DNA of 64,000 bases, from contig NW_027266280.1 in the NCBI RefSeq assembly GCF_022045235.1, positions 372,001 to 436,000 on the forward strand. The letters are read 5' to 3'. Under the pieces are notes generated by a model. It was not told the DNA's origin and ran no database searches. It worked only from the letters and a program-made list of their open reading frames with translations. This document shows, one piece after another, positions 1-64,000 of this stretch; the first letter of the stretch is position 1; the number at the start of each line of letters is the position of its first letter. Source of the stretch: Haliotis cracherodii (taxonomy: Eukaryota). Made by a program: the position numbers and the translations under genes.

Positions 1-2692
1 TATAATATGATACAAGAAAAGTTAAACTTGGAAAATATTGAATGTTATTTTTCTTCATGTTCATATTCACATACTATACAAATACTTGGTTTACATGTCT
101 TAATTTTGTTCTTAAATAGTTGTGATGTATATTATATATCTCCTACCTTCAGCTGTTACATCATTGTCATCTTACATGCTTCACCTCAGCTCTATCATGA
201 GTTTTTGCATGACAATGACTTCTTACTAACATGCATATTATAAACCACAGAAAATCTCTATGAAAAATAAAATGTATACTGCAAGCATTGCATCTAACTG
301 CACAAAACATCCTTAATGTTCCACCATTTGTGTGATGCAAACGTATCCACGCCGGCAAGAGGTAAGCTAAAGACAGTGTTGATGTTTCTATGATTAAAGG
401 CAAGGGGATGTCGGAGATGTTCACACATGTATTTCGTCATTTATAAGTTTTTTTTCTCTTTTTCCAATGCCTTTCACTCACTGAAATCATAGCTATCTGG
501 CATGTTGACTAAGGTAATATTTCTGATCATTGTACAACTCAGACTTTTATATGCCGATCATCTTCGTCACGGTTCATCAGTCAAGTCTCTGTTAAACTCA
601 AGTTATGTTGCATGCATCCAATGATATTACAAATGTTCCTGTATTTTTGTCACATGTAAACGCTGTGTGCTCAGTATTCTGACTCTGTGGAGAGATATAA
701 AGAGATATTTTCCACTCTAGACTTGTTGGTTTGTTTTTAAAAGCAATACTGCTGTAACAGTTTGGCTTCCTAGACGATAGGCGGTGATGGGTTTGTAGAT
801 GAGTCAAGTCGGGTGCACGAACACTTAGTAAACACATGTGAATCAACAATATGGTGATCAAGTACCATTACAGTGTATGCTCGATGAAAACTAAAATTGA
901 TATACAGTCTTGAATTCATGCATAACATATATCTTCTCACTAACAATAAGGTATTCCATGGCTTTTTATTTTGATGTTTTTTTATCTGTCATGAATTATT
1001 ATTCAGATTGTTTGATTCTTTCGTTATTGAATGTCCATTTTATGCTGTCAAAATAGCATCATTTCAAATACAAGTATTGTGATAAAAAGTTTGTATCAGT
1101 CATACTTGGGAAAAACAGCCCATGATTTCCATGTAATTGTCTCAGTTATTGTATGATCCTTATTTTTTCCAAGCAACACGGAAAATACATCATTGTAAAT
1201 TTTGATTTTCTATAATTTGTATTTCATGGAGTCAGCTCTTAATAAAACCAAACAATTCTATGAGAAGCCTAACTTCCTGACAGACAGAATCAATGAATGT
1301 CATAACAACTCCGATACAAACATCAGTAGCTCTGTTGTAACTGAAGATCAGAACATTTGTAGAACAGTAGTTACTGGGTGGATTATCTTTTCCTAGTTCA
1401 ACTGTTCTCCACTAGGGGATTGATGGAAGGAGCTGCCATTTTGTTTTGGGGCACAAATCTACAAAGTACCTTTTCTAACTGACTCAAATACTCATTTAGT
1501 TGTTTTATTTTATTGTTAAAAGTAAATTGTAAGATGTGTGAACGTGAAAGGCAGTTGAACTTGGATGAGGTATTTCCTTGGAGAGTTAACGGTAGTGAGA
1601 AGTGTGGGTGACATACTGGTGACCTAGCTACCATGCCGTCTATACATGTACATCTCAATACGGTGTGCCTCCTTTTTTGAATGCCCCCTCTGCTTTTGAT
1701 GTAAGAGATAAGGTAAGACAGAAATATATGTATCTGTTGTTTTCTTCCCTTCACTTCGTTGTGTCTCAAACCCAGTTTGGATAAACTCTAACAAACAAAA
1801 ATGCATAATTTGTGGCAGTTTTAGACAATTAATCACATCCGTCGCTGTCAAGAATAGCAGACGATGTTTACAATTAACTGCTGCTGTTACAGTAAATCTC
1901 TTTCTATTCCAGTGTGTTATATTGGAATTCGGGATTGGGGATGGTGATAGGTATTTTGCTACAATATCCATAGAACAGTGTTGGACATATTTTCAAATAT
2001 TTAAATTCCTTCCAGTGGAAGAATAGTGCTTGTCTGGAATCGTTCTTACCTGGTATGGATTATCCTCGATCAGCATTTTTCTATGGACAGAATTTCTGTG
2101 TAGATATATCAGCACTAATTTCTCCAAGTCCAGATACATCAGTCTGGCATTGCATGGTTTTCTTGTTGTAAATTATATCCAGTAATGGCTCTAGATGGCC
2201 ACCATTGATTCAAGACACATCTGGCAAACATTGACAAGTCAGGTTGCCATGGGAATTGCATCTATTGTAGATTGGTAGTGTTAAATCAACAAGCTTGCTA
2301 CATAAAGATCATATAGCCAGCTAGTCACACATCTCTCAAGCATGCTTTCTGTAACCAAGGCTTTGTTCAAGATTGACCAGATACACGTCAGCTTGACGGC
2401 ATTTATCTGCTTACTGTAAATACATCAATCTTAATTATGTGCTTGTCCAGATCCGCTTGAGAATACATTGCAGCCCTGGACATGAATAATATACTAATAT
2501 TAAAGTTGACCTTACTAATTGCATGTATTGATAGAACAGTGTAGTTGACTAACTGGACTTTGGTTTTGACCACAAGGGAAGGTAACCCTGATTTGTGAGT
2601 GTTTGTCTTCCTGGCACTGTGTTTGGTTACGTACAGGGCCCACAGGCTTTCAAGCAGGAGCACTGTCTCATTTGATTATCTTTCTTTTTCAG

Positions 2693-2737
2693 CTCTGAAT
2701 CTAAGAAAAATAAGAAAAGTAAAAGACGGCGAAAAAG
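2693..2737 (+). CDS. Srrm234: Srrm234 internal exon (45 nt, SESKKNKKSKRRRKR)
   Basis: tttctttttcag acceptor, AAG|gtaagc donor, phase 2-2, basic NLS-like peptide. Confidence 0.82.
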
Positions 2738-5700
2738 GTAAGCTTGGTTGCAAGTTCAGAGTGAGTGCTTTGCCCAGACATGTATCGTGGCAGTCTAGTG
2801 CCTTGCTTCTAAATGCAAGGGGGATATAGGAATCGGTGCTGTCCGTCTGTCAGGTTTTCATATAACTGAACTCTTGAAATCATCATTCAGCCAATTCACT
2901 CACAAATACCCTTNNNNNNNNNNNNNNNNNNNNNNNNNNNNNNNNNNNNNNNNNNNNNNNNNNNNNNNNNNNNNNNNNNNNNNNNNNNNNNNNNNNNNNN
3001 NNNNNNNNNNNNNNNNNNNNNNNNNNNNNNNNNNNNNNNNNNNNNNNNNNNNNNNNNNNNNNNNNNNNNNNNNNNNNNNNNNNNNNNNNNNNNNNNNNNN
3101 NNNNNNNNNNNNNNNNNNNNNNNNNNNCCACCAAGTCGGTGTGTTTCCAAATGTGTATATCTGACATTATCCACTGAGTGGGTCTATGTAGAGAGATAAG
3201 CAGGTAATTGTTACAAGAGTGTATATATATAATGTTATCCACTGAGTGGGTCTATGTAGAGAGATAAGCAGGTAATTGTTACAAGAGTGTATATATAATG
3301 TTATCCACTGAGTGGGTCTATGTAGAGAGATAAGCAGGTAATTGTTACAAGAGTGTATATATAATGTTTTCCACTGAGTGGGTGTATGTAGAGAGATTAG
3401 CAGGTGACTGTATTTTACAGGAGTGAAGAAAAGAAGAAGCGGAGGAGAAGGAAAGAGTCATCCAGCTCAGACTCAGACTCAGATTCGGACTCGGAATCGG
3501 ACTCAGGAAGGTGGGTTCTTGGACACAACAGAGTTGAGGAAGGTTCTGGGAATAAATTATGGAATCTGAGTACAATCAGTCAGGGGACTCACTGTGTACC
3601 CACCATGTTCCTATTGGTTCACTGTAAGACCAGCCCACCCTGTTCCTATTGGTTCATTGTAAGACCAGCCCACCATGGGGAGGCCAGGGCAGAAATGGTC
3701 TCCAGTCACGTGTGTGCTGGTCACAAAAGGGTCACAGCTGCACCAGTGGACCATCAGACTCAATGACTGAGTATCATGTCACATTCAAACCCTGATGTAG
3801 TCTCATGACATGTTTGAAAAGACAAGCCCACTCTGACAGCCTGCATCCCAGCAGGGATATATTACGGTTTATTTCTCCCCTGACCTAAAAGGGTAGTGGT
3901 ATATAGTTGTGCCCAGGAAATCCTTCCATCTATCCGTCCGTCCGAGGACATTTTGTATGTGACCTATAACTTGAAGTGTACTGCATAGATTCTTTTCAAA
4001 CTTTGTGAACATTTCTACATCAATAAGAGAGCTTCAGTGCGAAGTTTCATTTCAATATTTACATTATCTGAAACAAATACCGCTATTTTAAATATTTTTA
4101 TTTCAACATTTGTTTGAACTATAACTCGAGAACTACTTCCTGGATGTGCACTTTCTTTACTTATATGAGAGGTGCAGTGAAAAGTTTGATTTCAATCAAT
4201 TTCACTCAATATAAGTGGATTTGCTGAGAAAATTTTCATAATTTGTAAAGGGCAAAGCATGTTGATGATGCTCCAGTGCATCTGTCAATCATGCTAACCT
4301 TAGGGTATATTACTGTACTTTAAGAAAAAACGGCTCAAACATTAAGCCATCAATGTCTTGAAAATCAGAATTGTTCAGCTGATGTTTGAGTCAAGGTTGG
4401 GGGGTATTAGTGAGTCCTGCTGACCTTTTGCCTTGTTAATATTTGTTTTATTCTGTTCTTTTTGTAGTTTGTGTTTAATGTCATAAATTGAATATTGGGG
4501 TAACCTTTCATTTTTCGTTGGATATTGAACCCGAAAGGAATGATTAACTTCTGATTTTCTGATTACTTTGAGTTTTCTCTTTCTGATAAATCTTAAGTAA
4601 CCTGTAATCTTATGTCTGTATCTACAAGTCTGTGGGGCGCCGGTGGCCGTCGTCCAAGTCGTCCGAGTAGTTGTCATTCTTTGTTGTGTCCTTTGGGCAC
4701 ACCTTAAACCTGTCATTATTGGTTCGAATCCCGGTTCGTCCTGATTGTGTTTTTAGGTTTGTCAGCACCATACCCATGCTCGTGGGTTTCACCAAAGTGG
4801 TATCCGTCTCTAACCCGCATCACATTAAACTTCACTCCCACATTATGCTGACACGCCATGACATAGGAGGAAAAGTGTTCAGAGCAGCATTATACCTACC
4901 TCACTCACTCACTCACTCACTCACTCACTCACACTCTCGCTCACTCACACTCTCGGTCGCTCACTCANNNNNNNNNNNNNNNNNNNNNNNNNNNNNNNNN
5001 NNNNNNNNNNNNNNNNNNNNNNNNNNNNNNNNNNNNNNNNNNNNNNNNNNNNNNNNNNNNNNNNNNNNNNNNNNNNNNNNNNNNNNNNNNNNNNNNNNNN
5101 NCTCACACACTCTCNNNNNNNNNNNNNNNNNNNNNNNNNNNNNNNNNNNNNNNNNNNNNNNNNNNNNNNNNNNNNNNNNNNNNNNNNNNNNNNNNNNNNN
5201 NNNNNNNNNNNNNNNNNNNNNNNNNNNNNNNNNNNNNNNNNNTCACACACTCCCGCTCACTCACACACTCTCGCTCACTCACACTCACTCACACACTCGC
5301 TTGCTCACCTCACACTCACTCTCACACACACTCACTCACTCACTCACTCCTCACTTGCTCACTCACACTCACTTGCTCACTCACACACTCGCTCACTCAT
5401 GCACTCTCAATCACTCACTCACTCTCTCTCACTCACTCACTCAATNNNNNNNNNNNNNNNNNNNNNNNNNNNNNNNNNNNNNNNNNNNNNNNNNNNNNNN
5501 NNNNNNNNNNNNNNNNNNNNNNNNNNNNNNNNNNNNNNNNNNNNNNNNNNNNNNNNNNNNNNNNNNNNNNNNNNNNNNNNNNNNNNNNNNNNNNNNNNNN
5601 NNNNNNNNNNNNNNNNNNNNNNNNNNACACTCCCGCTCACTGACTCACGCTCGCTCACACACAGACTCTCGCTCACTCACACTCACTCTCACTCACACAC

Positions 5701-8700
5701 TCGCTTGCTCACCTCACACTTACTCTCACACACACACTCACTCACTCACTCACTCACTCACTCACTCCTTCTCACTTGCTCACTCACACTCACTTGCTCA
5801 CACACACTCTCGCTCACTCATGCACTCTCACTCACTCACTCACTCCTTCTCACTTGCTCACTCATGCACTCTCATTCACTCACACACTCTCGCTCACTCA
5901 TGCACTCTCATTCACTCACTCACACACTCTCGCTCACACACTCACTCACACACTCTCGCTCACTCATATTCAGAGTCTCATAAGTTCTTTTTGTTCACCA
6001 GGAAATGTGGAAAAGTTTTTTGCGGCTGTTTACACAGATATTTCATTTGTCTTGATTGATGTGGTTGTCATTCAACACAACGTGGAAACAGTTTCTAGAT
6101 AAACAACAACTAAATCTTCTGTATTTAATCACATCATTTCGAGGTATTGAGAAGATGAAAAACAAATAAAATAACAATTTAAAACATGCTTTTTTTTAGA
6201 GATATTGTAGGAGACTGGACAGTCACATGACGTGGTGAACCACTAATGACAAGGGAAAGAATAAATATTTCTCATTTTTCAGATTTTGTGTTGTTGAAAT
6301 TTGGTTGCGCTGAAAACACCCAGTCTAACATGTGCACAAGTTCTTACAGAGTTGTCCTGTTTCGCAATCGTTCAGTATACTGAATAATGTATTATTAAGT
6401 GACAATTACATTTGTACACTTGATGTTGGAAGATAATTGATTTCCGATATTGACTGTAGGTAGTATTGATCAGCATGTTGTCATTGGAATTCCACATAGA
6501 ATAGGGTTATCTGGTGGCCGCCTTAGAATTCCAAATATGAACACTGCAGATGCGAGTCCCATGGTGCAGGGGTGGTTGGCTAGCCTCGTGGTTAAAGCAT
6601 TCGCTCGTCACACTGAAGACCCAGGTTCGATTCCCTACATGATTACAATGTATGAAGCCAATTTCTGATGTCCCCGCTGTGATGTTGCTGATATATTGCT
6701 AAAAGTGGCGTCAAATAAAAACTCACTCACTCACTCACTCACTCACTCACTCACTCACTCACTCACTCAGCCTTCCGTTAGTCTTGGTTGTTCAGCCAGC
6801 AGTACAAGGGAAACAAAGGCGTAACATGATTATGATGTAAAGATGTTTGAAAACAATGAAGGACAAAGACATGCATGTATAGGCAGCTCCCTATGTTTGT
6901 TTTATGATGAGTCCTGATTCCACCTTCTACAGGAAAGCATGTATAACCAGTTCCAATGTATTTTCACCATTTTCCAAGGACTTTTGTTTGACCATGCCCT
7001 TGTTGACTGGAATCTTATATGACCTTGACCTTGTTGGCTGGAAGGTTGTGTAACTTTTGACCTGAATGTTATATGACCTTGACCTTTTCCTTGTTACAGT
7101 TCCTCCTCGGCAGCTTCCCCCGACAGAAATGGAAAGACAAGGAAGTCCTCCCATCACTCACCCTCCCCAGCTAAACCCCCTGCTGACAGGGTTTGCCCCC
7201 CAGAGCACCGACCTTCCCCTGCATCCAGATCAAAGAGAGCCAATTCGGAATCGGAATCGGACAAATCCCCTCCAAGGTAGGAACAGTCTTCCTCAAAGAT
7301 TTGTCTGTGTAGTGAATCATAAAACCTTTGCCTACAAAATTTGACAAATGATATTTAGTTAAATATCCTAAATTGAATCTGTTTTGAGAGTAGGACTTGA
7401 AAGTTTATTATATTTGTGAATATTTATTATATTTGCATGAAAATTTTAGCAGTTCAGATTTCTGATTTGTAACGTCTTGTCATTTTGTTATTAGCTGAAA
7501 ACTATTTTGTTGATGTGACTTGTGCTTGGGAAACTTACTATCTTCCTGTCAACAGATCAGCAAGACAAAATGGGCACGCTAACACCAAGTCAGGAGACAA
7601 CAAGCCCAGAAATGGCAAGACAAGCCCTTCACCGAAAAGAAATCGAAGCAAGTCTTTGAGCTACTCTCCTGCTGACCGACGACGGGGAAAGTCGTCACCG
7701 TACAAAACCAAATGCAGCAAAGAATCCTCAAGAGGTCGGTCTCCCAAACATGGAGAGAAGAGGCGACACTCCAGGTCCACATCCAGGTCACCTTCAAAGC
7801 AGAAGAAGAGGTCACCAGTGAAGAGGTCAAGGAGAAGTTCAAGGTCGCCTACCAATTCTCGGTCACGATCGAGATCCTATTCCAGATCCAGAAGTCGTTC
7901 CAGAAAGAGGTATGACAAAGTTCTGATTGTTTGCTTTCATAATATCTATGCATTATCTTGGTATAGACTTTGTAATTGTGAGCAAATGCACCAGTGCATA
8001 TATTCTAAAACTTGTTGTTAGGTCCAAATGTTTACTTGGAAGATAGTCTTTTGTGTTAGTAAAAAGATCTATTGACACACTTAGTTCTATAGGAAATATT
8101 TCTCTGATAGTTTTTTACTTTTATGTTTCCTTTCTACTCAGACTATAATTTCCCCGATGTCAAACTTTGTGACACTTGAGATGGCTTGTTCCCAGTGCTT
8201 GTCACGGCCATAAACTCAATGACGAGCAGTTGGCAGCAAGGGCTGCTGGGACTATGAATTGTGGGAAGTATGACCACACATGTCCTTCTGTCAGCTGTGA
8301 TCATTGATAACACTATCAACCACTAGTTGTCTGTGCCTTGTATTCCTGGGCATGAATGTCCATGAATGTCCATGAGTGATGTTGAATGTTGATTAATGTT
8401 GATGAATTACTGAATCCAGGGAAAGGAGCTACTCCCATTCTCGATCTCACAGTCGAAGACGGTCGTACAGTCGCAGCCCAAGCCATGACTCTCGGCGCCG
8501 AGAATCACGCAGCCCTTCGATCCGGAGAAGGAAAGGCTCACCGAGTCACTTAGATAAACGCCGGATAACAAGGTGGGGGGTCCTCCATACAGATCCATGT
8601 CAGACACAGTGTCAGAGAGAAATAAATGAAGAATTTCCTTTACACAAGTGCCATTAGTTTGTCCATGTATTCATTTTTCTAGCACCTTTCACCATCTGAT

Positions 8701-11700
8701 GTGGGAAGGTCAGCTCATTCCTTACAGTGATGTGTATTCAGTGTTGTGCCACATGTCACACATCGGAGTCAGTATCAATAAATGCACCTCTGTAGTTTCT
8801 ACACTTTGATTGCTTCTGTTTTACTCTCATTTGGTTTTGTATAAAGTTACAATCTTCTTTTGGGTGTTGTAATCCTCTGTCCTAGCATGTTGTTTTATTT
8901 CCACCTTCTTTTATTTTTGGTTTTGTTTTTCTTGCTGTTTGGTGTCTAGGTCGAGATCCAGAGAACGGAAGTATGATGACCGACGTCGATCCCGGTCACG
9001 ATCATACAACCGGCGATGCTCCCCTTCTCCATATTATCGTTCCAGTAAACGTCCACGAGACAGATACTAAGAATGAAGAAGCTCAAGCCACAACATGGTA
9101 TTCATTGTTCGCAGTTGGCTTGCAGAGTTTCTACTACTAATGCCTAACACAACCTACTAACCCCTGCTGTCAGACAGGATGAGGGTTGATGGGAAGCCAT
9201 GTGTCTGATGTATGGCAGTTTGAGATGAGCCCCAATAGCTGATAACTTGAGAATGAGTGGATTAGTTTAGTAACTCTGGAACGCTGAGTGATGTGGTTGT
9301 GACATTGACACTAACAGAGTGGAAGCATCGGCAGATGTGTGTGAAGCTGAAGTGGATGATTACTGTTACACTTGTGCATGCATTATATATTTCTGAAAAC
9401 GTGTGATTTGAGTTTGTTTGGAGGCACAGGAAAGTGCTTTTATTATCCCAACCTGGCTTCCACAGGAGATAGTGCTTGGGTGAGATCCTGGCAGATATTG
9501 CTACAAAGAAACTGCAGCACAATGCCGTGCAGACCATTGTGATGTCATTGGTTATCATGACATCACAATCAAATGACATCACTAATCCCACTTCCACTAA
9601 CGCTAGTCAGCTGTACCTTGTACACTAGATAAACTGGTTATTAATTTTTACAAACTAAAAAAAGTGTATTGACATGATTGCAATGGATACATGGAATACA
9701 GCACTAACATTGGAGTACACTATTCCAGTGTATTACGTCATCAGCTAAATAATCAGTCCACACTATTCCAGTGTATTACGTCATCAGCTAAATAATCAGT
9801 CCGCACTATTCCAGTGTATTACGTCATCAGCTAAATAATCAGTCCACACTATTCCAGTGTATTACGTCATCAGCTAAATAATCAGTCCGCACTATTCCAG
9901 TGTATTACGTCATCAGCTAAATAATCAGTCCGCACTATTCCAGTGTATTACGTCATCAGCTAAATAATCAGTCCACACTATTCCAGTGTATTACGTCATC
10001 AGCTAAATAATCAGTCCGCACTATTCCAGTGTATTACGTCATCAGCTAAATAATCAGTCCGCACTATTCCAGTGTATTACGTCATCAGCTAAATAATCAG
10101 TCCGCACTATTCCAGTGTATTACGTCATCAGCTAAATAATCAGTCCGCACTATTCCAGTGTATTACGTCATCAGCTAAATAATCAGTCCACACTATTCCA
10201 GTGTATTACGTCATCCGCTAAATAATCAGTCCACACTATTCCAGTGTATTACGTCATCAGCTAAATAATCAGTCCGCACTATTCCAGTGTATTACGTCAT
10301 CAGCTAAATAATCAGTCCACACTATTCCAGTGTATTATGTCATCAGCTAAATAATCAGTCAGCTCTATTCCAGTGTATTACGTCATCAGCTAAATAATCA
10401 GTCCGCACTATTCCAGTGTATTACGTCATCAGCTAAATAATCAGTCAGCTCTATTCCAGTGTATAACCTCACCCTGTAAATAATCAAGACCAGGAAAACC
10501 AGTGACTAGAAACAGGCAAAGCCCCACACCATTGGCAGCCTTGAGATTATCTGTTGTATCAGACTCTGGGGACCCTGACTATTTAGTCCTCAGGGCCATG
10601 ACACGGACAGATGTTCATGGCCTATTTGGGCCTGATTTCAAAGACTGTTCACTGATGTACATCAGTTATTCCCGAAAGTTTTGTTAGATTCACTGCACTG
10701 TTCTCTGGTGTTCAACAAGTATACAAGGTTTTAGGTGATGCACAAGTGTAGGGATTGGACGCAGAAAAAGAATATACTGCGTCATTTATGGGTGTCTGTT
10801 ATTTCATCCATCAATCACGACCACTATCCACATGCTTATTGATTCATTTCAGGCTCTAAAGTAATTATCTAAACATACAGTACTCTACACCATTACATTA
10901 CCATACAGGGCCCTCATATTGCCTGTGCAATAATTAATTGGGCATGTCATCGTATCCCAAATGCGTGGATTGAAGCTCATGCTGTCAATCACTTGATTGT
11001 CTGGTCCAGACTCCATTATTTACAGACCGCCGTCTTATAGCTGAAATTTTGCTGAGTGCAACATTAAACAAACAAACAAACATGTTTACAACCATTGGAT
11101 CATTCTTGCTGAACCATGTGGCTAACGCAGCTTCAGCATCATGTTTTGCGTGCTGCGTGATGTTTCTTGCTGCGTGATGTTTCTTGCTGCGTGATGTTTC
11201 TTGCTGTGTGATGTTATTTTGCTGCATGATATTATTTTGCTGCATGATATTATTTTGCTGGTATATTTGGTGTTGGATGTTGATAGTCGCACCATCTGCG
11301 ACATAATCTAGATTGTGTTTCTTGCTGTGTTTAACAGTCCGTAACTCAGGCAGTTTAATGCCACACAAGACATTTGCTATCTCAAACACTAGTTTCTCTC
11401 GCTAACATTTTATATAGGAGTTATTTTACTGAAAGTGCTGACTGTCCTACCAGAGATTGAATAATGTTTTTTGGTTAAGGCCACACGTTTTGTATTGTTT
11501 GTTTCATGGACAGCAACCCCTACTGAAAAACAGCTGGAAAAGAAATAAATTAAACATAAACAAATTCATTTTTTATTATGTCTCTGCTAGAATGATAGAT
11601 CCTCTTATACAATATAAAATATTATACAAATTTCATGTCTTCATCTCTATTCAAACTTCAAGAAGCCAACTGCAGTTTGAACTCCACTGCAGAATGACTT

Positions 11701-12244
11701 TCATGTAATTAAATAAATGCTTGACATCGCTATTTATTTTGATTTTGATTTTGACTGACCTTGTGTGGAAAACTGGAATAAATATGTGAAGAAAAAATTA
11801 TGAAAGTGTGGCCCAGTTTCTTTCTTTCTCTATTGAGTGTCTATCAACATCATGAAAATAGACTTAGTTTTCTTGAGTATGTGTAAAATTGCAAATATTA
11901 CCGGTACTATCGATATGTAATGTTTACAAATTTGATATTACAATAATTGCTGACTTTGCCAGTGATGTGTGACAAAGAAGCTGAAGTGGATGAAAGTCAT
12001 TTCTGAAAGAAATTGCTGTCAGTGTTTAACAAATAATTTGTCTTTCCTTTCCAGTGCAAGAAAACGACCAGTCCCCTACTACAGGCCCTCTCCCCCCTCC
12101 CCCAGCTCCGACGACAGCTATAGGTCATACTCCAGGTCAAGGTCAAGGTCGCGTTTCCGTAGTCGTAGTCTGAGTCTAACAAAGCGCTACTCTAGGCGGC
12201 GGCGTAGCTGGAGCAGCTGCAGTCTTGACAGTCTGAAACACTGA
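2693..12244 (+). CDS. Srrm234: Srrm234 (SRRM2/3/4-family SR-related splicing factor), 3' part; eMIC-containing isoform: join(2693-2737,3421-3510,7100-7276,7556-7909,8420-8572,12055-12244); 5' exons lie upstream of the window or in N gaps
   Basis: All exons are bounded by AG/GT and all introns are phase 2. The spliced frame is open and K/R/S/RS-rich and reads ...SPSIRRRKGSPSHLDKRRITS|ARKRPVPYYRPSPPSPSS..., matching the SRRM3/SRRM4 C-terminal eMIC motif. Confidence 0.9.
3166..3405. repeat. ~66-70-bp tandem repeat x3.5 abutting the 3421 acceptor
   Basis: tccactgagtgggtctatgtagagagataagcaggtaattgttacaagagtgtatata repeated. Confidence 0.9.
3421..3510 (+). CDS. Srrm234: Srrm234 internal exon (90 nt, SEEKKKRRRRKESSSSDSDSDSDSESDSG)
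   Basis: tattttacag acceptor, AAG|gtgggt donor, phase 2-2. Confidence 0.85.
4900..5967. repeat. Degenerate (ACTC)n/(AC)n microsatellite with N gaps
   Basis: Direct inspection. Confidence 0.95.
6569..6768 (+). mobile_element. tRNA-derived SINE (family 1) with (ACTC)n tail
   Basis: Box A tagcctcgtgg, box B ggttcgattcc, GTC anticodon-like loop; repeated at 30348, 38839, 58719. Confidence 0.85.
7100..7276 (+). CDS. Srrm234: Srrm234 internal exon (177 nt, SSSAASPDRNGKTRKSS...SESESDKSPPR)
   Basis: ttgttacag acceptor, AAG|gtagga donor, phase 2-2, S/P/R-rich open frame. Confidence 0.82.
7556..7909 (+). CDS. Srrm234: Srrm234 internal RS-rich exon (354 nt)
   Basis: cctgtcaacag acceptor, GAG|gtatga donor; lies within ORF 7485-8021 (RSRSRSYSRSRSRSRKR). 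Confidence 0.88.
8420..8572 (+). CDS. Srrm234: Srrm234 penultimate exon (153 nt) encoding the N-terminal half of eMIC (…GSPSHLDKRRIT)
   Basis: atccag acceptor, AAG|gtgggg donor, phase 2-2. Confidence 0.9.
8950..9070 (+). CDS. Srrm234: Srrm234 proximal alternative last exon, coding part (RSRSRERKYDDRRRSRSRSYNRRCSPSPYYRSSKRPRDRY*), eMIC-minus isoform
   Basis: Long U-rich tract ~8890-8940 then tctag acceptor; phase-2 compatible with the 8572 donor; RS-rich, ends in TAA. Confidence 0.82.
9718..10464. repeat. 43-bp minisatellite x~17
   Basis: cactattccagtgtattacgtcatcagctaaataatcagtccr. Confidence 0.97.
10938..11082 (+). mobile_element. SINE-like family 2, 5'-truncated
   Basis: catgtcatcgtatcccaa..gtctggtccagactc..aaacaaacaaac. 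Confidence 0.75.
11704..11755 (+). promoter_or_regulatory. Candidate proximal poly(A) site of Srrm234
   Basis: TGTA ~11705, AATAAA 11712-11717, downstream U-rich tatttattttgattttgattttg; other AATAAA hexamers nearby (~11544, ~11777). Confidence 0.45.
12055..12244 (+). CDS. Srrm234: Srrm234 distal alternative last exon, coding part (SARKRPVPYYRPSP…LDSLKH*), eMIC-plus isoform
   Basis: tctttcctttccag acceptor; AG|T gives Ser and completes RRITSARKRPVPYYRPSP; TGA at 12242-12244. Confidence 0.9.
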
Positions 12245-13269
12245 GAAATATCACAAGTTGTAGACACCTTCTCAAATCCCGAGGGGATCACGGCTGGCCC
12301 AGTCGTCTTAGCTGCAGTGATTCACTGTGCAGAGTTGCGTCCTTTGGGCACACCAGAAACCAATGATTGTGGTCAGCATCATGCTTGTGGGTTTCACCGA
12401 AGTGGTAAACGTCTAAGACTTGCATCACTTCCTGCCACATCAAGCTGACACGCCGTGATAAAACTGGAATACTGTTAACAGCAGGGTTAAACCCAAATAT
12501 CTCACTCACCGACTCACTCACATCCCAAGCTTTTGTTTCAAAAATGTCAAAATGCCTGCCTCTGTAAGAAGGTCTTAGGCATCTATATCTAGGAATATCG
12601 AACAAATATTGAAGTTCCTGGAACAGTTAGAGTACCGTCTGTCTGTGATTCCTCCCTGCCGGGACATCTCCTCAGTGTCAGGGTGCAACTTGTGATATTT
12701 CTTGGCTGACCCAACTTTATTTGGTGCAATCGCGATATGGCTGCAATATTGCCGATGCGATGTAAAATTAAACTCACTCAATTATTTGGTGCAATACATC
12801 CCAGTGCCCAAACAGCTGTTTTACCTGTGGTAGGGACATTCCCACATGTCTCCTGGAGGTGCTCAGTCGGTCTTAACACTGTACATAACATTTCTACAAC
12901 ACTGGACGGCACAGTTGGATTGAAGACGAGCCGGCTTATCCAAGAGACATGTTGGATCGGTCTGTAGTGCGGCAGTTTGAGCGCTGGGGAGAGGAGAGTT
13001 TATGACGATGATGTCATGGCAGGCTACTCGACCTGGCTGGTTTAACATATCAGATTTAAGTTATTGTTCGTTCGGACTGGTCTTTCATTTTACATGTATT
13101 TATTTATATGCTATTTATTGCACATGTTGTGGCTTTTGCAACAGTTGTTGGTTTTATTTTCGGTTTTATAAAGATATTTGTTTTATGACTCAACTATGCT
13201 GGACCAATTAGAGTTATTTCCCCTTGATTAGAGTTGGCTGGAGTAGCATGAAATGAAACAAACATTGTG

Positions 13270-14524
13270 TTGGTGTAGGTGAAGATTACTGGCAGTCAAT
13301 AGCATCCCATGCTTGGTTTGTACCGGGTGTGCGAGTTGGTGTAGGTGAAGATTACTGGCAGTGAATAGCATCCCATGCTTCGTTTGTACTGGGTGTGCGA
13401 GTTGGTGTAGGTGAAGATTACTGGCAGTGAATAGCATCCCATGCTTCGTTTGTACCGGTTGTGCGAGTTGGTGTAGGTGAAGATTACTGGCAGTGAATAG
13501 CATCCCATGCTTCGTTTGTACTGGGTGTGCGAGTTGGTGTAGGTGAAGATTACTGGCAGTGAATAGCATCCCATGCTTGGTTTGTACTGGGTGTGCGAGT
13601 TGGTGTAGGTGAAGATTACTGGCAGTCAATAGCATCCCATGCTTCGTTTGTACTGGGTGTGCGAGTTGGTGTAGGTGAAGATTACTGGCAGTCAATAGCA
13701 TCCCATGCTTGGTTTGTACCAGGTGTGCGAGTTGGTGTAGGTGAAGATTACTGCCAGTGAATAGCATCCCATGCTTCGTTTGTACTGGGTGTGCGAGTTG
13801 GTGTAGGTGAAGATTACTGGCAGTGAATAGCATCCCATGCTTCGTTTGTACTGGGTGTGCGAGTTGGTGTAGGTGAAGATTACTGGCAGTCAATAGCATC
13901 CCATGCTTGGTTTGTACCAGGTGTGCGAGTTGGTGTAGGTGAAGATTACTGCCAGTGAATAGCATCCCATGCTTGGGTTGTACCGGGTGTGCGAGTTGGT
14001 GTAGGTGAAGATTACTGGCAGTGAATAGCATCCCATGCTTCGTTTGTACCGGGTGTGCGAGTTGGTGTAGGTGAAGATTACTGCCAGTGAATAGCATCCC
14101 ATGCTTGGGTTGTACCGGGTGTGCGAGTTGGTGTAGGTGAAGATTACTGCCAGTCAATAGCATCCCATGCTTGGTTTGTACCGGGTGTGCGAGTTGGTGT
14201 AGGTGAAGATTACTGCCAGTGAATAGCATCCCATGCTTGGTTTGTACCAGGTGTGCGAGTTGGTGTAGGTGAAGATTACTGCCAGTGAATAGCATCCCAT
14301 GCTTGGTTTGTACCGGGTGTGCGAGTTGGTGTAGGTGAAGATTACTGCCAGTGAATAGCATCCCATGCTTGGTTTGTACCAGGTGTGCGAGTTGGTGTAG
14401 GTGAAGATTACTGGCAGTCAATAGCATCCCATGCTTGGTTTGTACCAGGTGTGCGAGTTGGTGTAGGTGAAGATTACTGCCAGTCAATAGGATCCCATGC
14501 TTGGTTTGTACCGGGTGTGCGAGT
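13270..14524. repeat. 66-bp minisatellite x~19
   Basis: ttggtgtaggtgaagattactggcagtgaatagcatcccatgcttggtttgtaccgggtgtgcgag. Confidence 0.97.
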
Positions 14525-15817
14525 CAATCAAGGGGAGGTAACTCCATGATGACTTTTAACCTCAGTGTAAGTGGGAGATTACCTTCATTATTCACAACAG
14601 ATGCTGCCAGTCGGCACACATAGAAATCTAAACCTGACTTTTAATGCAAAGTTTCATTTGAATTGATGTTGGTTTGAACCAAAGAAATTCAAAGAGTGAG
14701 AGTACATAAAGATTTCATTCCAAGAAATTGCTATTCCCTGCGTTGTACTCAATTATTGTCAACATTTCAAGGCTAAACCACTCATCAGTTCTGTCAGCAT
14801 CTCACCATCAGATGTCCAAGTCGTGACACCTTCTTGGTGAATGCATCCAATGAGCTGTGTAAATATGCCATGCCCTGAAATGTTCAAGGACTACAGATGT
14901 ACATATATGTATTCTGATGAGTGCAGAATGCATGGCTCCCCACGGAGGTCGGCTGTACAGACTGGAACGTACGTGACGGTAGTATTAAGGGATGGTATAC
15001 ATTGTACGAGAGGAAATCACCTGTATGTTGTCGTGTTCGTTTTATGTAAACATTGAACCGACTCATTTTAACCCTTGATACCTGCACAAAAGAGATTATG
15101 AATTGCATTAACTGTTAACCCTTCACAACTTGTGACCGAAGAGTTGAAAATCCTATTACCATTTTGTTTCTCAAACAAGGGTTATGGTTAAATATATGGA
15201 TGAACTTAATTTAGTGTTTAATCATGAAGGATTGGGGTGGGTGGGGGGGGTGGGGGGGGGTGGGGGGGTTGTAAGATACAAGATATTGATGACCTGAACA
15301 ACATGCCCTCATGGTGACATATGATATTGTTATGGCAATCTTTGATCTGGATAGAAATGTGGACGAGACCTTTGGGCAAATGTCCAATCAAGACCACCAC
15401 ATCTTGGTGGTATCATGTTCTGTATACTGTTGCATTGAAACTCATCTGATGGCGCCATTGGTAGTTAGTTGCATTCATCTTAGTGTCACAGGAGGAGGAC
15501 CTTGTGGGGTCATGTTGGAGGTCATTCAGGCCTTTAGTCTCATTTCCACATCAGCAAAGAATTCTTCCAAAGCTTTAAGGTGTACAGAAAGAACGTGTCC
15601 ACTGTACACTTTGAAGCTTAAGATGCTGTATTAAATTATGTCTTATGTTAAGAAAGTAGACACATTCTCACCTAAAGACCTTTGTAAGTGTGTCCTTTGT
15701 TGGCCTGTGTTGGTCAGATGTGGATCACCCAATCATTGTTAATATGTGCAGATAATTACAAAGTTGTGGAGAGGTAAGTCTGAACAGTAGCAGACTCGGG
15801 GGACTCCACATGTAGCA

Positions 15818-16393
15818 GACTCTCTCATAGCGGGTGTACTCCCTCATAGGGGCTTATCTCTCATAGCGGGTGTACTCTCTCATAGCGGGTGTACTCTCTC
15901 ATAGCGGGTGTACTCTCTCATAGCAGGTGTACTCTCTCATAGGGGCTGTACTCTCTCATAGGGGCTGTACTCTCTCATAACGGGTGTACTCTCTCATAGC
16001 GGGTGTACTCCCTCATAGGGGCTGTACTCTCTCATAACGGGTGTACTCTCTCATAGCGGGTGTACTCCTTCATAGGGGCTGTACTCTCTCATAGCGGGTG
16101 TACTCTCTCATAACGGGTGTACTCTCTCATAGCGGGTTTACTCTCTCATAGCGGGTGTACTCTCTCATAGCGGGTGTACTCTCTCATAGCGGGTGTACTC
16201 TCTCATAGCGGGTGTACTCCCTCATAGGGGCTGTACTCTCTCATAGCGGGTGTACTCTCTCATAGCAGGTGTACTCTCTCATAGCGGGTGTACTCCCTCA
16301 TAGGGGCTGTACTCTCTCATAGGGGCTGTACTCTCTCATAGCGGGTGTACTCTCTCATAGCGGGTGTACTCCCTCATAGCGAGTTGACTCTCT
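15818..16393. repeat. 19-bp minisatellite x~29
   Basis: tactctctcatagcgggtg. Confidence 0.95.
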
Positions 16394-16451
16394 CACCCAC
16401 TCAGTGTAGTGCTGGTGGACAGACATCCCATGTGTGTCCTTCATATTGTAC

Positions 16452-16753
16452 TAGGTGTGGGACGATTCACAATATACATCAAGCATCGATAGGTCTATCA
16501 TATTGCAGTATCTATACAAAACAAAACATTGTATAGTTAATAGTATGTTAGTGTTAACCGTCACACAGGCAGTTTATTTCAGATTTAAGCTGTTTGTCAT
16601 CATATTTGTTAAATTTCCACAAGAATCTAAAATCCAGAATCTTTTCTTAACAATCATCTTGTGACATAATGTGTATCCCTCTGGATACTGATATGTATGA
16701 TATCGTGACCTCATCTCGTACCCCGCACCGTATCGTGAGTCGCCCCAGTCCTG
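16452..16753. mobile_element. Degenerate hAT-like MITE related to 57003-57651
   Basis: Termini taggtgtgggacgatt / agtcgccccagtcctg; atcg-rich subtermini. Confidence 0.45.
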
Positions 16754-16805
16754 TAGTGTACAAAACTCATTACAGGCACTGTGTATAGCCATGCAGCCAC
16801 GCTCA

Positions 16806-16870
16806 TGTACGTCTCATTGTACAATAAAACATTCAACATGCTGAGTGTTCTTCTGTCATCTGTTGGTAGC
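16806..16870 (+). promoter_or_regulatory. Candidate distal poly(A) site of Srrm234
   Basis: Two TGTA motifs, AATAAA 16823-16828, then GU-rich gtgttcttctgtcatctgttggt. Confidence 0.5.
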
Positions 16871-18291
16871 TACTCAAGATAGTCTGGAGGTTGTATTACG
16901 TACACTATTCCAGCGTGCATGTAAAGGTCTAAACAAACTGAAGTATATCTGTCCTCACATTTCAAACTACAAAGAAATAGCTCAGTATCCTAAACAAAAG
17001 TTGTGTAGCATATTTCAGACAAAGTCTTCCATGTTTGATTTGCAAATATGTTTCAAGCCCGTATATAGGTAAACATGCTTCAGAAACGGACATTTTCAAA
17101 GCCACACACACAGAGTTTAATAATGCATGCAGTTTAATGAATTTTTGCCTTTAAACAATATATTACGTGAATACGTGACTAACCACAAGTCCGGGTAGTC
17201 CTGTGGGTAGTCCTGTGGGTAGTCCTGTGGGTAGTCCTACTTCATTTCACTGGTGATCATCTTTGTGTTTGCACATAAACCTAACCAGAAATATTTCCCT
17301 TGCCTGGTTTCCGAGTTCTGTGTAGGGAGCTGCAGATGGTGGAGGTGACGGGTGCTGTAGCGTTAAGATGTCTTTGTTTAATGCCACATTCAGCGATAGA
17401 CGACTGTATGAGCAATAGCCCACACGCTGTGATATAGCTGGAATACCCGGAATCCCAAGGAGTAGCAGTGTTGGAGGGTGTCTTACATGTGTCTTACTTC
17501 CGCATCTGTCAGAGGATCTTGCTGATATGAGCAGTCGTGAGGTGTATGACTGAAATACTCCAGCTGCCTGCGTATATCGTACTTCCACAAGAAGATTGAC
17601 TGCCTGCATATGTGGTACTTCCACAAGAAGATTCCGAAAGGATTCACAACCCAACATTTCCAGACAAAACAACTGTATTTCAGCAAATCTAGTTACACAA
17701 ATTCAGAATATCTTGGAGACATACTGCACACGATCACCATCACCATCAGACATGTAAACAACAATAGTAACAGGAGCATTTCCATTGTTTCAAGAACAAA
17801 TCAAAGTCCATCTGAAGGAAACATTTTGTTCAACAAATCTGAGTATTTCAAAACGTTGTTGGTTATAACTGAACACACAAAGTCTCAGACAGAATCCTGA
17901 AACATTTCTATGCAATTCAACAGGAACTGATTGTAGTGACCATTACCAAATACAAATATTACACAACTCCTGGATGGAGGAAGAAAACATAAAATTTGAT
18001 TATTGCAACAATTAATTTGAATTATTTATACACAAAAGTGATTATGAAAATGTAAATGCTAAACATTTACACGGAAACGTATCAACGGTCAGGAAGCAAG
18101 GATGGAACCTAGAGTCAACACTTGGCCAACATGGTGAACTTGCCAAGGAGTGGCTACCTCGTGTAGTGGGGTATTTGTTCGTGCGTACCTCATGGGTGTG
18201 GAGTGCATCAGTACTAACTAACGGAGTGAGGCCGTGGTTGAAACATTGGTTTGGGTCTGGTCATTACTTACCACTTTTTGCAGAGGGAGCA

Positions 18292-18538
18292 AACTTGTTT
18301 TGTTTGTATGTTGTTATACGCTGCACACAGCAATATTCGAGCTATATGACGGGCAGACAATCCTGTGATTGACATCATGAGCATCAATTTACGCAATTAA
18401 GATACAATAACATGCATCAACCATGTCAGTGGGCCTGACCACATGATCCCGTAAGTTGCCTCTTACGACAAGCGTGGTCGCCTATTAAGGCAAGCATGGG
18501 TTGCTGACGACTTATTCAAATCCAGATCTTCATGGGTC
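18292..18538 (-). mobile_element. SINE-like family 2 copy
   Basis: Reverse complement homologous to 59230-59536. Confidence 0.75.
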
Positions 18539-18827
18539 TTGTATCATGAAAAAAAAGGATCAGCAAAACAGGTGCTTGAGTAAAAGAGAAAGAAATACTT
18601 TGATTTCATGTGAATCCATCCATTGACAATTTGGTCATGGGTCAAACTTGCTTCAGTTATCAGTTGTGAACAACCAACTGTGACAGCTCTAATAATGTGT
18701 GATGGGGAACCTGCCCAAAAAATCTGATGTCGCCCTTTTACTGCAAGTATGGGTTGCTGAAGACCTACTGGTATTCTATGGGTCCTGATACAAGCCTTCG
18801 GGTTCCAACTTCCATAAAAACGAGGGG

Positions 18828-21800
18828 TTTAAACCTAGTGTCTGGCGCTGTAGTGAGAACAGGAATAAAACTTGTGTTTGGCACCATGGTGAGGTGAGTA
18901 AACCTAGTGTTTGGCACCATGGTGAAAGGCAGAGTAAACCTAGTGTCTGGCACCATGGTGAGAGGGGAAGTAAACCTAGTGTCTGGCGCCATGGTAAGAA
19001 GGGAGTAAACCTAGTGTCTGGCACCATGGTGAGAGGTGAAGTAAACCTAGTGTCTGGCGCCATGGTGAGAAGGGAGTAAACCTAGGGTCTGGCGCCATGA
19101 TGAGAGGGGAAGTAAACCTAGTGTCTGGCGCCTTGGTGAGAGGGGAAGTAAACCTAGTGTCTGGCGCCATGGTGAGAGAGGAAGTAAACCTAGTGTCTGG
19201 CGCCATGGTGAGAAGGGAGTAAACCTAGTGTCTGGCACCATGGTGAGAGGGGAATTAAACCTATCTTCTGGCGCCATGGTGAGAAGGGAGTAAACCTAGT
19301 CTCTGGCACCATGGTGAGAGGGGAAGTAAACCTAGTGTCTGGCACCATGGTGAGAGAGGAAGTAAACCTAGTGTCTGGCGCCATGGTGAGAAGGGAGTAA
19401 ACCTAGTGTCTGGCACCATGGTGAGAGGGGAATTAAACCTATCTTCTGGTGAGAAGGGAGTAAACCTAGTCTCTGGCACCATGGTGAGAGGGGAAGTAAA
19501 CCTAGTGTCTGGCACCATGGTGAGAGGGGAGTAAACCTAGTGTCTGGCGCCATGGTGAGAAGAGAGTAAACCTTGTGTCTGGCACCATGGTGAGAAGGGA
19601 GTACACCAAGTGTCTGGCGCCATGGTGAGAGGGGAAGTAACCCTAGTGTCTGGCGCCATGGTGAGAAGGGAGTAAACCTTGTGTCTGGTGCCATGGTGAG
19701 AAGGGAGTAAACCTTGTGTCTGGTGCCATGGTGAGAGGGGGAGTTAATATTGTATCTGGCGCCATGGTGAGAGGGGGAACAAACCTAGTGTCTGGCGCCA
19801 TGGTGAGAGGGGCAGTAAACCTAGTGTCTGGTGCCATGGTGAGAGGGGGAGTAAACCTAGTGTCTGGCGCCATGGTGAGAGGGGAAGTAAACCTTGTGAC
19901 TGGCACCATGGTGAGAGGGGGAATAAATCTTGTGTCTGGCACCATGGTGAGAGGGGGAGTAAACCTTGTGCCTGGCACCATGGTGAGAAGGGGAGTAAAC
20001 CTTGTGACTGGCACCATGGTGAGAGGGGGAGTAAACCTTGTGCCTGGCACCATGGTGAGAAGGGGAGTAAACCTTGTGACTGGCACCATGGTGAGAGGGG
20101 GAGTAAACCTTGTGTCTGGTGCCATGGTGAGAGGGGGAGTAAACCTTGTGTCTGGTGCCATGGTGAGAGGGGGAGTAAACCTAGTGTCTGGCGCCATGGT
20201 GAGAGGGGAAGTAAACCTTGTGACTGGCACCATGGTGAGAGGGGGAATAAATCTTGTGTCTGGCACCATGGTGAGAGGGGGAGTAAACCTTGTGCCTGGC
20301 ACCATGGTGAGAAGGGGAGTAAACCTTGTGACTGGCACCATGGTGAGAGGGGGAGTAAACCTTGTGCCTGGCACCATGGTGAGAAGGGGAGTAAACCTTG
20401 TGACTGGCACCATGGTGAGAGGGGGAGTAAACCTTGTGCCTGGCACCATGGTGAGAAGGGGAGTAAACCTTGTGACTGGCACCATGGTGAGAGGGGGAGT
20501 AAACCTTGTGTCTGGTGCCATGGTGAGAGGGGGAGTAAACCTTGTGTCTGGCACCATGGTGAGAGGGGAATTAAACCTTGTGACTGGCACCATGGTGAGA
20601 GGGGAAGTAAACCTTGTGTCTGGCGCCATGGTGAGAGGGGAAATAAACCTTGTGACTGGCACCATGGTGAGAGGGGGAGTAAACCTTGTGTCTGGCACCA
20701 TGGTGAGAGGGGAAGTAAACCTAGTGTATGGCGCCATGGTGAGGAGTGAAGTAAACCTAGTGTCTGGCGCCATGGTGAGAGGGGGAGTAAACCCTGTGTC
20801 TGGCGCCATGGTGAGAGGGGGAGTAAACCCTGTGTCTTGCGCCATGGTGAGAGGGGGAGTAAACCTAGTGTCTGGCACCATGGTGAGAGGGGAAGTAAAC
20901 CTTCTGACTGGCACCATGGTGAGAGGGGGAGTAAACCTTGTGTCTGGCACCATGGTGAGAGGGGAAGTAAACCTAGTGTCTGGCGCCATGGTGAGGAGGG
21001 AAGTAAACCTAGTGTCTGGCGCCATGGTGAGAGGGGGAGTAAACCCTGTGTCTGGCGCCATGGTGAGAGGGGGAGTAAACCCTGTGTCTTGCGCCATGGT
21101 GAGAGGGGGAGTAAACCTAGTGTCTGGCGCCATGGTGAGAGGGGGAGTAAACCTAGTGTCTGGCACCATGGTGAGAGGGGGAGTTAACCTAGTGTCTGGC
21201 ACCATGGTGAGAGGGGGAGTAAACCCTGTGTCTGGCGGCATGGTCAAAGGGGGAGTAAACCCTGTGTCTGGCGGCATGGTAAGAGGGGGAGTAAACCTAG
21301 TGTCTGGCGCCATGGTGAGAGGGGAAGTAAACCTTGTGACTGGCACCATGGTTAGAGGGGGAGTAAACCTAGTGTCTGGCACCATGGTGAGAGGGGGAGT
21401 AAACCTTGTGTCTGGCACCATGGTTAGAGGGGGAGTAAACCTTGTGTCTGGCACCATGGTGAGAGGGGAAGTAAACCTAGTGTCTGGCACGATTGTGAGG
21501 GGGGTAAACCTAGTGTTTGGCACCATGGTGAAAGGCAGAGTAAACCTAGTGTCTGGCACCATGGTGAGAGGGGAAGTAAACCTAGTGTCTGGCGCCATGG
21601 TAAGAAGGGAGTAAACCTAGTGTCTGGCACCATGGTGAGAGGTGAAGTAAACCTAGTGTCTGGCGCCATGGTGAGAAGGGAGTAAACCTAGGGTCTGGCG
21701 CCATGATGAGAGGGGAAGTAAACCTAGTGTCTGGCGCCTTGGTGAGAGGGGAAGTAAACCTAGTGTCTGGCGCCATGGTGAGAGAGGAAGTAAACCTAGT

Positions 21801-24800
21801 GTCTGGCGCCATGGTGAGAAGGGAGTAAACCTAGTGTCTGGCACCATGGTGAGAGGGGAATTAAACCTATCTTCTGGCGCCATGGTGAGAAGGGAGTAAA
21901 CCTAGTCTCTGGCACCATGGTGAGAGGGGAAGTAAACCTAGTGTCTGGCACCATGGTGAGAGAGGAAGTAAACCTAGTGTCTGGCGCCATGGTGAGAAGG
22001 GAGTAAACCTAGTGTCTGGCACCATGGTGAGAGGGGAATTAAACCTATCCTCTGGTGAGAAGGGAGTAAACCTAGTCTCTGGCACCATGGTGAGAGGGGA
22101 AGTAAACCTAGTGTCTGGCACCATGGTGAGAGGGGAGTAAACCTAGTGTCTGGCGCCATGGTGAGAAGAGAGTAAACCTTGTGTCTGGCACCATGGTGAG
22201 AAGGGAGTACACCAAGTGTCTGGCGCCATGGTGAGAGGGGAAGTAAACCTAGTGTCTGGCGCCATGGTGAGAAGGGAGTAAACCTTGTGTCTGGTGCCAT
22301 GGTGAGAAGGGAGTAAACCTTGTGTCTGGTGCCATGGTGAGAGGGGGAGTTAATATTGTATCTGGCGCCATGGTGAGAGGGGGAACAAACCTAGTGTCTG
22401 GCGCCATGGTGAGAGGGGAAGTAAACCTAGTGTCTGGTGCCATGGTGAGAGGGGGAGTAAACCTAGTGTCTGGCGCCATGGTGAGAGGGGAAGTAAACCT
22501 TGTGACTGGCACCATGGTGAGAGGGGGGATAAATCTTGTGTCTGGCACCATGGTGAGAGGGGGAGTAAACCTTGTGCCTGGCACCATGGTGAGAAGGGGA
22601 GTAAACCTTGTGACTGGCACCATGGTGAGAGGGGGAGTAAACCTTGTGCCTGGCACCATGGTGAGAAGGGGAGTAAACCTTGTGACTGGCACCATGGTGA
22701 GAGGGGGAGTAAACCTTGTGTCTGGTGCCATGGTGAGAGGGGGAGTAAACCTTGTGTCTGGCACCATGGTGAGAGGGGAATTAAACCTTGTGACTGGCAC
22801 CATGGTGAGAGGGGAAGTAAACCTTGTGTCTGGCGCCATGGTGAGAGGGGAAATAAACCTTGTGACTGGCACCATGGTGAGAGGGGGAGTAAACCTTGTG
22901 TCTGGCACCATGGTGAGAGGGGAAGTAAACCTAGTGTATGGCGCCATGGTGAGGAGGGAAGTAAACCTAGTGTCTGGCGCCATGGTGAGAGGGGGAGTAA
23001 ACCCTGTGTCTGGCGCCATGGTGAGAGGGGGAGTAAACCCTGTGTCTTGCGCCATGGTGAGAGGGGGAGTAAACCTAGTGTCTGGCACCATGGTGAGAGG
23101 GGAAGTAAACCTTCTGACTGGCACCATGGTGAGAGGGGAAGTAAACCTAGTGTATGGCGCCATGGTGAGGAGGGAAGTAAACCTAGTGTCTGGCGCCATG
23201 GTGAGAGGGGGAGTAAACCCTGTGTCTGGCGCCATGGTGAGAGGGGGAGTAAACCCTGTGTCTTGCGCCATGGTGAGAGGGGGAGTAAACCTAGTGTCTG
23301 GCGCCATAGTGAGAGGGGGAGTAAACCCTGTGTCTGGCGCCATGGTGAGAGGGGGAGTAAACCTAGTGTCTGGCACCATGGTGAGAGGGGGAGTTAACCT
23401 AGTGTCTGGCACCATGGTGAGAGGGGGAGTAAACCCTGTGTCTGGCGGCATGGTAAGAGGGGGAGTAAACCTATTGTCTGGAGCCATGGTGAGAGGGGAA
23501 GTAAACCTTGTGACTGGCACCATGGTTAGAGGGGGAGTAAACCTAGTGTCTGGCACCATGGTGAGAGGGGGAGTAAACCTTGTGTCTGGCACCATGGTTA
23601 GAGGGGGAGTAAACCTTGTGTCTGGCACCATGGTGAGAGGGGAAGTAAACCTAGTGTCTGGCACGATTGTGAGGGGGGTAAACCTAGTGTCTGGCGCCAT
23701 GGTGAGAGGGGGAGTAATCCTAGTGTCTGGCGCCATGGTGAGAGGGGGAGTAATCCTTGTGTCTGGCGCCATGGTGAGAGGGGGAGTAAACTTTGTGCCT
23801 GGCACGATGGTGAGAGGGGGAGTAAACCTTGTGCCTGGCACCATGGTGAGAGGGGGAGTAAACCTAGTATCTGGCACCATGGTGAGAGGGGGGTAAACCT
23901 AGTGTCTTGCACCATGGTGAGAGGGGGAGTAAATCTAGTGTCTGGCACCATGGTGAGAGGGGAGTAAACCTTGTGTCTGGCACCATGGTGAGAGGGGGAG
24001 TAAACCTTGTGTCTGGCACCATGGTGAGAGGGGGAGTAAACCTTGTGTCTGGCGGCATGGTGAGAGGGGGAGTAAACCTAGTGTCTGGCACGATTGTGAG
24101 GGGGGTAAACCTAGTGTCTGGCGCCATGGTGAGAGGGGGAGTAATCCTAGTGTCTGGCGCCATGGTGAGAGGGGGAGTAATCCTTGTGTCTGGCACCATG
24201 GTGAGAGGGGGAGTAAACCTAGTGTCTGGCATGATTGTGAGGGGGATAAACCTAGTGTCTGGCGCCATGGTGAGAGGGGGAGTAATCCTAGTGTCTGGCA
24301 CGATTGTGAGGGGGGTAAACCTAGTGTCTGGCACCATGGTGAGAGGGGGAGTAAACCTAGTGTCTGGCACGATTGTGAGGGGGGTAAACCTAGTGCCTGG
24401 CGCCATGGTGAGAGGGGGAGTAAACCTTGTGTCTGGCACCATGGTGAGAGGGGGAGTAAACCTAGTGTCTGGCACCATGGTGAGAGGGGGAGTAAACCTA
24501 GTGTCTGGCACCATGGTGAGAGGGGGAGTAAACCTAGTGTCTGGCACCATGGTGAGAGGGGGAGTAAACCTAGTGTCTGACACCATGTTGAGAGGGGAGT
24601 AAACCTAGTGTCTGGCACCATGGTGAGAGGGGGAGTAAACCTAGTGTCTGGCACCATGGTGAGAGGGGGAGTAAAACTAGTGTCTGGCACCATGGTGAGA
24701 GGGGGAGTAAACCTAGTGTCTGGCAGGATGGTGAGAAGGGAGTAAACCTAGTGTCTGGCACCATGTTGAGAGGGGGAGTAAACCTTGTGTCTGGCACCAT

Positions 24801-25620
24801 GGTGAGAGGGGGAGTAAACCTTCTGTCTGGCACGATTGTGAGGGAGGTTAACCTTGTGTCTGGCACCATGGTGAGAGGGGGAGTAAACCTAATGTCTGGC
24901 TCCATGGTGAGAGGGGGGTAAACCTTGTGTCTGGCACCATGGTGAGAGGGGGGTAAACCTAGTGTCTGGCACCATGGTGAGAGGGGGGTAAACCTAATGT
25001 CTGGCACCATGGTGAGAGGGGGGTAAACTTTGTGTCTGGCACCATGGTGAGAGGGGGAGTAAACCTAATGTCTGGCACCATGATGAGAGGGGGGTAAACC
25101 TTGTGTCTGGCACCATGGTGAGAAGGGGGTAAACCTTGTGTCTGGCACCATGGTGAGAGGGGGGTAAACCTAGTGTCTGGCACCATGGTGAGAGGGGGGG
25201 TAAACCTTGTGTCTGGCACCATGGTGAGAGGGGGAGTAAACCTTGTGTCTGGCACCATGGTGAGAGGGGGAGTAAACCTAGTGTCTGGCACCATGGTGAG
25301 AGGGGGAGTAAACCTAATGTCTGGCACCATGGTGAGAGGGGGAGTAAACCTAGTGTCTGGCACCATGGTTAGAGGGGGAGTAAACCTAGTGTCTGGCACC
25401 ATGGTTAGAGGGGGAGTAAACCTTGTGTCTGGCACCATGGTGAGAAGGGGGTAAACCTTGTGTCTGGCACCATGGTGAGAGGGGGGTAAACCTAGTGTCT
25501 AGCACCATGGTGAGAGGGGGGGGTAAACCTAGTGTCTGGCACGATTGTGAGAGGGGTAAACCTAGTGTCTGGCACGATTGTGAGGGGGGTAAACCTAGTG
25601 TCTGGCGCCATGGTGAGGGG
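18828..25620. repeat. 36-bp (33-36) minisatellite, ~6.8 kb, with a 2606-bp higher-order duplication
   Basis: gtaaacctagtgtctggcaccatggtgagaggggga; identical variant series recur at an offset of 2606. Confidence 0.98.
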
Positions 25621-26074
25621 GAAGAACTTAAGCTGGTGCAGGAAGAGCACAACTACATGGACGAAGAAAATAACTCAATGACAAAAATAAAAACATACCC
25701 GACATATATATTTTGCTCACAGGTGTATATTTGGGTCAACCAATATGTAAAATCTTTGTGGCTGTAAACTTTATTCAGTGCAAACAGAGCATAACATTTC
25801 ATCCAATATATTGTAGCAAAACATGAAAATAACAATTAACATTTTTGTACAGGGAGCAAGTGCACATGAGAAAGGTAAATACTGTCAAAGACACACATGT
25901 GACAATTCTCTTCAATGTTTGCCTTGAACTCAGTGTGTGATAACAACATGCAGAGCAAGTGATATTATTTGTTTGCTTGTTTGTTTGTTGTTTAAGAGAA
26001 CACTCAGCAATATTTCAGCATTATGACGGCAGTCTTGGGGACACTTACTCAGCTTGCTGATTTTACTTGCTCAA

Positions 26075-28453
26075 CACTGCTGAGTAAATGATATCAACCT
26101 GCTTAGTAAATGATATCAACATGCTAAGTAAGTGACATCAACATGCTGAGTAAGTGATATCAACATACCGATTGTTATCAACATGCTAAATAAGTGTTAT
26201 CATCATTTTGAGTAAGTGATATCAACATGCTGAGTAAGTGTTATCAACATGCCTAGCAAGTGATATCAACGTCCTAAGTGTTATCAACATGCTGAGTAAG
26301 TGATATCAACATGCTGAGTAAGTGATATCAACATGCCTAGCAAGTGATATCAACGTCTTAAGTGTTATCATCATGCTGAGTAAGTGACATCAACATGCTG
26401 AGTAAGTGATATCAACATGCTGAGTAAGTGATATCAACATACTAAGTGTTATCATCAGGCTGAGTAAGTGATATCACCATGCTGAGTAAGTGATATCAAC
26501 ATGCTGAGTAAGTGAAATCAACATACTAAGTGATATCACCATGCTGAGTAAGTGATATCAACATGCTGAGTAAGTGAAATCAACATACTAAGTGTTATCA
26601 CCATGCTGAGTAAGTGACATCAACATGCTGAGTAAGTGAAATCAACATACTAAGTGTTATCACCATGCTGAGTAAGTGATATCACCATGCTGAGTAAGTG
26701 AAATCAACATGCTGAGTAAGTGAAATCAACATACTAAGTGTTATCACCATGCTGAGTAAGTGACATCAACATGCTGAGTAAGTGAAATCAACATACTAAG
26801 TGTTATCACCATGCTGAGTAAGTGATATCAACATGCTGAGTAAGTGAAATCAACATACTAAGTGTTATCACGATGCTGAGTAAGTGATATCAACATGCTG
26901 AGTAAGTGATATCAACATGCTGAGTAATTGAAATCAACATACTAAGTGTTATCACCATGCTGAGTAAGTGATATCAACATGCTGCGTACATTACATCAAC
27001 ATACTGAGTAAGTGATATCACCATGCTTTGTAAGTGATATCAACATACTAAGTGTTATCACCATGCTGAGTAAGTGATATCAACATACTAAGTGTTATCA
27101 CCATGCTGAGTAAGTGATATCAACATACTAAGTGTTATCACCATGCTGAGTAAGTGATATCAACATGCTGAGTAAGTGAAATCAACATACTAAGTGTTAT
27201 CACCATGCTGAGTAAGTGATATCAACATGCTGCGTACATTACATCAACATACTGAGTAAGTGATATCACCATGCTTTGTAAGTGATATCAACATACTAAG
27301 TGTTATCACCATGCTGAGTAAGTGATATCAACATACTAAGTGTTATCACCATGCTGAGTAAGTGATATCAACATACTAAGTGTTATCACCATGCTGAGTA
27401 AGTGATATCAACATGCTGAGTAAGTGAAATCAACATACTAAGTGTTATCACCATGCTGAGTAAGTGATATCAACATGCTGAGTAAGTGAAATCAACATAC
27501 TAAGTGTTATCACCATGCTGAGTAAGTGTTATCACCATGCTGAGTAAGTGACATCAACATACTAAGTGTTATCACCATGCTGAGTAAGTGATATCAACAT
27601 ACTAAGTGTTATCACCATGCTGAGTAAGTGACATCAACATACTAAGTGTTATCACCATGCTGAGTAAGTGATATCAACATACTAAGTGTTATCACCATGC
27701 TGAGTAAGTGTTATCACCATGCTGAGTAAGTGATATCAACATGCTGGGTACATTACATGAACATACTGAGTAAGTGATATCACCATGCTGAGTAAGTGAT
27801 ATCAACATACTAAGTGTTATCACCATGCTGAGTAAGTGATATCAACATACTAAGTGTTATCACCATGCTGAGTAATTAATATCAACATGCTGAGTAAGTG
27901 ATATCAACATACTAAGTGTTATCAACATGCCTAGTAAATGATATCAACATACTCAGTGTTATCAACATGCTGAGTAATTGATATCAACATGCTGGGTACA
28001 TGATATCAACATACTGAGTTAGTGACATCAACCTGCTGAGTAAGTGATATCAACATACTAAGTGTTATCAACATGCTGAGTAAATGATATCAACATGCTG
28101 AGTAAGTGATATCAACATACTAAGTGTTATCAACCTGCTGAGTAAGTGTTATCAACCTGCTGAGTAAGTGATATCAACCTGCTGAGTAAGTGAGATCAAC
28201 ATGCTGAGTAAGTGATATCAACTTGTTGGGTACATGATATCAACATGCTAAGTGTTATCAACATGCTCATTAAATGTTATCAACATGCTGAGTAAGTTAT
28301 ATCAATATACTAAGTGTTATCAACATGCTGAGTAAATGATATCAACATGCTGAGTAAATGATATCAACATGCTGAGTAAGTGATTTTCACATGCTGAGTA
28401 AGTGATTTTCACATGCTGAGTAAGTGATATCAACATGCTGATTAAGTGATATC
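26075..28453. repeat. 22/18-bp composite minisatellite
   Basis: gatatcaacatgctgagtaagt interleaved with gatatcaacatactaagt. Confidence 0.97.
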
Positions 28454-28691
28454 GTTGTATGTTCAAACTATGTAAAATACATTCGGTGTATAATTTTATA
28501 CAAATTAATTCAAGTCACAAATGGTCCCTGATTCAGCAAATATCCGTTGTTGCATTATAGTTTGGGAATCAGTTGAAATGAGTATCACTGATGTGTAAGA
28601 AAATACATCAGTTATAAGACGAGGAGCAGTTCAACCATGCATGAGGGAAAAAACGTCCTGGAGTAGAAACATACACTCATGCAGCCAGCAT

Positions 28692-29112
28692 GGTGAGGTG
28701 AGGTAAGGTGAGGTGCGGTGCGGTGCGGTGCAGTGCGGTGAGGTGAGGCGAGGCGAGGCGAGGTGAGGTGCAGTGAGGTGAGGTGCGGTGAGGTGATGTG
28801 ATGTGAGGTGAGGTGCAGTGAGGTGAGGCGATGTGAGGCGAGGCGTGGCGATGTGAGGTGCGGTGAGGTGTGGAGAGGTGCGTGCGGTGAGGTGAGGTGT
28901 GGTGAGGTGAGGCGAGGCGAGGTGAGGTGAGGTGCGGCGAGGTGAGGTGAGGTGCGGCGAGGTGAGGTGAGGTGCGGAGAGGTGCAGTGAGGTGAGGTGC
29001 GGAGCGGTGCGGTGAGGTGAGGTGCAGTGAGGTGAGGTGCAGTGAGGTGAGGTGAGGTGCAGTGAGGTGAGGCAAGGCGAGGTGAGGTGAGGTGAGGTGA
29101 GGTGAGGTGAAG
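28692..29112. repeat. (GAGGT)n degenerate pentanucleotide repeat
   Basis: Direct inspection. Confidence 0.95.
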
Positions 29113-30293
29113 TGCATGACTGTAAGGCAGACCTTCACTGTATAAGACAGGACTATTTTCACAAACAGAAGTATCCCTTTGCCCCACAGCAGGTGTGAAC
29201 GCATGACAAGTAATCTGTTCTGTTCTTAGCGATCTTAGCGCTAAGATGATTGTGACTCCCATACTTAAACATAGGCTTGTGGCAACACTAAGATAGCTTT
29301 GAGGAACAGGCTCCAGTCTACACAAACTGTACTCAGAAACCAACATGTTTTCACCACGCTGAAGTGAGAATGTTTTTAATGCAGTCTCCTCTTGTGACAG
29401 TCAACAGAGATCGGGGGACGTATTCACATGTCTACTGGACAAACTGTACTGACAAAATCTTTCTAACTTTCATTGTCCCTCCTCAACACATGTCCCCCTC
29501 CCCTCCCCTCCCCTCCCCTAACCCTGCTCCCCGATCTACCTAGGACAGACAGGCTCATAGTGAGGCTTTCAACACTTGGATTATGATCAGCGGGACAAGT
29601 CACACAGTATTGTTTCCTGCTTCTTCTCATCTTCACTAAGAGAACTGGATAAGGCACATTGCTGTTCACTGCTTGAGTAAGTTACAGATTCTACACCACT
29701 TCTCTCATTGAGCAGGGTTGAAAAACAAATATTCCTGAGAGAGCTTAAATTTGGTTCTCAACAAAGTAGGTTGTTTTCCATTCCTCAAAGTTCAATAATT
29801 TATAAGAAAACTCAACGTCACACTGATAAAAGGCAACATTTTGAATATATTCATATGACTGATATTCGTAGATTATTCATGGACACTCAAAAAGGGCAGC
29901 AGACAAAGGAAACCAAAAACATGAACAAACATCCCTGACACAGGAGTCCCAGCAAACCGGCACACACATAACACTCAACATATGGTCGGGATATTCCTCT
30001 GTGAGTACAGATGATGTGTGAGACAGTAACGAGGGAGGTGGGTGAGCAGGGTTTGACCATGCCGAGAATCAAACCCAGGTCTTCAGCTGGACAAGCCAAC
30101 ACCTTCACCACTTGGCCACCTCACCATCCTTACGCACATACACAGCCAGCTAGTGCATCACTGCAATAACATGCCATCATATGGATGGCAATGATGATTG
30201 ATGATGATGATGCATCCTGACAGATGACAGCAGTCTCCTTGTTATCACAGAGGTTGATGAGTTGACCAGCAGCTGACCAGTAACCATCTGCTA

Positions 30294-30303
30294 TCAAAGA
30301 GGG
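30294..30303 (-). CDS. Calpain probable last exon, coding part (G-P-L-stop)
   Basis: Strong acceptor attttatttttacag, phase-2 compatible, tandem stops TGA TAG. Confidence 0.6.
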
Positions 30304-33300
30304 CTGTAAAAATAAAATGTGTATTACTACATTATCACAGACAACCAGTGAGTGAGTGAGTGAGTGAGTGAGTGAGTGAGTGTGTGAGTGAGCATGGTAT
30401 TACGCCGTTTTTAGCAATATTCCAGCAATATCACAGCAGGGGACACCAGAAATGGGCTTCACACATTGTACCCATGTCGGGAATCGAACCCGGGTCTTCT
30501 GCGTGACGAGCGAACACTTTAACCACTAGGCTACCCGACCGCCCCTATTAGTAGAAACTGTCAACACAATTCACTCTACATGTGCTGAGGGTCTATCCTG
30601 CACCAGGATTCCCAAAGGGAGACAGGCTTAGTAAAATCTAAATATTTTTTACAATTGTATACTGCATTACTCCTCGATGCATTTACTGCTGTTTTCTGAC
30701 AGAGAGACGAACTGTGTGAGATTCAGCTACTGCAAAAAAAATGTTCCAGCCAGTAGAGGCAGCATCCTCGCACAGTCGGCACGTGACCCGGAATCTATGA
30801 CGTCACATCAAAACAGATAACTGCTGTAAACAAACATCTGAAACTTCGTGGGGAGGCAGCATAGGGAAGGGAGGGCACTTAGACGTTGTATTGCAGGGTA
30901 AGTATACAAATGTAAACAATATTATATTTTACTATTTCTTTTAACTCATCCTGCCTTACTCCTTAATGAATTTTTATTAGACGGCATGGCCGGTGGGCAT
31001 ACCTTCAGATGTGATCCATAATAAACTCTCATAAAGTGGTGGGTAGCCAAAAACTAGAACTGACCTAAAATCGAATGTGGAAAGCAGTAGAGCCCTCTGA
31101 TCTGGTGTGATAAACACCGTAGAGTTCAACGGGTCCCGCTCAGGGTATTGGAGAATCAGTGGCTTCAGCGTCAACATCCAAAACCACTCCTGTAGTCAGG
31201 AAACAAGAGTTGATGCACAAAGGAAAACCCCGAATAGGTGACAGAAATAGAATGAGGTGGGTAGCCGAAAACTAGAGCTGACCTAAGAGCGAATGCGGAA
31301 TGCAGTAGAGCCCACTAGTCTGGGGTGATTAACACCAGTAGGTTATCTGAGCATCAGTGGTGTCAGGGATTGGTGACCTGTTGTGCTACAACCAGGGGAC
31401 CAAAACTGTGAACGCGGCAACATCTTCCATGGCTACATTACAGAGGTAGGGGCTCATCGTCTTCACCCACAATGGACGAGAGAGGAGAGGGAGTTGAATG
31501 TTCATCAGGCAGTCCTGGGAGTTGATTCTTAGCAATTAAGTCCCAGCACAGTTCAAGATACACAACGCAATGAGTACCGCGTTTGAACCGGACACCTCAA
31601 GGGCGTGAAGCTCACTGACCCGTGCAGCGGTAGTCAGAGCCAGTGCGAACACCGTTATCTTCATAAGGTCATAGAAGGAAGACAAGTGGTTCGAAGGCAG
31701 CCATCTGAAGAGCTAGTCAAACCACGTACAGATCCCAACCAGGAGGTCTGAACTTGGCTTACTGATCTTCAAAACGAAGGCCTAAAGTTCGGGGATTTTC
31801 GTCATTCTTCATTTGACCAAGAAGGCAAGAGCAGAGTTAATGGTCGAGGGGCTTCCAACATTTGAAGAACCCTGGGAAGGAGAGCAGGAGGCACAAGAGC
31901 GTATGCGGATTAACCTCCCCATCCGGCACCGGTGAGATGTAGTCTGTCTGCTGGCAGTTCTGGGATGTGGTGAACAGATCAATGTTGGGGGAGACGATGT
32001 TTTGGAGGATCAAGTGGAACACGTCTGAGTGGAGCTACCACCCGAGGGAGCCACCATGTCCAGCCTGTACCGAACATGCTCTCAACCTGGTAAGTGCTGA
32101 ATGAGAAAGCACTGCTCTAGGCTGACCACCAAGTTGAGGAAGCGGAAGATCTGGTTTAGCAGGGATGGAGAGTGGAGAGTACCCTGTTTCCTCAAACACC
32201 ACACAATGGTGATGTTGTCCATGGATATGATCAACTGGGCGTGGCCGAGGATGATCTGCCAGCAAGGCCGGGAAAAGCGCTTTTAGCTCACGGTGAATGC
32301 CAAGGCATCGACTTAACCAGTCAGTCGGAACTTGAACACGGTATAAGCGCTCCTGTTCTTATAGCAAGGGGGCAATGAAAATTGGTGCCTCACGACTGCC
32401 ATGCTGGTAGCGGAGGTCTACTGTTACTCTGCACATGGATGGACTGCGACAGGTGTCTGGTTGAGTGGTTGCACCATGTGTATGAGTAAGAATGCAAACC
32501 AATCTGTAGAAATACATTGCACTGCTTCCAATATCAGTTGACCTAATTACGGTCGGAGCTGTTTACAGTCAGAGTACATGACACATAACATGGAAATCAC
32601 CCTGAGCAGCCATCAAGAAAACGCATTGGAGCCGGAAATGAGGTGCAATCTCCACACACAAACAATCCCCAATGAACTGTGTGGTAGAGTTCTGCATAAA
32701 AACGCAGGAGCAGCACCGCACGCGACGTGGAAGAGCCTATGGGAGGAACACAGGCACTAAGGCAAGATAGAGGAGCGTTGGTGCCGGCGATGTCTACAAA
32801 GAAGACAGTGGATGTCGTGATATGAGAGACGCCTAGTCCTGACCAGTCAACGATTATCCTGGAAGTGGGTATCTGGTTATTTATGGTGAAGGGGTCAAAG
32901 ATGCTATATAAGTGTGCACAGTGAAGATCTGCAAGATCTAATACAGACGCTGTCCTCCAGTCGAACGAGAGAACCATCGCCGTGTGCCCGTTTACTGATG
33001 AGACCAGAAAAGGTGGGAATCATCACCACGCCATCACCATGCCATCACCACACCGTCACCACGCCATCATCGCGTCATCACCACGCCATCACCACACTGT
33101 CACCACGCCGTCACCACGCCATCACCATGCCATCACCACACTGTCACCACACCGTCACCACGCCGTCACCACGCCGTCACCACGCCATCATCGCGTCATC
33201 ACCAGACCATCAACAGACCATAAACATGTAACAACATAAGATGAATGCAGAAACAAGCAAAGTTTTGAAACAATAGGCTTTAATTTCCACAAGGGATACA

Positions 33301-36300
33301 AAGTATGTCCGTGGAGGTGACAAAGCAGTTATGTGTTTTGGGTCACGTGCTGACTGTCCAAGGGTGCTGCCTCTACTGGTTGGAACAACTTTTCTTCAGA
33401 AGCTGGATCTCACACAGTTCGTCTCTGTCAGAAAACAGCTGTAAATGCATTAAGGAGGAAAAGTTTTAAAATATGAGGTACTCAGAATCTATTCTGTTCC
33501 AGAATCTCCACAGGGAAACAAGCATGGGGTACTGGGGACCTATTCTGCCTTGGAATCCCCACAGGGAGACAAGCATGGGGTACTGGGGACCTATTCTGCC
33601 CTGGAATCCCCACAGGGAGACAAGCATAGGGTACTGGGGACCTAATCTACCCTGGAATCCCTACAGGGAGACAAGCATGGGGTACTGGGGACCTAATCTA
33701 CCCTGGAATCCCTACAGGGAGACAAGCATTGGGTACTGGGGACCTATTCTGCCCTGGAATCCCTACAGGGAGACAAGCATGGGGTACTGGGGACCTATTC
33801 TGCCCTGGAATCCCTACAGGGAGACAAGCATGGGGTACTGGGGAACTATTCTGCCCTGAAATCCCTATAGGGCGACAGGCATGGAGTGCTGGGGACCTAA
33901 TCCACCCTGGAATCCCTACAGGGAGACAAGCATGGGGTGCTGGGTACCTAATCCACCCTGGAATGCCTATAGGGAGACAAGCATGGGGTTCTGGGGACTT
34001 ATTCTGCCCGGGAATCCCTATAGGGAGACAAGCATGGGGTGCTGGGGACCTAATCCACCCTGGAATCCCTACAGGGAGACAAGCATGGGGTATTGGGGAA
34101 CTATTCTGCCCTTGAATCGCTATAGGGCGACAAGCATGGAGTGCTGGGGACCTAATCCACCCTGGAATCCCTACAGGGAGACGAGCATGAGGTACTGGGT
34201 ACCTAATCCACCTTGGAATCCCAAAAGGGAGACAAGCAAGGGGTACTGGGGACCTAATCTACCATGGAATGCCTATAGGGAGACAAGCATGGGGTACTGG
34301 ATCCTAATCCACCCTGGAATCACAAAAGGGAAAAATATTTTTCATAGATTCTTTCATATTCCTGCAGTACAAAACATTCTGACAAAACATGTGCCAATGT
34401 TGATTCTTCCAATCCTTAAAGCTTAACCTAAATCTATCTCACCCTTCTAAATGGAATGATTTCTCCCCATACACTCTCAACATGAACTTGGCTGAGCAGT
34501 TTGGCATGAACGTGGATGGGATGATGACGTAATGGCCGGGGTCCAGTTCAAATCTGCCGCTGACCTCCCGATAGTTGATGTACACGCCCGACTTGCCGCA
34601 GTCTGGGTGGTAGCGGAAGTGTTTGGCCGGAAGCTGATCTTGCTTGGCTTCCGTCTGGGGGAGAGATATTACACACAGTTGTTTTCTTTCTCAGTGTACC
34701 ATGGCAGTATTTATATCATCTTGAACATCTGCTGACTGCACATTTATAGAATGTCCCCATTACAAATGTCCATTGTGATATGAACTAGTTGAGCAGAGAA
34801 GCCAAGATGATCATTAATGGATGCTAGTCAGGCTACAAGCAATGAAGGTTTCAGTGACAGTCCACAGTGATCACATCATGGGTTGGATGGTTGGTTGTTG
34901 TTTAACGCAGCAATATTCCAGCTATATGACGGCGGTTTGTAAATTATCAAGTCTGGACCAGAAGATCCAGCAGAGCAGAGGAGAGGAGATGAGAGGAGAG
35001 GGGAGGGAGCAGAGGAGAGGGGGGGGGAGCAGAGGAGAGGGGGAGGGAGCAGAGGAGAGGGGGAGGGGAGCAGAGGAGATGGGGAGGGAGCAGAGGAGAG
35101 GGGAGGGAGCAGAGGAGAGGGGGAGGGAACAGAGGAGAGCAGAGGAGAAGGGAGGGAGCAGAGGAGAGGGGAGGGAGCAGAGGAGAGGGGAGGGGAGCAG
35201 AGGAGATGGGGAGGGAGCAGGGGAGAGCAGAGGAGAAGGGAGGGAGCAGAGGAGAGGGGGAGGGAGCAGAGGGGAGGGGAGGAGAGGGGGAGGGAGCAGA
35301 GGAGAGGGGAGGGGAGCAGAGGAGATGGGGAGGGAGCAGGGGAGAGCAGAGGAGAAGGGAGGGAGCAGAGGAGAGGGGGAGGGAGCAGAGGGGAGGGGAG
35401 GAGAGGGGGAGGGAGCAGAGGAGAGGGGAGGGAGCAGAGGAGATGGGGAGGGAGCAGAGGAGAGGGGAGGGAGCAGAGGAGACGGGAGGGAGCAGAGGAG
35501 ATGGGGAGGGAGCAGAGGAGAGGGGAGGGAGCAGAGGAGACGGGAGGGAGCAGAGGAGAGGGGGAGGGAGCAGAGGAGAGGGGAGGGAGCAGAGGAGACG
35601 GGAGGGAGCAGAGGAGAGGGGGAGGGAGCAGAGGAGAGGGGGAGGGAGCAGAGGAGAGGGGAGGGAGCACAGGAGAGGGGGAGGGAGCAGAGGAGAGGGG
35701 AGGGAGCACAGGAGACGGGAGGGAGCAGAGGAGAGGGGGAGGGAGCAGAGGAGACGGGAGGGAGCACAGGAGACGGGAGGGAGCACAGGAGAGGGGGAGG
35801 GAGCAGAGGAGAGGGGGAGGGAGCAGAGGAGAGGGGAGGGAGCACAGGAGAGGGGGAGGGAGCAGAGGAGAGGGGGAGGGAGCAGAGGAGAGGGGAGGGA
35901 GCACAGGAGATGGGGAGGGAGCAGAGGAGATGGGGAGGGAGCAGAGGAGACGGGAGGAGAGGAGAGCAGAGGGGGGGGAGAGGAGAGCATAAGAGAGCAG
36001 AGGGGGGCAGAGGAGAGCAGAGGGGGGCAGAAGAGAGCAGAGGGGAAGAGAGGAGAGCAGAAGAGAGCAGAGGGGGGCAGAAGAGAGCAGAGGGGGGCAG
36101 AAGAGAGCAGAGGGGGGCAGAGGAGAGCAGAGGGGGGCAGAAGAGAGCAGAGGGGGGCAGAGGAGAGCAGAGGGGAGGGGAGGAGAGGAGAGGGGAGGGG
36201 AGCAGAAGAGAGCAGAGGGGGGCAGAAGAGAGTAGAGGGGAGCAGAAGAGAGCAGAGGGGGGCAGAGGAGAGCAGAGGGGGGCAGAAGAGAGCAGAGGGG

Positions 36301-39300
36301 GGCAGAAGAGAGCAGAGGGGAAGAGACGAGAGCAGAAGAGAGCAGAGGGGGGCAGAGGAGAGCAGAGGGGGGCAGAAGAGAGCAGAGGGGGGCAGAGGAG
36401 AGCAGAGGGGGGGCAGAAGAGAGCAGAGGGGGGCAGAGGAGAGCAGAGGGGGGCAGAAGAGAGCAGAGGGGAAGAGAGCAGAGCAGAAGAGAGCAGAGGG
36501 GGGCAGAGGAGAGCAGAGGGGGGCAGAAGAGAGCAGAGGGGGGCAGAGGAGAGCAGAGGGGGGCAGAAGAGAGCAGAGGGGAAGAGAGGAGAGCAGAAGA
36601 GAGCAGAGGGGGGCAGAGGAGAGCAGAGGGGGGCAGAAGAGAGCAGAGGGGAGCAGAACATAGGAGAGCAGAGCAGAGCAGGAAGAACAAAGTACCCCTG
36701 TGGTGAAGCTTAAGCCATGAATGGGTTCACCTTGTACAGCATAAAGCCGATCTGCAGCCGCTTGTCCTTCACGCTGTAACTGGAGACCCTGTGTTCCTGC
36801 ATCAGCGCGATAACGACGCTGCACTTGCCTTCACTCTCCGCATCGTCTGTGTCTTGGTTGAAGTCATCTTGGTCAAGCATTGAAAAAACATCAAGTCAGG
36901 TGCAAGGAGGAGGTTGTTGCAAAACAATAAGTGGCTCACCAACATCAGGATGTACGATTGCACCTTTACCAAGGTGTACAATGGCTCCTTTAAAAGGGCG
37001 TACAATGGCACCTTCATCAGGGCGTACAATGGCACCTTTATCAGGGCATACAATGGCACCTTCATAAGGGCGTACAATGGCACCTTTCTCAGGGCGTACA
37101 ATGGCACCTTCATCAGGGCGTACAATGGCACCTTTCTCAGGGCATACAATGGCACCTTCATCAGGGCGTACAATGGCACCTTCATCAGGGCATACAATGG
37201 CACCTTCATCAGGGCTACAATGGCACTTTTATCAGGGTGTACAATGGCACCTTCAACAGGGCATACAATGGCACCTTCATCAGGGCGTACAATGGCACCT
37301 TTATCAGGGCATACAATGGCACCTTCATAAGGGCGTACAATGGCACCTTTCTCAGGGCGTACAATGGCACCTTCATCAGGGCGTACAATGGCACCTTCAT
37401 CAGGGCATACAATGGCACCTTCATCAGGGCATACAATGGCACCTTCATCAGGGCATACAATGGCACCTTCATAAGGACATACAATGGCACCTTCATCAGG
37501 GCATACAATGGCACCTTCATCAGGGCATACAATGGCACCTTTATCAGGGCATACAGCAGCATCTTTATCTGGGAGTACAATGGCACCTTCGTCAGGGCAT
37601 ACAATGGCACCTTCTTCAGGGCGTGCAATTGCACCTACAAGGCATACAATGGCACCTACAGGCCGAACAATCTGGGCTTACAATACCGTCTACAGCAGGG
37701 CGTACAATGGCACCTACAGCAGGGCATACAATGGCACCTACAGCAGGGCTTACATTACAATAGCTGGCATACCTGGTTTCATCCAAACAATTTTTGCCTA
37801 TTTTTACAGTAAGGGACACAGTTAAATTCGGATACACCCAGACTGTTACCATGGTTACTTAGCAACACAAGACTACCTGGATGTGTGAGAGTGAGGAGGT
37901 ATTGCGGGTTGGTAGCAAACAGCTTGAGATCATTGCGGGATCCTCCGGCATTGACGCCTTCCTCCCAGCTGCCATCAAGTCTCACAAAGTGACCTGCAAT
38001 CACAGACATTGAGACAATGAGGTCAAAACACATCCAGCTTGACGATGTTCATGAAACAATGGGTAAAAAAGTATGTGGCTTAATGGCATTCATGAAACGA
38101 AAGGTATCTAGCTTAGTGGTGTTCATGAGACAATGTGTATTTTTACAGTTGTGCGGTTTGATGTGCACAGTATCTGTGACATATCAGTCCTATTTCCCTA
38201 CCTGCACTGTCAGACACTCCATCCCCATCAAAGTCAGGACCAGTCAGGCAGATGGTGACTTCCTGGAAATGGCGACAAAAGTCCTTGAAGGACATCCAGA
38301 ATTCTCCATCATCCCGGGACTCAAGCCCCAGACTGTCCTTGGTGTCATCGTCCACCCACTCCCAGTTGACATCGCTGCAAGAAAACATGGAACGTACTTG
38401 CTAGGGAAACAGGGAAACACGGAAACTGGGAAACACGGAAACAGGGAAACAGGGAAACACGGACACATGGAAACAGGGAAACAGGGAAACAGGGAAACAC
38501 GGAAACTGGGAAACACGGACACATGGAAACAGGGAAACATGGAAACAGGGAAACACGGAAACAGGGAAACACGGAAACAGGGAAACACAGAAACAGGGAA
38601 ACACGGAAACAGGGAAACATGGAAACATGGAAACAGGGAAACACGGAAACATGGAAACTGGGAAACACGGAAACACGGACACATGGAAACAGGGAAACAG
38701 GGAAACAGGGAAACACGGAAACAGGGAAACAGGGAAACACGGAAACAGGGAAACACAGAAACAGGGAAACATGGAAACACGGAAACAGGGAAACACGGAA
38801 ACACAGAGTGTGCATCACACCCCGAGTGAGCAATATCACTGTACCCATGTCGGGAATCGAACCCGGGTCTTTGGCGTGACGAGTGAACGCTTTAACCACC
38901 CCTTATTTTTGTAGGAATTTATCCTGACCTATGGGACCCCATGCAACCCTGACCTATGGGACCCCATGCAACCCTGACCTATGGGACCCCATGCAACCCT
39001 GACCTATGGGACCACATGCAACCCTGACCTATGGGACAAAAACAAGTGCGACCTCATCTATGGGATATATTTCACTGCTGTTTCAAATAAGGGGGGACAA
39101 TCTAGCCAGATCAAATAATGTAGATAGAGTTATGCCCCCTACTTGTCACTCCATGAGCCTTTCCACTCCGTCGCGTCTCCCCATGGGTTCCTGATCCTCA
39201 GCAGCTTCTCCTCACCCATCTCGTGGTGGATCTGAAAACATTGTAACCATGGTAACAACACTTCACCTTGGTAACAACATTTCCTAAAGACATGTTAAAG

Positions 39301-42300
39301 CTTTACTGTTGTGGATGATGGCTGGCACCCTTAAGGCCAGACACGGCACCTTAAATTAACATAATTGCTTCAATATGTCAAAATCGAGATTTTGATTTTT
39401 TTCGCATATATAATACATGTACTTTGTGATGCAACATGTTTTTTACGATATTGTGTATATTTACTGAATAAAAAACGTTATTTAAATCATAATGTGTGGT
39501 ATTGTTTTTAAATATGATCGTAATCAATGTGGAAAACCCTGAACTTTCACCCATGACAACGCCCCCGCAGCTGTAACGAACCCCTTCATGTTATACATCG
39601 ATAGAAAGCTGATCGTTTCCGCCATCTTTCTGTGCAAAAACATTCTAAAAATAGATATTCCACGTGAGGCTATCGTCGGTTTTTCCCGCGAGTCATTCGT
39701 ACGTAAATTACCATTTAAGGAGAAATATCCCGTAATGCAACATTCGGGAATATTCGTTCGATCCAAATAAAGTAAAACGTATCCCACAATGCAACATTCG
39801 GCTTAGCAACAAAACACCGGTCTTTTCCGGTAGGTATACAAAATGGCGGCTGCTTTGCGAAAGATTGACAGGCAAACATCGTTTTTGATATTTTCTTAAC
39901 TGAAAATTGTTGTATTTTTTTAAAATGAGGTCAAAACACGTGTCACAACACGCCAATGGTTAGAATAGGAGGCGAAGGGCAAGTCAGTTGAAGCAGGCAC
40001 GTTCGAAATGCGGTGTTAGAGTTACGACCCGTGTTGACTGCGCGATCATCCCCGTGTCAGATTCTGACAGCTTGGACGTTTTAGATGCATCGGAATCATC
40101 CGGGGACCACGCCGTTGGGGAAAACATCCCCGTTGGAGACAATGAAGGTGAGAATTTTTTTTTATTGAATGCAACTTCACGCAGCGACATAAAACTATCA
40201 AAATTTAAAGCTGCTGAAAATATCAAATCTCCCGTGCTTGACAATGATGAACCAAAACCTCAATGGATGTCTATTGACATGAGACAAATGAATTATTTTT
40301 TTTCAAGAGATTGAATGCCTATCATGTCACGAACAGGGGTCTTTTATTGTTTGAAAAGAGTGACAATTTTGATAGATTTGGATTTGCTGTAAACGTTATG
40401 TCAAAACTGTCAGATGTGTGTTGCAAAAAATTACACTTCACAAAGGTCAGGTAATCAATCTGGTACCAATCCCTTTCAGGTCAATGACATTTTTATGCTC
40501 TGTCAGAGGTAGGACTTGGTCATGCTGCAATGAAAAGGTTTTGTCTGTTTTTTGGAATGGAAGGTCTCCATCCTAAGACATTACAACAAAAACAAAACAT
40601 TCTTTCACAGGTTGTTGTTGAAAATACTAAGGAAGTTTTGTCAACATCAGACATTGTCTCGATGCAGAAATTGCAGAAAAGATGGTACCTGTGTATCAAA
40701 GAATGTCTGATGAAAACCTCCTTAAGAGGATGGTGAAAGGCAAGACACAGAATGCTAATGAATGCTTGCATTCCGTGATCTAGTCCCGTTGTCCGAAGAC
40801 CGTCTTTTTGGATGCAAGGCGGTTGCATCGGGCAGTGGCGTCTGCAATAGCTTCGTTCAATGAGGGTACATGTCACATTACTCAGGTAATGAACAAGCTT
40901 GCAATAGAAGCTAATGAAATAACAGCAGCTTCTATTGAAAGACTTGATAATGTGAGAACCCTCAAAGCAAGGAAACAAAGCCAGGAGACATCTAAGATAG
41001 AACGTAGTGCAAAGTGGGAGGCTAAAAAAAGGGACCGAGTTCATGTTGAGGCAGCTGAAGGCTTGTTGTATGGTGCTGGGGAGTTTTAAGTCCTGTTATT
41101 TCTTTGTACATGCATTGTTTTATGTATCTTGAATACATCCCATCAGTAAACTAAGATCTTGTAACTGTTTAATAGGTGCTGAAGGAAGAAAACCATATAC
41201 AAACTTATTTCCTCATTTTCTCCATTAACGTCATTTTGGATCTTAGTGAACATAGATCTCAACCGTTATTGGCCCGATTTGGATGAAATTTGGTGTACAT
41301 ATAGGCAGAGGATTACTTTACGCAATAACAGAGAGACTTTTTGAAATTTGTTGGCCATTTTGATTTTAAAAAATAAATTATGGGTAAAAATCAACCTAAA
41401 AAATGGGAAATTTTGAAAAAATATTTTAAAAATATATGCCAGTCTTTTTTTAATTTTTCTTTCTGTCATTGCACCCAACACCATACAAGCTTTGTTATAC
41501 AACTGAAATTTTATAAATATCTTTATTGGTCTTAGAGAAAAACTGAATCTAATTTCCATCTTTTTCAGGCTTGCGGCGGCCATCTTGGATGTTTCCATGG
41601 CAACCGGTGGCAGCATCACCTGGAAAAGACTCTATTTCAATTGTTAATATGTATACCTCCAAGTTGTAACCAATTAAAACTAACAAATACTTGTGAAGCA
41701 TTTTGTCAACTGTAAGGTGCAGTGTCTGGCCTTAAGCTACCAGTCAGCAGATCAGTTGAGCTTTCAATCTGTTCCACCTTTGGCCGGAATCATTCAGCAG
41801 ATGGTATCACGAATATCAAGATATTAAACTGTGAAATTTTCTAATCATAAAATGAAATGACAAATTAGTTAATAGCATAATCTTAAATATTCCTCTTGAC
41901 CATGTTGACATCAGGCATGTTCTTGTCCACAACAGACTCTACAAGGAGAAATCACATCCGTGAGATCCAACATACCTTGCTCCCCTGTTTCACAATGTTC
42001 AAATATCATCCTAGAGCAAATATTTTAGATCACTTACATTGCATAAATGCACATTTTCAATCAATTTACCCTTTGTCACCAAAAAATAATGAGAGAATAG
42101 AAACCTGAACATTGTGAGAATTTGAGAGTGAGTGAGCGTGGCTACCCCACCCCCTGAGAGTGAAAATTCTTGAAAGCCATGTGACATTACTGTTCCAATC
42201 ATTGTCCAATCCTACCTTTCTTATTCCTGTGATAGTGTATGCATGACCGGAGACGAGACCATTAGCATCCGCGTTGTTCCCACTCTTCCAGTCCCCCTGC

Positions 42301-44963
42301 AAACAAGTAAACGAACCAGTCAGCTGACACTAGTCTCCATGGTAACCAGTAGACAAACCAGTCAGCTGACACTAGTCTCCATGGTAACCAGTAGACAAAC
42401 CAGTCAGCTGAATCTAGTCTCCATCATAATGAGCAAACAACCAGTCAGCTGACACCTGTCTCCAAGGCAACAGGTGAACACACCAGTCAGCTGGCAGTCT
42501 TGATGTCCACCAATCTCAATTGACAAGATGCCTGTGGCTGCCTACCATACCAGGCATAATGTGACTCAAAGATTTTCCCAATGAAGGCTGCAGAACAGAC
42601 ATAAACAAGTGTTCTAGAAGCCCAGTGTGAGTGTTCTAGATGCCCAGAGTGAGTGTTCTAGAAGCCCAGCATGAGTGTTCTAGAAGCCCAGCATGTGTGT
42701 TCTAGAAGCCCAGCAAGTGTGTTCTAGAAGCCGAGCATGAGTGTTCTAGAAGCCCAGCATATGTGTTCTAGAAGCCCAGCATGTGAGTTCCAGACGCCCA
42801 GTGTGAGTGTTCTAGAAGCCCAGAGTGAGTGTTCTAGAAGCCCAGCATGAGTGTTCTAGAAGCCCAGCATGTGTGTTCCAGACGCCCAGTGTGAGTGTTC
42901 TAGAAGCCCAGTGTGAGTGTTCTAGAAGCCCAGCATGAGTGTTCCAGACGCCCAGCATGTGTGTTATAGAAGCCCAGCAAGAGTGTTCTAGAAGCCCAGA
43001 ATGAGTGTTCTAGAAGCCCAGCATGTGAGTTCCAGACGCCCAGTGTGAGTGTTCTAGAAGCCCAGCATGTGAGTTCCAGACGCCCAGTGTGAGTGTTCTA
43101 GAAGCCCAGAGTGAGTGTTCTAGAAGCCCAGCATGAGTGTTCTAGAAGCCAAGCAAGTGTGTTCCAGAAGCCCAGCAAGTGTGTTCCAGAAGCCCAGCAA
43201 GTGTGTTCTAGAAGCCCAGCATGTGTGTTCCAGACGCCCAGCATGAGTGTTCTAGAAGCCAAGCAAGTGTGTTCCAGAAGCCCAATCTTGTCTTGACCAG
43301 GACGCTGGTGACAGAAAGCATGGTACAATGACCAACCTTCAGGTCAATGATCGGCCAGGCACAGTCCGTCCCCACTGTCCTCACTTGACTCACACAGATG
43401 GTACAATGACCAACCTTCAGGTCAATGATCGGCCAGGCACAGTCCGTCCCCACTGTCCTCACTTGACTCACACAGATGGTACAATGACCAACCTTCAGGT
43501 CAATGATCGGCCAGGCACAGTCCATCCCCACTGTCCTCACTTGACTCACACAGATGGTACAATGACCAACCTTCAGGTCAATGATCGGCCAGGCACAGTC
43601 CGTCCCCACTGTCCTCACTTGACTCACACAGATGGTACAATGACCAACCTTCAGGTCAATGATCGGCCAGGCACAGTCCGTCCCCACTGTCCTCGCTTGA
43701 CTCACACAGACACTGGAGACCTCTTGTTTCTTGTTTCTTGAACTCCGAGAGGTGTCCAACACAACGGAAACCCCAACTTAGGGGAAACACAGTGTCTTTG
43801 TCATGGTCATGGATACTTTGACAACAACTTGCCTTATTGAACACACATTTTGTTTGTTTGTTTGTGTGTTTGTTGTTAAACGACACACTTAGCAATATTC
43901 CAGCTTTATGACAACAGTCTGTAATAATCGAGTCTGGATCAGACAATCCAGTGATTGACATCACTAGATGAACGCAATTGGGATACAATGACATGCATTA
44001 ACCAAGTCGGCAAACCTGACCTACCCGATCCCGTTAGTCACCTCTTACTACAAGCATAGTAGCCATTTACGGCAAGCATAGGTTGCTGAAGACCTATTCT
44101 ACCCCATACAATACGATCCTACCTTCTTGGAGCAGGCAATGAAGGCGCCGGTCTTGTGCGCCCGGAGGATCTGCCTGAACATGTTGGGGTTGTAGTCCTC
44201 GAGTTCGTACCGTTCCGCTAGCCCGCCTGTCAGGTCCACCAGGGCATCCATCGTCTGACCTCCCTCCAGGGCCTCGTAGGACCCATGCACCCTGCAACCA
44301 CAACAAACGTATAGTCAACGAAGTCATCAATATCCCCCGCCCATTTTAACATGTTATGGTCCCAAACCAGGTAACATTTTTCTTAGCCCATGTCAAAATA
44401 GCTGCAATGGAAATTCTAAAATAAACATTTCTAAAACTCCTTAATATCAAATGATACCAGTTCTGTTCAGTATGTGCTTTATATATAGACGTGCAATGTT
44501 TGGCAAGGAAATATTTCTGGAAATAATGCCCAGTAATACAAATTTCTAAAATTCATAAATAGCAAAAGTCAACAATTGAGCATGTGTCTGATAGATGTGA
44601 AAAAAATCATCCGGAATCGAACCCTACCCTTATTGTTTCCAAATTATTGCCATGGAAACATAAATAATAAAAATTTCTAAAATTCCTAAATAGCAAAAGG
44701 CACCAGTTCACTATGTGCGTGGTAGTCAGGCAAAGGTGTGTAAGAAAGTATTTAAAGTTTTTGAAGTTATGCTCCGGAAACGAATTCTACCCTATAGAAC
44801 CTAAGTCCAACTTGTTGCCATGGAAAAAAAAAAAAAAATGTCTAAAATTACTAAATAGCAAAAGGCACCAGTTCGCATGAGTCTGATACACCTGCAAAGT
44901 TTCGTAGAGAAATATTTAACTGTTTCTGAGTTATGCTCCGGAAACTATTTCAGGGCGCACGCG

Positions 44964-44996
<33 letters not shown>

Positions 44997-47900
44997 ACGC
45001 ACACACACACGCGCACGCACACGCGCACACGCACACGCGCACGCGCACGCACACGCACACGTACGCACACACACACACATGCACAGATGGATGGACGGAA
45101 CCAATTTCTATATACCGGGGGATAACAACATGCAAGTCACTTGACGTTACACACTAGCTTCAAAACCTACTCATCATGTTCATGATAATAAACACATTAC
45201 TTGAACACATGCACAGGGAAAAGTTGTAACAGCTTCACAAAACTACATAAGTCATGTAAATCATCACAAATATTTCATCTTCTAGAGGCAGTACCCAACA
45301 CAATCCAAACACAGGCCATCTATTAGAGGCAGTACCAAACAGAATCCAAACACAGGCCATCTACTAGACGCAGTACCCAACACAATCCAAACACAGGCCA
45401 TCTACTAGAGGCAGTACCAAACACAATCCAAACACAGGCCATCTACTAGAGGCAGTACCAAACACAATCCAAACACAGGCCATCTACTAGAGGCAGTACC
45501 AAACACAATCCAAACACAGGACATCTACTAGAGGCAGTACCCAACACAATTCAAACACAGGCCATCTACTAGAGGCAGTACCAAACACAATTCAAACACA
45601 GGACATCTACTAGAGGCAGTACCCTACACAATCCAAACACAGGCCATCTACTAGACGCAGTACCCAACACAATCCAAACACAGGCCATCTACTAAAGGCA
45701 GTACCAAACACAATTCAAACACAGGACATCTACTAGACGCAGTACCCAGCACAATCCAAACACAGGCCATCTACTAGAGGCAGTACCAAACACAATCCAA
45801 ACACAGGCCATCTTTTAGAGGCAGTACCAAACACAATCCAAACACAGGCCATCTACTAGAGGCAGTACCAAACATAATCCAAACACAGGCCATCTACTAG
45901 ACGCAGTACCCAACACAATCCAAACACAGGCCATCTACTAGAGGCAGTACCAAACACAATCCAAACACAGGCCATCTTTTAGAGGCAGTACCAAACACAA
46001 TCCAAACACAGGCCATCTACTAGACGCAGTACCCAACAGAATCCAAACACAGGACATCTTTAACATCAGAATGCTGCTCACACAAAGTGAAGAAGTTGAC
46101 ATCACTATCCATTCCTTAGTTATGCTACTCAACATATGATAAGGATGTACTGAGTGTTCCCTTGGGAGTGAGGGAGATGTTGACAAAACAAAGAACAGGG
46201 TTATCACTACCCCCTGCCAAAAGGCTCATTAGAAGTTTGATTGTTCATATAGTAGTGAACAAAAACTATAAAAAACAGCCCCATAAAGCCTGATGAAGAG
46301 ATGGGCACTAGGGCCGCTATTTGTCTATAAAAAAAATGATTAAATGTGAAATTAATACACACAAAGGGCCCTTTCTCTGGAAAAAATAACTCAGTCTAAA
46401 TAAGTATCTCTTAGATCAGCTTCAGTTGTTTCTGCACAAATAATCGGGTATAACATGAGTCACATGGTTTTACGTAGGACATCGTTACAAGAATGACTGG
46501 GTAGCTTGGAATAGAGATATATTCGGCCTACGACTTAAAACCAATCCGGAAGGGTCTCCAGCCAATCAGTTCTACAAGACAGACCACAACACTATCTCCG
46601 ACATACAGTAGGGTGAGCAAGCTAGGCATCTCTTTTAATGCTTCGTAAAAGCTATCAATCATCACTTTCAGGATTGAAGCATGTTAAGACGAGAAGAGGA
46701 AGCATGTTAAGACAAGAAGAGGAAGCATCCTCCATAAGAGGATCTTCAAGACATCACATGCACAAGGCAGAGGTGAGCAGGTAAGTGCTCAGGACACCAC
46801 TGAAACGGCTGTGCCTTGTAGCAGCTGCTTGATCAGCTTGGCAATACAGATAAAAAGGCATGGGGCCGAAGAATTTCCAAAGGGGGGCACCTTTGATGGG
46901 GGGCAGTGTCTTGTAGGTCGAGATTGCCAATGTGGTCTCCCGGCCGGGTGATCATTTGAAGCAGTGCCATCGTTGTCATGCGAAAATGTGGCGGATTTCA
47001 AGATACAATGTGTTGAACATCTTCATACTGAAGACCATCTGGCGCTTGACACTGTCTTTCCTCAAGATCAGGAAACAAGGGACCTCAACACAAGGGACCA
47101 AAAGACAAGGGATCTCAGGACAAGGGACCTCAGGACAAGGGGCTTCAGGACAAACAGATCTCAGGACAAGGGACCTCAGGACAAGGTACCCAAAGACAAG
47201 GGACCTCAGGACAAGGGATCTCAGGACAAGGGATCTCAGGACAAGGGACCTCAAGACAAGGGACCTCAGGACAAGGGAGCCCAAGACAAGGGACCTCAGG
47301 ACAAGGGACCTCAGGACAAGGGATCTCAGGACAAGGGACCTCAGGACAAGGGATCTCAGGACAAGGGACCTCAGGACAACAGATCTCAGGACAAGGGACC
47401 TCAAGACAAGGGACCTCAAGACAAGGGACCTCAAGACCAAGGGACTTATTCACATAACAATTGACTTACTTTGCATATGCTTTTTCAATGAGAGCTACCC
47501 AGAATTCTCTCTGTTCAGTGCAGTGAGCATATATAAGCTTTCCGTTTTGCACCGGCAGTCGATCGTCAATGTAGACTTGTATCCATTTGCCGTAACGCCA
47601 GAACTGGAAACACACAATGCCCTTGTACTCTTCTCCACACAGAGGCTGATTTCTCTCTGGCATTATCTGCAAATCAACATGAAGAATTGTCTTTGATCCT
47701 GAAAAGTCTTCAAAACAGCTGTAAACCCATCCATAGTTTTTTAAATTAGGCCTAATAAGTGTTGATATACGGTACTGACCCTTTCTTTGTACCTGTCTTA
47801 CCTACTCTTCATGGGTCCGATGACACAACCTACCTGAGGCTACATGATATACAGTACTGACCCTTTCTTTGTACATGTCTTACCTACTCTTCATGGGTCC

Positions 47901-50900
47901 AATGACACAACCTACCTTACGTTACATGATATACGGTACTGACCCTTTCTTTGTACATGTCTTACCTACTCTTCATGGGTCCGATGACACAACCTACCTG
48001 AGGCTACATGATATACGGTACTGACCCTTTCTTTGTACATGTCTTACCTACTCTTCATGGGTCCGATGACACAACCTACCTGAGGCTACATGATATACAG
48101 TACTGACCCTTTCTTTGTACATGTCTTACCTACTCTTCATGGGTCCAATGACACAACCTACCTTACGTTACATGATATACGGTACTGACCCTTTCTTTGT
48201 ACATGTCTTACCTACTCTTCATGGGTCCGATGACACAACCTACCTGAGGCTACATGATATACGGTACTGACCCTTTCTTTGTACATGTCTTACCTACTCT
48301 TCATGGGTCCGATGACACAACCTACCTTACGTTACATGATATACGGTACTGACCCTTTCTTTGTACATGTCTTACCTACTCTTCATGGGTCCAATGACAC
48401 AACCTACCTTACGTTACATGATATACGGTACTGACCCTTTCTTTGTACATGTCTTACCTACTCGTCATGGGTCCGATGACACAACCTACCTTACGTTACA
48501 TGATATACGGTACTGACCCTTTCTTTGTACATGTCTTACCTACTCGTCATGGGTCCGATGACACAACCTACCTTACGTTACATGATATACAGTACTGACC
48601 CTTTCTTTGTACATGTCTTACCTACTCTTCATGGGTCCAATGACACAACCTACCTTACGTTACATGATATACGGTACTGACCCTTTCTTTGTACATGTCT
48701 TACCTACTCTTCATGGGTCCAATGACACAACCTACCTTACGTTACATGATATACGGTACTGACCCTTTCTTTGTACCTGTCTTACCTACTCTTCATTGTT
48801 CCAATGACACAACCTACCTTACGTTACATGATATACGGTACTGACCCTTTCTTTGTACATGTCTTACCTACTCTTCATGGGTCCAATGACACAACCTACC
48901 TTACGTTACATGATATACGGTACTGACCCTTTCTTTGTACCTGTCTTACCTACTCTTCATGGGTCCAATGACACAACCTACCTTACGTTACATGATATAC
49001 GGTACTGACCCTTTCTTTGTACATGTCTTACCTACTCTTCATGGGTCCGATGACACAACCTACCTGAGGCTACATGATATACGGTACTGACCCTTTCTTT
49101 GTACCTGTCTTACCTACTCTTCATGCAATGACACAACCTACCTGAGGCTACATGATATACGGTACTGACCCTTTCTTTGTACATGTCTTACCTACTCTTC
49201 ATGGGTCCAATGACACAACCTACCTTACGTTACATGATATACGGTACTGACCCTTTCTTTGTACATGTCTTACCTACTCGTCATGGGTCCGATGACACAA
49301 CCTACCTTACGTTACATGATATACGGTACTGACCCTTTCTTTGTACATGTCTTACCTACTCGTCATGGGTCCGATGACACAACCTACCTTACGTTACATG
49401 ATATACAGTACTGACCCTTTCTTTGTACATGTCTTACCTACTCTTCATGGGTCCAATGACACAACCTACCTTACGTTACATGATATACGGTACTGACCCT
49501 TTCTTTGTACCTGTCTTACCTACTCTTCATGGGTCCAATGACACAACCTACCTTACGTTACATGATATACGGTACTGACCCTTTCTTTGTACCTGTCTTA
49601 CCTACTCTTCATTGTTCCAATGACACAACCTACCTTACGTTACATGATATACGGTACTGACCCTTTCTTTGTACATGTCTTACCTACTCTTCATGGGTCC
49701 AATGACACAACCTACCTTACGTTACATGATATACGGTACTGACCCTTTCTTTGTACCTGTCTTACCTACTCTTCATGGGTCCAATGACACAACCTACCTT
49801 ACGTTACATGATATACGGTACTGACCCTTTCTTTGTACATGTCTTACCTACTCTTCATGGGTCCAATGACACAACCTACCTGAGGCTACATGATATACGG
49901 TACTGACCCTTTCTTTGTACATGTCTTACCTACTCTTCATGGGTCCAATGACACAACCTACCTTACGTTACATGATATACGGTACTGACCCTTTCTTTGT
50001 ACATGTCTTACCTACTCTTCATGGGTCCGATGACACAACCTACCTGAGGCTACATGATATACGGTACTGACCCTTTCTTTGTACCTGTCTTACCTACTCT
50101 TCATGCAATGACACAACCTACCTGAGGCTACATGATATACAGTACTGACCCTTTCTTTGTACATGTCTGACCTACTCGTCATGGGTCCAATGACACAACC
50201 TACCTTACGTTACATGATATACGGTACTGACCCTTTCTTTGTACATGTCTTACCTACTCTTCATGGGTCCGATGACACAACCTACCTGAGGCTACATGAT
50301 ATACAGTACTGACCCTTTCTTTGTACATGTCTTACCTACTCTTCATGGGTCCGATGACACAACCTACCTGAGGCTACATGATATACGGTACTGACCCTTT
50401 CTTTGTACATGTCTTACCTACTCTTCATGGGTCCGATGACACAACCTACCTTACGTTACATGATATACGGTACTGACCCTTTCTTTGTACATGTCTTACC
50501 TACTCTTCATGGGTCCGATGACACAACCTACCTTACGTTACATGATATACGGTACTGACCCTTTCTTTGTACCTGTCTTACCTACTCTTTATGGGTCCAA
50601 TGACACAACCTACCTTACGTTACATGATATACGGTACTGACCCTTTCTTTGTACATGTCTTACCTACTCTTCATGGGTCCGATGACACAACCTACCTGAG
50701 GCTACATGATATACAGTACTGACCCTTTCTTTGTACATGTCTTACCTACTCTTCATGGGTCCAATGACACAACCTACCTGAGGCTACATGATATACGGTA
50801 CTGACCCTTTCTTTGTACATGTCTTACCTACTCTTCATGGGTCCAATGACACAACCTACCTTACGCTACATGATATACGGTACTGACCCTTTCTTTGTAC

Positions 50901-53900
50901 ATGTCTTACCTACTCTTCATGACAAAACAAAGAACCCACATGAAAATATTTACCATAATTTTACCATACTACTCACAGTTGCAGGGTTGAAACTACAAGG
51001 AGCCTACATACCCTATTTTGAATCAAGCATGAAATACTCACATCCCCCGCCAATATGACATGTCAGGTGTGTGCAATGCATTAGCTCCTGTGAACTATGT
51101 TCACGGGGCCTTTTTGTAAAGAAATATACTACGTTCCGGAAACGAGGACTACCTCCATTTTCAGTCTAAATCAAAGTCATTGCCATGGAAACTCGAAAAA
51201 TAACTCATAAAAAAATAGAAACTATCCAAAGGCACCAGTTCACCACTAGACCAATCAATGTGCCAAGTTTGGTGAAGAAATATGGTACAGTTTTCAAGAT
51301 CTGCTCCGGAAACGATGACTATCGCCATTTTCAGTCTAAATCAAAGTTGTTGCCATGGAAACTTGAAAATTTTTTTTTTTAAATCCCAAACCATCAAAAG
51401 GCACCAGTTCACCACTAGGGCTATCTATGTGCCAAGTTTGGTGAAGAAATATGGTACGGTTTTCAAGATCTGCTCCGGAAACGAGGACTACTGCCATTTT
51501 CAGTCTAAATCAAAGTCGTTGTCGTGGAAACTCAAAAATATTTTTTTTAAAATCCCAAAATATCAAAAGGCACCAGTTCACCACTGGATCTATCTATGTG
51601 CCAAGTTTGGTGAAGAAATATGGTACAGTTTTCAAGATCTGCTCCGGAAACGAGGACTACCGCCATTTTCAGTCTAAATCAAAGTTGTTGCCATGGAAAC
51701 TTTTTTTTAAATCCCAAACCATCAAAAGGCACCAGTTCACCACTAGGGCTATCTATGTGCCAAGTTTGGTGAAGAAATATGGTACGGTTTTCAAGATCTG
51801 CTCCGGAAACGAGGACTACTGCCATTTTCAGTCTAAATCAAAGTCGTTGTCGTGGAAACTCAAAAATATTTTTTTTAAAATCCCAAAATATCAAAAGGCA
51901 CCAGTTCACCACTGGATCTATCTATGTGCCAAGTTTGGTGAAGAAATATGGTACAGTTTTCAAGATCTGCTCCGGAAACGAGGACTACCGCCATTTTCAG
52001 TCTAAATCAAAGTTGTTGCCATGGAAACTTTTTTTTAAATCCCAAACCATCAAAAGGCACCAGTTCACCACTAGGGCTATCTATGTGCCAAGTTTGGTGA
52101 AGAAATATGGTACGGTTTTCAAGATCTGCTCCGGAAACGAGGACTACTGCCATTTTCAGTCTAAATCAAAGTCGTTGTCGTGGAAACTCAAAAATATTTT
52201 TTTTAAAATCCCAAAATATCAAAAGGCACCAGTTCACCACTGGATCTATCTATGTGCCAAGTTTGGTGAAGAAATATGGTACAGTTTTCAAGATCTGCTC
52301 CGGAAACGAGGACTACCGCCATTTTCAGTCTAAATCAAAGTTGTTGCCATGGAAACTTTTTTTTAAATCCCAAACTATCAAAAGGCACCAGTTCACCACT
52401 GGATCTATCTATGTGCCAAGTTTGGTGAAGAAATAAGGTACGGTTTTCAAGATCCTATATCCCCCTTCCACTTCGTGGCGGGGGATAATAAAATGGAATT
52501 AGACCCTTATTTTCAGACCTTAGAGTATTCATAAAGCCTGAGTCATCCATCTTCCCGAGGCAAAGGAGTTAACTGACTATAAAAGTCCAGTTTCCACCCT
52601 TGCCTAACTAGGCTGGTATTATGGAGTTACATTTTGTCTGGACTAACGAGTCTATGCATAGTCCAATCAAAATCGCGAAACGAAATCAAAATCCTGTTCG
52701 TAAACTGTCGTGCAGATTTCGATCGATTGCAGGATTTGCAAAGCATGTGCATTGCCAATTTTTTGTCAGCAGATATTTTCCAAATCCTTTCATGTTTTAA
52801 ATCAAGGTGCTCACGTGATTTGATGCATTTCGCGATGTAAGACCCGTTTTATCACAATATAGATCTTGATTATCGATCAGATCGTCCTGACTGGGCACCA
52901 CCATTTTGTGTGAAGCAAACGCAAGTGATACGAGAGGTGGAATCTGATTGGTCCATAGGAGAGGCTTAGAAGGGACAGAAATGGTAATAGCCACTGGTGG
53001 CGCAACGATCGAGCCATATAATTCCAGCCTAGTTCGGCAAGGGTGGAAACTGGACTTTTAAAGTCAGTTAACTCCCTTGCCTCAGGAAGATGGAGTCATC
53101 CTGATAAATCGATTCTGACAGTCAATATTTGCCAAAGGGCATGTGAATATTTTTTTCAGATTTCCCCTTACATCGTTCATCAGTATCATCTCAGCCATGT
53201 CCGATCTCTACGTCCCAGGATCTACATCTTTCTACCTTCTTCAGTATCTCCGTCATCTTCCTGGGCCAAGGGAGTTGACTGACTTTAAAAGTCCAGTTTC
53301 CACCCTTGCCGAACTAGGCTGGAATTCCTGGGCTTGATTGTAGCGCCACTAATGGTTATTAGCTTTCTAAGCCTCTCCCATATGGACCAAATGGATTTCA
53401 CCTCTTGAATCACTTTTGTATTTGTTTCAAACAAAATGGTGGCGCCCAGTCAGGACGATATGATCAATAATCAAGATCTATATTGCAATAAAACGGGTCT
53501 TACATCGCAAAGTGCATCAATTCATGTGAGCACCTTGATTTAAAACATGAAAAATCTGGAAAATATCTGTTGACAATGAGTTGGTGGTGCACATGCTTTG
53601 CAAATCCTGCAATCGACCAAAATCTACACGACAGTTTACAAACCGGATTTCGATTTCGTGCATAGACTCGTTAGTCCAGCCAAAATGTAACTCCATAATA
53701 CCAGTCTAAGTCGGCAAGGGTGGAAACTGGACTTTTAGAACTCTTTTGCCTGGGGAAGATGCATCTCCCTACCTTCTTCATGAAGCGTTCTTGTTGTGAT
53801 ACTGCTGCACACGAGGACAGGAACCAGCAGTCTCCCAGAATTCCCTGCTGAATGTCGTCCTTGGTCACACCATCAACCATCATCTCGGGCATAGCGCCAT

Positions 53901-56900
53901 CGGACAGCAGATCCTGGAAACCAGGGTGGAGATAAGTCTGTTTATCTGAAGTTGTCTATATCATGGCTACCCTCAAATTAACATCAGTGATGAGATCTCA
54001 CTGCATCATCACTGTCTTGTGACAAGGAGTCCATTTTGGGATGTAAACCAAAGACCTTATAATCCCAGGTTGGATGCCTTGTCCACACAACTGATTAGGT
54101 TAAGCCCACCTGGAAGTTGACAAGGTAAGGATGTGGTCTGTGTGCTGCCCTGCTGCACGTGGAATTACCTTAGGTCGTATCCACTGCACGTCGGCCCCAT
54201 CTCCATCACTGTGGTGCAGAGAAGAGTTGCATGCTGGGAAGTATGGGTCCTCAAATAGTTCCCCCTCTGACAGCGACTGCAACACTTCCTCGCTTGACTG
54301 AAGTTTCTGTGTTTAACAAGAAATTGTTGAAGGAGTCAGTGATTGTTTTTTTCCAATTAATATAAGTTCATTTCAATGAATTTGTGTGAGAGATTCAGTT
54401 GATAACACTGATACAATGATCAAATATCTGACGGTTTCTACTTCCTCCACTCATCATTTCAATGCCTCTTTCTACTCATCATTTCAATGCCTCTACTCAT
54501 CATTTCAACACCTCTACTCATCATTTCAACACCTCTACTTATCATTTCAATGACTATACTCATCATACCTGCCATGCCAATATTACATTACAGCCAGCCT
54601 GCCTGCCATACCACACTAGGATATTATATTACAGCCAGCCTGCCTGCCATACCACACTAGGATATTACATTACATTACAGCCAGCCTGCCTGTCATACCA
54701 CACTAGGCTATTACATTACATTACAGCCAGCCTGCCATACCACACTAGGATATTACATTACATTACAGCCACCCTGCCATACCACACTAGGATATTACAT
54801 TACATTACATTACAGCCAACCTGCCTGCCATACCACACTAGGATATTACATTACAGCCAGCCAACCTGCCTCCCATACCACACTAGGATATTACATTACA
54901 TTACAGCCAGCCTGCCTGCCATACCACACTAGGATATTACATTACATTACAGCCAGCCTGCCTGCCATACCACACTAGGATATTACATTACATTACAGCC
55001 AGCCTGCCTGCCATACCACAGTAGGATATTACATTACAACCTGCCTGCCATACCACACTAGGATATTACATTACATTACAGCCAGCCTGCCTGCCATACC
55101 ACACTAGGATATTACATTACAGCCATCCTGCCATACCACACTAGGATATTACATTACAGCCAGCCATCCTGCCATACCACACTAGGATATTACATTACAG
55201 CCAGCCTGCCATACCACACTAGGATATTACATTACAGCCAGCCTGCCATACCACACTAGGATATTACATTACAGCCAGGCACCCTGCCATACCACACTAG
55301 GATATTACATTACAGCCTGCCTGCCTGCCATACCACACTAGGATATTACATTACAGCCAGCCTGCCATACCACACTAGGATATTACATTACAGCCAGCCT
55401 GCCATACCACACTAGGATATCACATTACAGCCAGGCAGCCTGCCATACCACACTAGGATATTACATTACAGCCAGCCTGCCATACCACACTAGGATATTA
55501 CATTACAGCCAGGCAGCCTGCCATACCACACTAGGATATTACATTACAGCCAGCCATCCTGCCATACCACACTAGGATATTACATTACAGCCAGCCTGCC
55601 ATACCACACTAGGATATTACATTACAGCCAGCCTGCCATACCACACTAGGATATTACATTACAGCCAGGCACCCTGCCATACCACACTAGGATATTACAT
55701 TACAGCCTGCCTGCCTGCCATACCACACTAGGATATTACATTACAGCCAGCCTGCCATACCACACTAGGATATTACATTACAGCCAGCCTGCCATACCAC
55801 ACTAGGATATTACATTACAGCCAGCATGCCATACCACACTAGGATATTACATTACAGCCAGCCTGCCTGCCATACCACACTAGGATATTACATTACATTA
55901 CAGCCTGCCTGCCATACCACACTAGGATATTACATTACAGCCTGCCTGCCTCCCATACCACACTAGGATATTACATTACAGCCAGGCAGCCTGCCTGCTA
56001 TACCACACTAGGATATTACATTACATTACAGCCAGCCTGCCTGTCATACCACACTAGGATATTACATTACATTACAGCCAGCCTGCCATACCACACTAGG
56101 ATATTACATAACAGCCAGCCTGCCTGCCATACCACACTAGGATATTACATTACAGCCTGCCTGCCATACCACACTAGGATATTACATTACATTACAGCCA
56201 GCCTGCCTGCCATACCACACTAGGATATTACATTACAGCCAGCCAGCCTGCCTGCCATACCACACTAGGATATTACATTACATTACATTACAGCCAGCCT
56301 GCCTGCCATACCACACTAGGATATTACATTACATTACAGCCAGCCTGCCATACCACACTAGGATATTACATTACATTACAGCCAGCCTGCCTGCCATACC
56401 ACACTAGGATATTACATTACATTACAGCCAGCCTGCCTGCCATACCACACTAGGATATTACATTACATTACAGCCAGCCTGCCTGCCATACCACACTAGG
56501 ATATTACATTACATTACAGCCAGCCTGCCTGCCATACCACACTAGGATATTACATTACATTACAGCCAGCCTGCCATACCACACTAGGATATTACATTAC
56601 ATTACAGCCAGCCTGCCTGCCATACCACACTAGGATATTACATTACATTACAGCCTGCCTGCCATACCACATTGGCATTATGTATACATACAGTAAAACA
56701 TGTACTAAATAAAATTGTGTAAACATTTTTTGAGGTAGTGATGAAAGTTATAAGAATTGACTTTGTTTTTGTGAGTTCATTGGAGTGTGATTCATCTTAG
56801 TGACGGTGAAGTGTATGAACGTTGTCGCAAACTCTGACTTTCATACAGTTTGACCCCCACTCTATAAAGCTTCATATTCCAATGAACTCACACAAAGTGA

Positions 56901-57882
56901 AAGTCAACAGAACATGTCAATGATCGAGATCAGTGAACAATGCCATTCAGCATCTGAAACATGTATTTCCTCCTGGGAACACACTATTATATATACAGGC
57001 TGTAGTGGTGGGACGATACATTGATGCATTGGTGGATCGCAATATTTTACTTACCGATACAGGTATCAATTACAGTCGTACGCTAAGTAACAAATAGTGA
57101 TTCATACCTTAAATATTTTACTTACCGATACAGGTATCAATTACAGTCGTACGCTAAGTAACAAATAGTGATTCATACCTTAAATATTTTACTTACCGAT
57201 ACAGGTATCAATTAAAGTCGTACGCTAAGTAAAAAATAGTGATTCATACCTTAAATATTTTACTTACCGATACAGGTATCAATTACAGTCGTACGCTAAG
57301 TAACAAATAGTGATTCATACCTTAAATATTTTACTTACCGATACAGGTATCAATTACAGTCGTACGCTAAGTAACAAATAGTGATTCATACCTTAAATGT
57401 TTTCTTTAATGCCTATCACACGGAACACTAATTAGTAGTGATAAATAGCAGTGAAAAAGTAAATATTTTCATCCATTGAGCCATACTTGACAATGCCAAC
57501 TGTAAATCGTCAGTGTGCCAGGTATTTGACCACCCTGTCTATGAAAAAGATGACTAACGAACTACAGATAAGAGCACATACACGTATCGGATCGTGAGCA
57601 AGGTATATTGATACATATCGAATCACACAATTCGTGTATCGTCCCAGGTCTAATAGAGAGCAAAAACATTACTATATGTCTGTTTGTATTCGTGTCTTCC
57701 TGTCTGTTTGCCACAATATTTCCATTGGTATGATGTGACTGTTTCCGTTTAACACCCGACCCTTTCCCGTGTGTTGTCGGTCTGTCTTTGACCATCGACG
57801 TTTCTCCTTTCTGTGAATAACTCGTTGGGTTGACATCTTGAAAGTCTTGTTGACTTGACGATCTACTATTTGTGCAGCCCAT
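30294..57882 (-). CDS. Calpain-family cysteine protease (CysPc + C2-like domain III, no PEF), 557 aa, 12 exons: 57882-57673, 54306-54169, 53913-53773, 47666-47470, 44291-44123, 42296-42216, 39231-39143, 38374-38202, 37993-37877, 36867-36731, 34654-34443, 30303-30294
   Basis: Exon phases chain without frameshift (1674 nt). Motifs: [18 protein letters not shown] (Cys), [40 protein letters not shown] (His), RIRNPWG (Asn), [28 protein letters not shown]. Confidence 0.9.
30348..30545 (-). mobile_element. tRNA-derived SINE (family 1), full length
   Basis: Reverse complement homologous to 6569-6768, with (GAGT)n tail. Confidence 0.85.
30641..33470 (-). mobile_element. Degenerate DIRS1-type tyrosine-recombinase retrotransposon in calpain intron 11
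   Basis: ~120-bp inverted terminal repeats (~30670-30789 / ~33340-33458) and an internal complementary region ~30900-30970. Broken - strand peptides: YR ([31 protein letters not shown]), MT-like ([15 protein letters not shown]), RNase H-like ([14 protein letters not shown]). Confidence 0.85.
33020..33212. repeat. (CACCACGCCAT)n ~11-bp repeat inside the DIRS remnant
   Basis: Direct inspection. Confidence 0.9.
33500..34322. repeat. 48-bp minisatellite x~17
   Basis: ccctggaatccctacagggagacaagcatggggtactggggacctaat. Confidence 0.95.
34443..34654 (-). CDS. Calpain exon 11 (…[41 protein letters not shown]…)
   Basis: ctcccccag / GG|gtgaga; end of domain III. Confidence 0.92.
34968..36685. repeat. 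1.7-kb purine-rich (GGAGCAGAGGAGAGGGGAG / GCAGAGGGGGGCAGAAGAGA) low-complexity array
   Basis: Almost no T on the + strand. Confidence 0.97.
36731..36867 (-). CDS. Calpain exon 10 ([24 protein letters not shown]…IGFMLYK)
   Basis: Weak accaag acceptor, AAG|gtgaac donor; acidic loop and IGF motif of domain III. Confidence 0.85.
36950..37750. repeat. 24-bp minisatellite x~30
   Basis: tacaatggcaccttcatcagggcr. Confidence 0.95.
37877..37993 (-). CDS. Calpain exon 9, start of domain III ([25 protein letters not shown])
   Basis: ttgcag / G|gtagtc. Confidence 0.92.
38202..38374 (-). CDS. Calpain exon 8 (…[16 protein letters not shown]…)
   Basis: ttgcag / G|gtaggg. Confidence 0.93.
38403..38805. 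repeat. (GGAAACAN)n 8-bp repeat
   Basis: Direct inspection. Confidence 0.95.
38839..38900 (-). mobile_element. SINE family 1 fragment
   Basis: tgtacccatgtcgggaatcgaacccgggtc..gtgacgagtgaacgctttaaccac. Confidence 0.75.
38923..39036. repeat. ~25-bp tandem repeat x4.5
   Basis: cctgacctatgggaccccatgcaac. Confidence 0.9.
39143..39231 (-). CDS. Calpain exon 7 with catalytic Asn ([20 protein letters not shown])
   Basis: ttttcag / AA|gtaggg; not in the ORF track (too short). Confidence 0.95.
39335..41731 (+). mobile_element. Internally deleted DNA transposon, Kolobok-like (TTAA TSD), in calpain intron 6
   Basis: TTAA at 39331-39334 and 41732-41735; TIR GGCCAGACAC(G/T)GCACCTTA. Transposase remnants: [46 protein letters not shown]-terminal LLYGAGEF*. 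Confidence 0.85.
42216..42296 (-). CDS. Calpain exon 6 with catalytic His ([13 protein letters not shown])
   Basis: ttgcag / AAG|gtagga. Confidence 0.95.
42608..43285. repeat. 22-bp minisatellite x~30
   Basis: gttctagaagcccagcatgagt. Confidence 0.95.
43320..43710. repeat. 78-bp tandem repeat x5
   Basis: atggtacaatgaccaaccttcaggtcaatgatcggccaggcacagtccgtccccactgtcctcacttgactcacacag. Confidence 0.95.
43850..44105 (-). mobile_element. SINE-like family 2 copy
   Basis: Reverse complement homologous to 59230-59536. Confidence 0.8.
44123..44291 (-). CDS. Calpain exon 5 ([23 protein letters not shown]…)
   Basis: ttgcag / AAG|gtagga. Confidence 0.95.
44315..45126 (+). mobile_element. Older related Helentron-associated element with degenerate monomers and a (CA)n/(GCAC)n microsatellite
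   Basis: atatcccccgc near the 5' end; shared motifs ttgccatggaaa, aaaaggcaccagttc, gctccggaaac; microsatellite 44956-45084 then gatggacgga and ccgggggataa. Confidence 0.7.
45276..46060. repeat. 41-bp minisatellite x~19
   Basis: catctactagaggcagtaccaaacacaatccaaacacaggc. Confidence 0.95.
47070..47446. repeat. 15-bp minisatellite x~25
   Basis: gacaagggacctcag. Confidence 0.95.
47470..47666 (-). CDS. Calpain exon 4 (…[19 protein letters not shown]…[13 protein letters not shown])
   Basis: ttgcag / AA|gtaagt. Confidence 0.95.
47764..50921. repeat. 82-bp satellite x~38
   Basis: gatatacggtactgaccctttctttgtacatgtcttacctactcttcatgggtccratgacacaacctaccttacgttacat. Confidence 0.97.
51022..52491 (+). 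mobile_element. Helentron-associated (HINE/DINE/CvA-like) element with an internal tandem array of ~164-bp monomers (328-bp dimer)
   Basis: Subterminal IR ATCCCCCGCCA 51042-51052 / TGGCGGGGGAT 52476-52486; 3' hairpin tatccccc..gggggata; ORF starts recur every 328 bp. Confidence 0.75.
52548..53092. mobile_element. MITE copy A (~545 bp, ~70-bp TIRs starting CATCTTCC)
   Basis: TIRs catcttcc..aggagttaactgact..aaagtccagtttccacccttgcc; perfect flanking duplication GAGTCATC (52540-52547 / 53093-53100). Confidence 0.85.
53254..53761. mobile_element. MITE copy B, same family, inverted relative to copy A
   Basis: Same TIRs; the interior is the diverged reverse complement of copy A; imperfect flanks tatctccgt/catctccct. 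Confidence 0.8.
53773..53913 (-). CDS. Calpain exon 3 with catalytic Cys ([15 protein letters not shown])
   Basis: tttccag / AAG|gtaggg. Confidence 0.95.
54169..54306 (-). CDS. Calpain exon 2 (KLQSSEEV…LFEDPYFPA…QWIRPK)
   Basis: cacag acceptor (alternative in-frame cag 9 nt downstream), AAG|gtaatt donor. Confidence 0.9.
54438..56675. repeat. 21-bp repeat followed by a ~39-50-bp composite minisatellite with nested (CATTA)n and (GCCT)n
   Basis: gccataccacactaggatatta(catta)n cagcca(gcct)n. Confidence 0.95.
57003..57651. mobile_element. hAT-like MITE containing a 71-bp x5 internal tandem amplification (57041-57400)
   Basis: Termini tagtggtgggacgatac / gtatcgtcccaggtcta; related copy at ~16452-16753. 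Confidence 0.6.
57673..57882 (-). CDS. Calpain exon 1 ([12 protein letters not shown]…NRHI), N-terminal extension
   Basis: ATG in AACTATGG context, MGCxxS motif, ATA|gtaatg donor, phase 0 matches exon 2; CpG-richer promoter-like region upstream. Confidence 0.7.
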
Positions 57883-57949
57883 AGTTTTTGTCCATCGCTG
57901 GACGATAATGTTTTCAAAATAATGGCCGCGATTATCTACAAGCACGGAA

Positions 57950-58130
57950 GTGCAGGGATTATATCTCGCACATGCGGTTGTTTACACTCGACAACGGGTC
58001 GTCTCCAAAACACCAAAGCCAGAAGTGACGAGCACTGCTATTGGCTCATTGTACGGGTGCGTTCCATTTTCCACACACTGACAAGAAGGTGTCGCACGGT
58101 TATCATGCAGTGTCGCTGATGACACGTACA
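57950..58130 (-). promoter_or_regulatory. Probable calpain promoter/5'UTR region
   Basis: Locally CpG-rich; CCAAT on the - strand at 58040-58044, ~160 bp upstream of the ATG. Confidence 0.35.
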
Positions 58131-58718
58131 TACGTCTCTTCTCATGGCTGTTTTTCACTTGCCAAAGCAGCAGTAGAAACTAAAAGTTATAGTCCACTAG
58201 TCCTTATAATGATAACACATAGCAAAACCCTTTTAAAAGGCAAATGTCTACTAGTCCTTATGATATCTTAACTACTGGACAGTTTGTAAAGGACTACAGG
58301 ACTAGTGCCAATTTCTGACACTGCAAAGCGTGTTGATAATATTAATTTTACACATACAAGCAAAACGATAAAAGTAAAGTACCTGGCCAAAGTTACTTAG
58401 GCCAAAGTTGTATTTCCAAAACTATGAAGAGAGATTTTACTGTTTCTTTATCGACGTTTCAAAGGCTTAAGATTCTATGGGACTTTCTCATTTGTGGTAG
58501 ATTCATTCACGGAAATATTTGAACAGTTATACGTGATATACATTCAAAGCTTAAGCTATGTGTACGAGGAGACATTGGTGTGACAGATTTGTTCACGTGT
58601 TGCACGGGTACCCGTCAGTGATGTATGGGCAGCCACACACCTTTCTCGTTTTATATGCAGACATGAACGCTTCCCAGCGCCGCCATCTTCCTGAGGCAAG
58701 AGAGTTAACTTACTTAGT

Positions 58719-58824
58719 GGGCACCAGTAATGGGCTTCACACATTGTACCCATGTCGGGAATCGAGCCCGGGTCTTCAGCGTGACGAGCGAACGCTTTAA
58801 CAACTGGGCTACCCGACCGCCCCC
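58719..58824 (-). mobile_element. SINE family 1, 3'-truncated
   Basis: Homologous to 30440-30545. Confidence 0.8.
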
Positions 58825-59229
58825 AGTAAAGGCGAACTCCCTGGAATTATTACAGAGGACTTCAAATACACACCGTGTCATGCTATACATATTAAGGATT
58901 GTACTTTACTCCGAAACAGGTCTTGACAAGAGTTCTTTGAAGTCAATCAGAAAAAGTATGTCTATTAATCTACAAACTACACTACAGTTGCAGAGGCCCA
59001 CATATTACAATGGCATGACAACGTTTTGACGACATGGTACTTCCATTAATATATGCAGCAGAAATCTGAGGGTGTTAAACATAGACATTTTAGGTAAGGT
59101 ATAGACGAGAAATATTTCAAGAGAACCATTTACATAGCGAATTCGGCCAGTTCGGCCATTCTAGGGGAATGTGGACGACATAGCTTATATACTCGTACAA
59201 CGGACAAAAAATAAGGGAACTAATTATTT

Positions 59230-59536
59230 GAGACCCGTGAAGATCCAGGATAGAACAGATCTTCAGCAACCCATGCTTGCCGTAAAGATCCGAGGTAGAA
59301 TAGGTCTTCAGCAACCCATGCTTGCCGTAAATGGCGACTATGCTTGTCGTAAGAGGCGACTAACGGTGTTGGGTGGTCAGGCTTGGTGACTTGATTGAAG
59401 CATGTCATCGTATCCCAATTATGTGGATCGATGCTCATGATTTCAATCACTATCTGGTCCAGACTCGATTATTTACACACCGCTGTCATATAGATGGAAT
59501 ATTGCAGAGTGCGGCGTTAAACAACAAACAAACAAA
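59230..59536 (+). mobile_element. Interspersed SINE-like repeat (family 2) with (AAAC)n tail
   Basis: tcttcagcaacccatgcttgcc..gtctggtccagactcgattattta..ggaatattgc..ggcgttaaacaacaaac; multiple copies in the window. Confidence 0.8.
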
Positions 59537-59716
59537 TGAATGTAGCTATCGTTGATGAGTACATTCACAATACCGTGGCGCTGCATCTGAACACAACATC
59601 TAATCACATCTAATTTCACATCATGCATGCACTGCACGTGATGCACGTGCACACAAAAGCGAAAGTGTGTGCGTCTGTTGGGGAACTCGCAATCACAAAT
59701 GAAATTGAGCAAAGCA

Positions 59717-60005
59717 AACGCTAAAAATGCCCCCCTGACGGCAGCATCTCACTGAAGAGACACATGGTATATTGTGGCTACGATGGAGAAGGGGGCGTCT
59801 GTATCCCAACTTGCCCGAATGTTTGGCAAATCAAAAAGCGTATTTTCAAGTACCGTCAAGAGGGATGGGTTACCATGAGACCCGGGAGACCCTCAAAATG
59901 CCATCTGGACAAGATCGTCTCATCACAATAATTGCACTTCGAAATACATTCCAACCTGCTCCTGTCATCAAGAGAGAATTCTCTACAGTAAAAGGAATGG
60001 GAATT
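59717..60005 (+). mobile_element. Tc1/mariner transposase 5' remnant (HTH region)
   Basis: Frameshifted peptides WYIVATMEKGASVSQLARMFGKSKS, RPGRP, QDRLITIIALRNTFQPAPVIKREF. Confidence 0.65.
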
Positions 60006-60109
60006 TAAACATCTTCCCTTACGAACCGGGTCTATGCAGCTTGAAAGCAAAGCGTCCTGTGAAGGGTGTGACCCTAACCGCTTTACCATAGGTGGCACAG
60101 ATTGGGGTG

Positions 60110-61290
60110 GGCTGGGCAACACCAGGGACGGGTTGTGCAACACCAGGGGTGGGTTGGGCAACCACAGGGACGGGCTGGGCAACACCAGGGACGGGCTGGG
60201 CAACACCAGGGACGGGCTGGGCAACACCAGGGACGGGCTGGGAAACACCAGGGACGGGCTGGGCAACACCAGGGACGGGCTGGGCAACACCAGGGACGAG
60301 TTTGGGTTACATGTCAGGGTTACAGATGACACCGTTGTACATTTCAGGGTTACAGATGACACCGTTGTACATGTCAGGGTTACAGATGACACCGTTGTAC
60401 ATTTCAGGGTTACAGATGACACCGTTGTACATGTCAGGGTTACAGATGACACCGTTGTACATTTCAGGGTTACAGATGACCTCGTTGTACATGTCAGGGT
60501 TACAGATGACCTCGTTGTACATGTCAGGGTTACAGATGACCTCGTTGTACATGTCAGGGTTACAGATGACACCGTTGTACATTTCAGGGTTACAGATGAC
60601 CTCGTTGTACATGTCAGGGTTACAGATGACCTCGTTGTACATGTCAGGGTTACAGATGACCTCGTTGTACATGTCAGGGTTACAGATGACACCGTTGTAC
60701 ATGTCAGGGTTACAGATGACACCGTTGTACATGTCAGGGTTACAGATGACACCGTTGTACATGTCAGGGTTACAGATGACCTCGTTGTACATGTCAGGGT
60801 TACAGATGACACCGTTGTACATGTCAGGGTTACAGATGACACCGTTGTACATGTCAGGGTTACAGATGACACCGTTGTACATTTCAGGGTTACAGATGAC
60901 CTCGTTGTACATGTCAGGGTTACAGATGACACCGTTGTACATGTCAGGGTTACAGATGACCTAGTTGTACATGTCAGGGTTACAGATGACACCGTTGTAC
61001 ATGTCAGGGTTACAGATGACCTAGTTGTACATTTCAGGGTTACAGATGACACCGTTGTACATGTCAGGGTTACAGATGACACCGTTGTACATGTCAGGGT
61101 TACAGATGACACCGTTGTACATGTCAGGGTTACAGATGACCTAGTTGTACATTTCAGGGTTACAGATGACACCGTTGTACATGTCAGGGTTACAGATGAC
61201 ACCGTTGTACATGTCAGGGTTACAGATGACACTGTTGTACATGTCAGGGTTACAGATGACACTGTTGTACGTGTTAGTGTTACAGATGAC
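60110..61290. repeat. 21-bp x9 array followed by a 30-bp x~33 array
   Basis: gggctgggcaacaccagggac; gttgtacatgtcagggttacagatgacacc. Confidence 0.97.
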
Positions 61291-61544
61291 GTAGTCGGTG
61301 CCCTGTGCCTGTCAGAATCAGATGGGTTGGAGTTGGAGCTTGAATCCCAGGATTTGCCTTGATTATGTTTCTAGATTTTACCAATTTCATAAACTGCAAA
61401 GACCTTCATCACTTGGAACGTGAGACTGGCACGCTGATATGACTGACATACTTATCAGGAACCCAGTCAGTACATTGGACATGTTGGAAACAAGCTTGTA
61501 TTGCTTTCCTGCTATACTGACCAAAACAGTGACATGTAAAAAAT

Positions 61545-62502
61545 CAATGGTGTAATTGTAACACTGACTTGTACAAGGTACAATGGTGTAATTGTAACAC
61601 TGACTGGTACAAGGTACAATGGTGTAATTGTAACACTGGCATGTACAAGGTACAATGGTGTAATTGTAACACTGACTGGTACACGGTACAATGGTGTAAT
61701 TGTAACACTGACTTGTACAAGGTACAATGGTGTAATTGTAACACTGACTTGTACAAGGTACAATGGTGTAATTGTAACACTGACTTGTACAATGGTGTAA
61801 TTGTAACACTGGCATGTACAAGGTACAATGGTGTAATTGTAACACTGACTGGTACACGGTACAATGGTGTAATTGTAACACTGACTTGTACAAGGTACAA
61901 TGGTGTAATTGTAACACTGACTTGTACAAGGTACAATGGTGTAATTGTAACACTGACTGGTACACGGTACAATGGTGTAATTGTAACACTGACTGGTACA
62001 CGGTACAATGGTGTAATTGTAACACTGACTTGTACAAGGTACAATGGTGTAATTGTAACACTGACTTGTACAAGGTACAATGGTGTAATTGTAACACTGA
62101 CTTGTACAAGGTACAATGGTGTAATTGTAACACTGACTGGTACAAGGTACAATGGTGTAATTGTAACACTGACTGGTACAAGGTACAATGGTGTAATTGT
62201 AACACTGACTGGTACAAGGTACAATGGTGTAATTGTAACACTGACTGGTACAAGGTACAATGGTGTAATTGTAACACTGGCATGTACAAGGTACAATGGT
62301 GTAATTGTAACACTGACTGGTACACGGTACAATGGTGTAATTGTAACACTGACTTGTACAAGGTACAATGGTGTAATTGTAACACTGACTGGTACACGGT
62401 ACAATGGCGTAACACTGACTGGTACAAGGTACAATGGTGTAACACTGACTGGTACACGGTACAATGGTGTAACACTAACTGGTACAAGGTACAATGGTGT
62501 AC
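61545..62502. repeat. 36-bp minisatellite x~26
   Basis: gtacaatggtgtaattgtaacactgactggtacaag. Confidence 0.97.
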
Positions 62503-63265
62503 AGTGGCTAGATCATCCCTCCATGTTTCCTTCAGTTGTAAACCGTAATGTAGCTGAAAGAAATGAAAGAGAAGCACAGTATGTCAGCACATTCCTTGAA
62601 GTATCTCTGTTTATTTGTGCCGGCAGATCCGGTCTTCAGTTAATATTAAAACAAAACACGAGAAGCAACTCCTGTTTCCGTGGAAACTCACAGCACAATA
62701 CTGGACTCTCTTCAACAACACTTTTCTTACCATGGTTACTGTAAAGTAGTTTGACACCAATATGTAATTGAGCAATATCATTAATCCTATCTGTTACATA
62801 CATATACACATCTCAAGGCTGAACCTGTCAACAGTTATTACAACAACGTGGTTCTCAGACAGTAACTCTCAAACATGTCTGCCTGGTGCCGTCGTCTATC
62901 GGCCACTATCAATTCATGTAGAGTCAGTTCGACTGCAGTAATCATGGTAAAGACTACATTCAGTTAATCCCACCCCTTATTTGATAATGGACTTGTCCAA
63001 ACACCATAATACTGGAGAACAACTTGGTGCATAACTTTGTTTTGATAACACTGTGGACCCAATGAACTGTAGACGAAAGTGGGCGCCTCTGTCCGCCATG
63101 TTCAGGTGTGAGACAATGTGGTTCTACCTGCATATCGGGGGACATACTCACAAAGATTCTTTACAAAACTTATAAAACTGAAATGAGACAAATTAAAAGA
63201 CTGAAATTTGAAAAAAATAATAATCAAATTTGACAAATATTTTAGGGTCAGATTGAATTAAATGT

Positions 63266-63787
63266 TAGATCTTTCCAGGAGATATAAATGGTAGGTCTTT
63301 CCAGGAGATATAAGTGGTAGATCTTTCCAGGAGATATAAGTGGTAGGTCTTTCCAGGAGATATAAGTGGTAGATCTTTCCAGGAGATATAAGTGGTAGGT
63401 CTTTCCAGGAGATATAAGTGGTAGGTCTTTCCAGGAGATATAAGTGGTAGGTCTTTCCAGGAGATATAAGTGGTAGATCTTTCCAGGAGATATAAGTGGT
63501 AGGTCTTTCCAGGAGATATAAGTGGTAGATCTTTCCAGGAGATATAAGTGGTAGGCCTTTCCAGGAGATATAAGTGGTAGATCTTTCCAGGAGATATAAG
63601 TGGTAGGTCTTTCCAGGAGATATAAGTGGTAGGTCTTTCCAGGAGATATAAGTGGTAGGTCTTTCCAGGAGATATAAGTGGTAGGTCTTTCCAGGAGATA
63701 TAAGTGGTAGATCTTTCCAGGAGATATAAGTGGTAGGTCTTTCCAGGAGATATAAGTGGTAGGTCTTTCCAGGAGATATAAGTGGTA
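63266..63787. repeat. 26-bp minisatellite x~20
   Basis: gtaggtctttccaggagatataagtg. Confidence 0.97.
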
Positions 63788-64000
63788 TAATTCAGTTTTA
63801 AGAATTGACCTGAATGTGTTTCATTGGTGGAGGTATAACTGGAAACAAGGGCGTGCTCACTGTGGACATACATTTTAAACCAACCAATTACATGTACAAG
63901 TAAATTGATATACAAATATTTTCTGCATATATACTGAGGAACAACACTAAAATCTGATTTGAATAAAATGTCATCATATATCAACTTCCCCTCCCCCCCA

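What the first reader, a model, noticed from the sequence alone, without database searches (positions are those of the whole stretch)
8420..12244. Split eMIC domain switched by alternative last exons: a neural microexon master switch in a probable mollusc
Seen: exon 8420-8572 ends mid-motif (…SPSHLDKRRIT-AG) and can join in frame to either of two stop-containing exons. Joining 8950 gives RSRSRERKYDD…RDRY* with no eMIC. Joining 12055 gives SARKRPVPYYRPSP…*, completing eMIC. Known: the eMIC domain of SRRM3/SRRM4 drives neural microexon inclusion, and in invertebrates it is produced from the single Srrm234 gene by alternative 3'-end processing (studied in amphioxus and Drosophila). Inference: this locus shows the full on/off switch in a lophotrochozoan-like genome. 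It predicts a neuron-specific distal isoform and a neural microexon programme. The junction is invisible in the ORF track.
Basis: partly seen in the sequence, partly recalled or inferred. Interest (0 to 1): 0.85.

Follow-up and report, generated by a model that had tools for sequence, protein, structure and literature searches.

The report
Abalone Srrm234 eMIC alternative last exons
This is the 3' end of the single Srrm234 splicing-factor gene of an abalone-like mollusc. One shared exon can join either a proximal terminal exon without the microexon-enhancer (eMIC) domain or a distal one that completes it, an arrangement already published for flies and already annotated in a sister abalone.

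Summary
Exon 8420-8572 has an AG acceptor and a GT donor and ends 2 bases into a codon after ...HLDKRRIT. It joins in frame to 8950-9070 (RS-rich tail, stop TAA) or to 12055-12244 (stop TGA).

- **Domain split:** Pfam SRRM_C (eMIC) is split exactly at this junction. The shared exon covers profile positions 5-55 (30.3 bits, above the cut-off) and the distal exon covers 57-67.
- **One gene:** The genome has one such locus. It lies colinear with a cwf21 domain 96 kb upstream, giving one ~100.5-kb Srrm234 gene.
- **Relatives:** RefSeq models of Haliotis asinina carry both endings (X1/X2 with eMIC, X3/X4 with the proximal tail). They are 87-96% identical to the window's exons. Aplysia also has both kinds of ending.
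- **Prior literature:** Papers on Drosophila describe the same shared-donor, alternative-last-exon switch and call it the ancestral non-vertebrate state.

Verdict: a real, well-formed, expected orthologue. It is a new member of a known kind, of modest interest. The scan has not reported it on other DNA.

The parts
2691..2738 (+). Upstream Srrm234 coding exon (approximate limits), K/R/S-rich
   Evidence: the frame-2 translation matches residues ~227-240 of the H. asinina protein, which tblastn had missed. Splice sites were not delimited.
3419..3508 (+). Upstream Srrm234 coding exon (approximate limits)
   Evidence: tblastn of P0006/P0001, 90% identity over 30 aa.
7100..7276 (+). Upstream Srrm234 coding exon
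   Evidence: One search shows the AG acceptor and GT donor. tblastn gives 77% identity to H. asinina residues 263-320.
7556..7909 (+). RS-rich Srrm234 coding exon; ends with 2 bases of a codon that base 8420 completes
   Evidence: cag|atc ... gag|gtatga. tblastn gives 79% identity over 124 aa.
8420..8572 (+). Shared exon holding the first part of the eMIC domain; common donor at 8572|GT
   Evidence: Pfam SRRM_C 30.3 bits, profile 5-55/67. 96% identical to H. asinina.
8890..8949 (+). Long U-rich polypyrimidine tract and acceptor of the proximal exon. It is one of only two U-rich clusters in 8400-12400 and is a candidate site for a repressor of proximal-exon use (inference).
8950..9070 (+). Proximal stop-containing exon: non-eMIC RS-rich tail of 40 residues, stop TAA 9068-9070. 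The 3' limit and poly(A) site are unknown.
   Evidence: 34 of 39 residues match the C-terminus of H. asinina isoforms X3/X4. No Pfam hit.
12055..12244 (+). Distal terminal coding exon that completes eMIC (S-ARKRPVPYYRPSP...), stop TGA 12242-12244
   Evidence: Pfam SRRM_C profile 57-67. ~95% identical to the C-terminus of H. asinina X1/X2, with one 2-residue indel.
12767..12772 (+). First canonical-type poly(A) hexamer (ATTAAA) after the distal stop, 523 nt downstream; candidate distal 3' end
   Evidence: Sequence only, no 3'-end data.
11063..11782 (+). First ATTAAA/AATAAA hexamers after the proximal stop (11063, 11544, 11549, 11708, 11712, 11777). These are candidate ends of a 2-2.7 kb proximal 3' UTR, if the proximal exon is a true terminal exon.
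   Evidence: None lies between 9071 and 11062.

Best explanation
The window holds the last seven or so exons of the single Srrm234 (SRRM2/3/4-type) gene of a Haliotis-like gastropod. The gene spans ~100.5 kb, starting at G000:C17:283731 with a cwf21 domain. Exon 8420-8572 encodes the first part of the eMIC (Pfam SRRM_C) domain and provides one donor. Splicing to 12055 yields the protein with a complete C-terminal eMIC. Splicing to 8950 yields a protein that ends in a 40-residue RS-rich tail without the invariant ARKRPVPYYRPSP core. This is the same shared-donor alternative-last-exon switch described for Drosophila Srrm234. By analogy, the proximal form would be the general SRRM2-like splicing factor. 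The distal form would be made in neurons, where eMIC recruits U2AF and SF1 to microexons. Shown here: the exon anatomy, the domain split, single copy, and both isoform classes in relatives. Inferred: tissue specificity, eMIC activity, and the factor that suppresses the proximal exon (probably an ELAV-type protein acting on U-rich sequence).
For: The splice sites and frames are read directly. SRRM_C is split at the junction: profile positions 5-55 in the shared exon at 30.3 bits and 57-67 in the distal exon. There is only one SRRM_C locus in the 1.18-Gb genome. A cwf21 domain lies on the same strand 96 kb upstream, and H. asinina isoform X1 maps colinearly over the whole span at 77-100% identity per exon. 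H. asinina RefSeq isoforms X1/X2 end with the distal-exon peptide and X3/X4 with the proximal-exon peptide. The two window exons tile onto the invariant RRIT|SARKRP[VI]PY.RPSP core of mollusc, arthropod and vertebrate SRRM3/SRRM4 proteins. Aplysia isoform X5 and a Candidula model also leave the same RRIT point for a non-eMIC RS tail. For the mechanism in Drosophila and its stated generality in non-vertebrates, see PMC8797185 and PMC10551640.
Against: There are no reads, so neither junction was seen in RNA of this species and no tissue bias was measured. The H. asinina isoforms are computed models whose transcript support I could not inspect. Full-length H. asinina X2 scores only 23.1 bits on SRRM_C, under the 27-bit cut-off, although the exon alone passes it (30.3) and the oyster protein does too (35.4). 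No canonical poly(A) hexamer lies within 2 kb of the proximal stop, so whether 8950 starts a true terminal exon is open. The proximal tail has no detectable homologue outside Haliotis (within the tool's length limits).
Confidence: 0.85

Rival explanations
1. The proximal exon is not a terminal exon with its own poly(A) site. It is an internal stop-carrying ('poison') cassette that is spliced on to 12055, so the off-state transcript shares the distal 3' end and may be degraded by NMD. This resembles Drosophila isoform G.
For: There is no AATAAA or ATTAAA for 1,993 nt after the proximal stop. Drosophila uses its proximal exon both ways (PMC8797185).
Against: No donor scores better than 6 of 9 consensus positions within 430 nt after the stop. 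Protein models cannot tell the two forms apart.
Confidence: 0.2
2. Both isoforms exist but the choice is not neural. The eMIC form would be broadly or constitutively expressed in abalone, and the proximal form would be a minor or developmental variant.
For: Three of four H. asinina protein accessions groups, and most annotated mollusc proteins found, carry eMIC. That could reflect abundance, or only the sampling of tissues.
Against: Published work states neural restriction by post-transcriptional processing for non-vertebrates in general (PMC8797185; PMC10551640). Ectopic eMIC is harmful in flies according to the same paper.
Confidence: 0.15
3. The proximal 'exon' is a chance RS-rich open frame picked up by gene prediction, and the gene has one real ending (eMIC).
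For: Open frames of 40 or more codons after an AG are common in this interval, 26 of 230. The peptide has no Pfam hit and no homologue beyond Haliotis.
Against: The peptide is 87% identical to H. asinina, more than the neighbouring RS exons (77-79%). It has the strongest polypyrimidine tract in the interval. It is the only other RS-rich frame there. Aplysia and Candidula have an analogous non-eMIC ending from the same donor.
Confidence: 0.05

Closest known systems
Drosophila melanogaster Srrm234 (CG7971) 3'-end switch (Torres-Mendez et al. 2022, PMC8797185)
   Same: It is a single pre-duplication gene with an N-terminal cwf21 domain. The first eMIC-encoding exon supplies a common donor. A proximal stop-containing non-eMIC exon competes with a distal exon that completes eMIC.
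   Different: The fly has three acceptors and defined poly(A) sites pA1 and pA2, with Elav/Fne dependence shown. Here there are two candidate acceptors, the poly(A) sites are unknown, and regulation is untested. The abalone protein is short (about 530-565 aa).
Haliotis asinina 'serine/arginine repetitive matrix protein 2-like' isoforms X1-X4 (XP_067651357.1, XP_067651386.1, XP_067651412.1, XP_067651420.1)
   Same: This is the orthologous gene. X1/X2 end with the distal-exon peptide and X3/X4 with the proximal-exon peptide, and every window exon maps colinearly.
   Different: It is a different species: identity is 77-79% in the RS exons, 87% in the proximal tail, and ~95-96% in the eMIC exons with a 2-residue indel. 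RefSeq names it SRRM2-like and does not flag eMIC.
Vertebrate SRRM4 (nSR100) and SRRM3
   Same: They share the invariant RRITSARKRP[VI]PY.RPSP core and the C-terminal position of the SRRM_C/eMIC domain.
   Different: In vertebrates eMIC is constitutive in separate, transcriptionally neural genes. Here it is optional in one gene that also makes the SRRM2-like form.
Aplysia californica SRRM isoforms X1/X2/X4 (eMIC) and X5 (non-eMIC)
   Same: Both classes branch at the same point after RRIT.
   Different: The non-eMIC tail of Aplysia (and of Candidula) ends ...RRGH[FY] and is not alignable with confidence to the Haliotis tail. The Aplysia eMIC isoforms carry a long Q-rich extension.

Membership tests
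eMIC / Pfam SRRM_C (PF15230) of SRRM3, SRRM4, Srrm234 | Match to the SRRM_C profile at or above the curated cut-off (27 bits) | tested here: met
The shared exon alone scores 30.3 bits on profile 5-55/67, and the distal exon covers 57-67 at 12.9 bits. Caveat: full-length H. asinina X2 scores 23.1 bits over 6-67, while the oyster orthologue scores 35.4.
eMIC / Pfam SRRM_C (PF15230) of SRRM3, SRRM4, Srrm234 | Invariant core RRITSARKRP[VI]PY.RPSP shared with vertebrate SRRM3/4 | tested here: met
   The two window exons, aligned as separate rows, tile this core without a gap. The exon boundary falls after RRIT. 276 proteins were hit at E<=0.001, including bird, fish, amphibian and monotreme SRRM4 and fish SRRM3.
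eMIC / Pfam SRRM_C (PF15230) of SRRM3, SRRM4, Srrm234 | Promotes microexon inclusion; binds U2AF1/2 and SF1 | not testable with these tools
   This needs a cell assay. The function is taken from PMC8797185.
Non-vertebrate single-copy Srrm234 | One gene with an N-terminal cwf21 domain and a C-terminal eMIC | tested here: met
   cwf21 lies at C17:283899-283970 on the + strand. H. asinina X1 maps colinearly from C17:283731 to 384241. The genome has a single two-part SRRM_C locus.
Srrm234 alternative-last-exon switch (Drosophila type) | [quoted passage not shown] | tested here: met
   The anatomy is read from sequence. Both products are present as H. asinina and Aplysia isoforms. No reads were available from this species.
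Srrm234 alternative-last-exon switch (Drosophila type) | Proximal exon has its own poly(A) site | tested here: inconclusive
   There is no AATAAA or ATTAAA between 9071 and 11062. Only weak variants occur at 9628 and 9695, and canonical hexamers at 11063-11777.
Srrm234 alternative-last-exon switch (Drosophila type) | Distal (eMIC) isoform restricted to neurons; ELAV-family dependence | not testable with these tools

The most novel reading that the evidence does not exclude
The two arms of the switch may evolve at very different rates in gastropods. The eMIC arm is almost invariant from abalone to vertebrates. The 'off' arm appears to have been replaced or rewritten: the Haliotis proximal tail has no detectable relative outside the genus, whereas Aplysia and Candidula share a different ...RRGH[FY] tail. 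In abalone the proximal exon may also lack a nearby poly(A) site and run as a ~2-2.7 kb 3' UTR ending just before the distal acceptor. The decision would then be a direct contest between splicing to 12055 and cleavage upstream of it. This would make abalone a simple two-acceptor model for how the ancestral switch is wired.
Probability: 0.25. Interest if true: 0.35.

Novelty: new member of a known kind. Interest (0 to 1): 0.25.

Why it matters
It confirms, in a vetigastropod genome, the arrangement proposed as the ancestral bilaterian way of confining eMIC activity to neurons. It gives exact coordinates for the two junctions that an RNA-seq test needs. Public annotation calls these proteins 'SRRM2-like' and sometimes truncates them at the RRIT donor: an annelid model ends ...RRITR. 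The locus therefore shows how the eMIC exon can be missed. It opens no new question, because the concept is published and both isoforms are already modelled in a congener.

Tried and rejected
- **Relative's DNA:** I therefore could not compare H. asinina DNA, intron conservation or poly(A) sites.
- Exons were searched one by one by reference, and natural database isoforms stood in for the joined product.
- **Key paper:** the 2019 paper that defined eMIC (Nat Ecol Evol 3:691) is not held. What it shows for molluscs is unverified here. My recollection that it sampled an octopus is memory only.
- **Literature:** searches for eMIC or microexons together with molluscs found nothing relevant.
- **PDB:** the sequence search with the shared exon returned no match, as expected for a disordered RS domain.
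- **Irrelevant call:** the bacterial promoter/terminator scan does not apply to this animal gene.
- **Proximal tail:** the search found only H. asinina itself. The tool sees only proteins of 293-933 aa, so the blank is weak evidence.
- **Duplication idea:** I considered that the proximal exon arose by duplication of the distal one, since both hold SPSP, YYR and KRP. I dropped it because the motifs are in a different order and the composition is low-complexity.
- **Third SRRM_C hit:** the hit on C1:73431490 (18.2 bits, below the cut-off) was taken as RS-rich noise and not followed.
Full report
**Observation.**
- **Shared exon:** 8420-8572 is preceded by AG (8418-8419) and followed by GT (8573-8574). 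Read from 8421 it gives 50 codons ending ...GSPSHLDKRRIT, with two bases (AG) left over.
- **Proximal exon:** an acceptor AG at 8948-8949 sits behind a long U-rich tract. From 8950 the frame continues for 40 residues of RS-rich sequence to TAA at 9068-9070.
- **Distal exon:** a second acceptor AG lies at 12053-12054. From 12055 the frame reads S-ARKRPVPYYRPSP... for 63 residues to TGA at 12242-12244.
- **Upstream link:** exon 7556-7909 ends with two bases of a codon that base 8420 completes, so the chain is in frame.

**Is this more than chance?** An open in-frame continuation alone is not. Of 230 AG sites between 8580 and 12500, 26 give 40 or more open codons. Three properties single out these two exons. 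They are the only RS-rich frames (0.56-0.60 R+S). Both have pyrimidine-rich acceptors (0.74). Both match real proteins of relatives, as shown below.

**What the exons encode.** Each was searched by reference.
- Pfam SRRM_C (PF15230), the family that corresponds to the eMIC region, matches the shared exon at 30.3 bits (cut-off 27) over profile positions 5-55 of 67.
- It matches the first 11 residues of the distal exon over positions 57-67.
- The proximal exon matches nothing.

The domain is therefore cut at exactly the 8572 donor, and only the distal exon completes it.

**Gene context.**
- A six-frame scan of the whole genome (1.18 Gb, 80 contigs; the window is C17:372001-436000) finds this as the only locus with both halves of SRRM_C.
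- A cwf21 domain lies on the same strand at C17:283899-283970, 96 kb upstream.
- I fetched the 92 kb between that point and the window and mapped a full-length relative onto it. The protein maps colinearly from the start codon at C17:283731 to the distal exon at C17:384241.
- One further short exon lies at window ~2691-2738.

This is one ~100.5-kb gene with the Srrm234 architecture: cwf21 at the N-terminus, RS-rich middle, eMIC at the C-terminus.

**Relatives in Haliotis.** A full HMMER pass with the shared exon over 1.84 billion representatives returned five proteins.
- The best (96% identity) is XP_067651420.1, 'serine/arginine repetitive matrix protein 2-like isoform X4' of Haliotis asinina. 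It is 533 aa and ends after RRIT with the proximal-exon peptide.
- A word-indexed search from that protein found isoform X2 (558 aa). It ends after RRIT with the distal-exon peptide.
- The cluster look-up shows four H. asinina isoforms. X1 and X2 carry eMIC; X3 and X4 carry the proximal tail. Each pair differs by an optional 8-residue insert far upstream.

| Region | Identity to the window |
|---|---|
| cwf21 exons | 98-100% |
| Mid-gene exon 3419-3508 | 90% |
| RS exons 7100-7276 and 7556-7909 | 77-79% |
| Shared exon | 96% |
| Proximal tail | 34 of 39 residues (87%) |
| Distal exon | ~95%, with one 2-residue indel |

The window therefore comes from an abalone or a very close relative, but not from H. 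asinina itself. The proximal tail is better conserved than the neighbouring RS exons, which argues that it is a real coding exon.

**Wider comparison.** The eMIC part of isoform X2 finds 276 proteins at E<=0.001.
- Molluscs: oyster, Solemya, mussel, Aplysia and Lymnaea Srrm234-type proteins.
- Arthropods: several proteins.
- Vertebrates: many SRRM4 and SRRM3 proteins.

In an alignment where the two window exons are kept as separate rows, they tile the invariant core RRIT|SARKRP[VI]PY.RPSP. The exon boundary falls after RRIT. Several genomic ORF calls and an annelid model end ...RRITR. That is what a read-through of an AG|GT donor at this point would give, so the intron position looks old.

Aplysia isoform X5 and a Candidula model also leave the RRIT point for a non-eMIC RS tail ending ...RRGH[FY]. 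The Haliotis proximal tail itself found no relative outside the genus (within that tool's length limits).

**Mechanism.** Torres-Mendez et al. 2022 (PMC8797185) describe the following for Drosophila Srrm234:
- a proximal non-eMIC exon used either as a terminal exon with its own poly(A) site or as a poison exon;
- a distal exon that completes eMIC;
- the choice set in neurons by Elav/Fne.

The same paper states that neural eMIC expression comes from post-transcriptional processing of Srrm234 in non-vertebrates. A review calls the multi-isoform single gene the ancestral bilaterian state (PMC10551640). The abalone locus fits this plan with two acceptors.

Shown here are the anatomy, the domain split, single copy, and both isoform classes in relatives. 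Inferred are three things:
- the distal form is neuronal;
- it enhances microexon inclusion through U2AF and SF1;
- a U-rich-binding factor suppresses the proximal exon. U-rich motifs in 8400-12400 are confined to 8800-8999, just upstream of the proximal exon, and to 11400-11599.

**Open point: the proximal 3' end.** No AATAAA or ATTAAA lies between the proximal stop and 11063. A cluster of such hexamers sits at 11544-11777, just before the distal acceptor. No good donor follows the proximal stop. There are two possibilities:
- the proximal exon carries a 2-2.7 kb 3' UTR;
- it uses a non-canonical signal, or is sometimes a cassette.

After the distal stop the first hexamer is ATTAAA at 12767.

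**What could not be done.**
- The 2019 paper that defined eMIC is not held.
- Masked N runs at 2914-3127, 4968-5101, 5115-5242 and 5446-5626 were left alone.

**Verdict.** The functional prediction is reasonable but untested. It is not new in kind. It is the expected orthologue of a published switch, and both products are already modelled in RefSeq for a congener and for Aplysia. I rate it a new member of a known kind, with interest 0.25.

Noticed in passing
window 8573-8782: AATAAA hexamers at 8621 and 8777 lie just inside the intron after the shared exon. Reading through the 8572 donor gives 28 more codons and a stop at 8655-8657. This could give a truncated third isoform by intronic polyadenylation. 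No database isoform supports it.
   Followed up: partly
window 9718-10486: A 43-bp unit repeated 17.9 times (96% matches) sits between the proximal and distal terminal exons. Its role, if any, is unknown.
   Followed up: no
window 13269-64000: The rest of the window is crowded with tandem arrays, for example 66 bp x19 at 13269-14524, 36 bp x191 at 18830-25621 and 82 bp x39 at 47763-50921. The long ORFs there are repeat translations. No gene was looked for.
   Followed up: no
window 445-520: The first-stage note s1-826411 (candidate 21-nt poison microexon) lies in the Srrm234 intron between the exon at C17:369840-369911 and the exon at window ~2691-2738. The 21-nt segment has AG and GT flanks and in-frame stops. 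It is absent from all four H. asinina isoforms.
   Followed up: partly
G000:C17:369800-369911 (outside the window): H. asinina isoforms X1 and X3 carry an optional 8-residue insert (RKKHRDGC) just before the exon that maps to C17:369840-369911. This suggests a second, independent alternative event in the gene.
   Followed up: no
G000:C67:27320300-27320413 (L005): A second cwf21 match (29.4 bits, profile 10-44) lies on another contig, so the genome has another cwf21-domain gene besides Srrm234.
   Followed up: no
P0016, P0140 (database proteins): The annelid Paralvinella palmiformis model ends ...HLDKRRITR, and one Mytilus edulis model runs on from RRIT into unrelated sequence. Gene predictions often read through this donor and miss the eMIC exon.
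   Followed up: no
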